A stretch of DNA of 64,000 nt from Flavobacterium sp. UBA7665 (lineage in GTDB: Bacteria > Bacteroidota > Bacteroidia > Flavobacteriales > Flavobacteriaceae): contig DLHP01000033.1 of the NCBI GenBank assembly GCA_002483285.1, forward strand, positions 22,980-86,979, written 5' to 3'. Below the pieces are notes generated by a model. It made no database searches. It was not told the origin of the DNA and saw nothing but the letters and a program-made list of their open reading frames with translations. This document shows positions 1 through 64,000 of the stretch, piece after piece. Both the position numbers and the translations under genes were made by a program. How positions within the stretch are numbered: position 1 is the first letter of the stretch; every line of letters starts with the position of its first letter.

Positions 1-402
1 CTCGTTGGCCTTTTCGTAGTTTTTTTCTTTTGAGTACAAGATGGCGATGTTGTTGAGTACGGTCATCTCATATTTTGGGTCGAGTTCCCGAAGCGCGATC
101 GTGTAGGCTTCGAGGTAATGGTTGAGCGCTTCGCCATATTCGAGCAACGCGTAATAGTTGGCTCCGATATTATTGATGGCCAGGAACTGCTGCGTGTACC
201 AACGGTTCTTTTCGGCGATGAGGCGCGCCTGGGTAAGCAATTCGAGCGATTTGATGTTTTCATTGCGGTTCATCGCATCGATGCCGTCGCGAATGAGTTG
301 GTCGCAACGATCGGTGGGTGCCGCCTGGGCCATAAGCACAACAAAAAAGCACAGCGACAAACAGTATGAGACAAGGCTGTTATTGCAATTGCTAGAAAAC
401 AT
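1..402 (-). CDS. TPR-repeat protein, probably sensor/regulator (5' part; runs off window edge)
   Basis: Manual translation, not in the ORF track: hydrophobic N-terminus, then TPR-like helices (FLAINNIGANYYALLEYGEALNHYLEAY...VLNNIAILYSKEKNYEKANE). Start codon uncertain. Confidence 0.7.
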   Translation of the reverse strand, partial: MFSSNCNNSLVSYCLSLCFFVVLMAQAAPTDRCDQLIRDGIDAMNRNENIKSLELLTQARLIAEKNRWYTQQFLAINNIGANYYALLEYGEALNHYLEAYTIALRELDPKYEMTVLNNIAILYSKEKNYEKANE

Positions 403-437
403 CAAGGTGTTGTTTAGTTGGAAACGTAAATGTAGGC

Positions 438-477
438 AAAAAAACAGCGCTTTTCCCATTGGGAAAAGCGCTGTTTT
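438..477 (-). terminator. Intrinsic terminator downstream of bioB
   Basis: 17-bp perfect inverted repeat aaaacagcgcttttccc-att-gggaaaagcgctgtttt with an A/T tract. Confidence 0.75.
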
Positions 478-495
478 GTATCATTGTTTGAAGCT

Positions 496-1584
496 CTAAG
501 CTTTGGTTTTACCCGAAGCTTCGAGGTTTCTTTCAATCTGGTGGCCCGGCCTGGTCCATTTTGGTTTCTCGCCCAAGGCTGCAAATTGCGAGTCGGCGGC
601 TTCAACGGTCGGCGGTTGCATGACTTTGATGAACGGTTTCTGAGGAACCAGCCCTAGCATTTCAAACATTTTCATGTCGTCGTTGACATCGGGATTTGGT
701 GTTGTCAATAATTTATCGCCTGCAAAAATCGAGTTGGCTCCGGCAAAGAAACACATCGCCTGGCCTTCGCGACTCATGTTCATTCGTCCGGCAGAAAGAC
801 GTACCTGGGTTTCGGGCATTACGATCCTAGTCGTGGCCACCATTCGGATCATTTCCCAAATTTCTACAGGTTTTTCGTCTTCCATCGGTGTGCCTTCGAC
901 TGCAACGAGTGCGTTGATTGGCACCGATTCGGGTTGTGGATCTAATGTAGCCAAAGCCACGAGCATTCCGGCGCGGTCTTCTATCGATTCGCCCATTCCG
1001 ATGATGCCGCCGCTGCAAACCGTAACATTGGTTTTGCGTACGTTCTCGATGGTTTGGATGCGGTCTTCAAATCCACGCGTAGAAATGACTTCCTTATAAT
1101 ATTCTTCTGAGGTGTCTAAATTGTGGTTGTAGGCGTAGAGGCCGGCTTCGGCTAGGCGTTGTGCCTGGTTCTCGGTGATCATGCCCAAAGTACAGCAAAC
1201 TTCCATATCGAGTTTATTGATGGTACGGACCATCTCTAATACCTGGTCAAACTCAGGGCCGTCTTTTACATTTCGCCAGGCGGCGCCCATGCAAACACGC
1301 GAAGAACCGCTCGATTTGGCGCGCAAAGCCTGCGCTTTGACTTGTTGTACCGACATCAAATCGTTGCCGGTAATATCGGTGTGGTAACGCGCCGCCTGCG
1401 GGCAATAGCCGCAATCTTCTGGGCAACCGCCGGTTTTAATCGATAGTAAGGTAGAAACCTGCACCACATTGGGATCGTGGTGTTGGCGGTGGATGGTGGC
1501 CGCTTCAAAAAGCAGGTCCATCAAAGGCTTGTTGTATATCTCGAGAATTTCGGCTTTGGTCCAGTCGTGTTTGGTGCTGCTCAT
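496..1584 (-). CDS. bioB: Biotin synthase (radical SAM)
   Basis: CPEDCGYCPQ radical SAM motif, YNHNLDT, VPINAL, GANSIF.G.KLLTT. Start set at MSSTKHDW. Confidence 0.97.
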   Translation of the reverse strand: MSSTKHDWTKAEILEIYNKPLMDLLFEAATIHRQHHDPNVVQVSTLLSIKTGGCPEDCGYCPQAARYHTDITGNDLMSVQQVKAQALRAKSSGSSRVCMGAAWRNVKDGPEFDQVLEMVRTINKLDMEVCCTLGMITENQAQRLAEAGLYAYNHNLDTSEEYYKEVISTRGFEDRIQTIENVRKTNVTVCSGGIIGMGESIEDRAGMLVALATLDPQPESVPINALVAVEGTPMEDEKPVEIWEMIRMVATTRIVMPETQVRLSAGRMNMSREGQAMCFFAGANSIFAGDKLLTTPNPDVNDDMKMFEMLGLVPQKPFIKVMQPPTVEAADSQFAALGEKPKWTRPGHQIERNLEASGKTKA

Positions 1585-1694
1585 GGTCGTGCTTTTATTT
1601 GGTTCAAAAGTAGCAAATTCAACCGAAGTAAAAAACAAAAAAATCCCGCTGCAGGAAAGATTCGAACAGCGGGAATTATAATTGGATTTTGGAT

Positions 1695-2147
1695 TTAGTC
1701 TACTTTATTGATGACTTCTACTTTGTTTTTCCAGTATTGCATCAAACAGAAAGACACCATCAATGAGGCAGCTACCGATTCAAACAGTAAACCGATACAA
1801 TATTGGTGGATGGTCAATTCACCACCGCCAAAGATGAAACTTTCGGACAATTTCTCAAGGTAGGGCTTACCGCCTTTAAATTCGATGAATGCGAGCAAAC
1901 CCGCCACGCTTAGTACTGCACCAACCATCGAGGTGATGATGGCTGAAAGGAAATTCGTGTTGTAGCCGCGAATGCCATCGGAGTGGTTTTGGGTCAAGGT
2001 ACGGTTGACACCGTAAATAACAAACACGATGTTGAATATCCTTAGGATGAATTGGTCTGACAATCCCATAAATTGCAGGATCAGGAAGTAAACACCAATT
2101 CCAAGGAAGATAATGAATCCGTTGGCAAGTTCTCTGGAATATTTCAT
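1695..2147 (-). CDS. Small integral membrane protein (DUF4199-like)
   Basis: 150 aa with about 4 hydrophobic segments; family call is tentative. Confidence 0.6.
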   Translation of the reverse strand: MKYSRELANGFIIFLGIGVYFLILQFMGLSDQFILRIFNIVFVIYGVNRTLTQNHSDGIRGYNTNFLSAIITSMVGAVLSVAGLLAFIEFKGGKPYLEKLSESFIFGGGELTIHQYCIGLLFESVAASLMVSFCLMQYWKNKVEVINKVD

Positions 2148-2319
2148 AATGGTTTTTTTTAAGATTACTACAAAACAATGCTTTGTAGTAAAAGTTAGCT
2201 AATTAGATTTGATTCTAGTGTGTCGGGAATTTTGTTATCTAAATTTAAGCAATAAACCAAACCCTAACTTATAAATAAGAAAGAATTTAATACAACTTTA
2301 AACAGGGGAAAGAAAAATA

Positions 2320-3261
2320 CTACAGCTTTAAATTGCTGTTAATGAAATTGTTAGACCAATCACGGTCGGCTTCGATTTGAAGTTTGAGTGTGTTGAGGTC
2401 TTCGAATTTTTGCTCGTCGCGGATGTATGCCAGGAAAGAAACCTCCAGATTTTTTCCGTAAAGGTCGCCTTCAAAGTCAAGGTAATACACTTCGATAGAA
2501 AGCTTGTTGTCGTCGGTGACGGTAGGGTTTGTGCCGATGCTCATCATCCCATAAACGTTTTTCCCGTCGATTGTTGACGCCACCACATAAATGCCTTTTT
2601 TTGGAATCAGTTTGTAATTGGCGCCGATTTCAATGTTGGCGGTGGGGAAACCAATCGTGCGACCGAGCTGTTTGCCTTTGACCACGGTGCCCGTCAGGAA
2701 ATAGCGATAACCCAGATAGTCATTGGCCAGACTGATGTTACCTTGTTCGAGCGCCGTCCTGATTTTGGTAGAGCTGATAGATACTGCGTCGATCTCCTGG
2801 GCAGAAATCTGCTCAACTTCAAAATCGTATTGCTCGCCAAAGGCAATCAAATCGTTGATGTCGGCGGTACGGTTTCGGCCAAAGCGATGGTCGTGACCGA
2901 TAACAATCTTGCCGATGTTGAGCCGGTCGACGAGAATTTCCTGTACAAATTCCTCGGCAGAAAGCCTGGAGAAGGCCTTGTCAAATGGATGGATGATGAG
3001 GCTGTCCAGTCCGGTTTTGGCCAACAAAAGCGTTCGTTCCTCGATGGTGTTGAGCAACCTGATTTCTGACTGTTCCTGGAGCACCATACGCGGATGCGGG
3101 AAAAAAGTCAAAACCACACTTTCTAAATCGCCAGAATCGGTGTGCTGGATTAGTTTTTCGATGATTTTCTGGTGGCCCAGATGCACGCCGTCAAAAGTGC
3201 CTAGTGTGACCACGGTTTTTTTGTTGGATTGGAACTCAGAAATGGATTGAAAAATCTTCAA
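2320..3261 (-). CDS. ribF: Bifunctional riboflavin kinase/FAD synthetase
   Basis: GTFDGVHLGH, ISSTKIR, GRTIGFPTAN motifs. Confidence 0.96.
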   Translation of the reverse strand: MKIFQSISEFQSNKKTVVTLGTFDGVHLGHQKIIEKLIQHTDSGDLESVVLTFFPHPRMVLQEQSEIRLLNTIEERTLLLAKTGLDSLIIHPFDKAFSRLSAEEFVQEILVDRLNIGKIVIGHDHRFGRNRTADINDLIAFGEQYDFEVEQISAQEIDAVSISSTKIRTALEQGNISLANDYLGYRYFLTGTVVKGKQLGRTIGFPTANIEIGANYKLIPKKGIYVVASTIDGKNVYGMMSIGTNPTVTDDNKLSIEVYYLDFEGDLYGKNLEVSFLAYIRDEQKFEDLNTLKLQIEADRDWSNNFINSNLKL

Positions 3262-3424
3262 AGCAGCAGTTTTAACTCCTGCAAATTTAGAATTTCAAAC
3301 GGATATTCAAACCATGGTATTGGGACTTTGTTGTCAAATTATCGGATTTTATTTTTGACGATTTGTCAAGTTTGACAAACAAACTGGCGACATTCTCTCC
3401 AAATGTTGTTAAATCAACAGCTCA

Positions 3425-3457
3425 TTTGCTAAAAATTGAAAAATAATAGTATTTTTG
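3425..3457 (+). promoter_or_regulatory. Bacteroidota sigma-70 promoter (-33 TTTG / -7 TAnnTTTG) for the first metalloprotease
   Basis: TTTG at 3425-3428 and TATTTTTG at 3450-3457, 21-nt spacing. Confidence 0.55.
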
Positions 3458-3479
3458 CGCCCTATCAAAACTATAAAAA

Positions 3480-6179
3480 ATGAAAAAATTATTACTGTTT
3501 TTGGCGATTGTGCTTTCTTTTGCGCAATTGTCTGCTCAAAAAAGCGGCATGTGGAGCAGGGCTTCGGTGGCTCAAATACCGCAATCAGCGAAGATCAGAA
3601 CTACTGATTATTCTGAAAGAGAGCAATTTTACCAACTGAATGTCAATCAGTTGAGACAAGCCTTAACCAACGTTAACGACCGTTCTTCGGGACTGGCTGG
3701 TGTTGAAGTTTCATTTCCAAATATAGATGGACAAATGGAGCAATTCATGGTTTGGGAAAATTCTAATTTTGCGCCAGAATTGCAAGCAAGATTTCCGCAG
3801 ATCAGGGCCTATGTTGGGCACAGCCTTGCAGACAGAAGCGCGACCATCAATTTTAGTTTGTCACCACTTGGTGTGCAAACGATGGTGTTAAGGGCTGATA
3901 ATAATTCTGAGTTTATTGAATCGTACACCAAAGACCGTTCGGTTTACGTGTTGTTTGATTCGAAAACCAGGATGACCAACCGTTTGCCTTTCAAGTGTGC
4001 TACCGTTGATCAAAGGTTGGTACAAGACATCACAACAAATGGCGACGTCTTGAACCGTTCTAACGACCAAACCTACAAAACCATGCGTTTGGCTTTGTCT
4101 GTTGTGGGCGAGTATACGCAATATTTCGGTGGGACCGTTGCAGGTGCCATGGCCGGAATGAACGCTTCGATGACCAGGGTGAATGGTGTACTTGAAAAAG
4201 ATGTGGCCTTACACCTAAACATGATTCCTAACAATGACCTTTTGGTGTATACCAATCCAAATACCGACCCGTATTCGGGAGCGGCCGCAGGTTCGGGCGG
4301 TGCTTGGAATGCGGAGGTGCAAAGTACCATTACTTCGGTGATTGGTGAAGCCAATTATGACATCGGACACTTATTTGGAGCCGATGGCGGTGGTGGAAAC
4401 GCCGGTTGCATCGGTTGCGTTTGCGTCAGCCCAACTGCTCAAGTACCGCTCGGAAAAGGAAGCGCATTTACGTCTCCATACGATGCAATCCCTGCAGGAG
4501 ACAATTATGATATCGACTACGTAGTGCATGAAATGGGGCACCAACTGGGCGCGACGCACACTTTTTCGAATGAGGTGGAGTCGGCAGGGTCGAATGTAGA
4601 GCCAGGCAGTGGATCTACTATTATGGGTTATGCTGGAATTGTTGCTCCTGCTAATTTAAACGTGCAGGCGCATTCAGACGCTTACTATGTATACAAAAGC
4701 ATTCAACAAATCCAAACCAACCTGGCAGCTAAAACTTGTCCGGTGAGCGTGACGGTAAACAATACGCCGCCAACCGTTTCTGCGGGTGCAGATTTTACCA
4801 TCCCTAAAGGCACCGCTTTTATCTTAAAAGGAGTGGTTTCTGATGCGCAAGGTGATGCACTCACTTATTGCTGGGAGCAAAACAACAATGCGCCTGGCTC
4901 GCAATCGGGAGCAAACAGTATTTGTTATGCTACCAAAACTACGGGTCCAAACTTCAGGTCGTTCTCGCCAACTACAACCCCCGATCGTTACATGCCAGCT
5001 TTCTCTAAGGTTTTGGCAGGAACGCTCACCACAACTTGGGAATCGGTTAACACTACTGCAAGAACTTCAAGATATACCTTGACTGTTAGGGACAATAATG
5101 TTACCGGGCAGCAAACCAATACCGATGAAGTACTCGTTACAACAAGCGGAACAGTCGGACCATTCGCCTTTACGTCTCAGAATACAACTTCAGCTTGGAA
5201 TCTTGGCGAAAACCAAACCATTACCTGGGATGTTAACAATACCAACACTTTGCCTGGTTCTGCCAACGTCAATATTAAATTGTCGACCGATGGCGGTTTG
5301 ACTTTCCCATACATCCTGGCTGCAGACACGCCAAACGACGGTAGCGAGGTCATTGCTGTTCCTGATGTATCGCCATCATTGACTTGTAGGCTTTTGATTG
5401 AGCCAACCGGAAACGTTTATTATGCCGTAAATTCAGCGAATTTTTACATTGGATACACCATCGTAACCAGTTGCAACACCTATACTTTCAATACGCCATT
5501 CGCTATTCCTAACGGTTCTAATAGTTATACCGTAAAAAGTATCAATGTGCCAGCCGGAGGTATTATCAGTGACGTAAACATCACAGTGAATGCCACACAC
5601 CCAAACCTCCAAAACTTAACTATTGCGGTAATCAGGCCAAATGGAGGAACATTACAGCCGTTGTTCGCGCAACAATGTGCCGGAAACGCCGATATGAATG
5701 TAACTTTTGACCAACAAGGAGGCACTTTCACTTGTGCAAGCCCAACCGCCGGAACTTACGCACCGCCAACAGTGACCAACATGAATACTGCATTCAACGG
5801 TTTCAACCCAGTAGGAAACTGGCAATTTGGATTCAAGGACACGGTAGCTGGCGCAGATGCCGGAACTGTTAACTCTATTGCGCTTGAAGTTTGTTCGCAG
5901 ACTACCATACTAAGTACACAAGATTTTGGTTTCGAAGGATTTGCCCTGTACCCGAATCCAAGCAACGGTACCTTTAAAGTGCAATTCAACTCGACTGCTT
6001 CAGGTAAAGTTAACGTAGCGGTGCACGACATGAGCGGCAGACGAATTTTTGATAGATCGTATGCCAACTCGGGATTGTTTGCAGAAGATATCCAATTGGG
6101 CAATGCGCAGGCAGGTGTTTATTTGGTGTCGGTTACAGACGGAGCCAAAAAGATTGTTAAGCGAATTGTAATCCAGTAA
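3480..6179 (+). CDS. T9SS-secreted reprolysin-like (M12B) zinc metalloprotease with P-domain and C-terminal sorting domain
   Basis: Signal peptide, HEMGHQLGATH zinc motif, SGSTIMGYAG Met-turn, P-domain-like GNWQFGFKD...DAGTVNS, CTD LYPNPS...GVYLV...KRIVIQ. Confidence 0.9.
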   Translation: MKKLLLFLAIVLSFAQLSAQKSGMWSRASVAQIPQSAKIRTTDYSEREQFYQLNVNQLRQALTNVNDRSSGLAGVEVSFPNIDGQMEQFMVWENSNFAPELQARFPQIRAYVGHSLADRSATINFSLSPLGVQTMVLRADNNSEFIESYTKDRSVYVLFDSKTRMTNRLPFKCATVDQRLVQDITTNGDVLNRSNDQTYKTMRLALSVVGEYTQYFGGTVAGAMAGMNASMTRVNGVLEKDVALHLNMIPNNDLLVYTNPNTDPYSGAAAGSGGAWNAEVQSTITSVIGEANYDIGHLFGADGGGGNAGCIGCVCVSPTAQVPLGKGSAFTSPYDAIPAGDNYDIDYVVHEMGHQLGATHTFSNEVESAGSNVEPGSGSTIMGYAGIVAPANLNVQAHSDAYYVYKSIQQIQTNLAAKTCPVSVTVNNTPPTVSAGADFTIPKGTAFILKGVVSDAQGDALTYCWEQNNNAPGSQSGANSICYATKTTGPNFRSFSPTTTPDRYMPAFSKVLAGTLTTTWESVNTTARTSRYTLTVRDNNVTGQQTNTDEVLVTTSGTVGPFAFTSQNTTSAWNLGENQTITWDVNNTNTLPGSANVNIKLSTDGGLTFPYILAADTPNDGSEVIAVPDVSPSLTCRLLIEPTGNVYYAVNSANFYIGYTIVTSCNTYTFNTPFAIPNGSNSYTVKSINVPAGGIISDVNITVNATHPNLQNLTIAVIRPNGGTLQPLFAQQCAGNADMNVTFDQQGGTFTCASPTAGTYAPPTVTNMNTAFNGFNPVGNWQFGFKDTVAGADAGTVNSIALEVCSQTTILSTQDFGFEGFALYPNPSNGTFKVQFNSTASGKVNVAVHDMSGRRIFDRSYANSGLFAEDIQLGNAQAGVYLVSVTDGAKKIVKRIVIQ

Positions 6180-6199
6180 TTTACAAATCACAAATATTT

Positions 6200-6228
6200 A
6201 AAGCGTCTCTTTTCGGGACGCTTTTTTT
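6200..6228 (+). terminator. Intrinsic terminator between the two proteases
   Basis: aaagcgtctc-tttt-cgggacgcttt stem followed by a T tract. Confidence 0.7.
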
Positions 6229-6261
6229 ATTAACTTTACTGTCCTAATAACCAATCTCCTA

Positions 6262-8952
6262 TTGACTATGAAAAAAATGTTACTCCTGCTTGTTGCCATT
6301 TTCATGACTTTGGGCGCCTTTGCGCAGCAGTCGATTTGGCAAAAAATCAAACCCGAACAGGCAACTTCAGAAAAGTTGCATCGCGATTCCAATCCGTCTA
6401 AATTCTTAGTATACGCGCTCAATATGGACGCGCTCAAGCAACAATTGCAAACCGCACCTTCAAGGCTAAGCAATACAGAATCCAATACGATTGTGTCTTT
6501 CCCGACTCCTCAAGGCGAACTGCAAAGATTTAGGATTTACGAGGCCTCGATCATGAATCCTGAACTTGCTTCGAGATTCACAGACATTCAATCGTATGTG
6601 GGAATCGGTCTCGATGATAAATCGGCCACGATTCGTTTCAGTACGACCTTATTTGGTTTGCACACCATGACTTTCTCTGGTGTTCAGGGTACATCTTTCA
6701 TCGATCCGTATACGGTAGACAAAAAGAACTACATGGTCTTTAATAAGGCCGACCTGACCACTACCAAAAGTTTTGAATGCGGTGTACTAGACACGCCCGA
6801 CAATCTTGTCGAGGACATAGATGTTCAGGGGCCGTTGTATCGTGTGAATAACAGCTTGTTCAAGACCTTCAGGCTTGCTTTGTCGTGTACTATAGAATAT
6901 GCGGCTTTCCACGTCAACGCGGCGGGCTTAGGCGGCGGCACACTTATCCAGAAAAAGGCCGCAGTATTGGCTGCTATGGTTGTCACGATGACCAGGGTTA
7001 ACGGGGTTTTTGAAAAGGACATGTCGATGACCTTGCAACTCATTGCCAATAACGACGCCATTATCAATATCACGTCAGATAATTTGGATAATAATAATAA
7101 TGCCAATGTTCTTTTACAACAGAACCAGGATTTTATTGATTCGGTAATCGGAAATGCCAATTATGACATCGGTCACGTTGCCACGACAGGCGGTGGAGGT
7201 GTGGCTTCGCAAGGGCCTTGCCAACCAACATCTAAGGCGAAAGGGGTAACCGGTTTACCCTCACCGGTAGGCGACGAGTATGATATTGATTTTGTTGCGC
7301 ACGAAATGGGACACCAATTTGGCGCTTCGCACACCTTTAACGGCGATGCCGAAAACTGCGGTGGAGGAAATCGCGTGACTTCATCAGCTTACGAGCCGGG
7401 TAGCGGAACGACCATCATGGGTTATGCAGGAATTTGTGCACCACAGAATGTTCAAAACAACTCAGATGCTTATTACCATGCCAGAAGCATCATCCAAATG
7501 AGCGCTTATTTGGTTAATAATGACAATTGCTCGGTGTCGGTGCCAAGCGGTAATACGCCGCCAACGGTGAGCGCCGGAGCCAATTATACGATTCCTTACG
7601 GGACTGCTTTTGTATTGACGGGATCAGCTACCGACGCTGAAAATCAAGCCGGATTGACCTATTGCTGGGAACAGTACAATTTTAATATTTCAACACAACC
7701 ACCTGTGGCTTCCAGTGCAACAGGTCCTAATTTCAGGTCTTTCAACCCGACCGTTTCCCCGAGTAGGTATTTCCCGAGATTTCAAGATGTCCTGGCCAAC
7801 AACCTTACCCCAACCTGGGAAGTTGTCCCCAACGTTGCCCGAATTATGACGTTTTCTCTCGTGGCACGTGACAACCAAACGGTAAACGGCGGACAAACCG
7901 AAAGGGCTACAATGAATGTGACCTTTGCCAATACCGGGCCTTTCAAAGTGACTTCGCAAGCCACGCTCGAAGCTTGGCCACAAGGCTCGTCGCAAACCGT
8001 AACCTGGGATGTGGCAGGAACAACGGCAAATGGCATCAACACTGCCAATGTCAATATACGTATGTCTATTGATGGCGGGGCGACCTTCCCGATTATGCTT
8101 GCCGCCAACACGCCAAACGACGGGTCTGAAGCGATTACCACGCCCAATTTCACCTCACAAACCTGCAGAATCTTGATTGAAGCGGTAGACAATATATTCT
8201 ATGCTGTAAACAGTGCGACTTTCTATGTGGGATACCAATTGGTGACTACTTGTCGCACGTACACATTCAATACGCCTTTTGCGGTGCCAAACGGTTCTAA
8301 TTCTTATACCGTTAAAACTATCAATGTACCGGATCCGGGCGTAATCAGCGATGTAAATATCACCATCAATGCCACGCACCCCAACCTGCAAAACCTTACC
8401 ATGGCTGTAATCAGGCCAAACGGAGGAACCCTGAGCACGTTGTTTACCCAACAATGTTCAGGCAATGCAGATATGAATGTGACCTTTGACGCGCAAGGAA
8501 GCCCTTTTACCTGTGCAAGCCCCACCGTAGGGACTTATGTTCCGGCATCGGGATACAACCTGAATCTCATGAATGGTTTTAATCCGGTAGGGAACTGGCA
8601 GTTTGGGTTCAAGGACAATGTGGCCGGAGCCGATTCGGGAACAATCAATTCGATAACCCTTGAGGTTTGTTCGCAATCGTTACTAGCAGTTTCAGATTAT
8701 GAATTTGAGAATTTTGCGTTGTATCCGAATCCGAACAAAGGTAACTTTACCGTACAGTTCGAATCGCGATCAGGCAATAAAATCAATATAGCGATTCACG
8801 ATATGAGCGGTAGAAAAATCTTCGACAAGCACTACAACAACAACGGATTGTTTGCTCAGGATTTGCAACTCGATAATGCGCAAGCCGGCGTTTATCTGGT
8901 ATCAATTACCGATGGCAGTAAAAGGACCGTAAAACGCATCGTTGTTCAATAA
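6262..8952 (+). CDS. Second, tandem T9SS-secreted M12B metalloprotease paralog
   Basis: HEMGHQFGASH, SGTTIMGYAG, same domain order and CTD (LYPNPNKG...KRIVVQ). Confidence 0.9.
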   Translation: MTMKKMLLLLVAIFMTLGAFAQQSIWQKIKPEQATSEKLHRDSNPSKFLVYALNMDALKQQLQTAPSRLSNTESNTIVSFPTPQGELQRFRIYEASIMNPELASRFTDIQSYVGIGLDDKSATIRFSTTLFGLHTMTFSGVQGTSFIDPYTVDKKNYMVFNKADLTTTKSFECGVLDTPDNLVEDIDVQGPLYRVNNSLFKTFRLALSCTIEYAAFHVNAAGLGGGTLIQKKAAVLAAMVVTMTRVNGVFEKDMSMTLQLIANNDAIINITSDNLDNNNNANVLLQQNQDFIDSVIGNANYDIGHVATTGGGGVASQGPCQPTSKAKGVTGLPSPVGDEYDIDFVAHEMGHQFGASHTFNGDAENCGGGNRVTSSAYEPGSGTTIMGYAGICAPQNVQNNSDAYYHARSIIQMSAYLVNNDNCSVSVPSGNTPPTVSAGANYTIPYGTAFVLTGSATDAENQAGLTYCWEQYNFNISTQPPVASSATGPNFRSFNPTVSPSRYFPRFQDVLANNLTPTWEVVPNVARIMTFSLVARDNQTVNGGQTERATMNVTFANTGPFKVTSQATLEAWPQGSSQTVTWDVAGTTANGINTANVNIRMSIDGGATFPIMLAANTPNDGSEAITTPNFTSQTCRILIEAVDNIFYAVNSATFYVGYQLVTTCRTYTFNTPFAVPNGSNSYTVKTINVPDPGVISDVNITINATHPNLQNLTMAVIRPNGGTLSTLFTQQCSGNADMNVTFDAQGSPFTCASPTVGTYVPASGYNLNLMNGFNPVGNWQFGFKDNVAGADSGTINSITLEVCSQSLLAVSDYEFENFALYPNPNKGNFTVQFESRSGNKINIAIHDMSGRKIFDKHYNNNGLFAQDLQLDNAQAGVYLVSITDGSKRTVKRIVVQ

Positions 8953-8972
8953 ACAAGAGTGAAATAAAAAAC

Positions 8973-9001
8973 AAAACGCCCGCATATCGCGGGCGTTTTT
9001 T
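8973..9001. terminator. Bidirectional terminator between convergent genes
   Basis: aaaacgcccgc-atatc-gcgggcgtttt. Confidence 0.75.
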
Positions 9002-9509
9002 ATTTGAGTTGGAATGCGAGTGATTTAATGACCTGCGGCACTTCACTGACTTCAAATTCAAGCAAGCCCGTTTTCGCGGTTTTGCTGCCGTTGATGTTGA
9101 GCGCGCCTTTCTCAACCTTGTAATAACCGGTTTGGCCTTTGCAGAAACAGAACCGGCCGTAAAGCATTTTAATGTTTTGCAATGATTTATCGGTTAGGAT
9201 TACCGCATCGGGGTTTTGCCCGATTTCAAAAATTACTTCCTCGCGATAGCCGCCATCCTGGATATCGCCTTTTACATTACGGGAAAATTCGTATTTGATG
9301 ACGTTCGTTGCCGCACTTTCGGAGAGTTCATAATAGTCGTTGCCAAACGCGTCTTTTTTGAGCTCGATTCCTTTGTTTTTGATAAGTTCAATGGTGCACT
9401 TTGAATTTTTCGGACAATCGCCTGTGAGCGCAACGGTAGTCACCACGGCTTGTTTTTGCGCGCTGCACGCCAACAACATAAAGCTAAAAATCGCAATTGT
9501 TTTTTTCAT
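9000..9509 (-). CDS. Hypothetical lipoprotein
   Basis: MKKTIAIFSFMLLAC lipobox, 169 aa. Confidence 0.7.
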   Translation of the reverse strand: MKKTIAIFSFMLLACSAQKQAVVTTVALTGDCPKNSKCTIELIKNKGIELKKDAFGNDYYELSESAATNVIKYEFSRNVKGDIQDGGYREEVIFEIGQNPDAVILTDKSLQNIKMLYGRFCFCKGQTGYYKVEKGALNINGSKTAKTGLLEFEVSEVPQVIKSLAFQLK

Positions 9510-9511
9510 TA

Positions 9512-10126
9512 TTACTTGCCGTTAAAAGTAGTCATCGTGTTTTCAAGCCCGGCTGTCCCGAATGAGCGGATAATCTCGCTGGCCAACGCGAGCCTTTCGG
9601 GCAATTTCGCACGTTCTTGCTCGTCCCAGTCGCCCAGAACGTAGTTGGCCTGTTGGCCTTTCTTGAACTCATCGCTAATCCCAAACCTAAAACGCGTGTA
9701 ATTTTGCGTATTGAGCACGAGGTTGATGTTTTTTAGTCCGTTGTGTCCGCCGTCACTGCCTTTGGGTTTGATGCGGATGGTCCCGAACGGAAGGTTCAAG
9801 TCATCGGTAATCACCATGAGGTTTTCTTGTGGAATGTTTTCTTTATCGAGCCAGTATTGCACGGCCTTTCCACTCAGGTTCATATAGGTATTGGGCTTGA
9901 GCAGAAAAAACGTACGGCCCTTGAATTTGTACTGGGCCAAAGCACCAAGTCTCACGGTTTCAAATGACAGCGATTCTTTCTCAGCAAGAAAGTCAAGCAC
10001 CCTGAAACCGATGTTGTGCCGCGTATTGACATATTCAGCGCCGATGTTCCCGAGTCCGACGATTAAGTACTTCTTCATATAGTCTGTTGGTTCTTTGGTT
10101 TGGAATAGATTGGTGAGCCATTTCAT
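9512..10126 (-). CDS. pth: Peptidyl-tRNA hydrolase
   Basis: GLGNIG..Y..TRHNIGF, KPNTYMNLSG, GGHNGLK. Confidence 0.96.
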   Translation of the reverse strand: MKWLTNLFQTKEPTDYMKKYLIVGLGNIGAEYVNTRHNIGFRVLDFLAEKESLSFETVRLGALAQYKFKGRTFFLLKPNTYMNLSGKAVQYWLDKENIPQENLMVITDDLNLPFGTIRIKPKGSDGGHNGLKNINLVLNTQNYTRFRFGISDEFKKGQQANYVLGDWDEQERAKLPERLALASEIIRSFGTAGLENTMTTFNGK

Positions 10127-10201
10127 GAGGCAAAGATAGGAAAAGTCGAAAGGTGAAAGTCGAAAGTCGAAAGAGAAAAGCACCAGGAAAGACGGATGCT
10201 T

Positions 10202-10294
10202 GCGTTAGCGGTTGAAGCGGTTATCCTTTTAGGGTCGTAGTGCAACGGAGGCCCTAAAAGATAATAGCGGAAGGCGCGGCCGCAGGCAACGCCC
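10202..10294 (-). repeat. REP-like palindromic intergenic element, copy A
   Basis: Reverse complement of gggcgttgcctgcggccgcgc.ttccgct...atctttt...aaaaggataaccgcttc.a.cgctaacgc; related copies at 11069, 33249, 43375. Confidence 0.7.
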
Positions 10295-10298
10295 AAAA

Positions 10299-10330
10299 AT
10301 AAAAAAACCCCGTCTTTCGACGAGGTTTCT
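10299..10330 (-). terminator. Terminator of rplY
   Basis: A tract plus aaaccccgtc-tttc-gacgaggttt stem. Confidence 0.65.
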
Positions 10331-10389
10331 TAAAGGATATAATTTGAAAGGTTTGAATGTCTTTCGACTTTCGACTTTTCTCTTTCGAC

Positions 10390-11001
10390 TTACTTTTTCT
10401 TTCCTTTTGCAGGAGCTCCTTTTGCTGCTTTCGCTGCTTCCTGAGCTGCCTTCATAGCCGCACGTGAAATTCTCACTTGAGCCACTACGGTGTTGTCTGG
10501 GTGCATCAATTTGTAGTTTGCGGTTGGCAATGCAGTAACATACAATTTGTTACCCATTTCCATTGGCGTGATGTCTGCCTCGATAAAATCAGGCAAGTCT
10601 TTTGGCAACGCTTTTACTTTAAGTTTGCGTTGGTTGAGACGTAAAACACCTCCTAAAAGTACACCTGGAGAAACTCCGGTTACTTTTACAGGTACTTCCA
10701 TCATGATTTCTTTTTTGTCATCCAACTGGAAGAAATCCATGTGCAAAATACGGTCAGATACCGGGTGTACCTGAATGTCCTGCAAGATGGCGTTGTACGA
10801 TTTACCACCGGCCTCGATCACAACAGTGTGCGCGTTTGGGGTGTAAACCAAGTTTTTAAATGCTTTTTCTTCTGCTGAGAAATGCATTGGTTTGTCTCCT
10901 CCGTATAACACGCAAGGAACCAATCCAGCATCACGTAAAGCTTTCGTTGCCGACTTGCCCACGCTTTCTCTTTCTGATCCTTTAATCGTAATCGATTTCA
11001 T
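10390..11001 (-). CDS. rplY: 50S ribosomal protein L25 / general stress protein Ctc
   Basis: [36 protein letters not shown]. Confidence 0.95.
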
Positions 11002-11068
11002 TGTAAATAATATATAGTTAATAAAAAATTCAATTGATAATTAACAATTAATAATTGATAATTATTTT

Positions 11069-11182
11069 GGGCGTTGCCTACGGCCGCGCTTTCCGCTTTT
11101 ATCTTTTGTTTGCTGCGCCTGTTCGCTATCGCTCGAGTCTTTTGTCACAAAAGGATAACCGCTTCTATCGCTAACGCGGGCA
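11069..11182 (+). repeat. REP-like palindromic element, copy B
   Basis: gggcgttgcctacggccgcgctttccgct...caaaaggataaccgcttctatcgctaacgcgggca. Confidence 0.7.
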
Positions 11183-11245
11183 CTCATATTCTCAACGTCT
11201 CTTCGGTCTTTCGACTTTGGATTTTCTCCTTTTGACTGGCGTAGC

Positions 11246-12187
11246 CTACATCAAAAACTTCCCGCTGATCGAGTTGTTGTGCTGCACCATCTTCATCACA
11301 TCGGCAAAAAGCGGCGCACAACTCACCACCCTTATTTTGTTGGATTCCTTCTTGAGTGGGATTGAATCGGTTACGATCAATTCCAGCAATTGGGAATTCT
11401 CTATTTTTTCATAAGCTTCTCCCGATAGGATTGCGTGGGTACAAATGGCACGTACGCTTAAAGCTCCTTTTTCAATCATTAAATCTGCCGCCTTGGCGAG
11501 CGTTCCTCCGGTGTCGATCATGTCGTCTACCAGAATCACGTTGCGGCCTTTGACTTCCCCGATGAGTTCCATCGTATCAATCACATTCGCGGCGCGACGT
11601 TGCTTGTAACAGATCACCACATCCGACTCGAGATACTTGGAGTACGCATAAGCCCTCTTAGAGCCACCCATATCCGGCGATGCAATCGTCAGGTTGTCGA
11701 GTTTCAGGCTTCTTACATACGGCAAAAATATCGTCGATGCAAAAAGGTGGTCCACCGGTTTTTCAAAGAATCCCTGGATCTGGTCGGCGTGCAAGTCCAT
11801 GGTCATGATTCTTGTGGCACCGGCAGCATCGAGCAGGTTGGCTACCAATTTGGCTCCGATTGGAACCCGTGGTTTGTCTTTTCTGTCCTGTCTGGCCCAA
11901 CCAAAGTACGGAATCACAGCGGTTACGTGTCTGGCTGAGGCGCGTTTTGCCGCATCGATCATGAGCAAAAGTTCCATCAGGTTGTCGGCGCTCGGGAATG
12001 TAGAGCAGACAATAAAAACACGCAATCCCCTTATCGATTCTTCGTAAGAAGGCTGGAATTCACCATCACTATATTTTGAGAACGTTACTTTACCCAGCGG
12101 AACACCGTATTTCTCGGCGATCATTTCTGCCAGGTGTACACTTTGCGAACACGCAAATATCTTTGCTTCCGGTTCTTGGTGCGGCAT
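11246..12187 (-). CDS. prs: Ribose-phosphate pyrophosphokinase
   Basis: YFGWARQDRK, DLHADQIQGFF, VDDMIDTGGTL; start MPHQ. Confidence 0.97.
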   Translation of the reverse strand: MPHQEPEAKIFACSQSVHLAEMIAEKYGVPLGKVTFSKYSDGEFQPSYEESIRGLRVFIVCSTFPSADNLMELLLMIDAAKRASARHVTAVIPYFGWARQDRKDKPRVPIGAKLVANLLDAAGATRIMTMDLHADQIQGFFEKPVDHLFASTIFLPYVRSLKLDNLTIASPDMGGSKRAYAYSKYLESDVVICYKQRRAANVIDTMELIGEVKGRNVILVDDMIDTGGTLAKAADLMIEKGALSVRAICTHAILSGEAYEKIENSQLLELIVTDSIPLKKESNKIRVVSCAPLFADVMKMVQHNNSISGKFLM

Positions 12188-12381
12188 TTTAGTTAGTTGT
12201 TTTTGTCCGTTGCATTTGGTAAAATTTGGCTTCGACATGCGTCTTAGCTTCTTGCTTATAAAGGCCTCGGATGTAGTTAGTTAGTTGTGTGTTGCGTTAC
12301 CGCGGTGCAAATTTAGGAATAAAAACCAAGTATGAAAGGATATTTTTGAGTTATTTCTTTAGAATATGTAATATTATTTTT

Positions 12382-12389
12382 TACATTTG
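12382..12389 (+). promoter_or_regulatory. -7 element upstream of tRNA-Leu
   Basis: TACATTTG matches TAnnTTTG, about 70 nt upstream of the tRNA. Confidence 0.5.
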
Positions 12390-12457
12390 CACCGTGTTTT
12401 ACAGCAAGCAATTGCTTAAAGCGACAAAATCAACTGTTGTTGGTTTTTGTCTGTCAA

Positions 12458-12537
12458 GCCCGGATGGCGGAATTGGTAGACGCGCTGGTCTCAAACACCT
12501 GTGGGAAACCGTGCCGGTTCGACTCCGGCTCCGGGTA
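12458..12537 (+). tRNA. tRNA-Leu(CAA), CCA not encoded
   Basis: Acceptor GCCCGGA/TCCGGGT+A, D-loop GGAATTGGTAGAC, anticodon loop CTCAAAC, variable arm GG-GAAA-CC, T-arm GCCGG-TTCGACT-CCGGC. Confidence 0.95.
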
Positions 12538-14098
12538 CTTTAACGGAAAAGCTGCCAGAAATGGCGGCTTTTCTTTTTTTATTCTTGTTCCAACCCTCGT
12601 CAACTCTGGTCAAAACCTCAATTACCGTGTTAACCTCAGCGGTTCGACACCCGTCATTTCCAAAAATTAACTTCTCGGTAAATAGCGAACCCGCGAGGAT
12701 TCTTTTTCCATCGTAATCGCTTTCTATAAACAAAGTATCTAAGTTCGCTAACATTTCTAATCCACTATCTATATATTTTCCGATAGATTCGCAACCCGAT
12801 TGGAGAACTTCGATTTCCATATTCACTTGCATCAATTCGCGATTGTATCGCTCAATCATGTTATTATATCTGTCAGCTGCTAAAGTACCGCTCATAAGCA
12901 AATCGTCAGCTTTGTTGAGGTTGTCTTTGAGCAACTGCTGTCTTTCAGACTTAAGAGCGAGAGCTTTCTTTTTATCTCCGTTGATTTGAGCTTCACTATC
13001 TTTCAATATTTCAGAAAACAAGTCTTTTACATTTTTGTTGATTTGTAAATTTACGAGAAGACCTGCAAATCTTTCATGAGCTTCAAAACTCTGAACTCTC
13101 GTCTTGCAGTTTCCACGGCAATGGTAATATGCGTACCTCTTATTTCTTCCTGTTGATAAGCTTCCAGTAATTTGGCGGCCACAGTTTTCGCACGTCAAGA
13201 AATCCCGTAAAGGAAAATCTTCATTTCTATTTGAAGGTTTGAGTCCGTGCCAACGACCTTTTCGAAACACCTCCTGAACTTTGTTGAACGTAGCCAAATC
13301 AATTAACGGCTCATGAATAGCATTGACTACACAGGCGACTTCTTTTTTATACTCAGGTACAATTATTTTCCCCGCGTAGACAATATTCTTGAGCATTTCG
13401 CTAAATGAACTTTTTTTAAGATTCATTCCTTCGACATAAAGCTTTTTTCTTGTAGCTTCAATTGGCTCAACGTTAAGCGCGACTTGCTTAAAAGCTTTTG
13501 TTACAAAGTGCGCCATTGCGTTAGGTACTAATATCGAGCGTTTGCCTTTCGCACTTCCCCTTGTGCTTTTTGCTCCGTCTCTTTGACTCTCATAGCCAAA
13601 TGGTGCGCGACTTGCATAATAACCTTCCTTTTTTGCCTGATATGTTCCGTCCTTAGTTCTGCTTGCAATCTTGGCACGTTCAGCCTCTCCAATTGAAAGG
13701 TAAAAACTTAGGAGGATAACTCTATCCTGATTCTCAGATTCAAGCCATTGTTCAACTGCATTCGGTTCAATGCCGTAACTCTCAAGTTTTTTTATCTCCG
13801 TAAATGCATCGTGAATGTTTCGGGAAAACCTATCCCATTTCGTAAATAAGATTTTATCTACAAGCCGTTTGTTTGTTTTTACGAATGTTTGTAATCGAGA
13901 CCACTCAGGACGTTTGAAATTCTTAGCAGAATGGTCTTCGCGAAAAACGCCGACAACTTCATAATTCATGCGGTCGCAAAAGGCTCGCAGTGTTTCTTCT
14001 TGGTAATCTAAACTATATCCCTGTTGGGCTTGCTCGTCTGTACTTACTCTAACGTATAGTAAGACCTTCTGTAATGCTTCCATTTTCTTCATTTTCAT
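12491..14098 (-). CDS. Large serine recombinase (resolvase + recombinase + Zn-ribbon); C-terminus reads into the antisense tRNA
   Basis: YVRVSTDEQ catalytic Ser, KWDRFSRN, APFGY, CENCG...YYHC. The last 13 aa (GAGVEPARFPTGV) come from the tRNA complement. Confidence 0.93.
   Translation of the reverse strand: MKMKKMEALQKVLLYVRVSTDEQAQQGYSLDYQEETLRAFCDRMNYEVVGVFREDHSAKNFKRPEWSRLQTFVKTNKRLVDKILFTKWDRFSRNIHDAFTEIKKLESYGIEPNAVEQWLESENQDRVILLSFYLSIGEAERAKIASRTKDGTYQAKKEGYYASRAPFGYESQRDGAKSTRGSAKGKRSILVPNAMAHFVTKAFKQVALNVEPIEATRKKLYVEGMNLKKSSFSEMLKNIVYAGKIIVPEYKKEVACVVNAIHEPLIDLATFNKVQEVFRKGRWHGLKPSNRNEDFPLRDFLTCENCGRQITGSLSTGRNKRYAYYHCRGNCKTRVQSFEAHERFAGLLVNLQINKNVKDLFSEILKDSEAQINGDKKKALALKSERQQLLKDNLNKADDLLMSGTLAADRYNNMIERYNRELMQVNMEIEVLQSGCESIGKYIDSGLEMLANLDTLFIESDYDGKRILAGSLFTEKLIFGNDGCRTAEVNTVIEVLTRVDEGWNKNKKRKAAISGSFSVKVPGAGVEPARFPTGV
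12533..12538. other. attL core GGGTAC
   Basis: Overlaps the tRNA 3' end; encodes V-P in the recombinase frame (minus strand). Confidence 0.7.
12546..12580 (+). terminator. Element-supplied terminator for tRNA-Leu, antisense within the recombinase ORF
   Basis: gaaaagctgcca-gaaa-tggcggcttttc plus T7. Confidence 0.8.
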
Positions 14099-14231
14099 TT
14101 TTTTTTATGTTTTTTATGTGACAAATCTTTGCCACTTGGTATAGAACCTCTCGGATTGTTTCAATCTCTTCATCGGAATATCTTATTCCTTCGCGGTTCA
14201 CTATCTTTTTACAATCAGTAATCGACAGCAT
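14049..14231 (-). CDS. 60-aa protein overlapping the recombinase start (possible directionality factor)
   Basis: MLSITDCKKIVNREGIRYSDEEIETIREVLYQVAKI; function inferred from position only. Confidence 0.55.
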   Translation of the reverse strand: MLSITDCKKIVNREGIRYSDEEIETIREVLYQVAKICHIKNIKKNENEENGSITEGLTIR

Positions 14232-14267
14232 TTAATAATCCCGCAGAGATGCTGCGAGAAATTTTTA

Positions 14268-14849
14268 TTAAGTGGTTACTTCAGGATTTAGAAACTTATC
14301 GATTCCAGCTCCCCAGTTTATTTCTTCTTCTAAGATTGCGTGAACTTCGTCGCCTGTAAGCGATACATCTTTACTGTCAAGCAGTTTTCCGCCAAGCTTA
14401 ATTGCCGCTAACCAAACAATACTTTTCTCGAATAGCTTTACCGTCATTTTATGCATTTCTTCAAAAAATGTATAATTGAAGAAATCGCTTTTAGATAGAT
14501 TGTTTGCAAATTCTAATTTTTGACGAACGTTTCCATAATCACTATCAGGAAATATTCCATTAACGGCTTCGCCTAATTTATATGCAATTTCTGGTTTAAC
14601 ATATCCCCATTTAGTTTTTGCCTCTGCGACAAATCCCGCACAAGAGATTAAACACAGTTCTCGCATCTCGTTATGTAAAAGGTCAGAATACCCGTCCTCA
14701 AAATAGATTGGACGGTCACTCATTGGCATGCACATTCCTTCGCCATTAGTCTCAGCAGAGATATATCTCAGACGACGACCCAAAATATGGTATATTACAG
14801 CGTGTCCTGCTTCATGAAAAGCAGCTAACTCAATTTGTTTTAGTTTCAT
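14268..14849 (-). CDS. Stand-alone peptidase M41-like (FtsH protease domain) protein
   Basis: AFHEAGHAVI zinc motif, later CAGFVAE and SD; no ATPase or transmembrane part. Confidence 0.7.
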   Translation of the reverse strand: MKLKQIELAAFHEAGHAVIYHILGRRLRYISAETNGEGMCMPMSDRPIYFEDGYSDLLHNEMRELCLISCAGFVAEAKTKWGYVKPEIAYKLGEAVNGIFPDSDYGNVRQKLEFANNLSKSDFFNYTFFEEMHKMTVKLFEKSIVWLAAIKLGGKLLDSKDVSLTGDEVHAILEEEINWGAGIDKFLNPEVTT

Positions 14850-15235
14850 AATAATATGATTTTAGTTTTAGACATAGGAATTCCTGTCGAAGGAAACTCC
14901 GATTTTTAAATTTTGTATGTGTGGGAATGGCAATTGATGGCCTATCAATTTACCTGCTGTGACTATTCTTTAATTAGTGGCCGCTAAACAGAATAGAAAA
15001 ATCCTGCAAGAGATTTTGTTTCTTAGAATTCTTTCACAAATATATTCATGAATTTTCTTTTTTGCAAGCGGCCTAAAGTGCTGAGGGTCAAGTTTGTCAA
15101 ATATTGTTTTATATTTGGTTTTTTTTCAAATATAAAACAATATTTGGGAAGCTATAATTGATTGTCAATGAGTTATGATTTTTAAATTCGTAAAAAGCCG
15201 AACGTTAATGTTTTGTTAAACTTTAAATTAGCCGT

Positions 15236-15811
15236 CTAAACACTAAGATAAAGATTACTGATTTCGGTTTCACGGATGCCGAGATATATTTTAGTCGTGG
15301 CTACGTTAGTGTGATTAAATAACTGGGAAAGCAAAAGTAAAGCTTGGTCGCTGTATTTGTTTACCTCCCAGACCCGACGACCTAATGTTTTCCGCATGAA
15401 GTGGCTCGAATACTGTCCCTTGATATTATAGAAGTTAAAAATACTCTTTAGTTTGCCGTTCACATATTGGACGGAGAAGGGCTTATCTCCGAAACGATTC
15501 ACAAACATCAAATCACTTTCATTTGCCCCAAGCTGTCCGAACACTCGGCAAAGAACAGTTTGCAATTCTGGGTTTATTGTCACGCGCCTCGTCTTTTTGG
15601 TTTTTTTCTCAACAATGGTAAAATAGTCCTGATTCAAGACTTGATTCCATTTAAGCTGCAAAAGGTCGGAAATACGCAGACCGATATAACTGCCAGTCGC
15701 AATGAGCAACGCAAATTTTAAATCGCCGTCACGCTCCAACTTCAATACTAAGGTTTGCATCTTTTCCCACTCTAAAAAGTCCGAGGTTGTCTTTTGTCCT
15801 TTCAGTGCCAT
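15236..15811 (-). CDS. Small tyrosine recombinase (catalytic domain only)
   Basis: GLRISDLL (R), SHFMRKT (HxxR), HTNVATTKIY (H...Y); 191 aa. Confidence 0.9.
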   Translation of the reverse strand: MALKGQKTTSDFLEWEKMQTLVLKLERDGDLKFALLIATGSYIGLRISDLLQLKWNQVLNQDYFTIVEKKTKKTRRVTINPELQTVLCRVFGQLGANESDLMFVNRFGDKPFSVQYVNGKLKSIFNFYNIKGQYSSHFMRKTLGRRVWEVNKYSDQALLLLSQLFNHTNVATTKIYLGIRETEISNLYLSV

Positions 15812-15917
15812 AATTTCAAGTTTTTACTTTCACTTTTGTTCGATTTAGACCGTTTGTGAAAGCCGTTAATATTCCTCGTTGTGTTAACCCTTGATTTTGT
15901 TGGGTTTACCGTGCTTC

Positions 15918-15941
15918 TTTCACTTCTGATAGAAAGTGAAA
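15918..15941. promoter_or_regulatory. 8-8-8 palindrome beside the tyrosine recombinase promoter (candidate crossover/operator site)
   Basis: tttcactt-ctgataga-aagtgaaa, abutting a minus-strand -7 element (TACATTTG, 15942-15949). Confidence 0.45.
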
Positions 15942-16427
15942 CAAATGTAAATTCCTGGAAATTAACTACCTAACAAAAAATGTTAAATCCAGGACTGGCA
16001 AGGCTTTCCGCAATGTATAATTTGCTTTATCAATATTTGATTGCATTATTTTGCTTTGATAAGTTTACTGGTTGTGGAGGTTTGTTAATTGAGATTAAGT
16101 TTCGACATAATTTGACACCTCCGCCTTATGAAACTAAATTAAATTTTGGTCAATAACTAAATAAATGCACTAACCTAAGGGGTCTTGACCCCAAAGCGAA
16201 TGGAGGTTTAAGTTATAAGGGATTAAAAAAACGCTATTAGCCTTTATTTACTAATTAAATTTAAAATATTTTACTAATTAAAAATTGCAGTTATAGCAAC
16301 GATTTCGAAGATAAAAAAAAGTTAATAAATTTATAAGTGGTTTTTATATAAACCTAACATTATCAAGTGTTTTTCATTTTTTTTCAAAAAAAAACAGATG
16401 TATTAAAATAATATTTATCTTTGTCTC

Positions 16428-16997
16428 ATGAACAACGGAACACTAAATAAATTTCTAATAGAAAGAAAAAAAGAACTTCTTAAAGAATTAGATGCTATTG
16501 ATGTACTTATTGATGCTTCTGATTCTAAAGATGTATATAGTGAAGTTGTAAAATTATTGTCTGAGCGTATTACTTTTACTCCTCAAGGTTCTACTCGTGC
16601 GGAAACTAAAATACTTGAACCTAAGGATGTTGATATTTCTATCGGAATGGCTGCATCACAAGTTAAATTTTATGGAGGTGGGAAAATGATACCAATTGTT
16701 CGTAAAGCAGAGAACACAACATGGAAATATTATCTGGTCGAGGTTATTAAACGATTAGAAGGTAGTTGTAAAACGAATGATATTGCTGAGGTAATGATTT
16801 ATTCAATTAAAGATTTATCTTTTGTTAGAGCGAGGCAGATTGCTGCTGATTTACTCCCTGAATTAGTTAACGATGGACTACTGGAAGTTGAGAAAGGTGG
16901 TTCAAAAAAAGAAGGCCATACGTATATGGTTAAGGGGCATAAATTGAAAATTGTTAGAGATTATATAAAACAAATAAGCACCCAAAAGGATGCTTGA
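16428..16997 (+). CDS. Hypothetical protein: N-terminal coiled coil, C-terminal winged-helix-like region
   Basis: 189 aa AT-rich ORF; LIERKKELLKELDAID; KTNDIAEVM...LPELVNDGLLEVEKGG. Confidence 0.6.
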   Translation: MNNGTLNKFLIERKKELLKELDAIDVLIDASDSKDVYSEVVKLLSERITFTPQGSTRAETKILEPKDVDISIGMAASQVKFYGGGKMIPIVRKAENTTWKYYLVEVIKRLEGSCKTNDIAEVMIYSIKDLSFVRARQIAADLLPELVNDGLLEVEKGGSKKEGHTYMVKGHKLKIVRDYIKQISTQKDA

Positions 16998-17146
16998 TAA
17001 TAAGTTTAAAATGATTGCAGAAGCACTTTATAATGGTAACGGTCTGTGGAGCAAAGCAGATTCCAAACCTACTTTGGGGATTCATTCCAGAAAAGGGTAA
17101 GCGTCCAAAACTTACCAAGCTTTTGCTTTCTTTTTATTCTAATTTT

Positions 17147-17172
17147 GAAGGAGATGTGTCAGCATCTCCTTC
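17147..17172. other. 10-bp perfect hairpin (terminator or sRNA stem)
   Basis: gaaggagatg-tgtcag-catctccttc between convergent transcription units. Confidence 0.5.
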
Positions 17173-17245
17173 TTTTTTCAAAAACAAAGATACGCATTTT
17201 GTTTCAAAATATTTAAAACAGCCTATCTTGGCTTGTTCGATATAA

Positions 17246-17410
17246 TTAATGTTTTCCAATAGTCATTTGCCTCTTGTAACTGGTACTTCCGCAAGTGCAA
17301 CCCGTGAAACTACATTTTTGACAAGTGGTTTTATTACATTTGGCGCATTGCTTGGCGCGGTCGCCGCGGTGTGAGTTACCGCAATTAGGGCAAGAGGAAA
17401 TTTTATCCAT
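17246..17410 (-). CDS. 54-aa Cys-rich zinc-finger microprotein (not in ORF track)
   Basis: MDKISSCPNCGNSHRGDRAKQCAKCNKTTCQKCSFTGCTCGSTSYKRQMTIGKH; three CxxC plus CxC; starts 9 nt after the upstream stop. Confidence 0.7.
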   Translation of the reverse strand: MDKISSCPNCGNSHRGDRAKQCAKCNKTTCQKCSFTGCTCGSTSYKRQMTIGKH

Positions 17411-17419
17411 CGATGAGGT

Positions 17420-17722
17420 TTAGTTGGTGAAGTAAAGAATGATGATGCCGACAAATATGACCATGTGCAAGCCCACGATATAAGTGTATGGCTTTTCGTC
17501 TTTGGTTTTGTTGTCCAACGCTCCTTTATAATCGATTGGGTTGACGGCGTTAAACCTCTGTTCGTAATACGGGAGTATTCCCTTGACAAAGATTAATATA
17601 GATGCGATACATGACAACCATACGCAAAACCAAAACGAGGTATTTGGGATTCTCATAATCCGCTCTGCTATGAAACCGACGGCAAAGGGAAAGATAAGGT
17701 AAAGGATATGTTTTGCGTTCAT
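17420..17722 (-). CDS. Small membrane protein (3 TM)
   Basis: 100 aa with three hydrophobic segments. Confidence 0.7.
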   Translation of the reverse strand: MNAKHILYLIFPFAVGFIAERIMRIPNTSFWFCVWLSCIASILIFVKGILPYYEQRFNAVNPIDYKGALDNKTKDEKPYTYIVGLHMVIFVGIIILYFTN

Positions 17723-17871
17723 TGGTAAGCTGGTTTTACGTTTCCTGTTCGATAGTTCGGATTCATTTTTCTTGCCGTAAGGAGTGCCGCAGATGCGTTA
17801 GCAGCAAATACACGTGTTGCGGTCTTGAACCCGCCGCCCTTTGGGAAAAGGTCAACTATCCATTCTTTCAT
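17719..17871 (-). CDS. 50-aa microprotein (not in ORF track)
   Basis: MKEWIVDLFPKGGGFKTATRVFAANASAALLTARKMNPNYRTGNVKPAYQ; starts 2 nt after the lipoprotein stop, and its TGA overlaps the next ATG (ATGA). Confidence 0.65.
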   Translation of the reverse strand: MKEWIVDLFPKGGGFKTATRVFAANASAALLTARKMNPNYRTGNVKPAYQ

Positions 17872-17873
17872 CT

Positions 17874-18422
17874 TTATAGTTGTGTTATTGTTCCTTGGAA
17901 TGTTTGGACGTTTGCGTTAAGGTTGTCCAATGAGCCACCATTGTAGTAGCGATATATCTTAAATCCAGTCACAACTGCGTTTTCGCCGATGGTGAACTCT
18001 ACATAATCCTGAACTTGTAAGTCTGGAAAATCCAGTCTATACGTGACGCGAGGTTGACCTATGGTCACATAATCCTGATGCTGAAAAAGACCGACCGTAA
18101 AACTGGAAACAACATCAATTAGGCGAATGCCGATGCGCGTGTTTGATTTAACGAATGCCGCGCCCTGAAACCATTCATTAGTCCAATAGCTATTGTTGAA
18201 TTGAGGGGACGGAGTTGTAACATTTTCGTATGGTACACCTTCCATGTTCACGATAGCTTTATCAAGGGTTGCCGAAGTTGGGGACGCGTCAACGATGAGG
18301 TCAAATTGCGAGCCTGTCACACTTGTTTGACTTGTCGGAGGCATAATTGTTTCTTGGTCATTGTCGCCAGAACAGGAAATTAAAAGGGATAATAATGTTA
18401 GGGTAAGTAGCTTTCGTATCAT
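17874..18422 (-). CDS. Lipoprotein, probably surface exposed
   Basis: MIRKLLTLTLLSLLISC lipobox followed by acidic SGDNDQE; -7 element TATATTTG at 18444-18451. Confidence 0.75.
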   Translation of the reverse strand: MIRKLLTLTLLSLLISCSGDNDQETIMPPTSQTSVTGSQFDLIVDASPTSATLDKAIVNMEGVPYENVTTPSPQFNNSYWTNEWFQGAAFVKSNTRIGIRLIDVVSSFTVGLFQHQDYVTIGQPRVTYRLDFPDLQVQDYVEFTIGENAVVTGFKIYRYYNGGSLDNLNANVQTFQGTITQL

Positions 18423-18525
18423 GCTAATTTGTTTGAATATTAGCAAATATACAAAATAAACAGGTCTAAAACAACCTGTTTAATAAGATATATTGAATAC
18501 GTTGGCATTGCTCTAATTTTCTCCT

Positions 18526-18768
18526 ATGGAAATTAAACACGAAAAAGAGTTGGTAGAGCTTGGGAGTAGAATCAAAAAATTGATTGAGGATAAAGGATTA
18601 AAAGTTATGAACGTGGCGCACGATGCCAACCTTGATTCAACCAACTTGCGTAAATATGTCCGTGGTACGCAGGATATGCGTTATAGTACCTTATTAAGGA
18701 TTGCCGCCGCAATCGGCGTTACACCTTCGGAACTTTTGGACGGTCTGGAAATAAAAAAAGAAGGCTAA
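18526..18768 (+). CDS. XRE-family helix-turn-helix regulator
   Basis: LGSRIKKLIEDKGLKVMNVAHDANLDSTNLRKYVRGTQDMRYSTLLRIAAAIGVTPSELL. Confidence 0.9.
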   Translation: MEIKHEKELVELGSRIKKLIEDKGLKVMNVAHDANLDSTNLRKYVRGTQDMRYSTLLRIAAAIGVTPSELLDGLEIKKEG

Positions 18769-18911
18769 CCCTTCTTTTTGAGCAGCTCGACCAATTCTCT
18801 CGCGTCGGCTTTGGAAACCTTCTTCATATCAATTGTAATCGGATATTTTGGTTTAGTGTCTTCTCTTGCCAGCAATCTTTTAAACTGGTCAACGGTTAAT
18901 TTGAGCTTCAT
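18765..18911 (-). CDS. 48-aa basic microprotein convergent with XRE (not in ORF track)
   Basis: MKLKLTVDQFKRLLAREDTKPKYPITIDMKKVSKADARELVELLKKKG; stop overlaps the XRE stop. Confidence 0.55.
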   Translation of the reverse strand: MKLKLTVDQFKRLLAREDTKPKYPITIDMKKVSKADARELVELLKKKG

Positions 18912-19323
18912 AATTCTTTTATCTATAAATATTCTTTAGTTACGGTGAAGACCTAATTTTTTGAGCCAAAATTTTTTAAAAATTTTCTGAGGCCATCCGA
19001 TTGCCACCGACACCATTTGAAAATTGCCTGCCTTATAAGAGCGGAAACGCGAGTTGGGCTAATGGGAAATTCAAGAATTTTCGCCAGCAGGGAGGCAGGG
19101 GATGCTTTTCACTCTAACGGTTTTAGCTTGATGCCAGAAAAATAAAGACTTGCCAAGGGGTTTAGGTTTTAAAGTACGTGCTAAAGGTCTTGTCAAATCA
19201 TCCCCCTTATATCCCTGTGTCGGTTAATTCGAGGCCATTTTTGGATGCTTTCGGAACATTAAAATTACCTCGCTTCGCTTCTTGGATGAGGTTCTACATC
19301 GCCGAGACCATTCTCAAGTACCT

Positions 19324-19557
19324 GCGAGGCAATTTTTAAATGGTAGGCACTCCATCCACACGTTCCCTCATTATAAGAATATATATAAGAATAAAAGAAT
19401 TATAATAGATATATAGTTATCTATAATAAGGCAATCGTCAGATTGCCTCGGTATTGTAAACCACTTCCAACTTACTTAGTTTCTCTTTTCTTCAAATCAC
19501 CTCCAACGGAATCTTTGAAAAATAGAATCGCGAGGCAATTTTTAGATTGCCTCGGTA
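19324..19557. repeat. Putative replication origin: repeated AGGCAAT-N6-ATTGCCT palindromes around an AT-rich core
   Basis: Palindromes at 19429-19448 and 19531-19554, half-site at 19325-19333, nearly pure A/T tract ~19370-19428; upstream of a Rep-like gene. Confidence 0.5.
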
Positions 19558-19749
19558 AGATTTTAAGAAATATCGATAAATCTTTAAAAATCACTTGACT
19601 TTTTAGAATTCGTGCTTATACTTATCAAAACAGTTTTACAAAGGGGTTTGCTGGCGGGTTGCAGTCGCCAGCTTCCGTTGCCCCGAAATCAAAAACGGAA
19701 ATACCAATAATCGCCCGATTGGACGAAAGAGAATAACGGAATATCTAAA

Positions 19750-20535
19750 ATGGAATTCAAATCTTTGAACGACGTGTTCAGCAACAATTTTATTAAATCA
19801 TTACCACACCTTACCAGACTTGACCTAACAGCCAACGAAATCAAAATCATCGAGCTGGTCTTATCCTTTACCCATAAGGGTCTGGATTTCTATATGAACC
19901 ACGCGACCATCGCCGATTATCTGGTCTTAAAGGAGACCAAGACCAAAGCTAAATCAGTGGGCAATATCATCGCGAAGCTTCGTAAGAAGGGCTACATTGA
20001 GACCGTAACCACACACAACTATAACGGAAAGAATGGCGGCTCATCAACAATCATAACTGTTAACGAGGCGTATCTCGAAGAGCAGCTCCATGCCGTATTT
20101 AGCTCTATTGAGGTCTTAGACCAAAATACGCCGCAAGCCTTGTCAACATTGGAGTTAGAACAAGTTAAGATGCAGCTCCCTAATGCGACCCCATCGGGTT
20201 CTGCGGATGCGGTATCTTTCCCGTATAACTACGAGACCAAGAGACAAACCGCAGCCGAATTTGTAGCTGAATTGGATTGTATGGTTGACGAGCCGCGACC
20301 AGTCTTAAACCTTCCAAGTTTGAAAGATTTCGAAGACCCTGACGATGGAGAGCAAGAGGATTTCGGTTACATGGAATTCGAGACTTTAGAAGGCTTCAAA
20401 TCTTTGCTTCAAGCATTGATAGGTCTTGACCAGATGTATCTCAAGAGAGGGACATTACAGCAATTAATTGACAATAGGCTGGGTTGGGATTTAGACAGGA
20501 TGAAAGAGGCGTTTGCATCGACCATACTTAGATAA
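19750..20535 (+). CDS. Winged-helix protein resembling phage/plasmid replication initiators
   Basis: DLTANEIKIIELVLSF...MNHATIADYL...SVGNIIAKLRKKGYIE (HTH_36-like), with an acidic C-terminal region. Confidence 0.6.
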   Translation: MEFKSLNDVFSNNFIKSLPHLTRLDLTANEIKIIELVLSFTHKGLDFYMNHATIADYLVLKETKTKAKSVGNIIAKLRKKGYIETVTTHNYNGKNGGSSTIITVNEAYLEEQLHAVFSSIEVLDQNTPQALSTLELEQVKMQLPNATPSGSADAVSFPYNYETKRQTAAEFVAELDCMVDEPRPVLNLPSLKDFEDPDDGEQEDFGYMEFETLEGFKSLLQALIGLDQMYLKRGTLQQLIDNRLGWDLDRMKEAFASTILR

Positions 20536-20592
20536 ATGAAAATAAAAAATCACTGGCTCAAGGTCAGTTATTATTATTTTTAGTTAAAGATT

Positions 20593-21249
20593 TCAGGCTG
20601 CTATATTTTTTGAAAAATCTAACATTAAATGATAAATTACAACTTCGTTATGCGCAGAGCAGTAAGAATAGTTGAAATCAGTTCTAAGCACTCTGGTGCT
20701 GAGTATTTTTGTTGTATTAGCTGTCCTATACGAATTCTGGAGTAACTGGTTTATTGACCCAATGTTAGCCGCTATATCCAGTGGCTGAACAACAAATCCA
20801 ATCATGCCATTGATTTTATAATGTGTTGAATAAGCTTTAGTAGTAAAACGGCATATCCCATTTTCTATATATTTTGCATTTAAGCCAGTAGTTCCATTTA
20901 AGTTATTGCTATCAAGTCTTTTACATTCTATGATATAATAGGCTTGGGCGTCTAAAAATGTATTTACGGTTTGAATTTTTATATCTGTTCTTCCTACACT
21001 TGCATCCTCTGGAACTTCTCGGTCGAATAAATAGGATATTAATCCCATCTTATTTCGAATTTCATTGTTTTTTAAATACTGTAAAAGGAGGACGTCACGA
21101 ATGGAATTTTCATCGTTTGCTAAAGTTACGTTGTCTTCTAACATAAGATAGTAGCAGCCGACTATTTTTGTAAGAAGGTCTTCAAATTCTGCATTATAGA
21201 AATACTCACTGTACTCGAAGTTGGTTGCGCTTAAATTGTTAAATATCAT
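20593..21249 (-). CDS. PD-(D/E)xK nuclease-like protein
   Basis: GRTDIKI...YYIIECKRL pattern; start overlaps the methyltransferase stop by 11 nt. Confidence 0.65.
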   Translation of the reverse strand: MIFNNLSATNFEYSEYFYNAEFEDLLTKIVGCYYLMLEDNVTLANDENSIRDVLLLQYLKNNEIRNKMGLISYLFDREVPEDASVGRTDIKIQTVNTFLDAQAYYIIECKRLDSNNLNGTTGLNAKYIENGICRFTTKAYSTHYKINGMIGFVVQPLDIAANIGSINQLLQNSYRTANTTKILSTRVLRTDFNYSYCSAHNEVVIYHLMLDFSKNIAA

Positions 21250-24200
21250 GGCGTTTACCTCCTTCCTTTAATATAGCATCAGTAAATTCATTAACATCTA
21301 AATATGCTATTGCCGAATGCCACAATTTCATTTCATTGGGTTTGAAAATATAGAAATAATCTTTTTCAAATCCTCGGATGTCTTTTTGAACAAAAAGTTT
21401 TTCGGTAATTTTTGAAATTCCCATTGCGGCTAAAAAGTTCAAAATGCCTAAGTCATCGGTTTGTTTGTCTATCCACTCTATTTCTTCTTTATAATCATTT
21501 CTTGGAATTATTTTGAAAAACATTCCAATTAATTGATTCGTATGCCATATTTCGATAATGAATTTATTATTACCATTTTCAAGCTTTTTGAAACGAGATT
21601 TAAAAACCTGTGCATACTCAAATAGTAACTCGGACTTGAATGGTATTGGAGAGAAGAGTCTTCTCTTACTTGATGCATCACCCACGATTAGGATTTTAGC
21701 AATGTTTTCACAGTAATTTATTAGTGCATTTTCGGTCTCGTCAATTTCAAATGACTGAATAACGGTTTTGTTAATAGATTTTAATTCTTTTTTTATGATG
21801 GAATTCAATTCGTCAATCTCAATATTATTTATTATGCCCGTATTTTGCTCTTCAAATAACTTTTTTTGAGCAGTTTCAATATTTTCTACATTTGAAGAAA
21901 CATCCATATTTATGTATGGAAGGCTATATTTGTTATAATTTTTCACCCGTTCTCTTTCTACCCCTATCGATGAAAAAATATTTATAGCATAATACATAAA
22001 AAGGTTCGTGCTAAAAATTGACGCAATGTTGTGAAGAACATTCAACTGTTTTTCATCTATTGCTTTTATCGAAGTTATCGAATCCTTAAATAAAACATCC
22101 TTTGTAGAAATAGCACATTTTGCTGTGAGAGTTTTCATATCAATTCCCTCTCGAATTAGAAGCATCGGATGATGGTAAATTCTCACATCTTTTATAATAT
22201 CAATTTTTTCTTTTTCTAAAACTCCAATTTTGTCGTAGTCGATATAGAAAGAAGTGATTGCTTCTGTTTTTAGAAAGGATATACCTTCAATTATACTCGT
22301 ATTTTTAGTTTCTTTTAAAGGGAGCGTTCTACTGTGAAGCCCAGTAGATTCGACAAATAAATCTTTATTTGAAACTATGTTCTTAACAGTTGGAAAATTA
22401 TCTTTCAGCCTTTTTATAAAATTAAAATCGAGATATGACCCATATACTAATACTTTCCAAATCCAATCATGTAGTTTAAAGTTTTGTTGATTAATTAATT
22501 TATAATCGGAACGGTTAATAGTAAAAACTTTAAATAGAGAGAAAAACCTACTTTGTTTTAAAGCAATATGTTCAACGACATTTTTATCAGTATTTTCGCC
22601 GCGCGCGTATCGATAAAATAAAACGGCTGCTGGAGCTACAGCGGGTTGATTCGATTTTTCAAAAACTTCATGCCGTACTGGAGCTAATTCAAAAACTCTA
22701 TCGACGAAATATTCTTCCAACCAATATTGTCTAAATGGACTAAAATTGTCATTGTATCCAAGATTGTAGAGACTACTGCTCCTAATAATTAATGATATGC
22801 GCGTAGTCGCAGAGCAAAAGTCACTAACCCTTAAGACAAATGCTTCTGCAATTTCATTATTATTGATTGCAATCGGATATTTTTTATGCTTTTCTTTTTT
22901 ACTTCGATTCTTTAGATAGGTATTACCTATATCGTCCATTCCATTTCCCTTCCACGGTGGATTTCCCAATATAAATTGAAAGCTGACTTTATTTAAAATA
23001 GAATTGAATGTTGAATTTTCATCAAAAAAATCGGCTTCAAAAAAGTTCGTATTAAAAAGCTCAGGGAAGGTAAATGTTTCAATCTCTTTAGGCTCTAAAT
23101 AATCCAATAACGTAAGGTAAATCGAAAAAATTGCTACTTGGACAGCACTTAGGTCTTTATCAATCCCATATATATTGTCCTGCGCTAAACGCTTTATCGC
23201 TATTTTGAATTCCTCACTGCCGACTTCAATTCCACTATCAGAAATAAACTTCTCAATAACTTTGCGAAGCGTTTCTACAAGGAAAATACCTGAACCACAT
23301 GCGGGGTCTAAAACCTTACAAATGGCAAAGTCAGAAGTGTTTTTTGATAATGCCGAAACTTTTCTGTCACTTTGAAAAATTTCCTTTTCTACAGTTTCTT
23401 TTAAAATATAATCAACTAAAAAAAGAGGAGTATAATATGCTCCCTCTTTTTTTTGATTTTCTTGACCAATAAACATTTCGTAAACATTACTGATAAATTC
23501 AATAGGGATTATCGCAAAGTCATAGAAATCGAACAGCGATAGTTGCCCACTTTCTATGTTTTCGCCATTTAAAAGACGTTTAATGACCTTATATTGGTTT
23601 AAAGTTATTTCATCAAATTCTTCATCAGATAATGGGAAAATGTCGCCTTTAAACCCTTTTTCGTCATTCTCTAAATAATCAAAAAATGATTTGATTTTTT
23701 CAGGATAAGAAAGTAATTCGGAAAACTCATTATTACTCCAAGTTCGAAGCTCGCCATCGAAATTAATTTTTACTTTCCTATCAATAAGATATCTTACAAA
23801 AATTGCTTTTCCAATTATAGCGTTTGCAATTTTAGCAGATAGATTTTGCTCTACTAATTGTTTTCTTGCACTTTGGATGTTTCGTAAAAGATGATAGTCT
23901 ACTCTTTTCTTGTAATTCAGGAGTTCTTGATGTTTTTCCCATGTATTTCCACTTACCAATCGGAAATAGCTAAAATCATCAAGTTTCTCATCTTTTCCCA
24001 ATACCTTTAATAGCTTGGATTTTAAATCGAAATCAAAACCATTGAATATCTCTACAATATTATTCTCTATTATGATTGAAATAGGACACTCGTTGAAATT
24101 CCATATGGCTTTATGTAAAGCGTGCTTATTTGGAGGATTTTCGAAAAATAATATAAGAGGTTTGTTATCAAAACAAAAAAACGCCTTTGGTTTAATATCT

Positions 24201-25072
24201 TTTTCAATCAATCTTTTGACACGGTTTGGAAAGGCAGTTTCATTTTTCCAAGTGTCCTCATGTGTGTAAAAAAGGCCATTATCCTTATTAAGTCCAAGGC
24301 GTGTATATATTTCTTCCAAATTTGCCATCAAATAATCTCCTCTTTGTATTTTATCAAGTTTGAAATTTGAAATTGTGTTATTAATATATTCCTCTGTATA
24401 AAGAATTTTTCCAAAGTGTTTTAATTGCGTCTGATTGTATTCTAATTTGGTTTTGTATAATTGAATTAAATATCTTTTTAATTTATCAGCAATCGCTAAA
24501 TTATACTCGTTTGCATAATATAAAGTGTTAACGACACATAAACTTACATTCGCATTCGGCTTATACAGATAATTTATTTCCCGATTTTGCAGGAAGCTTA
24601 AAAAATCGGTTTTGTAATAAAATTTTTTTTCATTTAAAGAAAAGAGTATTGCGGAAAAATTAAAAAATGCAGTAGAAGGAATAAAGCGGTGCAAATTATC
24701 AACCTCACTATCCAATTCAAGCCTTTTTTGATACTGAACCGCCCATGTTTTCTCTAACGTCCACAAATCGATATTTGTTTCTGAAATATTGATTTTATAA
24801 CCGCCAAAACTATTGCGCCTGACGGATATAGAATTAGGAACTAAAAGTTCAATGTTTATATCATCTCGAATAACAATATCTAAATCCCGAATTTCTTCTT
24901 TTTGCAAAAAGAAATTTCTTATAACTCCACTGAATATGTACACATCATTTACCTCAGCAAGGCGCATCAAAAAAGAATGTACCTCAGCATCTACGTTACG
25001 CTTGATATATTCTAAAAATTCCTCTGAAGAGGAATTGACAATGTCTGCAATATCAGATAATTTTTTGGCCAC
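21239..25072 (-). CDS. Fusion: CCA/poly(A)-polymerase-like nucleotidyltransferase (aa 1-248) + type IIG-like N6-adenine DNA methyltransferase with C-terminal TRD (aa 249-1277)
   Basis: NTase: IFSGVIRNFFL...IRDLDIV, NSFGGYK, IDLW. MTase: GAYYTP, LDPACGSGIFL, GNPPW. GTG start overlaps the dGTPase stop; in-frame ATG at 24328. Confidence 0.8.
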   Translation of the reverse strand: MAKKLSDIADIVNSSSEEFLEYIKRNVDAEVHSFLMRLAEVNDVYIFSGVIRNFFLQKEEIRDLDIVIRDDINIELLVPNSISVRRNSFGGYKINISETNIDLWTLEKTWAVQYQKRLELDSEVDNLHRFIPSTAFFNFSAILFSLNEKKFYYKTDFLSFLQNREINYLYKPNANVSLCVVNTLYYANEYNLAIADKLKRYLIQLYKTKLEYNQTQLKHFGKILYTEEYINNTISNFKLDKIQRGDYLMANLEEIYTRLGLNKDNGLFYTHEDTWKNETAFPNRVKRLIEKDIKPKAFFCFDNKPLILFFENPPNKHALHKAIWNFNECPISIIIENNIVEIFNGFDFDLKSKLLKVLGKDEKLDDFSYFRLVSGNTWEKHQELLNYKKRVDYHLLRNIQSARKQLVEQNLSAKIANAIIGKAIFVRYLIDRKVKINFDGELRTWSNNEFSELLSYPEKIKSFFDYLENDEKGFKGDIFPLSDEEFDEITLNQYKVIKRLLNGENIESGQLSLFDFYDFAIIPIEFISNVYEMFIGQENQKKEGAYYTPLFLVDYILKETVEKEIFQSDRKVSALSKNTSDFAICKVLDPACGSGIFLVETLRKVIEKFISDSGIEVGSEEFKIAIKRLAQDNIYGIDKDLSAVQVAIFSIYLTLLDYLEPKEIETFTFPELFNTNFFEADFFDENSTFNSILNKVSFQFILGNPPWKGNGMDDIGNTYLKNRSKKEKHKKYPIAINNNEIAEAFVLRVSDFCSATTRISLIIRSSSLYNLGYNDNFSPFRQYWLEEYFVDRVFELAPVRHEVFEKSNQPAVAPAAVLFYRYARGENTDKNVVEHIALKQSRFFSLFKVFTINRSDYKLINQQNFKLHDWIWKVLVYGSYLDFNFIKRLKDNFPTVKNIVSNKDLFVESTGLHSRTLPLKETKNTSIIEGISFLKTEAITSFYIDYDKIGVLEKEKIDIIKDVRIYHHPMLLIREGIDMKTLTAKCAISTKDVLFKDSITSIKAIDEKQLNVLHNIASIFSTNLFMYYAINIFSSIGVERERVKNYNKYSLPYINMDVSSNVENIETAQKKLFEEQNTGIINNIEIDELNSIIKKELKSINKTVIQSFEIDETENALINYCENIAKILIVGDASSKRRLFSPIPFKSELLFEYAQVFKSRFKKLENGNNKFIIEIWHTNQLIGMFFKIIPRNDYKEEIEWIDKQTDDLGILNFLAAMGISKITEKLFVQKDIRGFEKDYFYIFKPNEMKLWHSAIAYLDVNEFTDAILKEGGKRHDI

Positions 25073-26525
25073 TTAATTTTTGATAATGGTCTAATGCAAA
25101 TTGGTCAGTCATCCCTGTAATAAAGTCCACAATAATTCTAAGTTTAGAATAATCAGTTAATTTGGTTATATCCTTGTCATTTTCAGGAATTTTATTTTCC
25201 ATTTGAACAGTACGATAAATGCTATTTGAAATCATGCCAATAGCTCTATTACGGTATTTTTCCTCTTCATGAAAAATAAACTCAATATAGTAATCCATAA
25301 GGCCTGTCAATACAGCATGTCCTGTAAGTTCTAAAGAAAGTATTTCTTTTTTAGGGAAAATATGTTTGCCACAAAATATTGAAAGCTTTTTAGTTAATTT
25401 CAGACTGTCGTCTTTTATAAGTTCTTTGTTATACTTTCCTTCATAAATTTCGGGTAAGTGTTTAAAGAAATTTTCAATTGTTATACCGACCAACCTCTCT
25501 ATTAAATAAATTCTTAAATCTACCATTTTAGAGATTTCTCTTCCATAATCGTAAACCTTAATATTAATTCCCTCAAGCGTCTTAAGTAATTCGACATCCA
25601 AGATTTCAGGCTCATTTGATAGTTTTCCATCAGAATCGACTTTAAGCTTTAAGTGTTTTTCTAAATCTTCAAAGCCATACCATCCCTTGTTGAAACCATC
25701 TTCAATATCCATGGTTAAATAACAAATTGAATCCGCCGCTTCCATCAAAAAAGCTAAAGGATGCCGCATGTTTTTTCCTTGACTATCTTTTAGTCCACAT
25801 GCGTCAACGATTTTTTCTAAATATTCTCGTTCAGGCTGAAAAACGCCTCTTTTACTTGTAGACAAGCTTGCCCCATCCACATTATCCGCATTAGGATATT
25901 TTAAGAACGCACCTAATGTAGCATGTGTAAGGTTTAAACCATATGCATTGCTAAGTGCTTGTAACTTCGTTAGAATTCTAAATCCTTGAGCATTGCCATC
26001 ATAATTCTTAAAGTCATCAATTTCTTTTTGACTCATTATAAAAATGCGTTTATTATTTTCCGTAGCCTTTTTTTTAATTTCGGGAGTGATATCTTCCTTC
26101 TTATCTACGACAATTGAATTTTCAAATAATTTTTCAAAATAATTTTGAATTACCGTTTCGCCAAAATGACCAAATGGCGGATTTCCAATGTCATGCACTA
26201 AACAAGCATTTTTTAATATTATCGGAATTGCTCTTAGTAATTGCTCTTTAGTCTGTCCTGTTTCTGAAACAAAAGATGCATCTGCACATACTCTTACACC
26301 TAACGAATATCCTATCGCCATAACCTCCATAGAGTGGGTTAATCTCGAATGTATGTGGTCATCAGTAGTTAAAGGGAATACTTGCGTTTTATCGTGCATT
26401 CTTCGGATAGCGGGACTAAATATTACTCTTCCAAAATCGCTCTCGAAATCATTTCTAATTTCGTCATCAAATGTCTTAGAAGACGGTTTTAATCTGCCTT
26501 TGCTTAAAAATTTATCCCAATTCAT
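25053..26525 (-). CDS. dgt: dGTP triphosphohydrolase (HD family), island-borne
   Basis: RRMHDKTQVFP, HSRLTHSMEV, HDIGNPPFGHFGE, DGNAQGFR, EAADSICY...DIEDG. Confidence 0.93.
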   Translation of the reverse strand: MNWDKFLSKGRLKPSSKTFDDEIRNDFESDFGRVIFSPAIRRMHDKTQVFPLTTDDHIHSRLTHSMEVMAIGYSLGVRVCADASFVSETGQTKEQLLRAIPIILKNACLVHDIGNPPFGHFGETVIQNYFEKLFENSIVVDKKEDITPEIKKKATENNKRIFIMSQKEIDDFKNYDGNAQGFRILTKLQALSNAYGLNLTHATLGAFLKYPNADNVDGASLSTSKRGVFQPEREYLEKIVDACGLKDSQGKNMRHPLAFLMEAADSICYLTMDIEDGFNKGWYGFEDLEKHLKLKVDSDGKLSNEPEILDVELLKTLEGINIKVYDYGREISKMVDLRIYLIERLVGITIENFFKHLPEIYEGKYNKELIKDDSLKLTKKLSIFCGKHIFPKKEILSLELTGHAVLTGLMDYYIEFIFHEEEKYRNRAIGMISNSIYRTVQMENKIPENDKDITKLTDYSKLRIIVDFITGMTDQFALDHYQKLSGQKII

Positions 26526-26600
26526 ATTAGTTTGATTTGATATCAAAATAAGAATTTTAAAAGGATAAATCCTAACATTTTCTTTCGTTGTTTCGTGTTC

Positions 26601-26702
26601 TCAATATTGATGCCGCCTCCCATCTGTTATAGTTTGATATGCTATTGCGAGTCGTTTTAAATCTTCCACAAAACGGTTCGACAATTCAACGTTGTAGGGT
26701 AC
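26601..26702 (-). other. Displaced 3' end of the serine recombinase gene (attP-side tail) plus attR core
   Basis: Reads V-P-YNVELSNRFVEDLKRLAIAYQTITDGRRHQY-stop; the GGGTAC core encodes V-P in the same frame as at attL. Confidence 0.7.
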
Positions 26703-26996
26703 AAAAAGCTCTTCTGAAAAGAAGGGCTTTTTTTTTGGAGCGGAGTCAAACATTTTTTGTTTGACGGCTCCGAGTACAAAAAGCGCTGCTTGAAAGGAAG
26801 GTTTTTTTTGAAGCGGAGTCAAACATTTTTTGTTTGACGGCTCCGGGTACAAAAAGCGCTGCTTGAAAGGAAGGTTTTTTTTGGAGCGGAGTCAAACATT
26901 TTTTGTTTGACGGCTCTTGGTACTGAAAAGCCTCTTCTTTTTGAAGGGGCTTTTTCTTTTTAGGATTGGTGTCAAACATTTTTTGTTTCACGGCTT
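26697..26996 (+). repeat. ~73-bp tandem repeats (about 4 units): palindrome + tRNA-Leu 3' end + terminator-like hairpin
   Basis: gtcaaacattttttgttt(g/c)ac starts at 26745, 26818, 26891, 26971; cggctccgggtac at 26838-26850 is identical to 12526-12538. Confidence 0.9.
26703..26736 (+). terminator. Native tRNA-Leu terminator displaced by the insertion
   Basis: aaaaagctcttc-tgaaaa-gaagggcttttt plus T tract, directly after the attR core. Confidence 0.65.
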
Positions 26997-27076
26997 CGTA
27001 GCATCCACATTAACATTTCCAACTCTAGATGTCTAATGGCGCGTTCAAAATCAGCAACCCTATTATCAGCTAGAAT

Positions 27077-27105
27077 AAAAAAAGCCACCAGTAAAACTGA
27101 TGGCC
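27077..27105 (-). terminator. Terminator of the nuo operon
   Basis: A7 plus gcca.cag-taaaa-ctga.tggc stem. Confidence 0.55.
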
Positions 27106-27127
27106 TATATTTTAAAATGGATAATTC

Positions 27128-28498
27128 TTAACCGAGTAAATCCAACACAAACGAAGGATACAATCCCATCGCGATATTGAGCAGCATCGAGACCACCGCA
27201 ACCGCATAAATCAAAACGGGTGTTCCGCTGCGTTCCTGGTTGGGTTCTTTGGTGTACATGGCCAGGATCAATTTGAAATAATAACCCACAGAAATGATCG
27301 AGTTGATGACCGCGGCAATCACCAAAAGCAAATGTCCGGCTTGGATTACCTGGTTGAATAAGATTAGTTTGGCGAAGAATCCAGAGAAAATCGGAATTCC
27401 CGCCATCGAAAGCAACGCACCAGTAAGGATTGCAGCGAGCAAAGGATTGGTTTTCCCGAGTCCGTGGAAATTCGTGATGTCTTCATTGTCTCGGTTGCGA
27501 CACACGTAAATAATGACGCTAAACGCGGCGATTCCGGCGAGCGCATAAGCCGCGGCATAATACAACAAACTCGAAGCAGCGATTGACGCGCTGAGCAAAG
27601 TCATCAGCATAAAGCCCGCATGCGAAATCCCAGAAAAAGCCAGCATCCGCTTCACGTTGCTTTGGCGTAAAGCCATGATGTTTCCTACGGTCATCGATGC
27701 AATTGATATGACTACAACAATCATTTGGAAAGCAGGCGAAATATCGGCATTAAGCACCGTCAACAATTTATAGAGTGTAGCCATAGCCACTACTTTGGCA
27801 AGTGTACTCATGGTAGCGGTAGTCAGTGATGGAGCACCTTCATAAACATCGGGAGCCCAGAAATGGAACGGAACTGCGGCAATTTTGAAAAGCATACCAA
27901 TCGTTACCAAAATGATTCCAATCGGGAACCAAACTGGCAATTCGGCAGAACTCGACAATTCGCTGATTTCAATCACGTCAAAGCTTCCCATGGCGCCGTA
28001 AATCAGGCAGATTCCAAAAAGGATGATTCCTGAGGCAAACGATCCCATCAGGAAATATTTCATACCGGCTTCGTTGCTCTTGAGGTTCAAACGGCTGCTG
28101 GCAGCCAAAATGTACAACGCAATCGACAGCACTTCAATACCCAGGAAAAACATCGCGAGGTTGCCAAAAGACACCATCGCAACAGCGCCCGACAAAAGGA
28201 AAATCTTGATGGCAATAAAATCAGAAAGTTTGGTTGGCTGGTTTTGGTAGAAGTTGTGGCTCAAGGCGACCAGGAAAATTGTGAGGATGATGAACAAGCC
28301 CGAAAAAGCCGAAGCAAATTTATTGACTACAATCATGTTGTTGTAGTAACTGGCTTCGAGCCCGAATTCGGATGCCGTTAAACCGAGGATGGCCAACAAC
28401 CCAAGAATGGTTACCGGAACGAGTGCCTTTCTCCAATTGAGGATTTCAAATAAAAGGCACAAAACACCCAATCCTATTATAGCTATTAATGTATTCAT
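27128..28498 (-). CDS. nuoN: NADH-quinone oxidoreductase subunit N
   Basis: EAGMKYF, FKIAAVPFHFWAPDVYEGAP, KRMLAFSGISHAG. Confidence 0.95.
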   Translation of the reverse strand: MNTLIAIIGLGVLCLLFEILNWRKALVPVTILGLLAILGLTASEFGLEASYYNNMIVVNKFASAFSGLFIILTIFLVALSHNFYQNQPTKLSDFIAIKIFLLSGAVAMVSFGNLAMFFLGIEVLSIALYILAASSRLNLKSNEAGMKYFLMGSFASGIILFGICLIYGAMGSFDVIEISELSSSAELPVWFPIGIILVTIGMLFKIAAVPFHFWAPDVYEGAPSLTTATMSTLAKVVAMATLYKLLTVLNADISPAFQMIVVVISIASMTVGNIMALRQSNVKRMLAFSGISHAGFMLMTLLSASIAASSLLYYAAAYALAGIAAFSVIIYVCRNRDNEDITNFHGLGKTNPLLAAILTGALLSMAGIPIFSGFFAKLILFNQVIQAGHLLLVIAAVINSIISVGYYFKLILAMYTKEPNQERSGTPVLIYAVAVVSMLLNIAMGLYPSFVLDLLG

Positions 28499-28513
28499 GT
28501 TTTATTGGACTAA

Positions 28514-29950
28514 TTATCGGTTTATTTGGGCTAAGATGGCTTCAAGGCTCGGCGTAATGAGGTCGGTGATGGGTTTTGGATAAAGTCCAAAAAAGAACAA
28601 GACCGCCACAATGAGCACCATGACCAATCCTTCGTTGAAAGAGACGTCTTTAAACACTTTGGCGTTGGTTTCACCCAGCATCACGTGTTGGAACATGCGC
28701 AACATATAGTAAGCACCCAAAATAATGGTGGTTCCTCCCAATATCGGCCAAACCACATTGACGTGCGCAAGGCTAAACAATACCATAAATTCCCCAACAA
28801 AGTTGAAGGTTGATGGCAGTGCCACCGAAGCCAAAACCAGGATCATAAACATCGAGGTGAATTTTGGCGTTTGGGAACGGATACCACCCATATCGGCAAT
28901 CATGCGGGTTTCATAACGGCGGAAGATGATTTCGGCAGCAAAGAAAAGCCCCACGACTACGAATCCGTGTGCAATCATCTGGAGTACCGCACCGCGCAAA
29001 CCATCCATGGTTAACGTGTAACAACCTGCGGCAATGAGTCCGACGTGTGCCAGTGAAGAGTAGGCGAGTAGTTTTTTGAGGTCTTTCTGGCGCAGGGCGA
29101 CAATCGAACCGTAAATCACGCCTGCGATTCCCAGCCCAAGCAATACGGGCATATACTGTTTGGCAGCATGCGGCGCGATGGGCAATTGCCAACGGATGAC
29201 ACTGTACAATCCCATTTTAAGCATGATTCCCGAAAGCAACATCGTGCCCACGGTTGGTGCTTTTTGGTATACTTTGGCCTGCCAGGTATGGAAAGGGATC
29301 AGCGGGATTTTGATGGCATAAGCGAGAAAGAAAGCGCCAAAAATCCAGCATTGTTCTTTGTCTGATAATTGGAGTCGGTACAAATCGCTGAGGAGCAAAC
29401 TTCCGGCTTGTCCGTAGAGGTAAACAAAAGCCACGAGCATGAACAAAGAACCCGCGAAGGTATAAATGAAAAATTTAACCACGGCTTTCTTGCGTTCTTC
29501 GGCGTCGCCATTGCCCCAAAGTAGAGCGATGAAATAAATCGGGATCAATGACAATTCCCAGAAAATATAATACAGCAAGCCGTCTGAAGCGAGGAAAGTG
29601 CCCACCATGGCAAACGACATGAACAAAATCAAGGCATAAATGGCTTTGGCATTTTTAAAGTCGTTGCCCAAACCACTCAAAATAATAATCGGCGTGAGTG
29701 CGGTGGTGAGCAAAAGCATTGCCAGCGACAATCCGTCGGCTTTGAGCGCAAAATAGATGTTGGGCCTCGTGATCCACGAAGCAATCACATCGATATTGTC
29801 ACCAGCCTGGAACAATTGCAGCAAATAAACCGAAAGCCCAAATGACGCCACCCCAAAAAGCAAAGCGACTTTCGAAGCCAGTTTGTCTCCAGAAAAATAC
29901 GTGGCCAGCGCGCCCGCAAAAAGTAAAATGAGTATGTAAGTTACATCCAT
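28514..29950 (-). CDS. nuoM: NADH-quinone oxidoreductase subunit M
   Basis: FWELSLIP, KIPLIPFHTW, LLKMG, KKLLAYSSLAHVG. Confidence 0.95.
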   Translation of the reverse strand: MDVTYILILLFAGALATYFSGDKLASKVALLFGVASFGLSVYLLQLFQAGDNIDVIASWITRPNIYFALKADGLSLAMLLLTTALTPIIILSGLGNDFKNAKAIYALILFMSFAMVGTFLASDGLLYYIFWELSLIPIYFIALLWGNGDAEERKKAVVKFFIYTFAGSLFMLVAFVYLYGQAGSLLLSDLYRLQLSDKEQCWIFGAFFLAYAIKIPLIPFHTWQAKVYQKAPTVGTMLLSGIMLKMGLYSVIRWQLPIAPHAAKQYMPVLLGLGIAGVIYGSIVALRQKDLKKLLAYSSLAHVGLIAAGCYTLTMDGLRGAVLQMIAHGFVVVGLFFAAEIIFRRYETRMIADMGGIRSQTPKFTSMFMILVLASVALPSTFNFVGEFMVLFSLAHVNVVWPILGGTTIILGAYYMLRMFQHVMLGETNAKVFKDVSFNEGLVMVLIVAVLFFFGLYPKPITDLITPSLEAILAQINR

Positions 29951-29959
29951 TAGTATAAA

Positions 29960-31843
29960 TTATTGAGCTAAGAATAAATAGGAAATAATGGCGCAAACGC
30001 CCAGTACAAAAGCAAACAGGTACAAACCGATGTTGCCATTCTGTATTTTTCTTCCGTAGTAACCGAGTTCTGTGGTCACTTTGCCAAAACCAAAAACGAG
30101 ACCCGACAAAGCCGTTTCAATATAATCCCTGAAAAAGCGCGACAGGAAGTTGATCGGTTTTACAACAAGCAACTCATAGGCTTCATCGACATAATATTTG
30201 TTGTATAACACTTTATTGATGCCAGAGATTTGTGCATCTTCCTCGGGCAATTGGCGTTGCTTGATGTATTTCACATAAGCAATCGCAATCCCAACGATGG
30301 CACCAACCAGCGCGATACCCATGAGCATGTACGCGGTATTATCAAGGCCGTGTTCGCCGTGTTTTGCCTTAGACATAATGGGCGCGAGGTAATGGTTGAG
30401 CCAACTGTTTCCGGGCAAGCTGATTGCTCCGCCCAGCGTAGCCAAAATGGCCAAGACAATCAATGGAATCGTAATCAAAGCAGGGCTTTCGTGCAAGTGG
30501 TGTTTCTGTTCGTCGGTTCCCCTGAAATCGTTGAAGAACGTCAGGTACATCAACCTAAACATATAAAAAGCAGTCATTATCGATGCGATCGAGCCAACAA
30601 TCCAAAGCGCTTTATTGTGCTCAAAAGCCACCATTAAGATTTCGTCCTTCGACCAGAATCCCGCGAAAGGGAAAATTCCTGAAATGGCCAAACTCGAAAC
30701 CAGCATTGTAATGAAGGTGATCGGCATCGCTTTTTTGAGCCCGCCCATGCGTCGCATATCCTGCTCGCCGTGCAAGGCGTGAATTACAGAACCAGAGCCA
30801 AGGAACAAACAAGCCTTAAAGAAAGCGTGCGTAATCACATGGAAAACGGCCACTTCATAAGCGCCCAATCCCAAAGCCAGGAACATAAGTCCCAATTGGG
30901 AAACAGTAGAATAGGCGAGTACTTTTTTGATGTCGTTTTGGACGAGTCCAATCGTTGCGGCGACGAGCGCGGTGGTGGCACCCACAACGGCGATAATGGT
31001 TTGAACTACTGGCGCCATGTCAAAAACAAAGTTCAAACGCGTCACCATGAAAATACCGGCGGTCACCATTGTAGCGGCGTGGATCAAGGCCGAAACCGGC
31101 GTCGGTCCTGCCATCGCATCCGGCAACCAAGTATATAACGGGATCTGTGCCGATTTTCCGCAAGCACCAATAAACAAACAAAAGGCCGCAACGGCTACCC
31201 AATAATGGTTGAACGGAATGCCGCTTGTGATGATGGCTTTCAAAGAAGTATAATCCAAAGTCGAGAATAAAGTTGCGAGGATGAAAATCCCAATGAGCAA
31301 TCCCAAATCCCCAATGCGGTTCATGATAAACGCTTTCTTGGCCGCGTCGTTGTAATCCTGGTTTTTGTACCAGAATCCGATGAGCAGGTAAGAGCACAAG
31401 CCCACGCCTTCCCAACCGATGAACATGACCAATAAATTGCTACCCACAACCAACGTAATCATAAAGAAAACAAACAAATTGAGGTAGGCAAAAAACGAAT
31501 GTACTTTCTCGTCATCGTGCATGTAACTAATAGAATACATGTGAATGAGCGAACCGATTCCGGTCACGAACAACAACCAAAGCAAAGACAATTGGTCTAA
31601 AAGGAAACCGATGTCCAGCCTGAAATTGCCAACCTGCATCCATTCAAACAAACGAATATTGATGGCTTTTCCCGAAGCGTTCACTTGCATAAAAAAGCTA
31701 ATGGTTGCCACGAATGAAACCACGACGGCAAGCGTCCCGATCCATCCCGAAGCGGTTTTTCCCAAACTTTTTCCAAAGAATACGTTGCACAGGAACCCTA
31801 AGAAAGGCGCTAAAACTAAAACTAAAGCTAATTGGTTGTCCAT
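29960..31843 (-). CDS. nuoL: NADH-quinone oxidoreductase subunit L
   Basis: GWEGVGLCSYLLIGFW, GKSAQIPLYTWLPDAMAGPTPVSALIHAATMV. Confidence 0.96.
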   Translation of the reverse strand: MDNQLALVLVLAPFLGFLCNVFFGKSLGKTASGWIGTLAVVVSFVATISFFMQVNASGKAINIRLFEWMQVGNFRLDIGFLLDQLSLLWLLFVTGIGSLIHMYSISYMHDDEKVHSFFAYLNLFVFFMITLVVGSNLLVMFIGWEGVGLCSYLLIGFWYKNQDYNDAAKKAFIMNRIGDLGLLIGIFILATLFSTLDYTSLKAIITSGIPFNHYWVAVAAFCLFIGACGKSAQIPLYTWLPDAMAGPTPVSALIHAATMVTAGIFMVTRLNFVFDMAPVVQTIIAVVGATTALVAATIGLVQNDIKKVLAYSTVSQLGLMFLALGLGAYEVAVFHVITHAFFKACLFLGSGSVIHALHGEQDMRRMGGLKKAMPITFITMLVSSLAISGIFPFAGFWSKDEILMVAFEHNKALWIVGSIASIMTAFYMFRLMYLTFFNDFRGTDEQKHHLHESPALITIPLIVLAILATLGGAISLPGNSWLNHYLAPIMSKAKHGEHGLDNTAYMLMGIALVGAIVGIAIAYVKYIKQRQLPEEDAQISGINKVLYNKYYVDEAYELLVVKPINFLSRFFRDYIETALSGLVFGFGKVTTELGYYGRKIQNGNIGLYLFAFVLGVCAIISYLFLAQ

Positions 31844-31849
31844 CTAAAA

Positions 31850-32173
31850 TTATCCTTTTAATTTTTTTAAATTGTCGATATCGATCGAGCCCAGGTTACG
31901 GAATATCGATACCAGAATCGCAAGCCCAACGGCTACTTCGGCAGCGGCAACCGCCATTGAGAAGAATACGAAAACCTGTCCCTGCGCGTCCTGGTGGTAG
32001 GTCGAAAAAGCCACGAACAATAAATTGACTGCGTTGAGCATGATTTCGATCGACATGAAAACAATAATCGCGTTTCTTCTGTACAACACCCCAAACACGC
32101 CGATGCAGAACAAAATGACACTCAGGAAAATGTAGTTTTCAATGCCGATATGATTCAAAATATTACTGGCCAT
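31850..32173 (-). CDS. nuoK: NADH-quinone oxidoreductase subunit K
   Basis: [23 protein letters not shown]. Confidence 0.95.
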
Positions 32174-32688
32174 TATTTCTGTGATTTTTCTTTTTTAGAC
32201 AATAACACCGTTCCGATCATCGCGGTCAATAACAAGATCGACGCGAATTCAAACGGAACCATATATTCATTGAGCAGTACTTTTCCAAGTACTTTGATTG
32301 ATTGGTAATCGGTACCAGTGGTATCGTAAGGTCCTACAATCGGTTTCGAATTGATGAAAATCGCAATCAAAACCAAACACATCAAGCAAAAGCAAACCAC
32401 GGCGCCCAAACGGGTAATGCGGGGTTTGTGTACTTCGTCTTCCTTATTGAGATTCATGAGCATGATGGTAAACAGGAACAAAATCATAATCGCCCCCGAA
32501 TACACAATCACGTGCACAATCGCTAAAAACTGCGAGTTCAAAAGCAAATAATGGCCGGCGATAGAAAAGAAACAAACCACGAGGTACAGCGCGCTGTGGA
32601 TCGGGTTCTTCGAGAAAATCGTCATAAACGCAGTGGCCAGCGTCACCGCCGACAAGACACAAAATATAATCAGTACTACAGACATCAA
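32173..32688 (-). CDS. nuoJ: NADH-quinone oxidoreductase subunit J
   Basis: [31 protein letters not shown]. Confidence 0.95.
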
Positions 32689-33230
32689 TTGGCGTTTTTA
32701 AGTTGGGCGTTCTTCATGGCTTCGGTTAACGGCATCACGAGTTTGTCTTTGCCGAAAATAAAATCCTCACGGTTGTATAGCGCCGGAACCAAAACCTTAG
32801 ATTCGGTCAAATAAATCGCGTCTTTCGGGCAAGCCTCTTCGCAAAGTCCGCAGAAAATGCATCGCAGCATGTTGATTTCATAGATCGAAGCATATTTTTC
32901 CTCGCGGTACAAGTGTTTTTCGCTGGGCAATCTTTCCTCGGCTTTCATCGTGATGGCTTCTGCCGGGCAAGACAAGGCGCACAATCCGCAAGCGGTACAG
33001 TTCTCACGTCCCTGTTCGTCGCGCTTGAGCAAATGCTGTCCGCGATACACTGGGCTCATTCTCCTGACTTGTTCGGGATATTGTATGGTCACTTTGCGCG
33101 TAAAAAGGTGCTTGATGGTAATCATCAAACCCTTAAAGATCGCCACAAGATAAAGGCGCTCCATAAAAGTCATCTCCTTGTTGGAGACCTGCTTTTTACG
33201 GCCCGATAATGAAATGGATTCTATTGACAT
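32685..33230 (-). CDS. nuoI: NADH-quinone oxidoreductase subunit I
   Basis: Two 4Fe-4S motifs CTACGLCALSCP and CIFCGLCEEACP. Confidence 0.95.
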   Translation of the reverse strand: MSIESISLSGRKKQVSNKEMTFMERLYLVAIFKGLMITIKHLFTRKVTIQYPEQVRRMSPVYRGQHLLKRDEQGRENCTACGLCALSCPAEAITMKAEERLPSEKHLYREEKYASIYEINMLRCIFCGLCEEACPKDAIYLTESKVLVPALYNREDFIFGKDKLVMPLTEAMKNAQLKNAN

Positions 33231-33248
33231 TTTTTATTTTTTTAGAAG

Positions 33249-33338
33249 CTAATCCCGCTTTCCGCTGCTATCTTTTTAAATTCCTCCGCTGCGCTTCGTG
33301 ATTTAAAAAGGATATCCGCTTCAATCGGGGCTAGGGCA
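33249..33338 (+). repeat. REP-like element, copy D, inside the nuo operon
   Basis: cgctttccgct...atcttttt...aaaaaggatatccgcttcaatcg, same skeleton as copies A-C. Confidence 0.6.
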
Positions 33339-33350
33339 TTCGTGTCCTGT

Positions 33351-33869
33351 TTAATTTTTATAACCTATTTTGTTTCGTTCTGCTTTGTTCTCGTTCTTTT
33401 CCATGAGTTCGTCGAGATAGTTAAAAACCAATTCGATGTTTTTGTCGTGGTTGGCGAGCTTTTTTCTGATCGTTTCAATTTCAAGCTTGATACTTAAATT
33501 GTCGTTTAGTATTTCCCTCAAACTAACAAATACCTCAATAATTTTAATGCTCATTCGGGTAGCCTTTTCACTGTTCAGAACATTGGCCAGTTGCAAAATA
33601 CCATGCTCGCTAAAAACGTACGGCAACCTTCTATTTCCTCCCCAACTTGAGGTCGCAAACTGCGACCTCAAGTTGTTGTATTCTTCCTCATTGAGCTGAA
33701 ACATAAAATGCTCAGGGAATTTCAACGCATTTCGCTTCACCTGTTCATTAATCCTCTTTGTTTCAACGTTGTAAAGCGTTGCTAAATCACGATCCAGCAT
33801 CACTTTCATGTTCCTGATGAAATAAATCTTATTAGAGATTATTTCGTCAGGGATAATGACCTTATCCAT
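33351..33869 (-). CDS. ORF6N-domain DNA-binding protein inserted between nuoH and nuoI
   Basis: KIYFIRNMKVMLDRDLATLYNVETKRINEQVKRN..KFPEHFMFQL...LPYVFSEHG. Confidence 0.88.
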   Translation of the reverse strand: MDKVIIPDEIISNKIYFIRNMKVMLDRDLATLYNVETKRINEQVKRNALKFPEHFMFQLNEEEYNNLRSQFATSSWGGNRRLPYVFSEHGILQLANVLNSEKATRMSIKIIEVFVSLREILNDNLSIKLEIETIRKKLANHDKNIELVFNYLDELMEKNENKAERNKIGYKN

Positions 33870-33938
33870 AAAAAATCTATTTGGCGTTTAAAATCGGCGA
33901 CTATTTTTGAGGTGTTGTTCGCCAACCACCTTGATATT

Positions 33939-34991
33939 TTACAAGCCCAAATAAGCGGCAATGTCATGCCTCAAAATCACAATTCCCGTAATCATAATAT
34001 TAATGATTGACAACGGAATCAAAATTTTCCAACCCAAATTCATCAACTGGTCATACCTGAATCTCGGAATCGTCCACCTTACCCACATATAGAAAAAGAT
34101 GAAGAAACAGATTTTGGCAAACAATACAAAAATTCCAATCACATTGGCGATATTCACACCCCAATGTTCAACAGCCCAAGCCATTCCCGGATAGTTGTAA
34201 GCGCCAAAGAATAACACGGCCAGAATGGTCGACGAGATGAACATGTTCGCGTATTCGGCAAACAGGTAAAATCCCATTTTCATAGACGAGTATTCGGTAT
34301 GATAACCACCGATAAGTTCGCTTTCGCACTCGGCCAAATCAAACGGCGTACGGTTGGTTTCGGCAAAGGCACAAATCAGGAAAATCAAAAACGACAACGG
34401 CTGGTAAAATACGTTCCAGTTCATGCCGGTTTGTTGTAATGAAATCTCCCTAAGGCTCAAGGTTCCAGTCATCATGAGCAGCGCGATTACAGACAAACCC
34501 ATCGCTACTTCATAAGATACCATCTGCGAAGCCGCACGAACCGCGCCCATCAAAGAGAATTTGTTGTTCGATGCCCAACCGCCAATCATAATCCCATAAA
34601 CGCCTACAGAGATAACTCCAAAAACATACAATAAAGCCACATCAATATCAGTCGCCTGTAAAATGATGTCACGACCAAATAAATGTAATTTGTCGCCCCA
34701 CGGAATCACGGCACTCGTCATCAATGCGGTACTCATGGCAATCGCAGGACCGGTGATGAACAATAATTTATTGGGTGTATTTGGGAAAAATTCTTCTTTA
34801 GAGAACAGCTTCAAACCATCGGCAAGCGGTTGTAAAATCCCACCTTTTCCAGCGCGGTTTGGGCCAATCCTGTCCTGCAACCAAGCGGCAATCTTGCGCT
34901 CGGCCAAAGTCGAGTACATCGCCATGATCATCGTGATGGCAAAGACTGCAACGATAATGACGCTTTTTTCTATAATGAGGGTACTATCCAT
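33939..34991 (-). CDS. nuoH: NADH-quinone oxidoreductase subunit H
   Basis: ERKIAAWLQDRIGPNR, ETNRTPFDLAECESEL. Confidence 0.96.
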   Translation of the reverse strand: MDSTLIIEKSVIIVAVFAITMIMAMYSTLAERKIAAWLQDRIGPNRAGKGGILQPLADGLKLFSKEEFFPNTPNKLLFITGPAIAMSTALMTSAVIPWGDKLHLFGRDIILQATDIDVALLYVFGVISVGVYGIMIGGWASNNKFSLMGAVRAASQMVSYEVAMGLSVIALLMMTGTLSLREISLQQTGMNWNVFYQPLSFLIFLICAFAETNRTPFDLAECESELIGGYHTEYSSMKMGFYLFAEYANMFISSTILAVLFFGAYNYPGMAWAVEHWGVNIANVIGIFVLFAKICFFIFFYMWVRWTIPRFRYDQLMNLGWKILIPLSIINIMITGIVILRHDIAAYLGL

Positions 34992-36033
34992 TGTTGTGCA
35001 GTTTTTTCTGGTTGGCGATGTCTTCCTCAGTTAAGGGAATGGCAGGCATACTGATTTTCTTGCGGTCGATGTCGCGTCCCATCAGGATATTTTTCTCAGT
35101 TGCAATTTCTACCTTATCGAGTTTGCGCGTGTAATTATTTTGGTTGATGACAGAGTCTTTCTCAAATCGGCGTGGTCCTTCAATCACCCAATCAGCCGGG
35201 TCTTTGTGGTCAAAACGACATTCGTTGCAGATGAATTCCTCTACTTCATGGTATTCATCTTTGCGTCCGGTTACGCGTTGGATTTCGTCACCGAACATCC
35301 AAACCGTGGTTTTACCGCAACACTTGGTACAGTTTCTATGGGCGTTATAAGGTTTGTTGAACCAAACCCTTTGTTTGAATCGGAAAGTTTTGTCGGTCAA
35401 GGCGCCAACCGGGCACACATCGATCATGTTTCCAGAGAATTCATTGTCAATCGCCTTAGAAATACAGGTTGAGATGTTCGAGTGGTCGCCGCGATCCATC
35501 ACACCATGTACGCGGTTGTCGGTCAATTGGTCGGCCACCATCACACAACGGTAGCACAAAATGCAACGGTTCATGTGCAGTTGGATGTTCGGCCCAATGT
35601 CTTCGGGTTCAAACGTACGCTTGTCTTCTATGAAACGCGTTTTTGATTTGCCGTGCTTGAAGCTCAAATTCTGCAAATCGCATTCGCCGGCCTGGTCACA
35701 AACCGGACAGTCGAGTGGGTGGTTGATCAGCAAGAATTCGGTAACCGATTTTCTGGCTTCCTCTACGCGATCGGATGATTTGCTGTTGACTTCCATGCCA
35801 TCCATACAACCCGTAACACAAGACGCCATTAATTTTGGCATCGGCCTTGGGTCGGCTTCGCTTCCCTTAGAAACCTCCACCAAACAACAACGGCATTTGC
35901 CACCGCTTCCTTTGAGTTTAGAATAATAGCACATCGCCGGCGGCACACTTTCGCCACCAATCATACGCGCCGCTTGCAGGATGGTAGTTCCTGGCTCGAC
36001 TTCTATGCTTTGTCCGTCTATGGTTACTTTCAT
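34984..36033 (-). CDS. nuoG: NADH-quinone oxidoreductase subunit G, short form (Fe-S domain only)
   Basis: CYYSKLKGSGGKCRCC, HPLDCPVCDQAGECDLQ, CILCYRC, DVCPVGALT; 349 aa. Confidence 0.9.
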   Translation of the reverse strand: MKVTIDGQSIEVEPGTTILQAARMIGGESVPPAMCYYSKLKGSGGKCRCCLVEVSKGSEADPRPMPKLMASCVTGCMDGMEVNSKSSDRVEEARKSVTEFLLINHPLDCPVCDQAGECDLQNLSFKHGKSKTRFIEDKRTFEPEDIGPNIQLHMNRCILCYRCVMVADQLTDNRVHGVMDRGDHSNISTCISKAIDNEFSGNMIDVCPVGALTDKTFRFKQRVWFNKPYNAHRNCTKCCGKTTVWMFGDEIQRVTGRKDEYHEVEEFICNECRFDHKDPADWVIEGPRRFEKDSVINQNNYTRKLDKVEIATEKNILMGRDIDRKKISMPAIPLTEEDIANQKKLHNNG

Positions 36034-36040
36034 AATTTTT

Positions 36041-36072
36041 AGTCTAAAGTCTAAAGTCTAAAGTCTAAAGTC
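36041..36072. repeat. Heptamer tandem repeat (agtctaa) x4.5 between nuoF and nuoG
   Basis: Read directly; followed by ttcgact heptamer variants. Confidence 0.85.
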
Positions 36073-36123
36073 GGTTGCTGCGGATGCTTCTTTCGACTTT
36101 CGGCTTTTCTCTTTCGACTGGTC

Positions 36124-37491
36124 TTATACTGTTGCTTTCGCGACCAAATGTTTCACCTTCTCAAAAGGTTCGGCAACAAAATGGTCTCTGTTTTTAATTT
36201 TTTCTGGGAAACGAACGTGGTATTCAAATTCGTCGCGGAAATGACGGATCGCCGCAGCAACGGGCCATGCAGCCGCGTCACCCAATGGGCAAATCGTATT
36301 TCCTTCAATCTTGCTCTGGATGCTCCACAACAAATCGATATCTTCTTCACGGCCGTGGCCGTTTTCAATTCTATGCAATACTTTCTCGAGCCAACCCGTT
36401 CCTTCGCGACAGGGCGAACATTGTCCGCAGCTTTCGTGGTGGTAGAATCTTGAGAAATTCCAGGTGTTTCTTACGATACACGAAGTGTCGTTATAGACGA
36501 TGAATCCGCCCGAACCCAGCATCGATCCGGTAGCAAAACCACCGTCGCTTAAAGATTCGTAACTCATCAATCGGTCTTCACCGGCCGCGGTTTTGTAAAT
36601 TAGGTTCGCGGGTAAAACGGGAACTGAACTTCCGCCGGGAACAAAGGCTTTCAACGGTCTGTCCGAAGACATTCCACCCAAATATTCGTCAGAATTCATG
36701 AATTCGTAAACACTAAGGCCAAGTTCGATTTCATAAACGCCGGGATTTTTAATGTGTCCCGAAGCCGAAATCAATTTGGTTCCGGTTGATCGTCCAATAC
36801 CGATTTTAGCGTAATCCTCACCCGAATTGTTTACAATCCACGGCACAGCCGCAATCGTTTCTACGTTGTTCACTACTGTTGGATTTGCCCAAAGCCCAGA
36901 AACGGCCGGAAATGGTGGTTTGATTCTTGGGTTTCCGCGTTTGCCTTCAAGCGATTCAATGAGTGCGGTTTCTTCGCCGCAGATATAAGCGCCGCCGCCA
37001 ATCTGCACGTACAAATCCAAATCGTAGCCCGAACCCAAAATGTTTTTTCCGAGCCAACCGGCAGCTTTCGCTTCGGCAATGGCTTTCTCTAATATTTTAT
37101 AAACCCACATGTATTCACCGCGGATGTAGATGTAGGACAAGTTCGCTCCAAGTGCGTAGCTTGACGTAATCATGCCTTCAATCAAAAGGTGTGGGATGTA
37201 TTCCATAAGGAAACGGTCCTTGAAAGTGCCCGGCTCCGATTCATCGGCGTTACACACCAAATGGCGTGGTTTGCCCGATTTTTTGTCGATGAAACTCCAT
37301 TTCATTCCGGCAGGGAAACCCGCGCCGCCACGACCGCGAAGTCCAGAAGTTTTTACTTCTTCGACGACTTCATCCGGGGTCATTTTCTTGAGCGCTTTCT
37401 CTACCGATGCGTAACCGCCTTCTTTGCGGTACACGTCGTAGGTCTTGATGCCCGGAACGTTAATCTTGTCTAATAATATTTTCTTTGACAT
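36124..37491 (-). CDS. nuoF: NADH-quinone oxidoreductase subunit F
   Basis: GLRGRGGAGFP, NADESEPGTFKDR, GAYICGEETAL, CGQCSPCREG. Confidence 0.97.
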   Translation of the reverse strand: MSKKILLDKINVPGIKTYDVYRKEGGYASVEKALKKMTPDEVVEEVKTSGLRGRGGAGFPAGMKWSFIDKKSGKPRHLVCNADESEPGTFKDRFLMEYIPHLLIEGMITSSYALGANLSYIYIRGEYMWVYKILEKAIAEAKAAGWLGKNILGSGYDLDLYVQIGGGAYICGEETALIESLEGKRGNPRIKPPFPAVSGLWANPTVVNNVETIAAVPWIVNNSGEDYAKIGIGRSTGTKLISASGHIKNPGVYEIELGLSVYEFMNSDEYLGGMSSDRPLKAFVPGGSSVPVLPANLIYKTAAGEDRLMSYESLSDGGFATGSMLGSGGFIVYNDTSCIVRNTWNFSRFYHHESCGQCSPCREGTGWLEKVLHRIENGHGREEDIDLLWSIQSKIEGNTICPLGDAAAWPVAAAIRHFRDEFEYHVRFPEKIKNRDHFVAEPFEKVKHLVAKATV

Positions 37492-37492
37492 A

Positions 37493-38023
37493 TTATTTAT
37501 CGTGTAACGTGATTTTATTATCGCGGCAATCGGCAATCAACGCGTCGATTTTTTGCTCGTTGAGGTGTTCTTTGTAGAAATCGCCGAGTTGCATCATGGG
37601 TGCGTATCCACAGGCGCCAAGGCATTCTACGCCACGCACTTCAAACATACCATCTGCTGTTGGTTCTCCAACTTTTACCCCGAGTTTGCTACAGGTGTAA
37701 TCCATCAAATTCTCGACGCCGTTCAAACAGCAGGGTGAAGTCTGGCAGAACTCGAACATGTATTTCCCGATTGGGCGTTGGTTGAACATGGTGTAAAAGG
37801 TCACCACTTCATAGACTTCTACGGGTTTTATTTTGAGGATTTCGGCCACCTTATCCTGCAATTCGATACTGAGCCAATTGTCATGCGCATCCTGTACTTC
37901 GTGCAAAACCGGCAGCAACGCCGATTTGATCTTGTCTTCGGGATAGTGCGAAATCAGTTCGTTGATGCGAGCCATTAAAGGTTCGGTGATGTTGATGTTT
38001 TGGGTGTAGTGTTTTCTTTCCAT
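37493..38023 (-). CDS. nuoE: NADH-quinone oxidoreductase subunit E
   Basis: CQTSPC, ECLGACGYAP. Confidence 0.95.
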   Translation of the reverse strand: MERKHYTQNINITEPLMARINELISHYPEDKIKSALLPVLHEVQDAHDNWLSIELQDKVAEILKIKPVEVYEVVTFYTMFNQRPIGKYMFEFCQTSPCCLNGVENLMDYTCSKLGVKVGEPTADGMFEVRGVECLGACGYAPMMQLGDFYKEHLNEQKIDALIADCRDNKITLHDK

Positions 38024-38026
38024 AAT

Positions 38027-39262
38027 TTAGGCATCTAATTCTCCGGCAATCACGTTCATGCTCGATAAAATGACGATCGCATCCGACAAGAGCGCGCCTT
38101 TGATCATTTCAGGATACGCCTGGTAGTAAATGTAACAAGGCCTGCGGAAATGCAAACGGTATGGGGTTCGGCTTCCGTCGGTGACGAGAAAAAAACCAAG
38201 CTCACCGTTTCCGCCTTCTACCGCATGATAGACTTCGGCAACCGGAACGGGCACTTCGCCCATCACAATCTTGAAATGGTAAATCAGCGATTCCATGGTT
38301 GTATACACGTCTTCTTTTGGAGGCAAATAATAGTCGGGAACGTCGGCGTGGTATGGGCCTTCGGGCATTTTGGCCAACGCCTGTTTGATGATGCTGATGC
38401 TTTCCCAAACCTCGGCGTTGCGTACGCAGAACCGGTCGTAGGTGTCACCCGATTTCCCAACGGGAACGATGAAATCGAAATCTTCATACGAAGAGTACGG
38501 ATGCGCCACACGTACGTCGTAATCGACGCCGGCAGCACGCAAATTCGGGCCTGTAAAGCCATATTCCATGGCGCGTTCGGCCGAAATGGGCCCTACATTT
38601 ACCGTACGGTCGATGAAAATCCTGTTTCTTTCAAAGAGATTCTCGAACTCTTTCCAGGCAACCGGGAATTCTTCGAGGAATGTATCGAGTAATTCAAATG
38701 CTTTTGGTGTCCAATCCCTTTCGAATCCGCCGATACGACCCATGTTGGTCGTTAATCGCGCACCGCAGATTTCTTCGTAAATCTCGTATACTTTTTCACG
38801 GAATTGGAACACATATAAAAATCCGGTATAAGCGCCGGTATCGACACCAAGGATGGAGTTGCAAATTAAGTGATCGGTGATCCTTGCGAGTTCCATCACA
38901 ATCACACGCAAATACTGCGCGCGTTTGGGAACTTCTACACCGAGCAATTTCTCCAAAGTCATCCACCAACCCATATTGTTGATTGGCGATGAGCAATAAT
39001 TCATGCGGTCGGTGAGTGGTGTGATCTGGTAAAACGGACGGTTTTCGGCGATTTTTTCAAACGCGCGGTGAATGTACCCGATGGTGGGCTCGGCTTCAAG
39101 GATGCGCTCGCCGTCCATAAGCAATATGTTCTGGAAAATACCGTGTGTGGCTGGGTGTGTAGGGCCTAAATTGAGGATCGAAAGCTCGCTTCCGTCCTCA
39201 TTGTGTAGCTCTTTCATCATTTTAGCATACCGCTGCTCTGGTGGTAACAATAAATCTGACAT
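38027..39262 (-). CDS. nuoD: NADH-quinone oxidoreductase subunit D
   Basis: NLGPTHPATHG, GYIHRAFEK, IAGELD. Confidence 0.96.
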   Translation of the reverse strand: MSDLLLPPEQRYAKMMKELHNEDGSELSILNLGPTHPATHGIFQNILLMDGERILEAEPTIGYIHRAFEKIAENRPFYQITPLTDRMNYCSSPINNMGWWMTLEKLLGVEVPKRAQYLRVIVMELARITDHLICNSILGVDTGAYTGFLYVFQFREKVYEIYEEICGARLTTNMGRIGGFERDWTPKAFELLDTFLEEFPVAWKEFENLFERNRIFIDRTVNVGPISAERAMEYGFTGPNLRAAGVDYDVRVAHPYSSYEDFDFIVPVGKSGDTYDRFCVRNAEVWESISIIKQALAKMPEGPYHADVPDYYLPPKEDVYTTMESLIYHFKIVMGEVPVPVAEVYHAVEGGNGELGFFLVTDGSRTPYRLHFRRPCYIYYQAYPEMIKGALLSDAIVILSSMNVIAGELDA

Positions 39263-39274
39263 GGCTGGCTAAAA

Positions 39275-39796
39275 TTAGAGGTTAATGGTGGTTCTTCCGA
39301 AGAAACGGTCGTCTTTGTCGGTGCGGCCTGAGTCTTCCATTGGGAATTCCTTGCGCATCGGGAACGAGATCATTTCGTCCATGTTCAGGATGCGTTTGAG
39401 TTGCGGATGCCCCTTGAAATCGATGCCGTAAAAATCGTATGATTCGCGCTCCATCCAATTGGCGCAAAGGAAAATGTTGCTCACGGTTTTGATTTCCGGC
39501 GTTGTTCCATTGAGGAACGCCTTGATCTTGATGCGCTTGTTTTCGTACCAATTGTGCAACAAATACACGATCGCAAATTGCCTGTCGGCCTCCGCATCAG
39601 GATAATGGATTGTGAATAGCGAAGTCAGGAAATGGAACCGCAATTCTTCGCTGTTTTTTAAAAACAAAAGGACAGCCGTATTACTATCGGCTGTCATTTC
39701 AAATGAAAATAAATCGCTTTCCTGCTGAAAATTCGAAACGCTTTCGTCGAATTTTTCGGTCAACTGATTTTGAATGTCTGTATTTTCTAGCGCCAT
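39275..39796 (-). CDS. nuoC: NADH-quinone oxidoreductase subunit C
   Basis: ANWMERESYDFYGIDFKGHP.LKRIL. Confidence 0.95.
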   Translation of the reverse strand: MALENTDIQNQLTEKFDESVSNFQQESDLFSFEMTADSNTAVLLFLKNSEELRFHFLTSLFTIHYPDAEADRQFAIVYLLHNWYENKRIKIKAFLNGTTPEIKTVSNIFLCANWMERESYDFYGIDFKGHPQLKRILNMDEMISFPMRKEFPMEDSGRTDKDDRFFGRTTINL

Positions 39797-39801
39797 TTGT
39801 T

Positions 39802-40350
39802 TTATTGTATGTTATAAGAAGCCAGTAATTCCTGGTACTCAGGCGAGCTTCTCCTTCTAACCGATTCGGTTTTAACGAGTTCCTGCAATTTCATCACGCC
39901 TTCTACGATTTGCTCGGGCCTTGGCGGACAACCCGGAACGTAAACATCAACAGGAATGACTTTGTCGATGCCTTGCAAAACAGAGTACGTGTCGAAGATT
40001 CCGCCCGAACAAGCGCAGGCACCGACTGAAATCACCCAGCGTGGCTCCGACATTTGCTCATACACCTGACGCAGGATTGGCGCCATTTTTTTAGAAATGG
40101 TTCCCATGACCATGAGCATGTCGGCCTGGCGTGGCGAAAAGCTCACACGCTCCGATCCGAAACGCGCCAAATCGTAATGCGAAGCCATCGTCGCCATGAA
40201 TTCAATACCGCAGCAAGAAGTGGCAAACGGCAAAGGCCAAAGCGAATTGGCACGCGCGAGCCCAACGATATCGTCGAGTTTACCGGCGAAGAAACCTTCT
40301 CCTGTGTAGCCTTCGGGTGCGTCGGCAGTTTTTATTTTTGAATCGCTCAT
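39802..40350 (-). CDS. nuoB: NADH-quinone oxidoreductase subunit B
   Basis: ATSCCGIE, SPRQAD, VPGCPPRPE. Confidence 0.96.
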   Translation of the reverse strand: MSDSKIKTADAPEGYTGEGFFAGKLDDIVGLARANSLWPLPFATSCCGIEFMATMASHYDLARFGSERVSFSPRQADMLMVMGTISKKMAPILRQVYEQMSEPRWVISVGACACSGGIFDTYSVLQGIDKVIPVDVYVPGCPPRPEQIVEGVMKLQELVKTESVRRRSSPEYQELLASYNIQ

Positions 40351-40440
40351 TTTGATTGTTGATTTTAGATTTTAGATTTTAGAATGAAAATCAGAAATCA
40401 TTTAAATGTTTTAACCTCGGAGATCAGAAATCTAAAATTA

Positions 40441-40806
40441 CTATTCCCACTCGAGGCCTTTTTTCTTGATGATGTAGAAAAATCCAACGAGTAACAGCAT
40501 CATAAAGATGACCATCTTTACCATGCCTTCCATGCCGAGTTCCTTGAAATTGATGGCCCACGGATATAAGAAAATCACTTCCACGTCGAAAAGCACGAAC
40601 AGGATGGCTACGAGGAAATATTTAACCGAAAAAGGGATACGGGCGTTACCTACTGACTCGATTCCGCACTCGAAATTTTTGTCTTTAGAAGCCGAAGATC
40701 TTTTGGGGCCTAATTTCCCGGAGATAATGATAGTACCTACAACAAATCCAACGGCTAAGAGCAGTTGCATGAGTATTGGGAAGTAATCCATTTGGGTAGA
40801 TTCCAT
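40441..40806 (-). CDS. nuoA: NADH-quinone oxidoreductase subunit A
   Basis: FECG, KYFLVAILFVLFDVE. Confidence 0.95.
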   Translation of the reverse strand: MESTQMDYFPILMQLLLAVGFVVGTIIISGKLGPKRSSASKDKNFECGIESVGNARIPFSVKYFLVAILFVLFDVEVIFLYPWAINFKELGMEGMVKMVIFMMLLLVGFFYIIKKKGLEWE

Positions 40807-40944
40807 AGCAAAAAGGTTATTTTTTTGTAAACTTTTACAAAGATAGTTGTCGAGAATTAATTAGCAACCAAATTTTGGATTTTCATCGCGATGCAAACGT
40901 TGTAACTTCGTAATTTTTATTGATTATAAATAAGAAAGAAGTCT

Positions 40945-41065
40945 AAAGACCGCTATGCTGAAAGACCGCTGCGCTGCAAGAAGAAAGAGTTAAGACTTCC
41001 ATAAACTCGACAGTCGTTCTTCTTGCAGCGCAGCGATCTTGCTTCTATCAGCGTTAGCGGTCTTT
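40945..41065. repeat. Nested long hairpin (REP/MITE-like) upstream of the nuoA promoter
   Basis: 19-bp perfect inverted repeat 40967-40985 / 41017-41035 inside an 11-bp outer repeat 40945-40955 / 41055-41065. Confidence 0.7.
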
Positions 41066-41083
41066 TTTCTAACTTTATCCAAT

Positions 41084-41114
41084 AAAAAAACGCCCCGATT
41101 CCTCGAGGCGTTGT
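41084..41114 (-). terminator. Terminator of the cold-shock gene
   Basis: A7 plus cgcc.cga...tcgaggcg stem. Confidence 0.55.
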
Positions 41115-41146
41115 TCTTTAGGCAACAAAAATAGTGGTATATATTT

Positions 41147-41347
41147 TTAGTTTTCGAGAGCTACTACTTGCGCAGCAACTTTACCTTTTCTTCCTTCTTC
41201 TTCTTCGTAAGATACTCTGTCACCTTCGCGAAGTTCTTCCGCTTTGATTCCTGAAGCATGAACGAAGATATCTTTTCCTGTTTCTTCGTCTGTAATGAAT
41301 CCGTAACCTTTAGACTCATTGAAAAATTTAACTGTTCCTGTACGCAT
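41147..41347 (-). CDS. Cold-shock protein
   Basis: GTVKFFNESKGYGFI, DIFVHASG; 66 aa. Confidence 0.95.
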   Translation of the reverse strand: MRTGTVKFFNESKGYGFITDEETGKDIFVHASGIKAEELREGDRVSYEEEEGRKGKVAAQVVALEN

Positions 41348-41476
41348 TGTAATAATGATAATAAATTTATAATGACGCAAATGTAATCTTTAAAATAATA
41401 CGAAAATCACTTACCTGTTAAAATTTTCTAAAAATTATTGATTCTCAGTGAATTCGAAATTTTTTTTGAAGGAAAT

Positions 41477-43294
41477 TTATTTTAAATCGAGTTTAATATG
41501 CAATTCGTTCAGCTGCGCGTTGTCAATCGCCGAAGGCGCGTCAATCATCACATCACGCCCCGAATTGTTTTTCGGGAACGCGATAAAATCACGAATGGTT
41601 TCCTGTCCGCCCAAAATCGCCACCAAGCGATCGAGCCCAAAAGCCAATCCTCCATGCGGCGGCGCACCGTATTGAAAGGCGTCCATCAAAAACCCGAACT
41701 GGTTTTGGGCCTGTTCTTTTGTAAAACCGAGCAAGCTAAACATATAGCTTTGTGTTTGTTTATCGTGGATTCGGATCGATCCGCCTCCAATTTCGTTACC
41801 GTTAAGCACCATATCGTATGCGTTAGCTTTGAGTCTATCAATAACCGGATCGCGTTCTTGCAATAACTCCGCCGTATTTTTCAATAGATCAAAAACTTCA
41901 TAAAGATGTTTTTGTTGTTTCGCGGTTAGAGCTTTGATTTTTGGAGAAGTAAAAGGATGGTGCATCGCATGATACCTTTTACTTTCCTCGTCCCATTCAA
42001 ATAGAGGAAAGTCTACGACCCAAAGCGGAGCGTATTGGTCAGGCTTCCTGAGGTTTAAACGTGTGGCAAGTTCCATACGAAGTGTGCTAAGACGTGTTCT
42101 TGTTTTATGCACATCTCCGCACATAAAAAGCATCAAATCTCCTGGAATGGCTTGAGTTTTTAAAGCCCAGAATTTGAAATTTTCCTCAGTATAAAATTTA
42201 TCAACAGATGATTTAAAAGTGCCGTCGGTTTCATATTTAACCCAAATTAGGCCATCGGCTCCTACTTGAGGACGTTTAACCCAATCAATCAATTCATCTA
42301 TTTGCTTTCTAGAATATGTGGCGCAATTTGGAACAGCTATTCCAACAACCAATTCCGCTTTTTGGAAAATACTAAAATCTTTGGCTCTTTTCGCGTCTTT
42401 TGTAATTTCTCCAAATTTCATCCCAAAACGGATGTCTGGCTTATCGTTGCCATACGTTCTCATTGCATAATCGTATGTTATTACTGGAAATCTCTTTTTA
42501 GGAATATTATGAAATTTATTTAATAAGTGATTAGTCAATCCCTCGAACATCCGAATAATATCTTTTTGCTCGACAAAAGCCATTTCACAATCGATCTGCG
42601 TAAACTCAGGCTGACGGTCGGCTCTTAAATCTTCATCTCTAAAACATTTCACAATCTGGAAATACTTGTCCATGCCACCCACCATGAGCAATTGCTTGAA
42701 TGTTTGCGGCGACTGAGGTAAGGCATAAAATTCCCCTTTATTCATTCTGCTAGGCACAATAAAATCTCTTGCGCCTTCGGGAGTAGATTTAATAAGAACA
42801 GGTGTTTCTATCTCACAAAACCCTTTTTTAGAAAGGTAATTCCGTACTTCCATCGCCACTTTATGGCGAAACAGCAGCGCGTTCTTCACCGGATTTCTCC
42901 TAATATCAAGGTAACGGAATTTCATACGCGTTTCTTCACCACCGTCGGTTTCATCCTCAATCGTAAACGGCGGCGTGATCGCAGCGTTCAGAACGGTAAG
43001 TTCAGAAACTAAAATCTCGATATCGCCGGTCGCCATATTCTTATTCTTCGATTCGCGCTCAATGACTTTGCCTTTCACCTGAATCACAAATTCGCGTCCG
43101 AGCGTGCGTGACTTTTCAAATGTGTCCTTGTCTGTACGATTGTCAAAAAGCAACTGCGTGATGCCGTAGCGGTCGCGCAAATCTACCCAGTTCATAAAAC
43201 CTTTGTCGCGCGATTTCTGCACCCAGCCCGCGAGCGTAACTTCTTGATTGATGTTTGCGGCGGTTAATTCACCGCAATTGTGACTTCTGTACAT
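41477..43294 (-). CDS. aspS: Aspartate-tRNA ligase with a divergent AT-rich central segment
   Basis: [51 protein letters not shown]. Confidence 0.96.
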
Positions 43295-43372
43295 GGTTGA
43301 AAATTTATGGCGCAAATTTAGCTCAAAAAATATAATTTATATCATAAGAATATCATTCCAGTTTGGATTTTG

Positions 43373-43582
43373 TTGGGCGTTGCCTGCGGCCCGCGCTTTC
43401 CGCAGTGCGCGGCACTTTGCTGCAATCGCTAACGCGGGCATCGGTTTCAGCCGGAGCTTTGCGTTAAGGATGGCAGCGGTATCCTTTTGCGAGGTTACGA
43501 GCAAAAGATACAAGCGAACAGCCTGGCCGCGTCGCGAATTTTCAATTTTAGCCATTTTAGCCAAAACGCGGCAACGCCCAAA
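43373..43582. repeat. REP-like copy C inside a ~210-bp unit bounded by 12-bp inverted repeats
   Basis: ttgggcgttgcc (43373-43384) ... ggcaacgcccaa (43570-43581); REP body 43375-43440. Confidence 0.6.
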
Positions 43583-43724
43583 TGACAAGGCTTTCGGGCT
43601 TTTTTTAAAATTTCCAATGTTAAGTTTTCATTCAATGTTACCAAATTGTTAAGTGAAAGTTTTTTTAATGTCAACAGATTGTTATCTTTGTTATGTAATT
43701 GTGAAACACTTAAACCTACATAAG

Positions 43725-44066
43725 ATGAAAAAGTATTTATTCATGGCAGCAATCCTCGTTTCAGGAATGGTGTCGGCACAGGAAACAGAACCAAAACTCG
43801 AAGCATACGGAAACCTTGTTAAAGCGACTTACTTCTACGAAAACGGCCAAGTACAACAAACAGGCTTTTTTAAAGACGGTAAACTAGAAGGACAATGGGT
43901 AGCGTACTACGAAAACGGCAATAAAAAATCAGTAGGCGAATTTAGCAATGGGCAAAAAACCGGAAAATGGGTTTTGTTCAATGAAAATGCGCTTACAGAA
44001 GTGAACTACAATGACAACGCAGTTGCCTCTGTAAGAAACTGGAAACAGGATTTGGCGAAGAACTAA
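43725..44066 (+). CDS. Secreted MORN-variant repeat protein
   Basis: Signal peptide; YFYENGQVQQTGFFKDGKLEGQWVAYYENG. Confidence 0.75.
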   Translation: MKKYLFMAAILVSGMVSAQETEPKLEAYGNLVKATYFYENGQVQQTGFFKDGKLEGQWVAYYENGNKKSVGEFSNGQKTGKWVLFNENALTEVNYNDNAVASVRNWKQDLAKN

Positions 44067-44085
44067 AACCAACCTTTATACAATT

Positions 44086-44114
44086 AAAATCCCGCCCGAA
44101 AGCGGGATTTTTTT
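44086..44114 (+). terminator. Intrinsic terminator
   Basis: aaaatcccgc-ccgaaa-gcgggatttt plus T tract. Confidence 0.75.
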
Positions 44115-44198
44115 ATTGGAATTGTATCAACTCAAACTGAAATGCTGTAAAACTTTTTGACCCATTTGTGCAGAACTTCGTGTTTTAAAATCAATCTT

Positions 44199-44687
44199 AT
44201 GAAAAGACTTATTACACTTATTGCCATTGCTATGGTTTCTGTTTCCTGGGCACAAAAAACCTCAGACAAAAAAGTGCCCGAATTTATCGTCCACATGGCC
44301 GATGCGCGCATCATGGACCGTGAAGAAGGTCGTCTGGCCGCATCACTGGGAACCACGCAAGCCATCCGCGACTACGGCACCCAAATGGTCAAAGACCAGG
44401 ACATGTTGCTCGCCAAATTGCAAACGCTCGCCGCATCAAAGAACATCACTTTGCCCAACGCAATCAGCGAGAAGAAAAGCAAACAGCTTGAAAAACTCTC
44501 CAAGCTCACCGGGAAGCCTTTTGACCGCAAATTCCTAAAGATGATCAAAGCCGACCACAAGCGCGACATCAAACGGTTCAAGAAAGCAACTTTTTTTGAG
44601 GATGGCGATACCCGGATATTTGCCGAGACCAACCTCAGGTTGATTGAGCAGCATTTGGCGCAGGCGCAGGCCTTGTCCAAAAAATAG
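44199..44687 (+). CDS. DUF4142-domain secreted protein
   Basis: Signal peptide; IRDYGTQMVKDQ...FDRKFLKMIKADHKRDI. Confidence 0.75.
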   Translation: MKRLITLIAIAMVSVSWAQKTSDKKVPEFIVHMADARIMDREEGRLAASLGTTQAIRDYGTQMVKDQDMLLAKLQTLAASKNITLPNAISEKKSKQLEKLSKLTGKPFDRKFLKMIKADHKRDIKRFKKATFFEDGDTRIFAETNLRLIEQHLAQAQALSKK

Positions 44688-44738
44688 TTAGTGGAGCGCG
44701 ACTTTAAACCAAGTCCATGCGCAACTGGTATTAAAATT

Positions 44739-44764
44739 AAATCCCGCAAGCTGCGGGATTTTTT
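44739..44764. terminator. Bidirectional terminator
   Basis: aaatcccgca-agc-tgcgggattt plus T tract. Confidence 0.7.
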
Positions 44765-44799
44765 ATTGGAGATTTAAACAGGAAAAGCGGATGCGTAAT

Positions 44800-45915
44800 T
44801 TAAGTTAGCCGTTTTTTACTTTTCTTACGGCGTCCGTACCAAATTACAAAACCGGTGACCGGTAGCGCAGCGGCAATCAAACTTGCCGTAAATGCAATGA
44901 TTTTTCCGGGCAAGTTGAGGATTTGTCCGGTATGGATTCCGTAGCTCATTTCATTGAGTTGCAAACCTAGGGATTTGTGCTGGTATGGTTCTGAAGTCAG
45001 CAGCGCGCCGCTTTCGGGATGGAAATGGTAATTGCTCTGGTGGTCGTAGCGCAAAGCGTGTGGATAAGCGCCCGTCTCAACCGGGTCTTTTTTGTGTTCT
45101 GGAAAAACTACAAAAAACATATCGTGTTTCGGATTTTTCTCGACGGTCCAGAAAAACGCATGGTCGGCAGCCGAGAGCGTATTGCTTTTAAAAGCGGTGG
45201 TGTCAATCACCGGATGCTGTGTTTCTTTTTCTTTGTTTCCTCCGCCTAAGTTGGCGGTGTAGTAAATCCCGTCGCCTACCCAATCGTACGCAAAAGTCAA
45301 ACCCGTAATGGCAATGACAAGTGCCACCAAAGCCATGTAAAAGCCAGAAACATTGTGCCAGTCATAGTTTACGCGGCGCCATTTGGCCGACCATTTCACC
45401 GACAGCCTTTTCTTAAGGTCGGTTTTCTTTTTGGGCCACCATTGGATGATGCCCGAAATGAGCAGCAGGATGAAAATAAGTGTCGCGCCGGCCACGATGT
45501 GTTTGCCAATGTAATCGGGCAGCAGCAGGTACAGGTGGATGTATTCTACAATTATGAAGAAATCGGTAGTGGGATCTTCTGTAAACAAATGCTTTCCGGT
45601 GTACGGGTTCATAAAGACATAGAAATTGCCTTTATCGTTGCTGGTATACGCCACCGCCGAACGGTTGCGCGCCACATAAAAAACGAGTGTCGATTTGGCG
45701 TTGGGAATCACCTTAAGCGCGTTTTCCCTTAACACAGAAGGCGGCAAAAAGGGTTTGCCCGTATCTTCAACAAACCGGATTTCCTTTCGGGTGATGTCCT
45801 TGATTTCGTCATGGAAACAAAACAGGCAACCCGTTATACTGACAATAAACACAATAAGCCCGGAGGTGAGTCCGAGCCATTTGTGTAGTAAGCGTACGTT
45901 TTTTTTGAATTCCAT
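44800..45915 (-). CDS. PepSY-associated TM helix domain protein
   Basis: LHKWLGLTSG, IHLYLLL, DWHNVSG, IHTG...GFVIW. Confidence 0.88.
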   Translation of the reverse strand: MEFKKNVRLLHKWLGLTSGLIVFIVSITGCLFCFHDEIKDITRKEIRFVEDTGKPFLPPSVLRENALKVIPNAKSTLVFYVARNRSAVAYTSNDKGNFYVFMNPYTGKHLFTEDPTTDFFIIVEYIHLYLLLPDYIGKHIVAGATLIFILLLISGIIQWWPKKKTDLKKRLSVKWSAKWRRVNYDWHNVSGFYMALVALVIAITGLTFAYDWVGDGIYYTANLGGGNKEKETQHPVIDTTAFKSNTLSAADHAFFWTVEKNPKHDMFFVVFPEHKKDPVETGAYPHALRYDHQSNYHFHPESGALLTSEPYQHKSLGLQLNEMSYGIHTGQILNLPGKIIAFTASLIAAALPVTGFVIWYGRRKKSKKRLT

Positions 45916-48387
45916 TTAAAATTTATAAGAGAAGTTCGCCGAGACGTTTCTGGGCGCAAGCGGGTGGATTGTTGACCAACCGTCATAAGCCTGCTTGTTG
46001 GTGATGTTGTTTACCTTTATGGTGAGTTGGTAATTCTCGAATCCGTAAAAAGCAGATGCATTGATCATGGTGTAGTCGGGCAGGGTGAAGACGCCCGCCT
46101 TGGTGCGGTTCATGATCTTGTTTTCGCTGGCGTGGTTTCCGCCGAAGCCCAAACCAAAACCGTTGAGTTTCCCCGAAAATTTATAGCTCGCCCAAAGGTT
46201 CGCGAGGTTTTGCGGACCTGCACTTTCTGGTCGGTGTCCTACAAAATCAGGATCACCCGAGGTAAGCAGCGCGTCATTGTAGCTGTAGCCCATAGAAATG
46301 TTGAGCCCGTTGATGGGATTGGCTACAATTTCGGCTTCAAAACCTTTGTTTTCCTGCGCGCCATCTTGGTAGGAAATCTGGGTGGTCGCGCCATAAACCG
46401 TGTAGGCCATGTTTTCTACTTTGGTATCGTAATAGCTCAGTGTAGCAAACAAGCGGTCTTTGAATAGGTTGAGCTTGGTTCCGAACTCTAACTGATAGGC
46501 TTTTTCGGGCGTGTAAGTGCGCGGCAAACGCGTGCCGTCGGGAAGAATGTCTGTTCCCGGTGTTACATTCAAGAATCCATTCATGTAATTGGCAAAAACC
46601 GAAACCTTGTCAATGACCGGCTGGAACACCAAACCAAATTTGGGTGAAAATGCCGTCTGGTTGAAATCGTCATCTTTAGTCAAAATATCCCCCGCGCTGA
46701 TGAAACGATCTACACGTAAACTGGCCATCGCCGAAAGTGCGGGTGTGATGTTGAGCACATCCGAGACGTACGCGCTGTACACTTCCTGTTTGGTTTTTGA
46801 CGCGCTCACGCCAGCCGTAGCGAGCAAGGCAGCAGAACCGGCCTCAGAAAGTACGCCATTGTCGCCGTTGGTCAGGAATAGCGCAGGATCGGTGATGCCA
46901 AAGACATTTGCGTTAACGGTTGGCAAAGGGTCGTTCCCGATATAAATCGAACCGTTGCCCACATAGTTGGTGCCATTGTCGGTATTGGTGCGGTTGAAAT
47001 AATCGAGGCCGGCCACAATGCGGTTGCGCAGTTCCCCGATTTTAAAATCGCCGATGAAATTCTGCTGGATATCGGTAGTAAGGCTCGACGCATTCTGATA
47101 ATTGAAATAACGACCGAGTACCACGCCGTCTGTAATGGCCGGGATGTACTGCGTGGTTTCATACAGATAAGAATAATACCCTTTAGACCTCGAGTGGCTC
47201 CTGGACAATACGGTCTGCGAGCTCCATTGCTCAGAAAGTTTGTAAACCATCTGCGCCTGTAGGTTGAACGAAGGCGTTTCTAAGGTAAGCTCATTACTTG
47301 TGTACGAACGTTTGCTGTCGTATCGCAATTCATTGGTGTTCTTTACGCGAAGCGGTGCGTTGCGATCCAGGAACAGCATAGTTGGGTTGGTGCTCTCGGC
47401 ACTCATGATTTCGGTGTTGATCATAAACAACAAGCGCTCACTGGCCTTATAGGACAATGAAGGCGCTACAAAAAGCGACTTTCTGAAACCAGCGTCCTGA
47501 AAACTGTCTTCATTGTGATAAGCAGCATTCACACGAACGTTAAGCGTCCTGGCGTCATTTACCGGTGTATTCACATCGGCCGTTACACGATTCAGGCCGT
47601 AACTACCCGCGGTGTAAGTGAACTCGCCACCCAAGTAATCGTATGGTTTTTTTGTGGTGATATTGATAAGCCCGCCATAAGAGATGAGGCTGCTGCCAAA
47701 TAAGGTGCCCGATGGTCCTTTGATGACTTCAATCCGTTCAATGTTCGCCGGATCCGGGCTGCCGTTGGTGAGTCCGGGCAAACCGTTGATCATGGTAGGC
47801 TGGACCGCAAATCCGCGGAGCGAGAAATAACCCGCACCATCGCCGCCGCGTCCCGTAGAAACCCAAAGTTGGGTAAGTCCCGGGGCATTTTTGAGTGCGT
47901 CGTTGAAATTGGTAACTACCTGTTCTTTGAGCAATTCGCTGGTGATGGAGGTGTAAACCTGGGCGTTTTCGAGGTTTTTGAGATTCATACGCGACACCTG
48001 CTGGCTTTCTTTCCTGGTGAAAGCATTGGATTTTACTCCGTTAACAGTCACTTCCTTCAGTTCTTCGGAGCTGCGGGTCATGTTAAAATCCTCAATCAGT
48101 TCGTCTCCAGATTTCAATTGGATGCTGCGTTCTTTGGTGGCGTAACCCACTGCAGAAACTTTGAGAATGTATGATCCGGGTTTGATGTTCACGATTTCGT
48201 AAACGCCTTCGGGGTTGGTGATGGTTCCGATGGAAGTGCCTTTTAGGGTAACAGAAATGTTTTCGGCAGTTTCATTAACAGGCAGTATGACTTTGCCTTT
48301 GAGTGTGGCTTGCTGTGCCCACGAATTGGCAGCCAGCAGTAAAAAGATTAGTTGAAAGCAATAGGGTTGAAATAGTTTTTTGCGCAT
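45916..48387 (-). CDS. TonB-dependent siderophore-type receptor
   Basis: N-terminal carboxypeptidase-regulatory-like domain, plug IEVIKGPSGTLFG...GGLIN, C-terminal PRNVSANFSYKF. Confidence 0.92.
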   Translation of the reverse strand: MRKKLFQPYCFQLIFLLLAANSWAQQATLKGKVILPVNETAENISVTLKGTSIGTITNPEGVYEIVNIKPGSYILKVSAVGYATKERSIQLKSGDELIEDFNMTRSSEELKEVTVNGVKSNAFTRKESQQVSRMNLKNLENAQVYTSITSELLKEQVVTNFNDALKNAPGLTQLWVSTGRGGDGAGYFSLRGFAVQPTMINGLPGLTNGSPDPANIERIEVIKGPSGTLFGSSLISYGGLINITTKKPYDYLGGEFTYTAGSYGLNRVTADVNTPVNDARTLNVRVNAAYHNEDSFQDAGFRKSLFVAPSLSYKASERLLFMINTEIMSAESTNPTMLFLDRNAPLRVKNTNELRYDSKRSYTSNELTLETPSFNLQAQMVYKLSEQWSSQTVLSRSHSRSKGYYSYLYETTQYIPAITDGVVLGRYFNYQNASSLTTDIQQNFIGDFKIGELRNRIVAGLDYFNRTNTDNGTNYVGNGSIYIGNDPLPTVNANVFGITDPALFLTNGDNGVLSEAGSAALLATAGVSASKTKQEVYSAYVSDVLNITPALSAMASLRVDRFISAGDILTKDDDFNQTAFSPKFGLVFQPVIDKVSVFANYMNGFLNVTPGTDILPDGTRLPRTYTPEKAYQLEFGTKLNLFKDRLFATLSYYDTKVENMAYTVYGATTQISYQDGAQENKGFEAEIVANPINGLNISMGYSYNDALLTSGDPDFVGHRPESAGPQNLANLWASYKFSGKLNGFGLGFGGNHASENKIMNRTKAGVFTLPDYTMINASAFYGFENYQLTIKVNNITNKQAYDGWSTIHPLAPRNVSANFSYKF

Positions 48388-48395
48388 CGGTTTTT

Positions 48396-48471
48396 ATTTA
48401 GAATGATTTTTAATAATGCAAATGTATCGAAGCGCAACGATACATCCAAATTATTTTTATTGATTCTAAAT
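48396..48471. promoter_or_regulatory. Two Fur-box-like operators flanking the receptor -7 element
   Basis: 48396-48414 (16/19) and 48453-48471 (15/19) match the palindrome ATTTAGAATTATTCTAAAT recalled as the Flavobacteriaceae Fur box; -7 TACATTTG (minus strand) at 48419-48426. Confidence 0.6.
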
Positions 48472-48517
48472 AAAAATACTAACATAAATTACTGAGGTTT
48501 GACAATCATATTGTTGC

Positions 48518-48550
48518 AAAAAAAAACCACCCGAATCTGTGGGTGGCTTT
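48518..48550 (-). terminator. Terminator of the efflux operon
   Basis: A tract plus ccacc.c...gggtgg stem. Confidence 0.6.
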
Positions 48551-48566
48551 ATATGATGAATTTTGG

Positions 48567-51500
48567 TTATGCTTCTGATGCTTCCAGATCGCGGCTTCGC
48601 TGCCTGCGGTCGCGCAACCAGTATTTGGTGCGTTTCACGAGGTAGAACATCACCGGAACCATGACCAAGGTCAATACCGTGGCGTAAGTTAGTCCAAAGA
48701 TGATGGTCCAGGCGAGTGGTCCCCAGAAAATCACGTTGTCACCACCCAGGAACACATGCGGATTCAAATCGGTGATAAGCGAGAAGAAGTCAAAGTTGAG
48801 CCCTATCGCCAGCGGAATCAATCCTAAAACCGCCGTCAAAGCCGTCAACAATACGGGACGCAGACGCGATTTACCCGATTCGATGATGACATCCTTGATT
48901 TCTTCGAGTGTCAGGTCATCGTGCGATTTTACGTCTTTTTCATGCACTTTCTCATCGAGCAAGAGCACGAAGAAGTCCATCAGTACGATACCGTTCTTGA
49001 CCACAATTCCCGCGAGCGAGATGATTCCCATCATCGTCATTAGTATCACAAAATCCATGTTGGCGATCACATATCCGTAGAAAACACCGCTAAAACTCAA
49101 CAGTACCGTGAACAGAATCACGATTGTTTTGGAAACCGAGTTGAACTGCAATACGATAATAATCATAATACCGGCCATAGCCAGGAATAGCGCATACATC
49201 AAGAAACTCTGGTTCTTGCCTTGCTCCTCCTGTACGCCCGAGAACGAGTAACTCACATCACGCGGCATCTGGTAACCGGTAAGGTCGGCCTGGATTTGCT
49301 TAGTGATCTCATCGCCATTAAAACCCGTGAGCACGTTAGAATAAATCGTCATGATCCTTTTCTGGTTCTTGCGTTTGATCATGTTGTAGGTCTCGGTTTT
49401 TTCTGTCGTAGACACCCCCGAAATCGGAACCTGTACAATCTGCCCATTGTTCTGGTTTCTAAACGTAAGCGACTGGTTGAACAATACGCTTTCGTTCTTG
49501 CGCTGGTCTTCCTGCATACGCATCACGATGTTGTAATCATCATCGCCTTCCTTATAGGTTGAGATTTCCTGTCCGTAAACCGAGCGGCGCAGGTTAAATC
49601 CGAGTTGGCCCGTAGAAACGCCCAAACTTCCGGCGTTGACGCGGTCTACTTTTACTTCAAGCTCAGGGCTTTCCTTGTTCACGTCGACTTGCAAACGCTC
49701 AATCCCGGGAATGTTTTTGGCGTTGATGAATGCGATCATCTTATCGGCTTCCTTGAGCATTTGATCATAATCTAGCCCGGTCAATTGGATACTGATCGGA
49801 TAACCGGCTGGCGGACCATCGGCATTTTTCTCAACAATTACAGAAGCGCCCGGAATACCCTTAACCTTGCTGCGGATTTCCTCAAGAATGTCTGCCGTGC
49901 TCACGCCGCGACGGAACTTGAACTCCGAGAAATTCACCGTAACTTTTCCTTTAAACGGAGTTTCAGACGACGATCCTGCATCGACATTGGGATTTCCCGC
50001 ACCGATTCCTACCTGCGACACGATACTTTCTGCGAGGTAATTTTCTTTGGTTTTCGGGTCGATATATTTCTTCATGATGTCAATCACTTGTTTTTCTACG
50101 AACAACGTGGCCTTGTTGGTCTTGCTGATGTCGGTTCCTTGCGGATACTCGATATAAGTGATGACCTGATTTGGGATATTATCCGGGAAGAACAATACTT
50201 TCCTCGGGAAAATACCCAACAAAACAAACGAAAACACCAACATCCCGATGATGCCCAGCAAAGCCAGCCAAGCATTGCGCCCGGTGAGAATTTTAGCCAG
50301 GAATCGCATGTATTTCTGTTCCATCTTTGGGAAGAAACTGTGCTGGAAATCCTGCGTCCATTGGTAAATTTTGAGTCGGTAGAGCCACATCAGCACAAAA
50401 GCAATGATGGCCAAATGCCCAATACCGCGCATGAGTTTCGAGTCGTAAATATTGCCCAGTACCACAAAAATAATAGCGACAATCGTGAAAATAATCGAGT
50501 AGCGTTTGGCCGATTTCTTCGTGACATTTTTGTCCTCAATATCCATCGATCCACCGGTCATGGCCGCGTTGATTACCATCGCCACAAACAGTGAACCTGT
50601 CAGAGTTACCGTGAGCGTAATCGGGAAATATTTCATGAATTTACCCATCGTTCCGGGCCACAAAAGGAAAGGTAAGAATGCCATCAGTGTGGTTGCGGTA
50701 GACGAAATGACCGGCCAGGCAATCTCGCCGATACCAATTTTGGAGGCGTGGTAACGGTCCATGCCTTTCTTCATGTTGGCAAAGACGTTGTCTACCACGA
50801 CAATCCCGTCATCCACGAGCATTCCCAGACCCATAACGAGTCCAAAAAGCACCATGGTATTCAGGGTCAATCCGGCAGCCGACAATATACTAAAGGCAAT
50901 CATCATCGATAACGGAATCGCCGCACCCACAAAAAGCGAGTTGCGCAATCCCATTGTAAACATGAGGACAATCATTACCAGGATAATCCCAAAGATGATG
51001 TGGTTGGAGAGTTCATCTACCTGGTGTTCTACCCGTGACGACTGGTCATTGGTCAGTTTAAGGTGCAAGTCGGCTGGCAGGTACGATTTTTTGGCGGTTT
51101 CGAGCCGTTCTTTGACTTGCTCAATGGCCGAAATCATGTTCTGGCTCGCGCGTTTCTTCACGTTGAGCATCACGACTTCTTTACCGCTTTCGCGCGCAAA
51201 AGTCGTTTTTTCCTTTTCCTTGAAGCTCACCGTGGCGATGTCTTTGAGGTACACCGTTCCGCCGTATGATTTCACGATGACGTTTTCAAGTTCTTTGGGG
51301 TCTTTGATTTCTCCGATGATTCTGATGTTGTTCCTCGAACCCTGCGAGATCAAATTTCCGCCCGAAAGCGTCATGTTCTCGTATTTTACGGCGTTTTGGA
51401 TGTCATCGAATGTGACTTGTGCGGCGGTCATCTTGAAGATGTCTACGGCGATTTCTACTTCTTTGTCATCCACACCCAGAATCACTACGTCTTTGACTTC

Positions 51501-52043
51501 GGGGATTTCTTCGAGGTCATCCTCAATCAGTTTGCCATAGTCCTTTAGTTGCTGCGTGGTGTAATTGCCTTGAAGGTTGATGTTCAAAATCGGCACTTCT
51601 TCTGAAATGTTGAGTTCAAAGACGCTCGGTTCTACTTTCCCGCCGTTATCGAGGTTGGGCCAGTCGGTGTCGGCCTTGACCAGGTCTACTTTGTCTTTGG
51701 TTTTTTCCTTGGCCTGCTCAATAGAGACCTTATCGGCAAATTCTACTACGATCATCCCGTAATCCTGGAACGACGATGAGGTGATCTTGTCTACGCCGCT
51801 GATGTTCTTGATTTCCTTTTCAAGCGGCTTGATGATGAGTTTCTCGACATCTTCGGCCGAATTCCCGGGGAACACAGACGAGATGTAAATTTTATTTTCA
51901 ATAATCTCCGGGAAATCCTCGCGCGGCATGGTGACATACGCGATCAAACCCGTGATGACGATCAATACGGTGAATATATAGACGGTGACCCGATTGTCTA
52001 CTGCCCAGCTTGAAATGCTGAATTCGTGTTTTTTCTGACTCAT
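48567..52043 (-). CDS. RND efflux transporter permease (AcrB family)
   Basis: LVDDGIVVVDN, GIVVKNGIVLMDF, SRLRPVLLTALT. Confidence 0.93.
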   Translation of the reverse strand: MSQKKHEFSISSWAVDNRVTVYIFTVLIVITGLIAYVTMPREDFPEIIENKIYISSVFPGNSAEDVEKLIIKPLEKEIKNISGVDKITSSSFQDYGMIVVEFADKVSIEQAKEKTKDKVDLVKADTDWPNLDNGGKVEPSVFELNISEEVPILNINLQGNYTTQQLKDYGKLIEDDLEEIPEVKDVVILGVDDKEVEIAVDIFKMTAAQVTFDDIQNAVKYENMTLSGGNLISQGSRNNIRIIGEIKDPKELENVIVKSYGGTVYLKDIATVSFKEKEKTTFARESGKEVVMLNVKKRASQNMISAIEQVKERLETAKKSYLPADLHLKLTNDQSSRVEHQVDELSNHIIFGIILVMIVLMFTMGLRNSLFVGAAIPLSMMIAFSILSAAGLTLNTMVLFGLVMGLGMLVDDGIVVVDNVFANMKKGMDRYHASKIGIGEIAWPVISSTATTLMAFLPFLLWPGTMGKFMKYFPITLTVTLTGSLFVAMVINAAMTGGSMDIEDKNVTKKSAKRYSIIFTIVAIIFVVLGNIYDSKLMRGIGHLAIIAFVLMWLYRLKIYQWTQDFQHSFFPKMEQKYMRFLAKILTGRNAWLALLGIIGMLVFSFVLLGIFPRKVLFFPDNIPNQVITYIEYPQGTDISKTNKATLFVEKQVIDIMKKYIDPKTKENYLAESIVSQVGIGAGNPNVDAGSSSETPFKGKVTVNFSEFKFRRGVSTADILEEIRSKVKGIPGASVIVEKNADGPPAGYPISIQLTGLDYDQMLKEADKMIAFINAKNIPGIERLQVDVNKESPELEVKVDRVNAGSLGVSTGQLGFNLRRSVYGQEISTYKEGDDDYNIVMRMQEDQRKNESVLFNQSLTFRNQNNGQIVQVPISGVSTTEKTETYNMIKRKNQKRIMTIYSNVLTGFNGDEITKQIQADLTGYQMPRDVSYSFSGVQEEQGKNQSFLMYALFLAMAGIMIIIVLQFNSVSKTIVILFTVLLSFSGVFYGYVIANMDFVILMTMMGIISLAGIVVKNGIVLMDFFVLLLDEKVHEKDVKSHDDLTLEEIKDVIIESGKSRLRPVLLTALTAVLGLIPLAIGLNFDFFSLITDLNPHVFLGGDNVIFWGPLAWTIIFGLTYATVLTLVMVPVMFYLVKRTKYWLRDRRQRSRDLEASEA

Positions 52044-52050
52044 ATATTTT

Positions 52051-52083
52051 GGTTGTTGGTTGTCGGTTGTCGGTTGTCGGCTG
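52051..52083. repeat. Heptamer tandem repeat (ggttgtc) x4
   Basis: Read directly between the MFP and RND genes. Confidence 0.8.
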
Positions 52084-52120
52084 AGTGTATCAACCGACAA
52101 CTTTCAACTGTCAAAGATTT

Positions 52121-53263
52121 TTAGAAATTCAGTTTCATCCCTTCAGAAATCGTGGCGGCACCTTCTGTAACAATCAATTCATTAGCCGTAAGCCCGCTTA
52201 GGATTTCGGTGTAGTTGTTGGCCGATTGCCCCGTTTTTACCACCACTTTCTTGGCCACGCCTTTTTTCCCGTTGACTTGCTCGGCTACAAAAACAAACTG
52301 GTTGTTCTGGCCATCCTGCTGGATTACACCGGTTGGAACCACAAGCGCATTTTTGGCCGTATAGTCGATGATTTTGAGTTTGGCCACCTGGTTGGGACGC
52401 AACAAATTCTCGTTGTTGGGAACCGCTACTTCGATACTGAAGGTGCGGTTGTTGGGGTTGATGTTGTTGGCCACCTGGCGGATTTTCCCCACATAGGTTT
52501 TGCCAAGCGATGACAGCTCTACATCTACAGTAGTTCCCACTTTCAGTTTACCGATATACGATTCGGGAACCGACGTAGACACATACATATTGTTGAGGTT
52601 CACCACCCTAACGATGCCTTGTCCCGGCGCAACGACCGATCCTTTTTCTGTAATGATTTCATCCACAACACCCGTAAATGGCGCCGTGATTACCGTTTTG
52701 GCCAGTTGGGCCTTCACTTGCGAAACCGCTTTTTGTTGGCTCAACATATTGGTTTGTGCCTGCAAATACTGGATCTCCGACCCGATTTTCTGGTCCCACA
52801 AACGTTTTTGTCTTTCAAAAGTTGTCTTGGCCAGTGCGAGTTGGGTTTCGAGTTGTGCCACTTGTTGGCCCAATCCGCCGTCGTCTATTTTACCCAAAAC
52901 CTGTCCTTTGCTCACTTTTTGTCCGGCAATTACGTTGAGCGCTACCAATGTCCCTGAAAACTGTGGGTAAACAATGAGGTTTTCTTTGGTATCCACATTT
53001 CCCTGCACTTCGAGGTAATGATTGAAAACCGTGTCTTGTACCGCCGCTACAGAAACAAGTGCTTCGGCAGCTTTTGTGGTGTCTAGCGTGGCCAAAGCCG
53101 CGTCGATTTTGGTGATGTCGGCTTGCAAAGCGCTCCTTTTGGCTTGGATGGCTTTGAGGTCTTTGGACGCGATGATGGCATCGATGCCCTGGTTGTCTTT
53201 TGGGCCGCAAGCTGCCAGCAAAAGTGCGGTGACGCTTAAGAGCAGTATTCTTTTCGTGGTCAT
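52121..53263 (-). CDS. RND periplasmic adaptor (MFP) lipoprotein
   Basis: LLLAAC lipobox, biotinyl-like GQKVSKGQVL, ITAPFTGVV. Confidence 0.92.
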   Translation of the reverse strand: MTTKRILLLSVTALLLAACGPKDNQGIDAIIASKDLKAIQAKRSALQADITKIDAALATLDTTKAAEALVSVAAVQDTVFNHYLEVQGNVDTKENLIVYPQFSGTLVALNVIAGQKVSKGQVLGKIDDGGLGQQVAQLETQLALAKTTFERQKRLWDQKIGSEIQYLQAQTNMLSQQKAVSQVKAQLAKTVITAPFTGVVDEIITEKGSVVAPGQGIVRVVNLNNMYVSTSVPESYIGKLKVGTTVDVELSSLGKTYVGKIRQVANNINPNNRTFSIEVAVPNNENLLRPNQVAKLKIIDYTAKNALVVPTGVIQQDGQNNQFVFVAEQVNGKKGVAKKVVVKTGQSANNYTEILSGLTANELIVTEGAATISEGMKLNF

Positions 53264-53313
53264 GATTGGATTGATTTTCTTATTTGGTCTCATTTTTATA
53301 AGGGTTGCGATTG

Positions 53314-54681
53314 TTATTTGTTGATTACGGTTTCAAGGGTTGCTTTTTTGTTGATGATGTTCACCATAGACTGCAGGTAATTTTGCTGTGCGGTGTACAA
53401 CTGTCTTTGAGCCTCCGAGAAATCGAAGCTTGAAGACAAACCTTCGGTGAATTTGATCTGCTGTTTCTTTTCAATCCTTTCGGCTAGGTTCAGGTTGCTT
53501 TTGGCGGTGTTGAATTCCTCAATCGAGAACTCGTACTCGCTTTTGGCACTTTCATATTGCAAACGAAGTTTTTGCTCTGATTCTGTAAGTTGGGTTTTGG
53601 CTTGTTCAAAAGCAATCTTGGCTTGTTGCGTCCTTGAACTTCTGGCAAAACTGCTAAAGATGGGGATGTTGAGGTTCACGCCAAAGCTCGAGAAATTGTA
53701 GTATTTCTGGTTTTTGAAATAGAAATTGAAATCTTCATCAAAAGCATTGTAACCAAAATTGAGATTGGCCGAAAGGCTTGGCAACGCTTTGCTTTTTTGC
53801 AACTTGTATTCTAAGCGGCGTTGTTCCTTGAAATTTTCGGCAATCTGGTAGTTCACATTGTTGGTCATATTGAACTCGTCCTTGGCAAAAGCCATGTCAA
53901 GGTTGTTAACCGTTAGCTGGTCTAGCTTGTCGGTGAGAGTCAATTCATCGTTGATGTCAATCCCAACAGCAATCTTAAGCATCTTATAGGCAATATCGAG
54001 CGTGCGTTTGGTGTTGTTGAGGTTGCTCTCTAAAGAAGAAAGTGTGATTTGCAACTGCTCTACATTTTCTTCTTCAATTAAGCCGTTCTTGAAAGTCTCC
54101 CTGGTGTCAGAAAAGGTCTTCGATAAAGTGGCTTTGTTTTTTTCGAGAATCGCGATGCTTTCTTCGGCCAGCAAGACATTTCCGTAAGAACTAATGACCA
54201 TCTCCTTTACATCGGTAGTGGTTTTGCGTTTCATGTTCTCATAATATTTGAGGTAGGTTTTAGAAGCCTGCAAAGCCACAATATAAGAGCCGTCAAACAG
54301 CAATTGGTTCAAAGTAGCGCGCGCATTTACCGAATGTTTCGGGCTAAAGGCCACGGCAGCGAAAGTGCCCGCTGGAGCAGTTGGGTCTAAAAATTGCGCC
54401 GGAATCACAGAAAGCGGCACAGCTAGATTGTCGGTATAATCAACATTGGCGGCAATCTGCGGCAATCCACTCGCGGTGGTTTCCCATTTCTTTTGTTTGG
54501 CGGCTTCAATATCGCGCGCGGCGTTAATTGCGCTGTAATTGTGCTCTAAAGCGTGGCTGATGGCCTGTTGCAACGAAAACGAGTACGACTGTTTTTGCTG
54601 CAAACCGCCGGTGTTACCCGAGCCTTGTGCATTTGCTGTGAGTGCAAAAACAATACTGGCGAATAAAATGAACTGTTTCAT
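53314..54681 (-). CDS. TolC-family outer membrane channel
   Basis: SLQQAISHALEHN, two OEP repeats, operon context. Confidence 0.9.
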   Translation of the reverse strand: MKQFILFASIVFALTANAQGSGNTGGLQQKQSYSFSLQQAISHALEHNYSAINAARDIEAAKQKKWETTASGLPQIAANVDYTDNLAVPLSVIPAQFLDPTAPAGTFAAVAFSPKHSVNARATLNQLLFDGSYIVALQASKTYLKYYENMKRKTTTDVKEMVISSYGNVLLAEESIAILEKNKATLSKTFSDTRETFKNGLIEEENVEQLQITLSSLESNLNNTKRTLDIAYKMLKIAVGIDINDELTLTDKLDQLTVNNLDMAFAKDEFNMTNNVNYQIAENFKEQRRLEYKLQKSKALPSLSANLNFGYNAFDEDFNFYFKNQKYYNFSSFGVNLNIPIFSSFARSSRTQQAKIAFEQAKTQLTESEQKLRLQYESAKSEYEFSIEEFNTAKSNLNLAERIEKKQQIKFTEGLSSSFDFSEAQRQLYTAQQNYLQSMVNIINKKATLETVINK

Positions 54682-54702
54682 AGATTGATTGATATATATT
54701 GG

Positions 54703-55284
54703 TTAAAGGTGTTTTTCTAATTCTGCGAGGCCTTTTTCGGTGGCAATGGCGCGGGTATGGTATTCAAGGATGGCGAGTTCGAGCTCCTGTGTTTCCTTCT
54801 CGCTAATCGTGTTTTCATTGACCTGGAACACAAGCGTGTAATAAAAGCGCGTGACAGTTTCTATGTTGAGGTCTTCGCGGTACAAACCCAAGGCGATTCC
54901 TTTTACAATGTTCTGTCTGAGGAAGGTGCTGCAGTCCTCCATCTCCTTGCACATCATTTTGGCGTGGATTTCGGGATAGTGTTTTTTAAGTTGGTACAAA
55001 GGCGAAGTATCGGCGGCCTGGAATAACGTCTTGAACATTTTGCGGATCTCGAAATTTTCTCGGATTGGGTTGTATTGCTGCGAGAGGATGTTCTCGATGG
55101 CTACATCAATGGTTTGGTGCATCGTCTCAACAGTTTCCTCAATGAGGATTTCCTTGTTGCCAAAATATTTGTAGATGGTTTTTTTAGAAATTCCCATTTC
55201 GGCTGCAATGTCATCCATGGTCACGCTTTTAAAGCCGAGCTTAAGGAACAGGTCTGTTGCTTTGGTGATGATTTTATCTTTCAT
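54703..55284 (-). CDS. TetR/AcrR family regulator
   Basis: GFKSVTMDDIAAEMGISKKTIYKYF. Confidence 0.93.
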   Translation of the reverse strand: MKDKIITKATDLFLKLGFKSVTMDDIAAEMGISKKTIYKYFGNKEILIEETVETMHQTIDVAIENILSQQYNPIRENFEIRKMFKTLFQAADTSPLYQLKKHYPEIHAKMMCKEMEDCSTFLRQNIVKGIALGLYREDLNIETVTRFYYTLVFQVNENTISEKETQELELAILEYHTRAIATEKGLAELEKHL

Positions 55285-55327
55285 TTTAGGGAATGCGTAT
55301 TGTTAAATTTTGGGGCAAAAGTAACAT

Positions 55328-55355
55328 GGAAACTTTTAACACGAAAATAGTTTCC
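55328..55355. promoter_or_regulatory. Probable TetR operator
   Basis: ggaaact-N14-agtttcc inverted repeat beside a minus-strand -7 element (55316-55323). Confidence 0.5.
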
Positions 55356-55437
55356 AAAGTTTTTACATTTATTTAACATTTGATTTACACTGTTTGTAAT
55401 GCGCGGCGAATGCTGTACCTTAGCCGAAAATTTTGCT

Positions 55438-56412
55438 ATGCACTCGGTTAAACAGTATCAGGAGTTTATAACGGATTACCTTCAATCCCAACACTTAGGG
55501 AGGCAACCTGAAAATTTATACGCTCCCATCCAGTACATTTTAAGCCTCGGAGGTAAGCGGATGCGTCCCATTCTTACGCTGATGGCGGCAGAAATTTTCG
55601 ACACCGATTACAAAAAGGCGTTGCCTGCTGCGCTGGCCGTAGAAGTCTTCCACAACTTCTCGCTAATCCACGACGACATCATGGACGATGCACCTTTACG
55701 CCGCGGACACGAAACCGTACACGAAAAATGGGACCTCAATACCGGCATCCTCTCTGGCGATGCCATGCTGATCCTGGCTTACCAATATTTCGAGCAATAC
55801 GAACCTTCGGTATTTCGCGATCTTGCTAAACTATTTAGCAAAACCGCGCTCGAAGTCTGCGAAGGCCAGCAATGGGATGTGGATTTTGAAGGACGGGACG
55901 ATGTCACCATTGCCGAATACCTCAAAATGATCGAGTACAAGACGGCGGTTTTGGTGGCAGCTGCGATGAAAATGGGCGCCATTATTGCCGGGACTTCTGA
56001 GCAAAATGCCAACCTGATTTATGAATTCGGATGCAACCTCGGTGTCGCCTTCCAGTTGCAGGATGATTACCTCGATGCTTTTGGCAATCCAGAAACTTTC
56101 GGGAAGCAAGTGGGTGGCGACATCATCGAAAACAAAAAGACCTATTTGTACCTTAAAGCCGTCGAGTTTGCCTCGGCCACCACGAAAGAACAACTCTTGC
56201 ATTTGTTCTCTATCCAACCCCAAGACAACACCGACAAGATCGAATCGGTCAAGGCCATCTTCAACGAAACCGGTGCATCCAAAGCCACGCAAGAAGCGAT
56301 AGCAGACTATACCCAACGCGCTTTCGAAACCCTCGATAACCTCAATATCGGTGCCGACAAAAAAGCCATATTGCGCGCCTTTGGACAAAACCTCATGGGC
56401 AGAAATGTTTAG
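55438..56412 (+). CDS. Polyprenyl (FPP/GGPP) synthetase
   Basis: GGKRMRP, HDDIMDD...RRG, QDDYLD. Confidence 0.93.
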   Translation: MHSVKQYQEFITDYLQSQHLGRQPENLYAPIQYILSLGGKRMRPILTLMAAEIFDTDYKKALPAALAVEVFHNFSLIHDDIMDDAPLRRGHETVHEKWDLNTGILSGDAMLILAYQYFEQYEPSVFRDLAKLFSKTALEVCEGQQWDVDFEGRDDVTIAEYLKMIEYKTAVLVAAAMKMGAIIAGTSEQNANLIYEFGCNLGVAFQLQDDYLDAFGNPETFGKQVGGDIIENKKTYLYLKAVEFASATTKEQLLHLFSIQPQDNTDKIESVKAIFNETGASKATQEAIADYTQRAFETLDNLNIGADKKAILRAFGQNLMGRNV

Positions 56413-57106
56413 ATTTTTTGAAAATGAATCGGGCCATTCGCAGCGGCAGTTAGTGCTGGCGTTTTCGTTTACGGTTTTTACGATTGTGGCACTTTGGATT
56501 GACTCGGTTTTTTTTACGAATCATTATTTCGACGCCCGTCAAATCACAAATGTTTTGGCCGTCGGATATTTTGCGCTGCTGTTTCAGGCTGCGGGTGCCA
56601 CATTGCGCAAGCTCATGTTGGTGATGGTGTTGCTCTCGTATATCGGCGAGCTGATTTTCTGTAAATTGCTCGATATGTACGCTTACAGGACCAGCGCCAT
56701 TCCGCTTTATGTACCTTTTGGGCACGCCATTGTGTACGGGTCGGGCTATATTTTTGCACACACGCCTTGGGCAATCCACCATGAAAATGGCCTCAGGAAA
56801 TTTTTTGCCTTGTTTTTCATCGCACTGTTTCTGGCTGTCGGGATTTTTTTCAATGACTGGTTTTCGCTCGGTTTTGGAGCCTTGTTTTTTGTACTTTTAA
56901 GGCGCAAACGCTGGAACAACCTGTACTATTTTATTGCCCTTTGCGTGATTTTCATTGAACTGGTGGGCACTTATTTTGGATGTTGGGCCTGGGCCGATAA
57001 AACCTTTGGCGTCATTCCGGCTGCGAATCCGCCCATGGGCGCGGTTTTCTTTTATGCCGGAGGCGATGTGCTGCTCGCGAAAATCGTAAGCGCCTGGAAG
57101 AATTAA
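56405..57106 (+). CDS. Hypothetical integral membrane protein
   Basis: Multiple TM segments; overlaps the prenyl synthase stop. Confidence 0.65.
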   Translation: MFRFFENESGHSQRQLVLAFSFTVFTIVALWIDSVFFTNHYFDARQITNVLAVGYFALLFQAAGATLRKLMLVMVLLSYIGELIFCKLLDMYAYRTSAIPLYVPFGHAIVYGSGYIFAHTPWAIHHENGLRKFFALFFIALFLAVGIFFNDWFSLGFGALFFVLLRRKRWNNLYYFIALCVIFIELVGTYFGCWAWADKTFGVIPAANPPMGAVFFYAGGDVLLAKIVSAWKN

Positions 57107-57116
57107 TTAATTAACT

Positions 57117-57470
57117 ATGAATTTTGTGACCCCACAATCGGCCGAACTCCTCCTTTCTGAAGCCGAAAGCGAAAACCTCTACCTCAAACTCATCGCGCAA
57201 CTCAACAAGGATTTCAACCTGGCCAATGAAGCCGTCGATTTCCCCATGAGCACTACGCCGCATGAACTCAAGGTGCAATTGCATGAAAAGATTTACCGGC
57301 TGATTCAGTACAAATTCGCAGAGTACCTAAACCTACTGTACATTATTGACGTTCCCGAAGACCAAATCAAGAAACTCGACGGCTCGGACTTGGTGGCGCT
57401 TTCAGAACAGGTTGCTTTTTTGATTTTGAAAAGAGAATGGCAAAAGGTTTGGTTCCGCAATAAGTTTTAA
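57117..57470 (+). CDS. Conserved hypothetical protein
   Basis: 117 aa; YLNLLYIIDVPE...LILKREWQKVWFR. Confidence 0.65.
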   Translation: MNFVTPQSAELLLSEAESENLYLKLIAQLNKDFNLANEAVDFPMSTTPHELKVQLHEKIYRLIQYKFAEYLNLLYIIDVPEDQIKKLDGSDLVALSEQVAFLILKREWQKVWFRNKF

Positions 57471-57513
57471 AACACCAGAATCCAACACTTCCGCAATCGC
57501 TAAATTTTGGAAT

Positions 57514-58011
57514 ATGCAAATCACCGCAGCCACCCACCAACACCTCGACAGCATCATGAACGTCATAGAAACCGCGCGCCAAATTATGCGTGAAAACGGC
57601 AATATGACGCAATGGGTAGGTTATCCTTCGGTTGAGGTGATTGCAGAAGACATCCATCTCAACCAAGCTTTCATCTGTTGGCAGGATGGGCAAATCGTTG
57701 GCTATTTTTGCCTGATTACAGGCTCTGATCCCGATCCGAATTATCGTGTAATCGAAGGTGGAAAATGGCTCGATGAAAAACCTTACGGCGTAATCCACCG
57801 GCTCGCTTCAGGCCGGCAAGTTAAAGGCGTCGCGCAAGCAGCGTTCGATTACGCGTTTTCAATTATTGACAATGTTCGTGTAGATACGCACCACGACAAC
57901 CTCCCGATGCAAAACTTCTTAAGGAAAAACGGGTTCACCTATTGCGGCATCATTTACGTCAACGACGGTACACCGCGCGACGCCTTTCAAAAACGCCAGG
58001 AAAACACTTAG
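57514..58011 (+). CDS. GNAT-family N-acetyltransferase
   Basis: YGVIHRLAS...GVAQAAF, VRVDTHHDNLPMQNFLRKNGF. Confidence 0.85.
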   Translation: MQITAATHQHLDSIMNVIETARQIMRENGNMTQWVGYPSVEVIAEDIHLNQAFICWQDGQIVGYFCLITGSDPDPNYRVIEGGKWLDEKPYGVIHRLASGRQVKGVAQAAFDYAFSIIDNVRVDTHHDNLPMQNFLRKNGFTYCGIIYVNDGTPRDAFQKRQENT

Positions 58012-58541
58012 AAATAAACCCGCACAAACGGCATAAATGCATCGCCGTAAACAAAGTCATCCTCGCTGTACAGCACATTGTACCTTGCCCCAATCGTGAC
58101 ATTCTGAACGCGGTAACCGGCACCTAGATACAAGGCGGTATTCCAGAAATTATCCGATCCGCGTGTGCCTGTAAAGTTTCTTGACACCCTTACTTGCTCT
58201 AGTTCGGCAGAAACTTGTACCTGCTCAATCGGGTTGAAAAGCCCAATCAAACTCCCGCCGTAAACGTAGGCTTCGTAAAAATTCTTAGACCGCAAATAAG
58301 CACCCTGCAAGCCAACGCCCGCAGAAAAATATGGGTTGAAATTGTAGATGGCACCCGGCGCAAGGCTCACGTCGGTGTAGCCCGAACCCACACTGACCCC
58401 GACACCGCCGCCAATCTGGACACGCTGCCAAAAATCGCTTTTTTGAGCCGCGTTGCTTTGTGCCGATACACCTTGTGAAATCACTATAAAAAAGAAGCAG
58501 AAAATGGTTTTAGAAAACCAAAAGGGAAGGCTGTTTTTCAT
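58008..58541 (-). CDS. Small outer-membrane beta-barrel protein
   Basis: Signal peptide, alternating amphipathic strands, C-terminal VRVYF. Confidence 0.7.
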   Translation of the reverse strand: MKNSLPFWFSKTIFCFFFIVISQGVSAQSNAAQKSDFWQRVQIGGGVGVSVGSGYTDVSLAPGAIYNFNPYFSAGVGLQGAYLRSKNFYEAYVYGGSLIGLFNPIEQVQVSAELEQVRVSRNFTGTRGSDNFWNTALYLGAGYRVQNVTIGARYNVLYSEDDFVYGDAFMPFVRVYF

Positions 58542-58653
58542 CGTTCTAGGGGTTAAATTCGCAAAAGATAAAAGTATCTAAAAAAATTAAAATTGTACTG
58601 CATTTATTGTACTTTTGCGTAACATTTTTACAAATCAGGACATTCAACACACT

Positions 58654-61425
58654 ATGGACAGGTTCTCCTTTTTAAACGCGGCTCACACCGAATTCTTCGC
58701 TCAATTATACGACCAATACCTAGAAAATCCCGATAGCATAGAACCCAGCTGGAGAAGCTTCTTTCAGGGATTCGATTTTGGTATAGCCACTTACAACGAA
58801 GAGCAGGCGGTTGCGCAAATGACCAACATCGCTACAGACAACCTCCAAAGCGGCCAGGTATCCGAGAAAGTTTTAAAGGAATTCAGCGTAGTGAAACTCA
58901 TCGATGCGTATCGTACTCGTGGGCACTTGTTCACCGAGACCAATCCGGTACGCGAGAGAAGGCATTTTTCACCTAGCCTTGAACTCGACAATTTCGGGCT
59001 CACATCAGCCGATTTGAACACCGTTTTTGACGCTGCTAAAATCCTGGGCCACCAACCCTCGACTTTACAAGATATTTTAGTGCACCTCAAAAGCGTGTAC
59101 TGCCGCCACATCGGCATCGAGTACATGTACATGCGCCATCCCGAGACCATCCAATGGATTCAGGACAAGATCAATGTCAATGACAATCTGCCCAATTTCA
59201 ATCCGGAGCAGAAAAAACACATCCTTAGCAAACTCAACGAGGCGGTTTCTTTCGAGAACTTCCTTCACACCAAATACGTCGGCCAGAAGCGTTTCTCGCT
59301 AGAAGGCGGCGAAACCATTATCCCGGCGCTCGATGCACTCATCGAAGCCGCAGCCGAAAAAGGCGTAGAGCAATTCGTAATGGGAATGGCCCACCGTGGC
59401 CGCCTCAACGTGCTCGCGAACATTTTCAGAAAATCCACCCAGGACATTTTCTCCGAATTTGACGGTAAGGATTACGACCAGGAATATTTTGACGGCGATG
59501 TGAAATACCACTTGGGATTGACCTCCGACCGAAAAACCTCTTCGGGGAAAAGCATCAACATCAACCTCGCGCCCAATCCATCGCATCTCGAGACTGTCGG
59601 TGCCGTGATTGAAGGTATAACGCGTGCCAAACAAGACCGCCATTTCCCCGACGACATGTCAAAGGTGCTGCCGATTGCCGTTCACGGTGACGCAGCAGTT
59701 GCCGGACAAGGCATCGTGTATGAAATCATCCAGATGGCACAACTCGACGGCTATAAAACCGGAGGAACCATCCATTTGATCATTAATAACCAAGTCGGTT
59801 TTACCACGAATTACCTCGATGCGCGTTCGTCGACGTATTGTACAGATGTTGCGAAAGTAACCCTGTCACCAGTCTTGCATGTCAATGCAGACGACGCCGA
59901 ATCGGTGGTGCACGCCATGTTGTTTGCACTCGATTTCAGGATGCAATTTGGCCGCGACGTGTTCATCGATTTACTCGGATACAGAAAATACGGGCACAAC
60001 GAAGGCGACGAGCCGCGTTTCACCCAACCGATACTTTACAAAGCAATCGCCAAACACAAAAACCCACGCGACATTTATGCCGAGCAACTCAAGGCCGAAG
60101 GTATCATCGATGACAATTTTGTTAAAGATTTGGAGACCGGTTATAAAAAAGACCTCGACCAGAATTTAGAGGCGTCGCGTAAAAAAGAACTCACGATCAT
60201 CACGCCGTTCATGCAAAACGAATGGCAAGGATTCAAGCAGGTTTCAGACGATGCGATGCTGAGCAAAGTCGATACTTCTTTCCCTAAAGCAAAACTAGCT
60301 GAAATCGCCAAAACGATCAGCACGTTACCATCCGACAAGAAATTCATCAGCAAAATCGAGAAGCTCATCAACGACCGCAAGGTGATGTTTGAAACCAATA
60401 AGCTCGACTGGGCAATGGCCGAATACATGGCTTACGGATCCCTGATGCTTGAAGGTTACGACATCCGCATTTCGGGACAAGACGTAGAGCGCGGTACTTT
60501 CTCGCACCGTCACGCCGTAATCAAGGTAGAAGACAGCGAAGAGGAAGTAGTGTTGTTATCGCAACTCAAAGACGCCAAAGGCAAATTCAGGATTTACAAT
60601 TCGTTGCTTTCTGAATATGCGGTACTTGGTTTCGATTACGGGTATGCGCTCGCAAGCCCAAAAACATTGACCATTTGGGAAGCACAATTCGGTGATTTTT
60701 CGAACGGTGCGCAAATCATGATTGACCAGTACATTTCGTGCGGCGAAGACAAATGGAACAACCAAAACGGGATTGTACTCTTGCTGCCACACGGTTATGA
60801 AGGACAAGGAGCCGAGCACTCTTCGGCGCGTATGGAACGCTACCTGCAACTCTGCGCCAAACACAATATGTTCGTAGCCGATTGTACGACGCCTGCGAAT
60901 TTCTACCACTTGCTCAGACGCCAGATGAAGACCGAATTCCGCAAGCCGCTTGTGGTGATGACACCCAAAAGTTTGCTGCGTGATCCGCGTGTGGTTTCTA
61001 CCGTTGATGAATTTGCAAAAGGCAGTTTCCAGGAAACCATCGACGATCCGACAGCCAACAAAAAGAAAGTCAAAACCCTCGTGTTCTGTACTGGAAAATT
61101 TTACTACGATATTGCAGCCGAACGCGATGCTCAAAAACGCGACGATGTGGCGGTAGTCAGGATCGAGCAATTGTTCCCGTTGCCAACCGAACAACTCAAA
61201 GCCATCATCGCTTCATACCCCAAAGCCGACGATTTCGTCTGGGCACAGGAAGAACCCAAAAACATGGGTGCTTACAGTTTTATGCTCATGAACTTCGACC
61301 TCGTGAAATGGAGGTTGGCATCGCTCAAAGCATACGCCGCACCAGCTGCCGGAAGTTACACCCGCGCCAAACGCCGCCACGCCGATGCCATTAGGATGGT
61401 GTTTGATAAGGACCTGTTCAGGTAA
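58654..61425 (+). CDS. sucA: 2-oxoglutarate dehydrogenase E1
   Basis: KRFSLEG, GMAHRGRLN, HGDAAVAGQG, WEAQFGDF. Confidence 0.97.
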   Translation: MDRFSFLNAAHTEFFAQLYDQYLENPDSIEPSWRSFFQGFDFGIATYNEEQAVAQMTNIATDNLQSGQVSEKVLKEFSVVKLIDAYRTRGHLFTETNPVRERRHFSPSLELDNFGLTSADLNTVFDAAKILGHQPSTLQDILVHLKSVYCRHIGIEYMYMRHPETIQWIQDKINVNDNLPNFNPEQKKHILSKLNEAVSFENFLHTKYVGQKRFSLEGGETIIPALDALIEAAAEKGVEQFVMGMAHRGRLNVLANIFRKSTQDIFSEFDGKDYDQEYFDGDVKYHLGLTSDRKTSSGKSININLAPNPSHLETVGAVIEGITRAKQDRHFPDDMSKVLPIAVHGDAAVAGQGIVYEIIQMAQLDGYKTGGTIHLIINNQVGFTTNYLDARSSTYCTDVAKVTLSPVLHVNADDAESVVHAMLFALDFRMQFGRDVFIDLLGYRKYGHNEGDEPRFTQPILYKAIAKHKNPRDIYAEQLKAEGIIDDNFVKDLETGYKKDLDQNLEASRKKELTIITPFMQNEWQGFKQVSDDAMLSKVDTSFPKAKLAEIAKTISTLPSDKKFISKIEKLINDRKVMFETNKLDWAMAEYMAYGSLMLEGYDIRISGQDVERGTFSHRHAVIKVEDSEEEVVLLSQLKDAKGKFRIYNSLLSEYAVLGFDYGYALASPKTLTIWEAQFGDFSNGAQIMIDQYISCGEDKWNNQNGIVLLLPHGYEGQGAEHSSARMERYLQLCAKHNMFVADCTTPANFYHLLRRQMKTEFRKPLVVMTPKSLLRDPRVVSTVDEFAKGSFQETIDDPTANKKKVKTLVFCTGKFYYDIAAERDAQKRDDVAVVRIEQLFPLPTEQLKAIIASYPKADDFVWAQEEPKNMGAYSFMLMNFDLVKWRLASLKAYAAPAAGSYTRAKRRHADAIRMVFDKDLFR

Positions 61426-61462
61426 TTGCCGACAAAATAAACAAACAATCAAAACCCTAGAC

Positions 61463-63163
61463 ATGATTAAAAAATTACTCGCCGTGCTGTTTATTGTAAG
61501 CGCAAGCACCTTAAATGCACAGACTTTGACTTTTACCAACAAGGCGGATATGATTACCCCGCGCGCGGGATTTTCTTCGGGCAATGACGGGACATTCCAA
61601 TACATCGCCAATGGGTTTGCGCCGTTGCAACCCTATACTAGCCAGATTGAAAAATATGACTTTGCCAATAACAGCTGGTCGACCTTGACCACTTCGACGC
61701 CCACGATCGCCAAGCGTTATGGTAACGGCGGCGTGTTGTCCAATAATCTTTACCTCTACAACGGCGTTACTGCCACTGGAAAGAACGACAAGTTTGAAAT
61801 CGTCAATTTAACGACGGGCGAAGTGACCGTGAGTCCAAACCTGAACCCAAATCCGGTTTACAGCGCTGCATCGGCAATCTATGGTGATTATTTGTTGTCT
61901 TTGGGTGGCTGCGTGAGTGCGTTTGAAGGCGTCTATTCGAGCAAATTTTATAAAATCAGCCCGTTTGGGGAATGGACGGCGCTTGCCGATCTACCCATTG
62001 CGGCCGAAACCAAAGCCGCAGTAGTTTACGGAAATGGTTCGGATGCAAAACTCTATGCCATTGGCGGCTACAGCCAAACCAGCCCGATGCACGAAAATTT
62101 TGAAACCGTGGCAACAACAGGAAACTTGGCATTGGCCGATTGGACCAACGTGGCAGAGACCGGAACCAAAGTATTTCAAGGCAAGCAATTCGGGTTGAAT
62201 AAGTACGCACAGATGACCGCTTTCGCTGGACCGGACCAGGAAGCGTCGAACATTGCATGGCTCATATCACCGACTATTGATTTGGTTGCCGGGAGCTACC
62301 TTACTTTCGACACCAAAGACGGTTACGACAATGGCGCGACATTGCAAGCTTTCTTGGTTACAAATTGGACCGGCGACATCACAACATCAGACAAAAGCTT
62401 GTTGCCTGCCAATATTTCGTCAGGCCATACAGCAGGTTACGCAGCCGACTTTACGAGCTCGGGAATTCTGGCGTTGAACGGCGCCGTGGGCAGCTATCGT
62501 ATCGCTTTTAAATATACCGGCGGTTATGCGCCTTTGGCAACAACGACATTCCAGATTGACAATGTGAGGCTTTATTCGGAAAACAAATCGCACCATATCT
62601 ATGAGTATGATTTCAATACCGATGCCTGGACGGCGCATTTGGATGTGCTTCCGATAGCCGTTTCGGCACATGCCGTTGCCGTTGATAATCCTTACACTCA
62701 GGGCAAGATTTACATCACAGGCGATTATGATTACCAGGATCGCCTTACCTATTACGATACAGCCAATGGAACTTTAACCACATTGGGTCAGAACGCGATG
62801 GTTGGCAGAAGACACCACGCCGCCGAAATTTTCAACAACAACTTATACCTGTTTGGCGGAAACACCACACCGCAGAGTTCAAGCACCTTGAACAGCACGC
62901 AAAGTGCAAACCTGTCTGTTTTAGCAACACCCGGGTTCGGGAAACAGCCAACGATTTCCTTTTATCCAAACCCTGCAACCCATAAGATTAACTTCAATGC
63001 TGACATAAAATCGGTTTCTTTGTTTACTTTTGAAGGAAAGAAAATTGATGCCACGTTGCAAAACAACACGCTCGATATTTCTGGGTTGAACAATGGGATT
63101 TACTTGATTCAAGGCTTGGAAAAAGACGGCAGTTCTTTTTCGGACAAACTCATCAAAAATTAA
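61463..63163 (+). CDS. T9SS-secreted Kelch-repeat protein with an inserted beta-sandwich (DUF5017/choice-of-anchor-J-like)
   Basis: Signal peptide, Kelch GG motifs, insert ENFE...AWLISPTIDL...IAFKY...QIDNV, CTD FYPNPA...GIYLI...KLIKN. Confidence 0.75.
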   Translation: MIKKLLAVLFIVSASTLNAQTLTFTNKADMITPRAGFSSGNDGTFQYIANGFAPLQPYTSQIEKYDFANNSWSTLTTSTPTIAKRYGNGGVLSNNLYLYNGVTATGKNDKFEIVNLTTGEVTVSPNLNPNPVYSAASAIYGDYLLSLGGCVSAFEGVYSSKFYKISPFGEWTALADLPIAAETKAAVVYGNGSDAKLYAIGGYSQTSPMHENFETVATTGNLALADWTNVAETGTKVFQGKQFGLNKYAQMTAFAGPDQEASNIAWLISPTIDLVAGSYLTFDTKDGYDNGATLQAFLVTNWTGDITTSDKSLLPANISSGHTAGYAADFTSSGILALNGAVGSYRIAFKYTGGYAPLATTTFQIDNVRLYSENKSHHIYEYDFNTDAWTAHLDVLPIAVSAHAVAVDNPYTQGKIYITGDYDYQDRLTYYDTANGTLTTLGQNAMVGRRHHAAEIFNNNLYLFGGNTTPQSSSTLNSTQSANLSVLATPGFGKQPTISFYPNPATHKINFNADIKSVSLFTFEGKKIDATLQNNTLDISGLNNGIYLIQGLEKDGSSFSDKLIKN

Positions 63164-63209
63164 CAACACACATTTAGCAGATATACATCATCATTTAAAA
63201 TAATTGACA

Positions 63210-64000
63210 ATGATTTTAGAAATGAAAGTCCCATCACCGGGAGAATCGATCAAAGAAGTTGAAATCGCTACCTGGCTCGTAAAAGATGGCGACTATGTAG
63301 AAAAAGACCAGGCAATTGCCGAAGTCGACTCAGACAAAGCAACCCTCGAATTGCCAGCCGAAGCCGCGGGAATCATTACCCTCAAAGCCGAAGAAGGCGA
63401 TACGGTTGCCGTTGGCGCCGTGGTTTGCTTAATCGATACCGACGGAAAGCCATCTGGCGCAGCAGCACCAGCCGCAGCGAAAGCAGAAGAAGCTAAGCCA
63501 GCAGCAAAGGCAGAGACACCAAAAGCAGAAGCGCCAAAAGCAGCTCCTGCTCCAGCCACTTACGCCGCAAGCACGCCTTCACCGGCTGCCAGGAAAATAC
63601 TCGATGAGAAAAACATCCAACCTGCCGATGTAGTAGGTACCGGAAAAGATGGCCGCATCACCAAAGACGACGCCATGAACGCCGTGCCGTCTATGGGAAC
63701 ACCAACCGGAGGCAACCGTGGATCGAGCCGTACCAAACTCTCGATGCTGCGCAGGAAAGTAGCCGAAAGATTGGTGGCTGCCAAGAATGAAACGGCCATG
63801 CTCACGACTTTCAATGAAGTCAACATGACGCCGATCAATTTGATCCGCAACGAATACAAGGACGCGTTCAAAGCCAAGCACGGTGGACTCGGTTTGGGTT
63901 ATATGTCATTCTTTACCAAAGCCGTAACACGTGCCTTGCAATTGTATCCGGACGTGAACTCGATGATCGACGGCGACCAAAAAATATCTTATGATTTCTG
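63210..64000 (+). CDS. sucB: 2-oxoglutarate dehydrogenase E2 (5' part; runs off window edge)
   Basis: Manual translation MILEMKVPSPGESIKEVEIATWL...EVDSDKAT lipoyl motif, SPAARK, GTGKDGRITKDD. Confidence 0.95.
   Translation, partial: MILEMKVPSPGESIKEVEIATWLVKDGDYVEKDQAIAEVDSDKATLELPAEAAGIITLKAEEGDTVAVGAVVCLIDTDGKPSGAAAPAAAKAEEAKPAAKAETPKAEAPKAAPAPATYAASTPSPAARKILDEKNIQPADVVGTGKDGRITKDDAMNAVPSMGTPTGGNRGSSRTKLSMLRRKVAERLVAAKNETAMLTTFNEVNMTPINLIRNEYKDAFKAKHGGLGLGYMSFFTKAVTRALQLYPDVNSMIDGDQKISYDF

Follow-up and report, generated by a model that had tools for sequence, protein, structure and literature searches.

A Flavobacterium defence island whose serine recombinase gene appears to contain attP and to exchange its C-terminal tail on integration at tRNA-Leu(CAA)

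Introduction

In the Myxococcus phage Mx8, attP lies within the integrase coding sequence; once the phage has integrated at a tRNA gene, the recombinant integrase gene has a new 3' end, and the enzyme a changed C-terminus and altered activity (PMC6070905; cited in PMC4383910). The integrase ORF of SSV1-type fuselloviruses also crosses attP, and again a tRNA gene is the target (PMC4383910). For large serine recombinases (LSRs), attP and attB differ by a rule of spacing, the DBD2 motif lying 5 bp nearer the centre in attB (PMC11722253). What decides the direction of the reaction is the chief unsolved problem of large serine integrases, and the basis of their use in genome engineering. They recombine at a central dinucleotide of 2 bp, in one direction only unless a directionality factor is present. 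In the mycobacteriophages BPs and Brujita, which use a tyrosine integrase, attP lies in the repressor gene, and immunity depends on integration through the removal of a C-terminal degradation tag. SSV1-type integration cuts the integrase gene into two large parts and thereby inactivates it. Mobilizable islands of Bacteroidota that are of the Bacteroides NBU1 or IntN1 type sit at the 3' end of tRNA-Leu. An IntN1-like island is found in Riemerella (PMC6764341).

Here, we describe an island in a 64,000-nucleotide stretch of Flavobacterium sp. UBA7665 (contig DLHP01000033.1), hereafter the window. We think it likely that this island was inserted by its own LSR, that the 3' end of the LSR gene contains attP, and that integration exchanges the tail of the enzyme and with it the isoform produced.

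Results

Judged by comparison with uninterrupted loci, the island is a 14.2-kb integrative element inserted by its own LSR at the extreme 3' end of tRNA-Leu(CAA) (Table 1). Its GC content is 35.2%, against 45.5-45.9% in the flanks, and one Logan unitig from the source metagenome covers positions 12510-26758. The tRNA itself is still intact after integration. In related metagenome contigs that also carry prs (orthologous, 87-94% amino acid identity), tRNA-Leu(CAA) is uninterrupted, and the sequence directly 3' of it, AAAAAGCTCTTCTGAAAAGAAGGGCTTTTTT, is that of window positions 26703-26733. In the empty site L165, the 31 bases after the tRNA are identical to the start of window 26703..26735, and there, as in L172, the native terminator comes after the tRNA. 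The right-flank alignment with empty-site contigs begins exactly at 26697, the tRNA's own GGGTAC occupying the position of the attR core at 26697-26702. Because uninterrupted loci join the tRNA to the bases after 26702, the island ends at GGGTAC (12533-38 and 26697-702) and not at 26838. The assembled Logan contigs of the source run showed no circle or empty-site joints, and a search for the attP-form sequence of exactly this element did not find it.

Table 1. Features of the island and its flanks (window coordinates)
Feature	Position	Strand	Details
tRNA-Leu(CAA)	12458..12538	+	ARAGORN; B arm of attB, left part of attL
Large serine recombinase, integrated isoform, 535 aa	12491..14098	-	Pfam Resolvase, Recombinase, Zn_ribbon_recom
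T-loop motif GGTTCGAC, B arm	12516..12523	+	9 nt from GGGTAC core; direct reading
GGGTAC core, attL	12533..12538	+	Final tRNA bases; V-P on - strand; crossover placed within
Integrated island	12539..26702	.	14,164 bp; empty-site comparison, GC content
Intrinsic tRNA terminator, 13-bp stem + T-run	12545..12584	+	Terminator scan; part of P' arm
Conserved small ORF, 60 aa	14049..14231	-	Directly upstream of and overlapping recombinase start
Type IIG restriction-modification enzyme, 1277 aa	21239..25072	-	PADLOC REase_MTase_IIG E = 0; Pfam N6_Mtase, MmeI_Mtase
dGTPase-type defence protein with HD domain, 497 aa	25053..26546	-	PADLOC dGTPase 3.3e-65; Pfam HD, HD_assoc
Detached 3' end of recombinase ORF, 31 codons (YNVELSNRFVEDLKRLAIAYQTITDGRRHQY) + stop	26601..26696	-	Translation
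T-loop mimic CGGTTCGAC, P arm of attP	26674..26682	+	14 nt from core; L-S-N on - strand
GGGTAC core, attR	26697..26702	+	Direct reading
B' arm, native tRNA-Leu terminator, AAAAAGCTCTTCTGAAAAGAAGGGC + T-run	26703..26735	+	Now 14 kb away through insertion

With a type IIG restriction-modification enzyme and a dGTPase defence gene, the island is a defence island. The small ORF that precedes the recombinase has a conserved core of ~40 aa (MLSITDCKK..EEIE.IR.VLY..A..CH), and the same small peptide is found upstream of the recombinase in L178, L001, L004, L087, L089, L176 and L177. It has no Pfam or PHROG match and is a candidate directionality factor (RDF) or cofactor. The initial annotation had suggested that the tail possibly replaces an RDF; this conserved ORF, as a candidate cofactor directly upstream, argues against that suggestion.

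By its Pfam domains, PDB sequence matches and Foldseek matches, the enzyme is an LSR. A resolvase catalytic domain (PF00239, 1.9e-25) with a nucleophilic serine and conserved arginines is joined to a recombinase domain and a zinc ribbon with an inserted coiled coil (PF07508 and PF13408). Across 40 sequences, R17-V-S19-T-D-E-Q is kept in at least 90% and R90 and R93 are invariant, as are C303 and C306 of the zinc ribbon, while C327 and C331 reach at least 90% conservation. The C-terminal domain of the A118/LI integrase (4kis) matches residues 217-474, and the best Foldseek matches are the SPbeta, Bxb1 and phiC31 integrase complexes. The AF2 model has a mean pLDDT of 80 and long helices at 355-433.

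The initial annotation placed attP inside the recombinase gene on the strength of two GGGTAC copies encoding V-P in the same minus-strand frame, and direct reading bears out both copies and the frame. The 535-aa ORF ends in SFSVKVP-GAGVEPARFPTGV and a stop, with the antisense strand of the tRNA encoding the last 13 codons and the stop; translation thus agrees with the integrated end that had been claimed. Read on the minus strand from 26702, the far island end gives VP-YNVELSNRFVEDLKRLAIAYQTITDGRRHQY with a stop at 26601-26603, again as had been proposed for the joined ends, and this 31-aa tail is in frame with KVP in the circular form only. Taken alone, these in-window observations do not exceed chance. 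The window has 8 copies of GGGTAC where 11.5 would be expected, and the chance of a 31-codon open frame at a random site is ~0.2. The rebuilt junction (cgttgtaggG joined to Tactttaacg) does have the 6 of 10 complementary pairs around GT that had been counted, a weak pairing at one of several possible centres. The significance of the split ORF therefore comes from outside the window, from empty sites and from tails conserved in homologues. By this comparison, attP falls inside the integrase ORF, integration makes a gene with a new 3' end, and the claim of a tail swapped by integration and excision is supported.

The cores shared in L085, L087, L089 and L086 confine the crossover to GTAC/GGTAC, and GT as its centre is compatible with this. 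An 8-mer, GGTTCGAC (or, as a 9-mer, CGGTTCGAC), is common to the B and P arms and constitutes a putative recognition motif of DBD2, the zinc-ribbon domain. In the window, L085, L087 and L089, 9 nt separate CGGTTCGAC from the core in attB, and 14 nt do so in attP; in the Asn-targeting subclade, the distances are 6 and 11 nt, the same 5-bp offset (L004 vs L091). The B' and P' arms have little symmetry with B and P. With short sites, a shared core of 6 bp and a DBD2 motif ~5 bp closer in attB, the offset in the window is, as compared across these loci, the known attP/attB offset of large serine integrases. Tandem arrays (L086 and L176) imply recombination with hybrid sites, which the canonical LSR rules do not foresee.

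Comparison with homologues further shows that the tail is conserved. In-frame tails of the form VP-x3-5-LSNxF[VI]EDLK[KR]L..AY are found at the far island ends of L085, L087 and L089 and at the ends of the tandem arrays L086 and L176. Contiguous non-tRNA tails related to that of the window occur in 6 of the 111 full-length homologues, while 97 have antisense tRNA ends. The LSN.F.EDLK.LA-type tail that the initial annotation required of homologous recombinases is therefore present, whether as an uninterrupted part of the gene or as an in-frame segment at the far island end, and its motif persists between recombinases with 38% identity (P0109 vs the window). In L085 and L087, a stop codon sits immediately before VP, which rules out a separate gene for the tail. 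The LSN codons TTG TCG AAC (TTGTCGAAC) are invariant in five of six tails. Beyond LSN, pairwise differences at codon positions 1/2/3 number 81/68/135, and 63 codon changes are synonymous vs 84 non-synonymous. This third-position excess indicates protein-level selection on the tail, which in turn supports a functional tail. In the AF2 model, a helix at 527-547 is set apart from the core by a disordered linker at 500-529 (pLDDT 31-43). The attP-form tails of some distant relatives (L008, L011 and L015) are just 3-5 residues long, so not every member of the wider clade has a long tail. Integrated-form tails vary in length and sequence between tRNA targets, from 7 to about 40 aa.

Reading into a tRNA is a property of the whole family by the same comparative approach. 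In 56 of 80 genome loci, the recombinase reads antisense into an ARAGORN-called tRNA, with 18 isoacceptor types represented, and 11 further loci read into tRNA-like ends. In the frame test of 55 tRNA-abutting loci, which were chosen for reading into the tRNA, the LSR frame stays open over the final 75 nt ahead of the tRNA in every one, vs stops in the other two frames in 43 and 50 of the 55. Within the last codons, all 56 distinct tRNA-reading loci carry an antisense terminator hairpin for the target tRNA (-15 to -24 kcal/mol; mean z -6.5). The window's own terminator (-20.7 kcal/mol, z -7.1) is antisense-encoded inside the recombinase ORF, at residues ~KKRKAAISGSFS, a compact triple use of one DNA stretch as protein linker, attP arm and antisense tRNA terminator. 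tRNA-targeting serine integrases with attP in the ORF are apparently a large undescribed Bacteroidota clade; the main text of a large 2022 LSR survey does not mention tRNA.

Discussion

We propose a mechanism in which the circular form of the gene would encode a 553-aa protein of three parts. The first would be a canonical LSR core, ending near residue 497. The second would be a ~30-residue disordered linker, whose DNA doubles as the P' arm and carries an intrinsic terminator on its opposite strand. The third, past the V-P codons of the crossover, would be a 31-residue tail predicted to fold as an amphipathic helix. At the start of this tail, the LSN codons (TTGTCGAAC) repeat the T-loop motif in the P arm, at a site 5 bp more distal than in attB. 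Recombination within GGTAC would leave the tRNA intact, and the element's hairpin would then become its new terminator. The native terminator and 96 bp of tail coding sequence would be moved 14 kb off, and the integrated gene would make the 535-aa isoform. There is close to an even chance that the helix-bearing isoform is integration-proficient or otherwise regulated, and that loss of the helix changes activity, directionality or stability; such a change would parallel Mx8 IntP and IntX. Excision probably still occurs, with the upstream ~40-aa ORF as cofactor. It is rather unlikely that the helix is a cis-acting directionality or activity module, such that a helix-bearing, integration-competent enzyme is made from the circle only and the integrated isoform is silent or excision-biased. 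If true, the recombinase would read its own integration state, the att site would take over part of the RDF's job, and the same would apply to the whole Bacteroidota clade targeting tRNA 3' ends with its own tRNA terminator, which is unusual for serine integrases.

The island could be delimited differently, by the 13-bp direct repeat CGGCTCCGGGTAC (12526-12538 and 26838-26850), which would be a classical displaced tRNA fragment, with read-through of the recombinase incidental and the island moved by a tyrosine recombinase, for instance the 191-aa ORF at 15236-15811. The 13-bp match is significant alone (5 found vs 0.44 expected at <=2 mismatches), the window does hold an ORF with a Phage_integrase domain, and classical displaced-fragment islands are the norm at tRNA genes (PMC4383910). 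However, the uninterrupted loci L165-L168, L172 and L175 already carry pseudo-tRNA-end-plus-terminator units downstream of tRNA-Leu, so the 13-bp repeats are native, and the sequence after the tRNA in uninterrupted loci matches the window from 26703 and not from 26851. The tyrosine-recombinase ORF is also short. This delimitation is barely credible, and the comparison with uninterrupted tRNA-Leu loci that the initial annotation called for puts the junction at GGGTAC 26697-26702. Neither is this an Islander-type tRNA-gene island: the tRNA-like fragments at 26765, 26838 and 26911 also occur in empty sites as native repeats, the element shares 6 bp with attB, and the sole tyrosine-recombinase ORF is that of 191 aa. 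With the boundary at GGGTAC, the far-end tail might still owe its conservation to a role as DNA, for example in an extended attP arm or as a promoter or operator of the cargo, and not to the protein. At the nucleotide level the TTGTCGAAC block does not vary, and it agrees with the T-loop motif of the tRNA; a promoter-like match lies just beyond the tail stop (26604-26577, minus strand). Yet beyond LSN, changes fall mostly at third positions and retain the amino acids (GTG/GTA/GTT/ATC/ATA/ATT, TTA/TTG, AAA/AAG, CTC/CTT/TTG/TTA/CTA, GCA/GCT/GCC), the frame always runs on from V-P, and gene calling treats the natural contiguous versions as single proteins, making conservation as DNA very unlikely.

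A coding tail may nonetheless be without consequence for recombination, the overlap of ORF and attP being real but functionally neutral, a reading to which we give somewhat less than an even chance. The attP and the replacement terminator must sit at the element's end beside the convergent recombinase gene, and the ORF would simply run to the first stop. The structured core ends near residue 497, before the linker predicted to be disordered, and the A118/LI alignment stops near residue 474; the integrated tails are whatever the antisense tRNA encodes, and attP-form tails are very short in some distant relatives. Against neutrality stand the third-position excess and the conservation of F[IV]EDLK[KR]L..AY outside the ~25-bp attP half-site, the retention of the motif between recombinases as distant as P0109 and that of the window, and the open frame in the 55 loci, selected as these were for reading into tRNA.

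A tail exchange that alters the enzyme makes a simple natural experiment, in which integrated and free states encode different isoforms. Across many types of tRNA, the family targets the conserved T-arm and acceptor end, which is a niche credited to tyrosine integrases, and its short attB sites are predictable, which makes it attractive for engineering in Bacteroidota. For annotation, recombinase genes and islands are wrongly delimited when tRNA-like repeats serve as island ends.

Canonical large serine integrases (A118/LI, phiC31, Bxb1 and SPbeta) have the same domain order as the window enzyme (catalytic domain, recombinase domain, zinc ribbon with coiled-coil insert), and likewise have short att sites with a DBD2 motif 5 bp closer in attB, but their attP lies outside the int ORF and their attB in protein-coding genes or intergenic DNA. 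NBU1/IntN1-type islands differ from the present island in having a tyrosine integrase and a longer attP-attB identity, without overlap of the integrase ORF. As in BPs and Brujita, attP lies in a coding gene, integrated and free C-termini differ, and the state of the element is written into a protein; the split gene here, however, encodes a recombinase with no repressor domain and no recognisable tag, and BPs-type integration-dependent immunity does not apply. The SSV1-type integrases are archaeal tyrosine recombinases that share with the present enzyme an ORF across attP and a tRNA target, whereas the present gene swaps only its last 31 codons and keeps the catalytic and DNA-binding core intact. 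The closest analogue is Mx8 IntP/IntX, which shares both the attP-in-int layout and the tRNA target. Mx8 uses a tyrosine recombinase and a long attP of the arm type, whereas the window enzyme is an LSR with a short attP; as a serine recombinase it falls outside the Mx8 Int protein family, and the likeness is one of working only. Altered isoform activity was shown for Mx8, and we infer it here, at a locus where, unlike in Mx8, the P and B motifs are offset by 5 bp and the antisense strand carries an embedded terminator.

A recombinase reading frame that runs into its tRNA target

The large serine recombinase (LSR) of the defence island is encoded by a 535-aa ORF with a C-terminus reading ...SFSVKVP-GAGVEPARFPTGV*, in which the residues past V-P are the antisense of the 3' half of tRNA-Leu(CAA). 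At the far end of the island, the minus-strand frame from 26702 reads VP-YNVELSNRFVEDLKRLAIAYQTITDGRRHQY*. The initial annotation had reported the GGGTAC pair, the V-P frame and the two ORF endings; on re-reading all of these statements were correct, and by themselves they do not exceed chance expectation. GGGTAC occurs 8 times in the window against 11.5 expected. Reconstruction from the window gives CAACGTTGTAGGGTACTTTAACGGAAAAGC as the predicted attP junction and, as the predicted attB, the full tRNA joined to CTCCGGCTCCGGGTACAAAAAGCTCTTC.

Features of the island and its flanks in the window
Feature	Position	Strand	Basis or description
tRNA-Leu(CAA)	12458-12538	+	tRNA gene call
Large serine recombinase ORF, 535 aa	12491-14098	-	Resolvase, Recombinase and zinc-ribbon domains; convergent with the tRNA
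GGGTAC core copies	12533-12538 and 26697-26702		direct sequence search
Island, 14,164 bp	12539-26702		empty-site alignment and native repeats
Putative terminator hairpin and T-run	12545-12584	+	directly after the tRNA, antisense within the last ~20 codons of the recombinase
Conserved ~40-aa ORF	14049-14231	-	MLSITDCKK.LNK.G..Y.DEEIE.IR.VLYKLAEVCH; directly upstream of the recombinase
191-aa ORF, tyrosine-recombinase catalytic part only	15236-15811	-	Phage_integrase, 4e-17
Weak Rep/DnaD-like ORF	19750-20535		
Anti-phage defence cargo	21239-26546	-	PADLOC
73-bp tandem units	26729-26998		

Empty sites define the island boundaries

To the right of 26702 are four xGGTAC units, each with a terminator. 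They include a 73-bp tandem repeat, and CGGCTCCGGGTAC copies resembling the tRNA 3' end, with 0-2 mismatches, occur in three of the four. These tRNA-end-like repeats suggested a rival right boundary at 26838. Scanning metagenome contigs for a tRNA 3' half followed by AAAAAG, we found 11 loci, eight of them with an orthologous prs (87-94% identical in amino acids) at the corresponding place beside the tRNA. In the empty sites L165 and L172, AAAAAGCTCTTCTGAAAAGAAGGGC lies directly 3' of the uninterrupted tRNA, and in L165 the first 31 bases past the tRNA are those of window 26703-26733. When the right flank is aligned to empty sites, the match begins precisely at 26697, on the GGGTAC of the tRNA itself. 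One or two pseudo-tRNA-end units are also present further downstream in empty sites, so the repeats are native to the locus rather than marks of the island end, and we rejected the boundary at 26838. The alignment and the native repeats together therefore set the extent of the island, and the uninterrupted tRNA-Leu loci agree with the junction first proposed, at the far GGGTAC copy and not at a 13-bp match at 26838. The GC content of the island is 35.2%, compared with 45.5-45.9% in the flanks, and a syntenic island whose recombinase is 87% identical lies at this prs-tRNA-Leu locus in a different metagenome (L178).

The 73-bp units also occur downstream of tRNA-Leu in loci L165-L168, L172 and L175. 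Each is an imperfect palindrome resembling the tRNA 3' end (GGAGCGGAGTCAAAC ATTTTTT GTTTGACGGCTCC) with GGGTAC and a terminator after it, and may be a pseudo-attB, a relic or an RNA element.

In-frame tails in related recombinases

The tRNA-antisense signature (GxEP) ends 97 of 111 full-length homologues, 54 of the 97 with the Leu(CAA) ending, while six of the 111 carry other tails from the same V-P position. Contiguous tails read APP-DIVLSNQFNQDLKRLAKLY... in homologue P0109, VP-YGLNLSNFIEDFNRIRKL... in P0077 and VP-ERLDLSNFLPDFERIKSF... in P0036. Among the genome loci, three other Leu(CAA) islands have far ends that we could locate, all with an in-frame tail: VP-FTVELSNHFIEDLKKLFYAYKELTKGK... 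in L085, VP-FTIKLSNHFIVDLKRLHYAYMLLTKK... in L087 and VP-FTVELSNLFVEDLKKLSFAYKLLIKNTDY* in L089, a 6.6-kb island (4907-11501) of Flavobacterium ajazii SSM4.2. The circle of the L089 island is predicted to read ...SFSVNVP|FTVELSN... across its junction. A stop codon directly precedes V-P in L085 and L087, so the tail there is not a separate gene. Further tails lie inside tandem arrays (L086 at 4117; L176 at 5506). Homologous recombinases thus have a tail of the type that the initial annotation predicted, either contiguous or in frame at island far ends. With the 84-aa C-terminal piece as query, one fragment was recovered, P0121, and it bears a second tail type. This second circular-form type, seen past the same V-P in P0016 and P0121, reads P..N.NDIL....DLARVWDLYGHL and is distinct from the LSN.F.EDLK type.

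In an alignment of six tails, five have identical LSN codons (TTG TCG AAC). Past LSN, pairwise differences by codon position number 81/68/135, and codon changes comprise 63 synonymous and 84 non-synonymous. The codon-position pattern points to selection on the tail at the protein level. Such selection would act only on the circular or tandem-joined form, because the island separates the integrated tail from its gene.

A predicted antisense terminator across the recombinase family

A profile scan using one genome per species yielded 80 Bacteroidota loci. In 56 of these the ORF runs into an antisense tRNA called by ARAGORN, with 18 isoacceptor types represented and Leu, Arg, Met, Asn, Pro, Lys, Val, His, Ala and Glu tRNAs among the targets; 11 further loci have tRNA-like ends and four run off the contig. 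All 56 distinct tRNA-reading cases have a 10-17-bp hairpin on the tRNA strand within the last ~20 codons before the junction, usually with a T-run next to it (-15 to -24 kcal/mol, mean z -6.5, from single-sequence folds with shuffle controls). The hairpin of the window spans 12545-12574. Across the recombinase/tRNA junctions L085-L164 the stems vary with pairing kept, and RNAalifold gave no consensus for the terminator region because loop lengths differ. The element displaces the native terminator, and the placement of these hairpins beside the tRNA suggests that it supplies a predicted intrinsic replacement, antisense within the recombinase linker. A terminator encoded there would explain the conserved 'KKGQ...LS' / 'KKxKA..S.SFS' peptide and its predicted disorder.

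Attachment-site architecture and the predicted enzyme

In the tRNA arm of attB, CGGTTCGAC stands 9 nt from GGGTAC, and in the far-end arm of attP the same motif stands 14 nt away. This 9/14 spacing recurs in L085, L087 and L089, and the spacing in an Asn-targeting subclade is 6/11. In the sites of large serine integrases, the outer (DBD2 / zinc-ribbon) motif lies 5 bp further inward in attB than in attP, a well-established hallmark of such sites (PMC11722253). The crossover is narrowed by the cores that the sites share: GTACCC in the window and in L085 and L087, GTACC in L089, and GTAC at the L086 tandem junction. When B/B' and P/P' were compared by eye, the only symmetry common to the two attP arms was CGTT..AG about a GT centre; the GT crossover of the initial annotation coincides with this best P/P' symmetry and is a candidate centre. 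In a search of 10-kb flanks for the core plus a shifted T-loop motif, the three Leu(CAA) islands alone scored. No far end was recovered for Arg, Met, Pro or the remaining targets of the wider clade, and the site anatomy for those therefore covers attL only.

Residues 217-474 of the recombinase align by sequence with the C-terminal domain of A118/LI integrase. The 553-aa protein of the circular form was reconstructed and modelled with AF2, giving a mean pLDDT of 80, and the best Foldseek matches of the model are the integrase-DNA complexes of SPbeta, Bxb1 and phiC31. In the model, a structured core ends near residue 497 and is followed by a low-confidence linker (500-529, pLDDT 31-43) and a helix (527-547, pLDDT ~74 dropping to 55), a layout in which tail exchange is predicted to leave the catalytic and DNA-binding modules untouched.

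Cargo, tandem arrays and searches for the circular form

In the cargo, PADLOC identified a type IIG restriction-modification enzyme (E = 0) together with an HD protein of the dGTPase type (3e-65), and the syntenic island L178 has this same cargo. The ~40-aa ORF recurs upstream of the recombinase in L001, L004, L087, L089, L176, L177 and L178, including a 38%-identical subclade. It has no Pfam or PHROG match and is a candidate recombination directionality factor or cofactor. Because the 191-aa tyrosine-recombinase ORF keeps its length in L178 (8301-8876), it may encode a short but functional recombinase and not be a fragment. The 6-7-kb relatives L001, L004, L089 and L176 share a compact backbone: besides the large recombinase it comprises a 191-aa ORF, a small serine resolvase of 204-205 aa, an HTH protein and two unknown ORFs. 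The window island instead has the Rep/DnaD-like ORF. These gene contents hint at a plasmid-like circular stage.

Within tandem arrays, one element's recombinase continues in frame into the tail of a different neighbour (L176 at 5506 and 11516; L086 at 4117 and ~11560). In L089 the far-end tail is preceded by a copy of 45 bp from the recombinase 3' end (4866-4911). Both arrangements imply insertion into a resident attL or attR by hybrid-site recombination, which canonical serine-integrase rules do not predict.

The excision search covered assembled contigs: over 11000-28500 and the empty-site locus L165, Logan contigs from the source biofilm metagenome and from related runs showed no skip or go-back joints. 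The whole island lies on one Logan unitig (12510-26758, source run X1) at a depth of 60.6 versus 52-55 in the flanks, a slight excess that may be due to additional copies or to other strains. Sequencing runs X26-X31, used for the F. ajazii island, contained related elements alone, with unitigs breaking at the junctions. A single-protein scan of IMG/VR for attP forms gave no match, a profile scan found distant relatives only (<=36% identity), and the attP-specific DNA pattern was absent from IMG/VR. In tblastn against PLSDB plasmids and INPHARED phages there was no match at E <= 1e-30. Close relatives are missing from these sequenced plasmid and phage collections.

A model for tail exchange and its relation to known systems

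In our model, the circular form would encode the complete, helix-bearing enzyme, and recombination would occur within GGTAC. At attL, the tRNA would be joined to the element's terminator and the gene for the 535-aa isoform; at attR, 96 bp of tail-coding DNA would be joined to the native terminator; and excision would rebuild the 553-aa gene. We are highly confident in the anatomy, that attP lies within the recombinase gene and that the tail is exchanged on integration. That the helix alters activity, directionality or stability is a tentative proposal, drawn from Mx8 IntP/IntX, to which we give slightly less than even weight.

The main rival is that the overlap is neutral for function. Heterogeneous integrated tails would be expected of a neutral overlap, as would the very short attP-form tails of some distant relatives, but coding selection on the tail argues against neutrality, as does the persistence of the tail between recombinases merely 38% identical.

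A C-terminus that depends on integration state is a feature of BPs-type repressors. The literature searches made turned up neither a serine integrase whose own gene contains attP nor a tRNA-targeting LSR family, and the main text of a 2022 LSR survey does not mention tRNA. We considered a Riemerella tRNA-Arg island as a parallel and ruled it out, as its integrase is a tyrosine integrase. ORFs spanning attP are known for the Mx8 and SSV tyrosine integrases (PMC4383910), and Mx8 IntP/IntX (PMC6070905) provides the analogue for the step at which activity would depend on the isoform.

Follow-up and report, generated by a model that had tools for sequence, protein, structure and literature searches.

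Clover is an anti-phage system consisting of the dGTPase CloA and the nucleotidyltransferase (NTase) CloB (Yamaguchi et al., bioRxiv 2025, PMC12265719). CloB makes the inhibitory signal p3diT (pppdTpdT), and CloA is activated by dTTP and inhibited by p3diT (PMC12265719). The system has been reported from Proteobacteria, Bacilli, Clostridia and Myxococcia, and the words "fused" and "Bacteroid" are absent from its description (PMC12265719).

The locus analyzed here is located in a 64,000-nt stretch of Flavobacterium sp. UBA7665 DNA (contig DLHP01000033.1), referred to below as the window. It comprises genes for a dGTPase, an NTase-methylase fusion protein and a PD-(D/E)XK nuclease, which probably constitute a composite three-gene anti-phage operon carried on a genomic island.

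Genomic context of the operon

The operon is carried by a low-GC integrative island (12491..27000) situated between prs/L25 and nuoN. The GC content of the island is 31-40%, compared with about 46% in its flanks. The island encodes a large serine recombinase (12491-14098; Pfam Resolvase and Recombinase), a short integrase ORF (15236-15811; Pfam Phage_integrase) and a Rep-like ORF (19750-20535); matches to Pfam Pribosyltran and Proton_antipo_M were also recorded in this region. A syntenic island is present in locus L006.

The dGTPase gene and its relation to Clover

The first gene of the operon (25053..26546, minus strand) encodes a Dgt/CloA-like HD dGTPase of 497 aa, matched by NCBIfam TIGR01353 (dGTP_triPase, 319 bits) and by the PADLOC dGTPase model (219 bits). 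In comparisons with PDB sequences the protein aligned over its full length with SeCloA (9p8s-v, E about 3e-54) and gave an E value of 1e-52 with E. coli Dgt (4x9e) and of just 1e-24 with SpdGTPase (9p8w). The corresponding bit scores were 188 for SeCloA, 182 for E. coli Dgt, 197 for 2pgs and 181 for the L. blandensis enzyme, against 90 for the SpdGTPase type. Judged by these values, the protein is clearly of the Dgt/CloA and not of the SpdGTPase type, and it is equally near to housekeeping Dgt (4x9e, 2pgs, 7tu0) and to CloA. Its HD and H..E catalytic residues, within RLTHS, LVHDIGNPPFGHFGE and MEAADSI, align with those of 9p8t, the SeCloA counterparts being H69, H117/D118, H126/E129 and D242. 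Three arginines of the SeCloA p3diT pocket (R29, R38 and R314) correspond to Arg in the HD protein and R34 corresponds to Ser, a pattern that is not diagnostic for CloA, because E. coli Dgt has it as well.

The stop codon of the dGTPase gene overlaps the GTG start of the NTase by 20 nt. In about 65 of 75 genome loci the NTase is translationally coupled to a preceding dGTPase gene through an overlap of 17 or 20 nt and starts with GTG; the same overlap architecture is found in L001-L005. The NTase is therefore not a new orphan but the obligate partner of the upstream dGTPase, a point that the initial annotation missed. It was also compared with NTases encoded next to CloA homologues. An hhalign comparison with the NTase adjoining a 56%-identical CloA homologue in Phaeobacter gave a probability of 98.1% and an E value of 7.7e-14. 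The tblastn E value for this Phaeobacter NTase was 8e-6, and that for the NTase adjoining a CloA homologue on B. cereus plasmids, beside Hachiman, was 2e-12. At the sequence level, the dGTPase-NTase pair is homologous to CloA and CloB of Clover; the case for Clover membership is made by the dGTPase-NTase partnership and by NTase homology established by proxy, through the neighbors of CloA homologues.

The NTase domain

Residues 1-248 of the fusion protein (24329..25072, minus strand) form a CloB-family minimal class II nucleotidyltransferase domain, made up of head and neck. The prediction of a class II Pol-beta NTase head in the initial annotation was borne out by an AlphaFold model of this segment (pLDDT 89.4, pTM 0.85), whose 38 top Foldseek matches in the PDB consist entirely of PAP and of enzymes adding CCA, A or CC (best E 1.4e-8). 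The domain gave no Pfam match at threshold and no match to PDB sequences, profile search included; Pfam PolyA_pol weakly matched 7 of 52 members of the NTase family. This family comprises ~1400 clusters at 50% identity, and its free-standing proteins have ~235 aa (230-260 aa). L082, P0388 and P0417 are single-chain NTase-HD fusions.

An alignment of the 52 family members revealed the invariant residues S48, G49, R52, D63, D65, D102, T134, F136, F137, N138 and F139, and the catalytic G49/D63/D65/D102 are intact in the fusion protein. In class II enzymes, RRD (motif B) recognizes the ribose 2'-OH and EDxxR (motif D) templates the base. In the alignment, RRD was not found in the family, the equivalent position being occupied by T-A-F-F-N-F-S, and no EDxxR was present among the invariant columns. 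The loss of the CCA template motif, previously proposed for this protein, is thus confirmed, with TAFFNFSA in the equivalent segment. A CCA-adding enzyme was rejected as an identity for the domain, given that body, tail and RRD are missing and that EDxxR is absent from the invariant columns. With regard to the products suggested earlier in place of CCA, an oligonucleotide signal fits best, since the family is homologous to CloB, the maker of pppdTpdT, and nucleotidylation of tRNA or DNA is unlikely, because the protein consists of head and neck without the tRNA-binding body and tail.

The methylase half and its partner nuclease

The remainder of the fusion protein (aa 249-1277; 21239..24328, minus strand) is a complete MmeI/Eco57I-like N6-adenine DNA methyltransferase of the gamma class, in which an N-terminal alpha/beta domain is followed by a helical spacer, the MTase core (DPACGSG, NPPW) and a target-recognition region at the C-terminus. 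Positions 1-1013 of the 1016 of the PADLOC model REase_MTase_IIG (PDLC03603) align with residues 249-1271 (1346 bits), so the known methylase family starts exactly at the internal Met, and more than 500 homologues of 1000-1043 aa begin at the same Met. Pfam matches were obtained with N6_Mtase (1e-12) and MmeI_Mtase (2e-8), and precomputed matches with Eco57I.

The first 11 nt of the third gene (20593..21249, minus strand) are shared with the end of the fusion ORF; this gene encodes a PD-(D/E)XK nuclease of 218 aa, the probable restriction subunit. E78, D89 and E108-C-K110 are invariant in 17 homologues of this protein, and Pfam PDDEXK_9 matches 7 of the 17 family members (best E 4e-4). All fused loci, and 57 of 59 metagenome loci, have the nuclease gene directly downstream of the methylase gene; the methylase family normally occurs as a two-gene cassette with such a ~220-aa nuclease. 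The predicted N-terminal alpha/beta domain of the methylase yielded no structural match of its own and has no invariant acidic or Lys (D/E/K) catalytic residue across the family. Because of this, and of the separate nuclease almost always encoded downstream, DNA cleavage is probably supplied in trans.

Reality of the fusion, its junction and the internal start codon

The fusion ORF (21239..25072, minus strand; 1277 aa, GTG start) is present as previously described, as are the motifs quoted for it (FSGVIRNFFL...RDLDIVI, NIDLW and TAFFNFSA) and the in-frame ATG at 24328 preceded by AGAGGAG. A second assembly agrees: an independent 14.2-kb Logan contig of the source run, with a word depth of ~60, is identical to the window over 23900-25300 (0 gaps, 0 differences), which shows that assembly did not create the open junction.

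The junction, KLDKIQRGDYL-M (about aa 239-250; 24322..24357, minus strand), includes the in-frame ATG. In a 560-aa model (pTM 0.56) the linker had a pLDDT of about 52 (below 50 for residues 244-247), compared with ~90 for each flanking domain. Such a flexible linker between two well-folded domains suggests that both can function. The linker sequence is conserved in one lineage of fused proteins (lineage 1) and absent or shorter in the other (lineage 2).

The two isoforms proposed in the initial annotation have no conserved basis, as the SD-like motif and the junction Met both vary across lineages. In L006 the SD-like motif before the ATG is not conserved, the sequence there being AAAGGCGAT. 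Of the five lineage-1 proteins, two carry Thr instead of the junction Met, and Met is missing from this position in 9 of the 12 lineage-2 proteins. An in-frame GTG is located five codons upstream of the junction in L007 and L013, and in all lineage-1 members an ATG or GTG is at most five codons away from it; no such codon was found near the junction in the lineage-2 loci for which DNA was available. In some genomes, annotation pipelines start the methylase at the internal Met. Internal initiation of a separate methylase in lineage 1 is possible but unsupported.

Distribution and recurrence of the fusion

The initial annotation had asked whether the NTase is usually separate or fused. In our survey it is mostly free-standing, and it is joined to the methylase in 17 protein clusters, which belong to two lineages. 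Clusters P0122-P0125 show 64-67% identity, and P0241-P0252 are 55-97% identical to L071. Each half normally occurs in its own two-gene cassette (dGTPase with NTase, methylase with nuclease), and both halves of the fusion protein are intact, full-length family members. All seven fused loci inspected (the window, L006, L007/L008, L012, L013, L071 and L075) carry a dGTPase gene upstream and a nuclease gene downstream. The three catalytic Asp residues are retained in 17 of 17 fused proteins, and family-invariant residue cells in 524 of 561 cases; the fusion persists across 35-60% sequence divergence.

In neighbor-joining trees, on which the independence of the two fusions is based, the two fused lineages are always separate (support for a joint group 0/100 with the MTase and 0/200 with the NTase). 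Each fused NTase lineage forms a clade (support 179/200 and 197/200), and in the methylase tree lineage 2 is not cleanly monophyletic (36/100). The junctions also differ between the lineages. The same two families therefore appear to have been fused at least twice, independently. Adjacent but unfused cassettes were found in none of 59 methylase loci and none of about 72 NTase loci (about 130 informative loci). Since two lineages keep both partners and no adjacent-unfused state was encountered, the open reading frame represents a true fusion rather than the result of a stop-codon loss, as is also indicated by the agreement with the reads.

Proposed role of the locus and alternative explanations

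By homology with Clover, the dGTPase would deplete dGTP upon infection, and the NTase domain would constitutively make a short 5'-triphosphorylated deoxy-oligonucleotide, p3diT or a relative, which would hold the dGTPase off, so that loss of the NTase would be toxic. By homology with MmeI-type restriction-modification (R-M) systems, the methylase half would mark host DNA and thereby protect it from the partner nuclease. It follows that the fused polypeptide would carry both "antidote" activities in one chain, flanked by two potentially toxic effectors. In the reading that we prefer, the fusion would lock the two antidotes together in expression, stoichiometry and inheritance, creating a doubly addictive, co-mobilized unit, and it may also make the dGTPase brake dependent on an intact R-M enzyme. 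Inhibition or destruction of the methylase complex by a phage would then release dGTP depletion as a second line of defense. The recurrent joining of NTase and methylase sequences suggests a functional coupling between the two. It is conceivable, although unlikely, that this coupling is a selected "guard" circuit, evolved at least twice, in which the inhibitor-making enzyme is tethered to the R-M complex; phage countermeasures against restriction, such as DNA mimics, methylase inhibitors or proteolysis, or loss of the island would cut off inhibitor synthesis and unleash dGTP depletion.

An artefact of sequencing or assembly, or a stop codon lost recently in one genome, might have joined two separate genes, in agreement with the separate genes seen in most relatives of each half. 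However, such an artefact or private mutation is ruled out by the identical ~60x assembly and by fusions in 16 further clusters, among them isolates of Chryseobacterium and Elizabethkingia, and in unfused relatives the NTase and methylase genes are not even neighbors; this explanation is refuted, and its probability is practically nil. The fusion could also be neutral: a methylase-nuclease cassette would have landed behind a dGTPase-NTase pair, and a small deletion would have taken the stop codon and spacer. The domains would then act independently on a floppy linker, with no function for the fusion as such, and the methylase might be made from the internal ATG or GTG as well. The predicted disorder of the linker, the undefined domain orientation, the start codons near every lineage-1 junction and the pipeline calls at the internal Met are all in keeping with such a history, as is the tolerance of the NTase for several other C-terminal add-ons. 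The 17 clusters with the fusion are few beside the several hundred of unfused methylases and the ~1400 of NTases (50% identity), and such rarity could reflect a tolerated accident between two defense cassettes that lay side by side. We nevertheless regard neutrality as rather improbable, given that the same families were joined at least twice at different junctions with no adjacent-but-unfused intermediate seen in the informative loci, that every catalytic residue has survived deep divergence, and that the lineage-2 loci with available DNA have no ATG or GTG near the junction.

Alternatively, the NTase might serve the R-M enzyme and not the dGTPase, by extending nuclease-made DNA ends or by nucleotidylating DNA, tRNA or protein. 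It has the fold of class II polymerases that work without a template, loss of RRD could relax sugar selectivity, and in another family member (L054) the NTase has a fused PD-(D/E)XK-like tail. Yet this NTase is an unremarkable member of a family nearly always paired with, and sometimes fused to, a dGTPase; every fused locus has kept a dGTPase gene upstream, the domains that could hold a polynucleotide primer (body and tail) are missing, and the characterized homologue, in Clover, makes a dinucleotide signal. We consider a role in the service of the R-M enzyme highly improbable.

The locus reveals a large, sequence-divergent Bacteroidota branch of Clover-type pairs with its own fixed gene-overlap architecture. 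The enzyme corresponding to the negative regulator of Clover has, moreover, been fused repeatedly to a restriction-system methylase, a Rosetta-stone signal that suggests cross-talk of restriction-modification with nucleotide-depletion immunity. The guard circuit, if true, would be a hard-wired link between the two. Neither Pfam nor PADLOC has a model for the NTase domain, and for this reason such systems are at present invisible to defense-finding pipelines; in isolates of Elizabethkingia anophelis and Chryseobacterium arthrosphaerae, the fusions are annotated as "N-6 DNA methylase" or truncated at the internal Met.

Comparison with known systems

In its head and neck fold and in its motif A (GS-x13-DxD and a third Asp), the NTase matches class II tRNA NTases and bacterial poly(A) polymerase (PF01743), with Foldseek E values of 1e-8 to 1e-4 and query-normalized TM-scores of 0.5-0.62. 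It differs from them in having neither body nor tail (230-260 aa versus about 370-470 aa), so that Foldseek alignments span just ~190-245 columns of 340-520-aa targets, and in the replacement of the RRD part of motif B by [ST][AT]FFN[FW][SD]A. The methylase has the domain order of MmeI/Eco57I-type (Type IIG/IIL) enzymes in one ~1000-aa chain, with NPPW and a C-terminal TRD, but a separate ~220-aa PD-(D/E)XK protein is encoded just downstream and a 248-aa NTase is added at the N-terminus.

In PrrC-EcoprrI, a Type Ic R-M enzyme keeps an anticodon nuclease latent until a phage anti-restriction peptide frees it. The concept shared with the arrangement proposed here is that of a physical link between an R-M enzyme and the brake on a second effector of abortive or depletion type, whereas in PrrC-EcoprrI the association is non-covalent, the effector is a tRNA nuclease and there is no nucleotide signal. 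We put this analogy forward only as a hypothesis for the retention of the fusion.

With Clover, the locus has in common a two-gene dNTPase-NTase module, a Dgt-like HD enzyme with all catalytic residues, and a Pol-beta NTase of ~230-260 aa whose Asp pair is D63/D65 (D61/D63 in SeCloB) and which is homologous to NTases adjoining CloA homologues in Proteobacteria and Bacillus. It represents a subfamily of Bacteroidota, a phylum not listed for Clover (PMC12265719), and has Ser in place of R34 of SeCloA. The genes of the pair show a fixed 17- or 20-nt overlap with a GTG start, in contrast to the short gap in Clover, and the NTase forms one polypeptide with an R-M methylase.

The fusion ORF and its junction

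The fusion ORF (21239..25072, minus strand) has a GTG start and encodes 1277 amino acids. An ATG at 24328, in frame and preceded by AGAGGAG, marks the junction between the NTase and the methylase, and these features, together with the motifs quoted in the initial annotation, were confirmed in the ORF listing and the sequence. The source run is a biofilm metagenome, and its independent Logan assembly contained a 14.2-kb contig (word depth about 60) that is identical to the window over 23900-25300, with 0 gaps. The open junction is therefore not an assembly error, a concern that had been raised initially. The junction is also spanned by a plant-metagenome relative of about 90% identity (run X2, window 24135-24814), in which two pairs of compensating 1-nt indels (24282/24292 and 24301/24304) each restore the frame within a few codons.

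In a 560-residue model (overall pTM 0.56) both domains were well folded, with a pLDDT of about 90 for each, and residues 240-250 between them had low confidence, which is consistent with a flexible tether between the NTase and the methylase. The linker at the junction comprises ∼11 residues and is conserved in lineage 1 (the window protein and clusters P0122-P0125); lineage 2 (the L071-like set, P0241-P0252) is about 12 residues shorter at this junction.

The N-terminal nucleotidyltransferase domain

Residues 1-248 were identified by fold comparison only, the NTase part not being recognised by sequence libraries. Alone, they gave no match in Pfam, NCBIfam or PADLOC scans (in Pfam, none even at E-values up to 10), and searches of PDB sequences with phmmer and a 52-sequence profile returned only chance matches (a Tet-like dioxygenase, 0.017; Hdr subunit B, 1.2). 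Pfam PolyA_pol was touched weakly by 7 of the 52 NTase relatives. The AlphaFold model of the domain, built with 52 homologues (pLDDT 89.4, pTM 0.85), was compared with the PDB using Foldseek; the best 38 matches were all CCA-, CC- or A-adding enzymes or poly(A) polymerase (best E-value 1.4e-8; query-normalised TM-score up to 0.62), with coverage of the head and neck only. Judged by the modelled fold, the domain is a class II Pol-beta NTase, which bears out the head signature noticed at the outset. Residues S48, G49, R52, D63, D65 and D102 are invariant in the family alignment. The segment T134-A-F-F-N-F-S, which we take to occupy the place of RRDFTINA of class II enzymes, is likewise invariant, in agreement with the initially noted replacement of that motif by AFFNFSA. 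The missing RRD ribose-2'-OH motif would suit an NTase polymerising dNTPs.

For the NTase family, 297 clusters were counted at 90% identity and about 1425 at 50%. With few exceptions its members stand alone as proteins of 230-260 amino acids, which answers the question of whether the NTase is usually separate or fused; it is joined to the methylase in 17 clusters. A search for a phage-encoded homologue found none. C-terminal add-ons occur in P0368, P0007, P0030, P0035, P0078, P0079, P0073 and P0009. The Pedobacter borealis protein P0368 (locus L054, 6736-7854) has a tail of ∼130 amino acids with a D...EVK PD-(D/E)XK-like motif, a different tail of ∼180 amino acids is present in at least five clusters, and P0073 gave a weak Ogg-HhH match (E-value 0.077).

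The methylase and its putative partner nuclease

Positions 1-1013 of the 1016 in the PADLOC Type IIG model PDLC03603 align to residues 249-1271 (1346 bits), and both N6_Mtase and MmeI_Mtase were found by Pfam in the methylase part. Several hundred methylase homologues of 1000-1043 amino acids begin at the residue that corresponds to the internal Met. By sequence comparison, the C-terminal 1029 residues correspond to a complete, known protein.

In 57 of 59 metagenome contigs with enough downstream sequence, the methylase gene is directly followed by a gene encoding ∼220 amino acids. We read this partner as a putative nuclease subunit because its family has invariant E78, D89 and E108-C-K110 and Pfam PDDEXK_9 is matched by 7 of 17 members. 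The corresponding window gene (20593..21249, minus strand) shares 11 nt with the end of the fusion ORF, and a profile of its 218-residue product found nothing significant among PDB sequences. The N-terminal alpha/beta domain of the methylase (window 23250-24328, residues 249 to ∼610) stands in the position of the MmeI nuclease domain, and among 26 homologues it shows no invariant D, E or K; Foldseek of the 560-residue two-domain model returned NTase matches only, with no structural match for this domain. One possible reading of the domain is a degenerate nuclease; another is that it docks the separate 218-residue nuclease. The surroundings of the closest unfused methylase cassette (locus L011) resemble a conjugative transposon (RteC, DUF4134), and an NTase-HEPN protein is encoded after the cassette.

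Pairing of the NTase with a dGTPase and homology to Clover

In loci L001-L005 an HD/HD_assoc gene of about 490 codons precedes the NTase gene and overlaps it by 20 nt. Across species-representative genomes, an HD gene lies directly upstream in about 65 of 75 loci; it overlaps the NTase gene by exactly 20 or 17 nt, with GTG as the start of nearly every NTase. As in these family pairs, the HD dGTPase gene of the window (25053..26546, minus strand) ends 20 nt inside the fusion ORF. The overlap sequence, AAGTGGCCAAAAAATTATCTGA (window 25053-25072), is nearly identical in the window and in locus L006, and the fixed overlap of 20, sometimes 17, nt spans several phyla (loci L014-L077). Single-chain NTase-HD fusions were also found (L082, P0388 and P0417), with HD parts 42-50% identical to the window HD protein. 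Such chains (L082, 7962-10190; P0388, P0417, P0395) belong to Bacteroidales, have the reverse order and comprise 713-743 amino acids; they are a Rosetta-stone link for the NTase-dGTPase pair. These comparisons indicate that the NTase is an obligate partner of the upstream dGTPase gene, a link that the initial annotation had missed. The pair has a patchy taxonomic distribution (Bacteroidota for the most part, a few Ignavibacteria and Balneola, one spirochaete and one acidobacterium) and therefore behaves as an accessory rather than a core element.

In Clover, CloA is a dTTP-activated dGTPase, and CloB is a Pol-beta NTase whose product, pppdTpdT (p3diT), binds CloA and holds it off; inactivation of CloB is toxic (2025 preprint, PMC12265719). 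Along its full length, the window HD protein matched the SeCloA structures 9p8s-v (E-value about 3e-54), with all catalytic residues aligned. This match is about as strong as that to E. coli Dgt and far stronger than that to the stand-alone defensive SpdGTPase. CloB was compared via the NTases encoded beside plasmid-borne CloA homologues, which were located with the SeCloA N-terminus. The gene next to the Phaeobacter piscinae CloA homologue (56% identity to SeCloA) encodes a 259-residue hypothetical protein, which matched the window NTase family with an hhalign probability of 98.1% (E-value 7.7e-14) and every signature motif in common. With the window NTase alone, tblastn detected this gene (8e-6) as well as a 232-codon gene (2e-12) that immediately follows a CloA homologue on a B. 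cereus plasmid. On the latter plasmid (NZ_CP117423.1, locus L171) the Clover-like pair adjoins a Hachiman HamA gene. Clover pairs of Proteobacteria and Bacillus are separated by 8-12-nt gaps, whereas the overlap here is fixed at 20 or 17 nt. The sequence matches argue that the dGTPase and NTase of the window are homologous to Clover, and among the products initially proposed for an NTase lacking the CCA template motif, an oligonucleotide signal is, by homology to CloB, the likeliest.

Conservation and recurrence of the fusion

A private fusion was suggested by a homologue search with the N-terminus, in which fused relatives were absent among the best 120 matches, and was ruled out by those recovered with the full-length protein. 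The full-length search yielded four more proteins (P0122-P0125) of 1275-1280 amino acids, with 64-67% identity and 100% coverage. Their loci all have the order HD, fusion, nuclease, in differing surroundings rich in mobile elements. A genome scan revealed a second fused set, represented by L071 (Chryseobacterium sp. Leaf405) and L075, in which either half shares only 37-39% identity with the window protein; a search with L071 gave 12 clusters of 1249-1271 amino acids, C. arthrosphaerae and Elizabethkingia anophelis among them.

The two fused sets never came together in neighbour-joining trees (0/100 bootstraps for the methylase, 0/200 for the NTase) and unfused relatives lay between them, each fused NTase set forming a clade (179/200 and 197/200). 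Since the trees separate the sets and the junctions differ, we infer that the same two families were fused independently at least twice. The two cassettes were adjacent but unfused in none of 59 methylase loci and none of about 72 NTase loci. All three catalytic Asp residues are kept in the 17 fused proteins, as are 524 of 561 family-invariant residue cells; retention was measured by invariant residues and not by dN/dS, synonymous sites being saturated at 35-60% protein divergence. The comparisons support a fusion that is real, old and recurrent, and the 17 fused clusters in two lineages speak for a true fusion over a private stop-codon loss.

Public annotations of near-identical proteins conflict (P0242 versus P0515; P0247 versus P0510 and P0512). 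For one C. arthrosphaerae genome, the protein is given as 1266 amino acids (WP_228433345.1) or as 1024 from the internal Met (AYZ14905.1), and near-identical E. anophelis proteins are called as 1249 versus 1017 and 997 amino acids.

Internal translation start

The proposal of two isoforms, made via ATG 24328 and AGAGGAG, found no conserved support. The SD-like motif is not conserved (L006 has AAAGGCGAT), and SD-led initiation is unusual in Bacteroidota. The junction Met is Thr in P0123 and P0124, and in lineage 2 the junction lacks a Met in 9 of 12 proteins. Any lineage-1 member may still make a separate methylase isoform, because an in-frame GTG lies five codons before the junction in L007 and L013. 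L071 and L075 offer just one start-type codon in the range from -22 to +12 codons, a TTG some 11-12 codons beyond the junction; there the fused polypeptide itself would have to be a competent methylase, since it is always followed by the nuclease gene. The fusion sequence was found in DNA metagenome runs only.

The island carrying the operon

A low-GC island of about 14.5 kb (GC 31-40% versus about 46% in the flanks) carries the operon; it is located between prs/L25 and nuoN and has a syntenic counterpart in L006. The island encodes a large serine recombinase (12491-14098), a short Phage_integrase ORF of 191 amino acids that may be truncated (15236-15811) and a Rep-like ORF of 261 amino acids with weak DnaD_N/Rep3 matches (19750-20535), as well as several ORFs without a family (within 12491-20535). 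A tandem repeat (26697-26931; 73 bp, 3.2 copies, 90% match) lies between the dGTPase gene start and nuoN and overlaps small repetitive ORFs (26601-26991, minus strand); it may mark the boundary of the island, or else represent an att site or a promoter region.

A proposed composite Clover-like and restriction-modification operon

We annotate the locus as a composite Clover-like and R-M operon, in which a CloB-type NTase, the predicted Clover regulator, is fused to an R-M methylase. The initial reading is upheld in part: the fusion of the class II-type NTase is genuine and its likeliest product is an oligonucleotide signal, but the two isoforms have no conserved support. By homology, each half of the fusion would be the 'antidote' of its own system, with two potentially toxic effectors flanking it. 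The most economical explanation for the recurrence and retention of the fusion would be coupled expression, stoichiometry and inheritance of the two halves, and a serious rival is a neutral fusion without a function of its own. A further possibility is a guard circuit, in which the integrity of the R-M enzyme would be tied to the brake on the dGTPase, by a logic like that of PrrC-EcoprrI.

Follow-up and report, generated by a model that had tools for sequence, protein, structure and literature searches.

The 64-kb window (the whole stretch of DNA analyzed) contains a tRNA-Leu(CAA) gene, an array of short tandem repeats, and, between the two, a 14.2-kb island that includes a gene for a large serine recombinase (LSR); the convergent nuoN follows the array (Table 1). 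The array comprises four tandem modules at window positions 26697-27003 with a period of 73 bp. In each of them a palindrome is combined with CGGCTCCGGGTAC, which copies the 3' end of tRNA-Leu(CAA), and with a hairpin of the terminator type.

Table 1. Features of the tRNA-Leu(CAA) locus, in window coordinates
Feature	Position	Strand	Remarks
tRNA-Leu(CAA) gene	12458-12538	+	ARAGORN; Rfam tRNA 51.5 bits
Large serine recombinase (LSR) gene	12491-14098	-	Crosses left junction, ends 48 nt inside tRNA
Inserted island, 14.2 kb	12539-26696	.	Exactly between tRNA 3' end and array
Island-borne terminator (P' arm)	12539-12585	+	Hairpin of -20.7 kcal/mol, then T run
Island right end (P arm)	26601-26702	-	Would encode recombinase C-terminus in excised circle
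T_a	26703-26736	+	Good bidirectional terminator hairpin, -15.7 kcal/mol; the tRNA's pre-insertion terminator
Unit 1	26737-26777	+	Hairpin (palindrome 26745-26765) and core CGGCTCCGAGTAC (1 mismatch); -18.9 kcal/mol
T_b, first copy	26778-26809	+	Decayed terminator module, -4.1 kcal/mol
Unit 2	26810-26850	+	Hairpin and perfect 13-nt core; core and 7 nt beyond it match the pre-insertion attB (20 bp)
T_b, second copy	26851-26882	+	Decayed, -4.1 kcal/mol
Unit 3	26883-26923	+	Hairpin and core with 2 mismatches (CGGCTCTTGGTAC)
T_c	26924-26961	+	Good terminator hairpin, -18.2 kcal/mol; found by terminator scan
Unit 4	26962-27003	+	Degenerate; palindrome 20/21 intact, outer arm and core (CGGCTTCGTAGCA) decayed
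nuoN	27128-28498	-	Convergent chromosomal neighbor; Proton_antipo_M domain; own terminator 27082-27106

An earlier sequence-only reading had described repeats of ~73 bp that carry copies of the tRNA 3' end. Such repeats are indeed present: Tandem Repeats Finder reports 26697-26931 (period 73, 3.2 copies, 90% matches, score 371), and a repeat search adds a fourth, more diverged copy, giving spacings of 73, 73, and 80 bp. The palindrome GTCAAACATTTTTTGTTTGAC begins at 26745, 26818, 26891, and 26971 (the last with one mismatch), where 0.02 occurrences are expected, and no further copy exists in the 64-kb window. The core is the last 13 nt of the tRNA gene (12526-12538); it recurs in the array at 26838 (no mismatches), 26765 (one), and 26911 (two), there being five matches to it in the window versus 0.44 expected, and a fourth array copy at 26991-27003 is degenerate. 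The earlier observation that unit 2 repeats the predicted attB over 20 bp also holds, as positions 26838-26857 read cggctccgggtac followed by aaaaagc. Units 1 and 2 are 97% identical, and the 73-bp spacing amounts to about seven helical turns. Folding of the whole array region is far better than that of shuffled sequence (z = -7.2). A terminator had been assigned to every unit, but only two of the four segments, T_a and T_c, are good hairpins; both internal T_b copies have decayed, and neither passes the terminator scan. Decay in the window thus affects the internal terminators and the distal cores.

ARAGORN and the Rfam tRNA model found no tRNA in the units, their sole call being the tRNA-Leu(CAA) gene itself. 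A permissive Rfam scan of 11000-28000 gave only chance matches below threshold in the array (best 27.6 bits versus a gathering score of 55). A scan detected no sigma-70-type promoter inside the units, and inspection by eye found no properly spaced Bacteroidota TTG...TAnnTTTG there. Minus-strand ORFs of 81 and 83 amino acids run across the array; their repetitive, lysine-rich translations are generated by the repeat itself.

Close relatives have prs, tRNA-Leu, the array, and nuoN in this order with nothing in between. Two loci of a sister lineage (L106 and L125) are 93-94% identical to window 11171-12538, and their tRNA runs straight into the array; a third (L090) is 89% identical to window 26743-39212, with the array running into nuoN. 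The same adjacency of tRNA and array is found in L046, L060, and L063 and in metagenome loci where the tRNA is visible, and the T_a sequence lies directly 3' of the tRNA in five loci (L087, L094, L098, L119, and L131). The array is therefore chromosomal, the native downstream flank of tRNA-Leu(CAA), and was displaced 14.2 kb by a defense island.

The cargo of that island, by Pfam assignment, includes a 1277-amino acid MmeI-type methyltransferase/restriction-like protein, a 497-amino acid HD/dGTPase-like protein, a 191-amino acid tyrosine recombinase (a catalytic-domain protein), and several proteins without known function. The LSR has Resolvase (PF00239, 1.9e-25) and Recombinase (PF07508, 7.3e-07) domains, and its gene abuts its attachment site; because the ORF ends 48 nt inside the tRNA, its last 15 amino acids are encoded by the tRNA antisense strand. 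This tail, VPGAGVEPARFPTGV, is common to 52 of 120 homologues. The island-borne terminator now ends the tRNA transcript, and its first 16 nt are conserved in other recombinase islands. At the right junction, the GGGTAC at 26697-26702 is the sequence that the island end shares with the tRNA end, and the reconstructed attP reads ...VKVPYNVELSNRFVEDLKRLAIAYQTITDGRRHQY*. The P arm is conserved at five other right junctions. On the chromosomal side, the sequence varies among the six right junctions, and the recombinase evidently accepts this. The site that it used in the window was the one proximal to the tRNA.

We had considered the units to be poor attB sites on the basis of the distance between TTCGAC and GGTAC, which is 10 nt in the tRNA, 15 in the island arm, and 7 in the units; these distances would fit the known 5-bp offset of attP and attB half-sites in serine integrases. 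That argument was withdrawn because the island arm is conserved as coding sequence for the recombinase C-terminus in the excised form, and because relatives integrate at copies that do not contain the TTCGAC motif (L147 and L151).

The palindrome occupies the place of the T-arm, as had been read from the sequence, but position is not all that links it to the tRNA: its arms are inverted and direct copies of tRNA sequence. The 5' arm, GGAGC-GGAGTCAAAC, is the reverse complement of tRNA GTTCGACTCCGGCTCC with one deletion and one substitution, and the 3' arm is a direct copy of GTTCGACTCCGGCTCC; the hairpin as a whole contains the T-loop, T-stem, and acceptor 3' strand twice, once inverted and once in direct orientation. 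Across lineages, the 5' arm tracks the lineage-specific T-loop bases (GGAGTC with CT, GGGCTC with GC, and GGGATC with TC). Units were folded singly, a MAFFT alignment of 21 units having misplaced the stems. The sense-strand hairpin was more stable than the antisense in 22 of 25 units, with 28 versus 15 G.U pairs; mismatches in the inner stem are G.U rather than A.C, and the arms have undergone compensatory changes (AAAC/GTTT to AAAT/ATTT, and GTC/GAC to GC/GC). T-loop tracking and sense-strand stability suggest that an RNA or single-stranded DNA form may be under constraint, which a model of the units as integration scars does not need.

Many genomes of Flavobacterium and other Bacteroidota have arrays of one to five units downstream of tRNA-Leu(CAA). 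About 19 of 50 metagenome loci showed tRNA-Leu(CAA), or a contig starting or ending inside the array, and then one to five units ending in GGCTCCGGGTAC; of the remainder, one was at tRNA-Leu(TAA) and the others were unrelated coding repeats. Among loci not selected for arrays, the window has four units, L046 two, L060 and L063 three each, and L003 and L056 none, and units are likewise missing from many related genomes (L003, L133, L134, L141, and L142). Copy number varies between close relatives, and the spacing in other arrays is 68-82 bp. The module remains recognizable across species whose prs genes are only 76-78% identical, and the unit core in L063, an isolate of Flavobacterium longum (CIP 111716), copies that species' own tRNA end, GGCCCCGGGTAC. 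A set of arrays that we call family B (L086, L100, L124, and L127) has no terminator between the tRNA and the units. In two loci (L098 and L131), the 5' side of the tRNA carries tandem repeats as well, and each of these ends with the first 9 nt of the tRNA. Every instance of the palindrome that was found lies directly after tRNA-Leu, with both arms derived from that tRNA. In 80 related loci (roughly 1.4 Mb), only L046 matched outside the window's own contig (L001); blastn matched the array to nothing in the phage and plasmid collections, and neither the hairpin-plus-core pattern nor the recombinase had a match in viral contigs.

Comparison of two pairs of loci defines the boundaries of the unit. 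L119 equals L003 plus 81 bp (T_a, hairpin, and core) inserted exactly after the tRNA end, and L094 is reached from the post-island flank of L133 by adding that 81-bp module; the flanks are orthologous, and the breakpoints fall at the core. Gain or loss of a unit is therefore clean, spanning 81 bp with the 13-bp core as its limit. The T_a-plus-hairpin module is common to the window and the five loci with T_a next to the tRNA; beyond the next core their sequences differ, the breakpoint falling directly after GGGTAC. In single-unit arrays, the two terminators are unlike each other, and the second is orthologous to the sole terminator of relatives that have no unit.

The same core is used by a tyrosine-integrase element. 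In L147, tRNA-Leu is followed by a 5.2-kb island encoding a 386-amino acid Bacteroidota-type tyrosine integrase (Arm-DNA-bind_5, Phage_int_SAM_5, and Phage_integrase domains) and then by a second CCGGCTCCGGGTAC, this island having duplicated 13-14 bp of the tRNA end. A serine-recombinase island sits on that second core copy, at the far end of the tyrosine-integrase island. L152, a relative of L147, shows its attP un-integrated, with a terminator hairpin directly behind the core, as the window island's own arm (12539-12585) also has; the arms of L147 and L152 have no palindrome like that of the units. Four of 56 tRNA-Leu-type LSR relatives (P0022, P0039, P0053, and P0066) sit at partial copies of the tRNA rather than at the tRNA; these loci are L147/L148, L149, L150, and L151, and the upstream context was visible in L147, the other three contigs being too short to show it. 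Since such copies keep only about 13-22 nt of the tRNA, the units carry what those sites carry. Tandem accretion is real, as L147 shows. A 200-225-amino acid Resolvase-domain protein is present in L133, L134, L141, L143, and L147, and the LSRs here are 517-536 amino acids long.

These comparisons bear on two roles that the sequence-only reading had offered for the units. That of scars of past integrations receives indirect support from the 81-bp indels (L119/L003 and L094/L133) and from the CCGGCTCCGGGTAC duplication in L147. That of spare landing pads is plausible in view of the four LSR relatives at partial copies, but no island lies between 73-bp units in any array examined. Islands in genomes with a visible array or tRNA are all at the genuine tRNA. 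No large element with the palindrome at its end was found among the phages, plasmids, and viral contigs searched.

A third suggestion, tRNA-like small RNAs, fared less well: unit sequence is present in RNA-dominated metatranscriptome contigs, but the units match no tRNA or Rfam family. Its depth there is ~2-3% of that of the tRNA, in contigs that carry no strand. In three RNA runs, prs was patchy or absent (0 in most bins), and the tRNA had depths of 84-700; coverage in a DNA run (X6) was even, about 31-46. For the first unit of L125, two RNA runs gave depths of 11-12 and the remaining one gave 0. Contigs from X4 and X11 span the tRNA end, T_a, and hairpin, and also the hairpin, core, and next module. 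The ends of RNA contigs are uninformative about processing because they follow repeat-graph breaks, as they do in a DNA run (X1).

Our preferred explanation, to which we assign a probability of about one-half, is that the array is the native flank of the tRNA and that its modules are remnants of integrations, amplified in tandem and now decaying, each a candidate secondary attB. An LSR inserted the defense island exactly at the tRNA 3' end, pushing the array 14.2 kb away. Each unit would be a miniature attachment-site module composed of a 13-nt core, a tRNA-derived palindrome, and a terminator-type hairpin; the core is the very block that tyrosine-integrase islands duplicate at tRNA-Leu, and the terminator-type hairpin is of the kind that integrative elements carry beside their core. 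Such modules may be what integrations at a hot spot left behind, comparable to the scars of cis-mobilizable elements. They would come and go as precise insertions and deletions between core copies; afterwards, unequal recombination or slippage would expand or shrink the tandem array, and the modules would slowly decay. As a core is kept in each module, each is still a candidate secondary attB and a plausible secondary landing site. The first module would have come from an integrated element rather than from plain duplication, and the units of the window may be recombination-competent. Reducing a whole element to the same ~68-bp remnant needs a precise interior deletion; we assume one ancient event, with the remnant inherited thereafter.

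Slippage or unequal crossing-over could instead have duplicated the tRNA 3' region in tandem, with neither a mobile element nor a function involved, as proposed for E. coli tyrT; this is a possible but doubtful alternative, in which the match to attB would be incidental. It has a precedent in the 178-bp repeats after tyrV in E. coli K-12, each ending in the tRNA-Tyr 3' end; the near-identity of units 1 and 2, which indicates a recent duplication, and the variation in copy number among close relatives are also in its favor, as are the 5'-side repeats in L098 and L131, which point to a locus generally prone to duplication. Template switching is a mutational mechanism that keeps the arms of a palindrome complementary without selection, and it could account for the complementarity seen here. 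However, with unlike terminators in single-unit arrays, the second orthologous to that of unit-less relatives, insertion of a module seems a better description of the unit than local duplication; the stretch identical to the tRNA is confined to the very 13-14 nt duplicated by the tyrosine-integrase island, and the module is still recognizable where prs identity has fallen to 76-78%.

It is unlikely that the units act as RNA, in the sense that read-through of the terminators would yield hairpins with a tRNA-like 3' tail that mimic, mask, or titrate factors that bind the tRNA 3' end. The depth of the L125 unit in two RNA runs in which prs is patchy or absent, and the X4 and X11 contigs that join the tRNA end to the units, would fit such a role, but the contigs are unstranded and the convergent nuo operon could give antisense read-through. 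The better folding of the sense strand, the G.U character of inner-stem mismatches, and the compensatory arm changes also speak for RNA, and in family B, where no terminator separates the tRNA from the units, these must be co-transcribed. Nevertheless, a strong terminator precedes unit 1 in the window, the units contain no promoter-like site and match no Rfam family at gathering score, two terminator modules and two cores are decaying, and many related genomes have no units at all. One form of RNA that the units could represent is the 3' external-transcribed-spacer type.

Somewhat less likely still is that the hairpin and its tail constitute a conserved, functional component of tRNA-Leu loci in Bacteroidota rather than debris: a self-complementary mimic of the T-arm and acceptor 3' strand that co-evolves with the cognate tRNA. 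As a transcribed RNA, it would divert enzymes or toxins that recognize tRNA 3' ends, in the manner of a decoy or sponge; as folded DNA, it would be a recombination site through which the cell could stack and shuffle islands at a single address.

A reading of the palindrome as itself a site for protein binding, or a recombination core, of tyrosine-recombinase or Xer-type geometry, with the array a stack of such sites, is improbable. Its geometry is that of two inverted arms of 8-11 bp and a spacer of 5-7 bp, and recombinase core sites have comparable arm and spacer lengths; moreover, a perfect 8-5-8 arrangement is present in units 1-3, 20 of 21 positions are kept in the otherwise decayed unit 4, and the window spacing approximates seven helical turns. 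But the arms covary instead of holding one sequence, which favors a nucleic-acid hairpin over a protein half-site; other arrays have spacings of 68-82 bp, island-less arrays have no linked recombinase gene, and phages, plasmids, and viral contigs do not have the palindrome. Finally, a dispersed REP- or MITE-type repeat present here by chance, as a short, palindromic, intergenic unit between convergent genes might suggest, is refuted at the depth sampled: no other copy occurs in the 64-kb window, 80 related loci add only L046, and every instance is directly after tRNA-Leu with tRNA-derived arms.

The locus thus combines one tRNA end, used by at least two recombinase families, with a variable stack of minimal att-like modules that are gained and lost precisely. 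Should the units prove to be live secondary attB sites, this would explain how defense islands pile up at one address while the tRNA remains intact. Live units would also be natural minimal targets, with a 13-nt core and a tolerant right side, for a widespread LSR family, and such targets are of interest for the development of integrase tools. The tRNA-templated palindrome regularly follows the T-loop bases of each lineage.

As a general rule, insertions have a partial copy of the tRNA 3' end on their far side (PMC9897764). The usual attR fragments occur once per element and kilobases away, whereas here there are four in a head-to-tail 73-bp register with no element between them. At the ssrA islands of Dehalococcoides, which with the E. 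coli tyrT repeats are the closest precedents, a ~540-amino acid serine-family recombinase, often with a second of ~200 amino acids, lies beside the end of the t(m)RNA gene. The 3' end is repeated directly several times downstream, and some intervals without integration genes were read as remnants of cis-mobilizable elements (PMC3146451). The size of the LSR here and the 200-225-amino acid Resolvase-domain protein of related islands are similar to those of the ssrA stacks. However, the intervals here are ~60 bp and gene-less, those in Dehalococcoides being kilobase islands with genes, and the LSR leaves only GGGTAC common to both junctions rather than a 20-bp repeat. The L147 tyrosine integrase, with its short core (the 14-bp CCGGCTCCGGGTAC) at the very 3' end of tRNA-Leu, appears by analogy to resemble NBU1; unlike either, the window island has no such integrase but only the 191-amino acid catalytic-domain protein.

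The precedent that had been proposed, E. coli tyrT, was correct: in K-12, the tyrT-tyrV repeats are 178-bp units, each ending in the tRNA-Tyr 3' end, with tRNA-end copies at four positions, and within the unit a short sequence (GGGGAAGGAT) matches the tRNA 3' strand in inverted orientation, next to which the unit also has a T-arm-like stretch. Like those repeats (rtT/RttR RNA, tpr), the units described here are tandem, lie directly after a tRNA, and end in a tRNA 3' segment. They differ in being 73 bp instead of 178, in having a palindrome that replaces the T-arm and a terminator per unit, in the lack of an annotated RNA or peptide, and in lying at a proven integration hot spot as a family found across many Bacteroidota.

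The sequence-only reading had described repeats of about 73 bp that each rebuild a tRNA 3′ end, and the array was recovered as such. It stands head to tail at 26697–27003; Tandem Repeats Finder detected it with a period of 73 (3.2 copies, 90% matches, score 371), and a second repeat search of the window added a fourth, more diverged copy. The palindrome GTCAAACATTTTTTGTTTGAC lies in each unit, four copies against 0.02 expected, and a search of the whole window found no copy outside the array. In every unit, it is followed by a copy of the 13-mer CGGCTCCGGGTAC (the core), which is the 3′ end of tRNA-Leu(CAA) at 12458–12538, the sole tRNA in the window; the copies in units 1–3 have 1, 0, and 2 mismatches, respectively, and the fourth has decayed. 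The hairpin and T tract also claimed for each unit held for T_a (−15.7 kcal/mol) and T_c (−18.2 kcal/mol), both strong hairpins with T runs, but not for the two T_b copies, which have lost the stem (−4.1 kcal/mol). The 97% identity of units 1 and 2 points to recent tandem amplification within arrays, and the decayed T_b modules and distal cores to relaxation.

Features of the array and of the 14.2-kb segment that precedes it (window positions)
Feature	Position	Remarks
Large serine recombinase	island, tRNA end	Resolvase + Recombinase domains
Tyrosine-recombinase catalytic domain, 191 aa	island	without N-terminal DNA-binding domains
MmeI-type methyltransferase protein, 1277 aa	island	N6_Mtase/MmeI_Mtase
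HD/dGTPase-like protein, 497 aa	island	HD/HD_assoc
218-aa gene, function not assigned	island	overlaps 1277-aa methyltransferase gene
GGGTAC	26697-26702	left start of array
Terminator T_a	26703-26736	
Unit 1	26737-26777	
T_b, first copy	26778-26809	
Unit 2	26810-26850	
T_b, second copy	26851-26882	
Unit 3	26883-26923	
T_c	26924-26961	
Unit 4	26962-27003	degenerate

Related loci show that an insertion of 14.2 kb separates the tRNA from the array. Two metagenome contigs, L106 and L125, are 93–94% identical to window positions 11171–12538 (prs to the tRNA end) and then run directly into an array, and L090 matches 26743–39212 (array, nuoN, and nuo operon) at 89%; the sister-lineage order is thus prs, tRNA-Leu, array, nuoN. 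In five more distant relatives (L087, L094, L098, L119, and L131), the tRNA runs directly into the T_a sequence of 26703, bearing out the predicted attB. The cargo at 14268–26546 looks like a defence island, and its gene order recurs in a sister island, L132. Between the L25 gene and prs, the minus strand at 11078–11186 matches the Flavo-1 RNA family below threshold (37.2 bits, E = 7e-5; gathering score 42).

Homologues of the serine recombinase numbered 460 below 1e-30, and the neighborhoods of nine were inspected: five adjoin prs and tRNA-Leu(CAA), one (P0063, in L143–L146) follows a different recombinase island located at tRNA-Ala, and the contigs of the other three are not long enough for prs to be seen. 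At a genuine tRNA, the reading frame stops 48 nt inside the tRNA, and consequently the tail ...VPGAGVEPARFPTGV, encoded by tRNA antisense, is common to 52 of the best 120 homologues. The attP rebuilt from both island ends yields a longer tail, ...VPYNVELSNRFVEDLKRLAIAYQ..., of a type present in apparently non-integrated homologues; the attachment site thus lies inside the recombinase gene, integration exchanging the last ~33 codons (VPYNVELSNRFVEDLKRLAIAYQTITDGRRHQY) for 15 tRNA-Leu-antisense codons (VPGAGVEPARFPTGV) (window 12491–12538 and 26601–26702; P0001–P0120). Because the C-terminus is swapped, homologue tails reveal their source, i.e., which tRNA, a partial copy, or the free form. Six islands have the arm ...TTCGACAAYTC...GGTAC in common at their right junctions, with different terminators beyond; only the window's junction runs into an array, and the recombinase thus neither requires nor creates the arrays. 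Units are lacking in four recombinase islands whose far end could be seen. Many recombinase islands (L133, L134, L141, L143, and L147) also encode a Resolvase-only protein of 200–225 aa, absent from the window's island; the arrangement parallels the CcrA/CcrB and DsiA/DsiB pairs. In L143–L146, two serine-recombinase islands stand in tandem (L143, reverse-complement ~4533–15400): the island adjoining tRNA-Ala(GGC), an rve-family IS, and then P0063, which adjoins a tRNA-like 3′ remnant, GGTTCGACTCCCGTACGGGGTAC, without a tRNA gene.

The units are linked to mobile elements by L147/L148, where the order is prs, tRNA-Leu(CAA), a 5.2-kb island encoding a tyrosine integrase of the Bacteroidota type (386 aa), a second copy of CCGGCTCCGGGTAC, and a serine-recombinase island. 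This layout indicates that tyrosine-integrase islands here duplicate the same 13–14 nt that the units carry, and that the serine recombinase family does insert at a displaced partial tRNA copy. Three further homologues (L149, L150, and L151) lie at partial copies keeping ~13–22 nt of the tRNA, so that such insertions account for 4/56 tRNA-Leu-type homologues. L152, where a relative of the tyrosine-integrase element is not integrated, has a terminator hairpin immediately after the core, the same "core plus terminator" arrangement as in each unit. These partial-copy insertions make the suggestion that units are spare landing pads plausible. Unit number varies from 0 to 5, and the arrays examined held no island between one 73-bp unit and the next.

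Scanning metagenomes for a pair of core copies separated by 45–75 nt returned 50 loci, of which about 19 were tRNA-Leu(CAA), or contigs starting or ending inside such an array, with one to five units; one was tRNA-Leu(TAA), and the remainder were unrelated coding repeats. Flavobacterium-type units run terminator, hairpin (...TCAAA(C/T)-loop-(G/A)TTTGA...), core. Analogous units occur in other Bacteroidota lineages: family B has a 34–38-nt palindrome within a T-arm copy and no terminator, and L088 a partial tRNA copy with a palindrome in every loop. Loci not selected for arrays carry four units (window), three (L060 and L063), two (L046), or none (L003 and L056). The unit copy matches each species' own tRNA, L063 having GGCCCCGGGTAC in tRNA and units alike. 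The five 82-bp units of L088 (reverse-complement 1–850) begin their copy of tRNA-Leu at the anticodon stem and have CCGATAGCTATCGG in place of the variable loop and T-loop; after them come a small ORF that by eye looks like a GIY-YIG nuclease and a pseudo-tRNA with CCGATAGCTATCGG in its D-loop and variable/T-arm region. Tandem repeats of ~66 bp also lie 5′ of tRNA-Leu in L098 and L131, and likewise ~90 nt upstream in L060, each ending in the tRNA's first 9 nt (GCCCGGATG) and then leader-like sequence; the locus thus duplicates at both ends. In contigs from sequencing runs X1, X4, X11, and X12, the T_a sequence (26703–26739) is found behind another tRNA-like 3′ end as well, GGTTCGAGTCCTATTACCCGCACA; tRNA genes thus share this terminator module.

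L119 differs from L003 by an extra 81-bp block (T_a, hairpin, core) that begins exactly where the tRNA ends, with an orthologous flank beyond, and L094 has the same extra block relative to the post-island flank of L133. Among closely related genomes, the tRNA leader is shared, as is the T_a-plus-hairpin module, and the sequences diverge abruptly after the next ...GGGTAC. Such precise differences and divergence mark the unit as a discrete module with core repeats at its borders, the DNA following each core being exchangeable. We favor, at a probability of about 0.5, reading the array as att modules left over at an integration hot spot, amplified in tandem, slowly decaying, and still plausible as secondary attB sites. 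Neutral duplication of the tyrT kind is an unlikely alternative.

Out of reach of the sequence-only reading was the make-up of the hairpin: the 3′ arm directly copies tRNA segment GTTCGACTCCGGCTCC, and the 5′ arm, GGAGC-GGAGTCAAAC, is the reverse complement of this segment, save for a single deletion and a single substitution; the hairpin is thus made wholly of tRNA T-loop, T-stem, and acceptor 3′ strand. No element end bearing it was found in viral, phage, and plasmid collections or in the L147 and L152 elements. The 5′ arm tracks the cognate tRNA T-loop bases (GGAGTC with ...GACTCC, GGGCTC with ...GAGCCC, GGGATC with ...GATCCC), and 20/21 of the palindrome is retained even in decayed unit 4. 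The hairpin bears signs of constraint: it has compensatory changes, mismatches are G.U rather than A.C, and the sense strand folds more stably than the antisense in 22/25 units, as a structured RNA made by read-through would have it. Template switching between arms plus gene conversion from the tRNA could likewise maintain arm matching without function. We consider a read-through RNA unlikely. Three wastewater RNA runs appear RNA-dominated, with prs mostly absent (DNA run X6 is even) and tRNA depths of 84–700. Unit sequence reaches depth 11–12 in two of the three, and there are contigs that join tRNA end, T_a, and hairpin. Contigs give no strand, and the nuo operon, which is convergent, lies adjacent; the RNA evidence for units is suggestive only. 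Overall, the sequence-only observation stands confirmed, and its interpretation finds partial support. That the palindrome is a protein or recombinase site is very doubtful.

Short hairpin-bearing arrays were not found described in the searchable literature, which is not proof of absence. The nearest formal analogue is the E. coli K-12 tyrT-tyrV locus, where a check showed repeats of 178 bp that all terminate with the 3′ end of tRNA-Tyr, RttR and tpr being annotated there. Mechanistically, the closest analogues are stacks of att repeats and cis-mobilizable remnants (PMC3146451), and the way NBU1-type elements employ a short core at the tRNA-Leu 3′ end (PMC10865867). The Dehalococcoides ssrA islands, with a ~540-aa serine recombinase, stacked islands, 20-bp 3′-end repeats, and some intervals devoid of genes or of an integrase that are interpreted as cis-mobilizable remnants, present the same picture as the tRNA-Leu array locus on a larger scale (PMC3146451).

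Follow-up and report, generated by a model that had tools for sequence, protein, structure and literature searches.

Introduction

Mosaic structure in essential bacterial genes is not unprecedented. The pbp genes of Streptococcus pneumoniae and penA of Neisseria, for example, carry sharp-edged divergent blocks that were imported from related species, and for these genes the selecting drugs (beta-lactams) and the donor organisms (commensal species) have both been identified.

Among the aminoacyl-tRNA synthetases (aaRS), exchange has been described in the form of homeoalleles, which are divergent, functionally equivalent forms that circulate within a taxon, usually with one form per genome, and that displace each other at a single chromosomal position through homologous recombination (Andam, Gogarten; PMC3191353). 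Such exchanges swap the whole gene, with crossovers in the flanking genes, and the forms involved are often less than 30% identical (PMC3191353). Variants of the aspartyl-tRNA synthetase (AspRS) can also be selected by an inhibitor, as single substitutions lining the inhibitor pocket have been reported for Mycobacterium AspS exposed to a thiazolidinone, namely D179N in M. bovis BCG and F526L and T570I in M. tuberculosis (PMC4237437). For microcin C, the portion of the literature available to us describes resistance that is enzymatic, through S51-family peptidases and histidine-triad hydrolases, together with efficient export. To our knowledge, target-site variants of AspRS have not been described for microcin C.

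Here we report on the aspS gene of Flavobacterium sp. UBA7665, contained in a 64-kb window (the whole stretch of DNA analysed, 64,000 nucleotides), in which the centre of the gene differs sharply from both ends in composition and in divergence from relatives.

Results

Domain structure and gene neighbourhood

The aspS reading frame is unbroken, as the preliminary description of this DNA had stated, and encodes 605 aa; an in-frame TTG at 43315, seven codons upstream of MYRSH, offers an alternative start that would give a product of 612 aa. All three AspRS domains are found in the product: an N-terminal OB-fold anticodon-binding domain (PF01336, E = 3.5e-12, residues 19-102), the class II catalytic core (PF00152, E = 6e-115) and, in the interval between motif 2 and motif 3, the GAD insertion domain (PF02938, E = 4.2e-12, residues 313-397). 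The protein is 75-78% identical to Flavobacterium AspRS. Its catalytic motif residues (motifs 1-3, QSPQ and HHPF) are invariant across the window and 13 relatives, and QSPQ, motif 2, the HHPF loop and motif 3 (GLAFGLDR), along with a 13-residue stretch, are identical to the standard allele.

An AlphaFold model built from a diverse alignment (pLDDT 81, against 55 from 40 near-identical sequences) superposes on the AspRS structures of Elizabethkingia (6WOM) and Escherichia coli (1C0A) with TM 0.83-0.88. The strands of the OB-fold beta-barrel are modelled at pLDDT 87-94, and the GAD fold agrees with 6WOM, 1C0A and 1EFW in Foldseek. The closest solved structure is that of Elizabethkingia sp. AspRS, both by sequence (E-value 2.5e-268) and in a Foldseek comparison with the model (66% identity over aligned columns, TM 0.85/0.88). 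Judged from its sequence, the aspS product is a normal bacterial-type, discriminating-style AspRS (class IIb).

The position of the gene is conserved in the genus, with the order MORN-repeat gene, aspS, cold-shock gene and nuo operon, and the same neighbours recur in relatives (csp, the nuo operon, MORN-repeat and DUF4142 genes, a TonB receptor and an RND pump). Genes for biosynthesis or resistance were not found around aspS.

Composition and divergence along aspS

Base composition is strongly uneven along the gene. In 60-nt windows, GC is 0.217 (42481-42540) and 0.283 (42181-42240) in the centre, against 0.533 (41521-41580) and 0.467 (43021-43080) towards the ends, and these computed values reproduce exactly the four that had been counted by hand in the preliminary description. 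Third-position GC (GC3) is 0.53-0.65 over codons 1-140 and 520-605, compared with 0.23-0.37 over codons ~150-180 and ~240-475. In windows of 100 codons, the GC3 of the central tract (Table 1) is 0.26-0.30, lower than in all 442 windows of the same length from other core genes of the 64-kb window (mean 0.548, SD 0.073, minimum 0.32), a control set from which the low-GC mobile island (12.5-26.7 kb) was excluded. The composition of the tract is foreign to the host genome, and that of the flanks matches it. The tract is also raised in FYMINK content (0.324 vs 0.27), and a search for an RNA gene or tRNA within it found none.

For comparison we used two syntenic relatives with ~83-87% DNA identity, a 3.86-Mb JGI genome (L081, encoding the AspRS P0002) and a Logan contig (L083, encoding P0005); across the genes next to aspS, their identity to the window at the DNA level is ~81-89%. 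In both, GC3 is 0.5-0.7 throughout aspS and the linker that follows the histidine loop is short, so that neither the GC dip nor the insert of the window is present. Nucleotide identity to these relatives is 0.59-0.70 in the tract, compared with 0.8-0.95 over the rest of a 12-kb alignment. Moreover, in the 12-kb colinear alignment with L083, ~41711-42835 is the sole ungapped coding stretch with identity below 0.70, and it is also the sole place where the GC of the window drops well below that of L083.

Table 1. Window coordinates of aspS and of the segments distinguished within it
Feature	Coordinates	Strand	Remarks
aspS (aspartate--tRNA ligase)	41477..43294	-	605 aa from the conserved ATG (MYRSH)
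5' segment, putatively resident (aa 1 to ~148; OB-fold and hinge)	42851..43294	-	95-100% aa identity to L081/L083
Central tract, putatively imported (aa ~149-530, ~1.15 kb)	41705..42850	-	Defined by composition, divergence and breakpoints
GAD insertion domain (aa 313-397)	42104..42358	-	PF02938; most divergent part of the tract
38-residue linker HHPFTSP-ANAYD with ~22-residue insertion	41828..41941	-	Defined by alignment
3' segment, putatively resident (aa ~531-605; includes motif 3)	41477..41704	-	97% aa identity to L081/L083

Codon statistics give the same picture. Over aa 241-500, the tract has an amino acid identity of 0.62-0.63 to the relatives, a dN of 0.31 and a saturated pS of 0.82-0.83; the corresponding values are 0.945, 0.04 and 0.58 between L081 and L083, and 0.95-0.97, 0.020-0.033 and 0.43-0.52 for the ends of the gene (aa 1-120 and 541-605, window versus relatives). 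The dN of the tract is eightfold above that of the L081/L083 control pair, and its dN/dS is well below 1. In the 5' segment, by comparison, pS over aa 1-120 is 0.49-0.52 between the window and L081 or L083, the same as between L081 and L083 themselves, with GC3 of 0.53-0.60, and in the 3' segment pS is 0.43-0.48 against both. Sliding identity to all relatives is 0.47-0.70 in the GAD domain.

The boundaries of the tract are sharp. The proportion of nucleotide differences from L081/L083 is 0.34 inside the tract and 0.12 outside it (0.60 vs 0.30 at third positions; Fisher p about 1e-24 to 1e-27), a contrast that is not seen in the control pair L081/L083 (p = 0.12-0.16). A two-breakpoint max-chi-square scan places the boundaries at aa 153 and 531 with a chi2 of 107.9, compared with a maximum of 23.7 under permutation (n=200), and in the codon alignment differences turn dense at codon ~150 and cease past codon ~530. 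In window coordinates the breakpoints fall at about 41705-41710 and 42846-42850, close to the limits of 41700 and 42850 that had been proposed from the sequence alone. The tract thus delimited stops before motif 3 and includes motifs 1 and 2, the GAD domain, the His loop and the long linker. Its amino acid replacements are concentrated in the helix that follows motif 2, in the GAD domain and in the linker, and also lie in surface helices.

Mosaic and standard alleles in metagenomic populations

The window belongs to a metagenome-assembled genome (MAG) from a 2013 biofilm metagenome. In Logan, an independent assembly of the source run, a single 2336-bp contig covers 41306-43641 with 0 differences at a depth of 49.3, and the contigs adjoining it have depths of 46.3 and 48.5. 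Both junctions were also found in runs of a 2024 study that is separate from the source study (X2 and X3). A 1000-bp contig in these runs (41657-42656; 16 differences; depths 34.5 and 19.7) carries the tract across one junction, and a 310-bp contig (42642-42944; depth 39 in X2 and 21.5 in X3) crosses the other, with flank contigs at a depth of 80-100.

When the matching stringency is lowered, a second branch of the assembly bubble emerges in X2 as another 310-bp contig (depth 58.9), which matches the flank and is strongly different inside, with 97 unalignable bases. The depths of the two branches add up to that of the flank (39 + 58.9 = 97.9), and the unitig depths place the mosaic allele at about 40% of the X2 population. 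Wastewater runs (X5, X7 and X9) contain pieces of the tract that are 99-100% identical to the window, such pieces occurring in 2025 runs. In X9, contigs of the other allele follow the window as far as 41710 from one side and 42846 from the other before diverging, and translation of their loose ends gives FKYLGFSEEE and RKFLSEEGFC, which correspond to the standard allele of the P0002/P0005 type. Contigs matching the tract are present in X7 and X9 as metatranscriptome-type runs.

The junctions are therefore confirmed outside the original assembly, by an independent assembler on the source run and by three runs from two other studies, and the junction-crossing contigs of X2, X3 and X9 are 96-99% identical to the window. 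Mosaic and standard aspS alleles coexist on identical flanks in natural populations. Within the tract, 10 of the 11 listed differences between the window and X2 are synonymous (multi-hit codons combined) and one is non-synonymous, and this 10:1 synonymous excess indicates that the mosaic allele is under purifying selection.

The linker insertion

Alignment gives 38 residues between HHPFTSP and ANAYD in the window and 16 in standard Flavobacterium AspRS, in agreement with the 38 versus ~16 residues, and the insertion of ~22 aa, of the preliminary description. The short form (16) is found in 178/184 Flavobacterium-type AspRS and the long form in 6/184, and none of 80 species-representative genomes (0/80) has the long linker. 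The insert is homologous to those of four other proteins, P0003 (L084), P0004 (L085), P0149 (L089) and P0177 (L090), with the common motif [DN][ILV]L…ER[DN]P[VLI]ID.L[KNR]ANAYD. This homology to inserts of other lineages argues strongly against an origin of the insert in situ. L084 and L085 are Flavobacterium MAGs of 34.6% GC, with an aspS GC3 of 0.22-0.28, and their sequences indicate that a low-GC, insert-bearing kind of Flavobacterium aspS exists with a composition like that of the tract.

Across diverse AspRS cluster representatives, the standard linker length is the mode and 13/103 are longer by at least 11 residues, a distribution that marks the linker as a hot spot for indels across bacterial AspRS. 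The insert itself is probably helical, being modelled by AF2 as a long helix over residues 458-478 and a shorter helix at 483-486, with a pLDDT of only 51-56. A local duplication or a mobile mini-element was considered as its source and rejected, as no supporting repeat was present. A literature search for inserts in the AspRS linker or His loop found nothing specific.

Phylogeny and donor searches

A tree of flank columns places the window together with L081 and L083 (SH-aLRT 98), on an end branch of 0.021. In a tree of tract columns, with the insert excluded, the window lies outside the clades holding L081 and L083 on an end branch of 0.73-0.89, compared with a median of ~0.06, and its placement on this long branch varies, being sister to L087 in one tree and basal in another. 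When outgroups are included, the tract still falls within the Flavobacterium clade, close to its base. The AU test on protein columns did not significantly reject the flank topology when it was forced on the centre, which is a long branch (p = 0.073), and topology by itself is thus not decisive. The evidence for recombination comes instead from synonymous divergence and composition, from the breakpoints, from the homology of the insert and from the population data. The nearest kin of the tract were found for the GAD part only: when the GAD domain is analysed alone, the window clusters with L087 and with L001, a low-GC MAG (support 98/98; 65-70% amino acid identity).

No donor was found. Restricted to the tract, a search of 5.8 billion proteins gave best matches of 61-66% tract-wide and up to 71% on partial alignments, and a search of the same 5.8 billion proteins restricted to the insert returned the window's own protein only. 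A full HMMER scan of 1.84 billion cluster representatives reached 60% at best and JGI metagenome contigs 51%. Plasmids and phages gave at most 59%, in records that are chromids or host DNA, and there were no matches in IMG/VR viral contigs. With nothing relevant in viral contigs, phages or plasmids, an origin of the tract from a mobile element or phage is unsupported.

Discussion

We consider it very likely that the aspS gene described here is a natural intragenic recombinant, the ~1.15-kb centre of which was imported from a divergent low-GC allele. Replacement of the centre by recombination with such an allele had already been proposed in the preliminary description, and the proposal is strengthened by the sharp, discordant breakpoints. 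Of the two other outcomes that had been allowed for, a GC profile and insert shared with close relatives is contradicted by L081 and L083, which have neither, and a chimeric assembly by read and contig data from independent samples.

In this event, codons ~149-530 of a resident housekeeping aspS would have been swapped by homologous recombination, with crossovers lying within or adjoining highly conserved stretches. The incoming segment probably derives from an aspS allele that was divergent, AT-rich and equipped with the insert, in a low-GC Flavobacterium-like lineage absent from public data, and the most economical reading is that the donor was an unsampled, fast-evolving, AT-rich lineage of this kind. 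The resulting enzyme would be a chimera that combines a resident anticodon-binding domain and motif 3 with motifs 1 and 2, a GAD domain, a His loop and an extended helical linker of foreign origin. Several observations weigh against recombination. The alleles are only ~63% identical, which makes homologous recombination mechanistically difficult and would call for crossovers in short conserved islands; in addition, no donor was found, the tract forms a very long branch of unstable placement, and the AU test does not significantly reject a grouping of the centre with the flank relatives.

The reverse polarity must also be weighed, namely that the low-GC allele once occupied the whole gene or region and that its ends were later converted back by close relatives. 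The same mosaic pattern would be expected, and the flanks in X2, which are exactly common to mosaic and standard strains, suggest that homogenisation of flanks is ongoing. However, this history calls for two events where a single one would do, the neighbouring genes across 12 kb diverge ordinarily and uniformly from those of relatives, and it is the tract whose composition is foreign to the genome and the flanks that match it. We regard this order of events as improbable.

Or, perhaps the resident centre evolved rapidly in situ, under relaxed or positive selection and AT-biased mutation, with no foreign DNA involved. The lack of a donor in any database searched, the very long end branch, the AU result (by which a grouping of the centre with the flank relatives is not rejected) and the raised FYMINK content would all fit such a history. 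Nevertheless, synonymous saturation and a GC3 drop of 0.3 are confined within sharp boundaries, for which we know of no local process, and the 22-residue insert is homologous to inserts of other lineages. A dN/dS well below 1 and the excess of synonymous differences within the allele also speak against it, as do the derived states in the GAD domain that are common to the window, L087 and L001 (98/98), and accelerated evolution in place appears very improbable. An assembly or binning artefact, joining two organisms at common conserved k-mers, is barely credible even for a window of metagenomic origin with both junctions adjoining highly conserved motifs where organisms can share k-mers, since the Logan contig from the source run covers the whole gene at the depth of the flanking contigs, contigs from other studies and years cross each junction, and the X2 depths fit two alleles on common flanks.

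Under the recombinant origin favoured here, we infer that the mosaic allele is functional and equivalent to the standard form. The product would thus aspartylate tRNA-Asp, for which the single, syntenic housekeeping position of the gene, the purifying selection on the tract and the tract-matching contigs in X7 and X9 offer indirect support only. The 'divergent catalytic core' of the preliminary description is an overstatement, as every catalytic motif residue is the same as in the standard allele. That an AspRS inhibitor selected the allele, or that its specificity is altered, is speculation, with no biosynthetic or resistance gene nearby and an insert site that is prone to indels in bacterial AspRS generally. 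It is tempting to ask whether positive selection acts on the tract, or on its insert-bearing linker and GAD surface, with recombination carrying it into diverged Flavobacterium backgrounds, and we consider this unlikely. Such an advantage would lie in a changed interaction of AspRS with an antagonist (a natural inhibitor, or a phage or toxin protein) or with a partner. Weak hints of selection come from the tract differing by ~1.5% between the window and the X2 strain, with adjoining flanks at 4-6%, and from the 99-100% identity of tract pieces in the 2025 wastewater runs. Further weak hints are the independent aspS mosaics in L084 compared with L013/L025 (aa ~396-500, with the insert) and in L087 compared with L012 (aa ~244-400).

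Most reported aaRS replacements swap the whole gene, and a case verified at the population level in which an essential enzyme of translation itself combines two lineages is therefore of interest. AspRS would appear to tolerate the anticodon-binding domain and motif 3 of one lineage together with a core, GAD domain and linker that are ~40% divergent at the protein level. The coexisting alleles, together with recurrent, overlapping mosaics in Flavobacterium, provide a natural experiment on selection at the GAD and linker surface. Mosaics of this kind can also distort single-gene phylogenies and MAG quality checks that use aaRS markers.

How, then, does this gene compare with known systems? As in the solved Elizabethkingia enzyme (6WOM), the product is of the bacterial type, with OB-fold, class II core and GAD domain; unlike it, the window has a long linker, as the linker of 6WOM is 16 residues and the alignment leaves a 22-residue gap exactly at the window's insert. 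The inhibitor-selected AspS variants of Mycobacterium differ in kind, since here the catalytic-site residues are kept and the changes lie in the GAD domain, the surface helices and the 22-residue linker insertion. The pbp and penA mosaics are closer, in that a divergent, sharply bounded block lies within an otherwise species-typical essential gene, although for aspS no donor was found and no selective agent is implicated. As with homeoalleles, divergent forms of aspS are exchanged in a conserved neighbourhood (PMC3191353); unlike homeoalleles, the crossovers are intragenic, the enzyme is a domain-level chimera and both forms segregate in single metagenomic populations. The aspS gene is, in sum, a new and well-documented example of the known mosaic or homeoallele-like aaRS genes.

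Additional mosaic aspS genes, with one possible case

The aspS genes at loci L084 and L087 show confined drops in identity to their own relatives. In L084, nucleotide identity to the close relatives L013 and L025, which stands at about 91%, falls to 0.58-0.79 at codons ~396-500, where pN in the same comparison is 0.153 versus 0.011; the segment includes a long linker homologous to that of the window. L084 thus carries a mosaic that is shorter than that of the window and independent of it. For L087, identity to the relative L012 is 0.90-0.96 in the gene ends and declines to 0.62-0.82 at codons ~244-400, the GAD region, a segment that shares derived residues with the low-GC tract of the window and clusters with that tract and the low-GC MAG L001. 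L087 aspS is a third mosaic, beside those of the window and L084.

The L089 gene may be a further mosaic. In successive 40-codon blocks, its GC3 is 0.10-0.30 over the first five blocks, mostly 0.50-0.65 over the next six (with a single block at 0.35), 0.38 and 0.20 near the linker, and 0.55-0.65 at the gene end. The OB-fold domain of its product also bears an additional insertion.

Features of aspS genes and their surroundings
Feature	Location	Strand	Remark
aspS encoding P0003	L084:6001-7815 (GCA_017744675.1)		independent, shorter mosaic
aspS encoding P0006	L087:6001-7749 (Logan contig)		third mosaic
aspS encoding P0149	L089:1177-3030 (TARA Oceans scaffold)		possible mosaic
In-frame TTG	window 43295-43315		seven codons upstream of aspS ATG (MRHKFST-)
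Genome contig	L019		labelled 'Bifidobacterium breve isolate HRS-ES1-bin-434'
Genome contig	L071		labelled 'Bdellovibrio sp. ZAP7 isolate HRS-ES1-bin-470'
Flavo-1 RNA motif (RF01705) match	window 43445-43532	+	GC-rich spacer upstream of aspS
Hairpin, 27-nt arms	window 40962-41040		between nuoA and cold-shock gene

Start codon and genome labels

The AspRS start conserved across the family is the ATG at MYRSH. The upstream TTG, also found in the relative P0005, was taken as the start by gene callers for the 612- and 589-aa versions.

Both L019 and L071 have Flavobacterium-type aspS genes (74-75% identity) and are placed within Flavobacterium in the tree; these MAGs seem to be mislabelled, or else their bins contaminated.

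Possible repeat or RNA elements flanking csp-aspS

The Flavo-1 match scores 39.1 bits, slightly below the gathering score of 42. Because summed contig depth is very high at both this match and the hairpin, and contigs link positions 40988 and 43459, the two elements suggest a single dispersed repeat or sRNA family on both sides of the csp-aspS pair.
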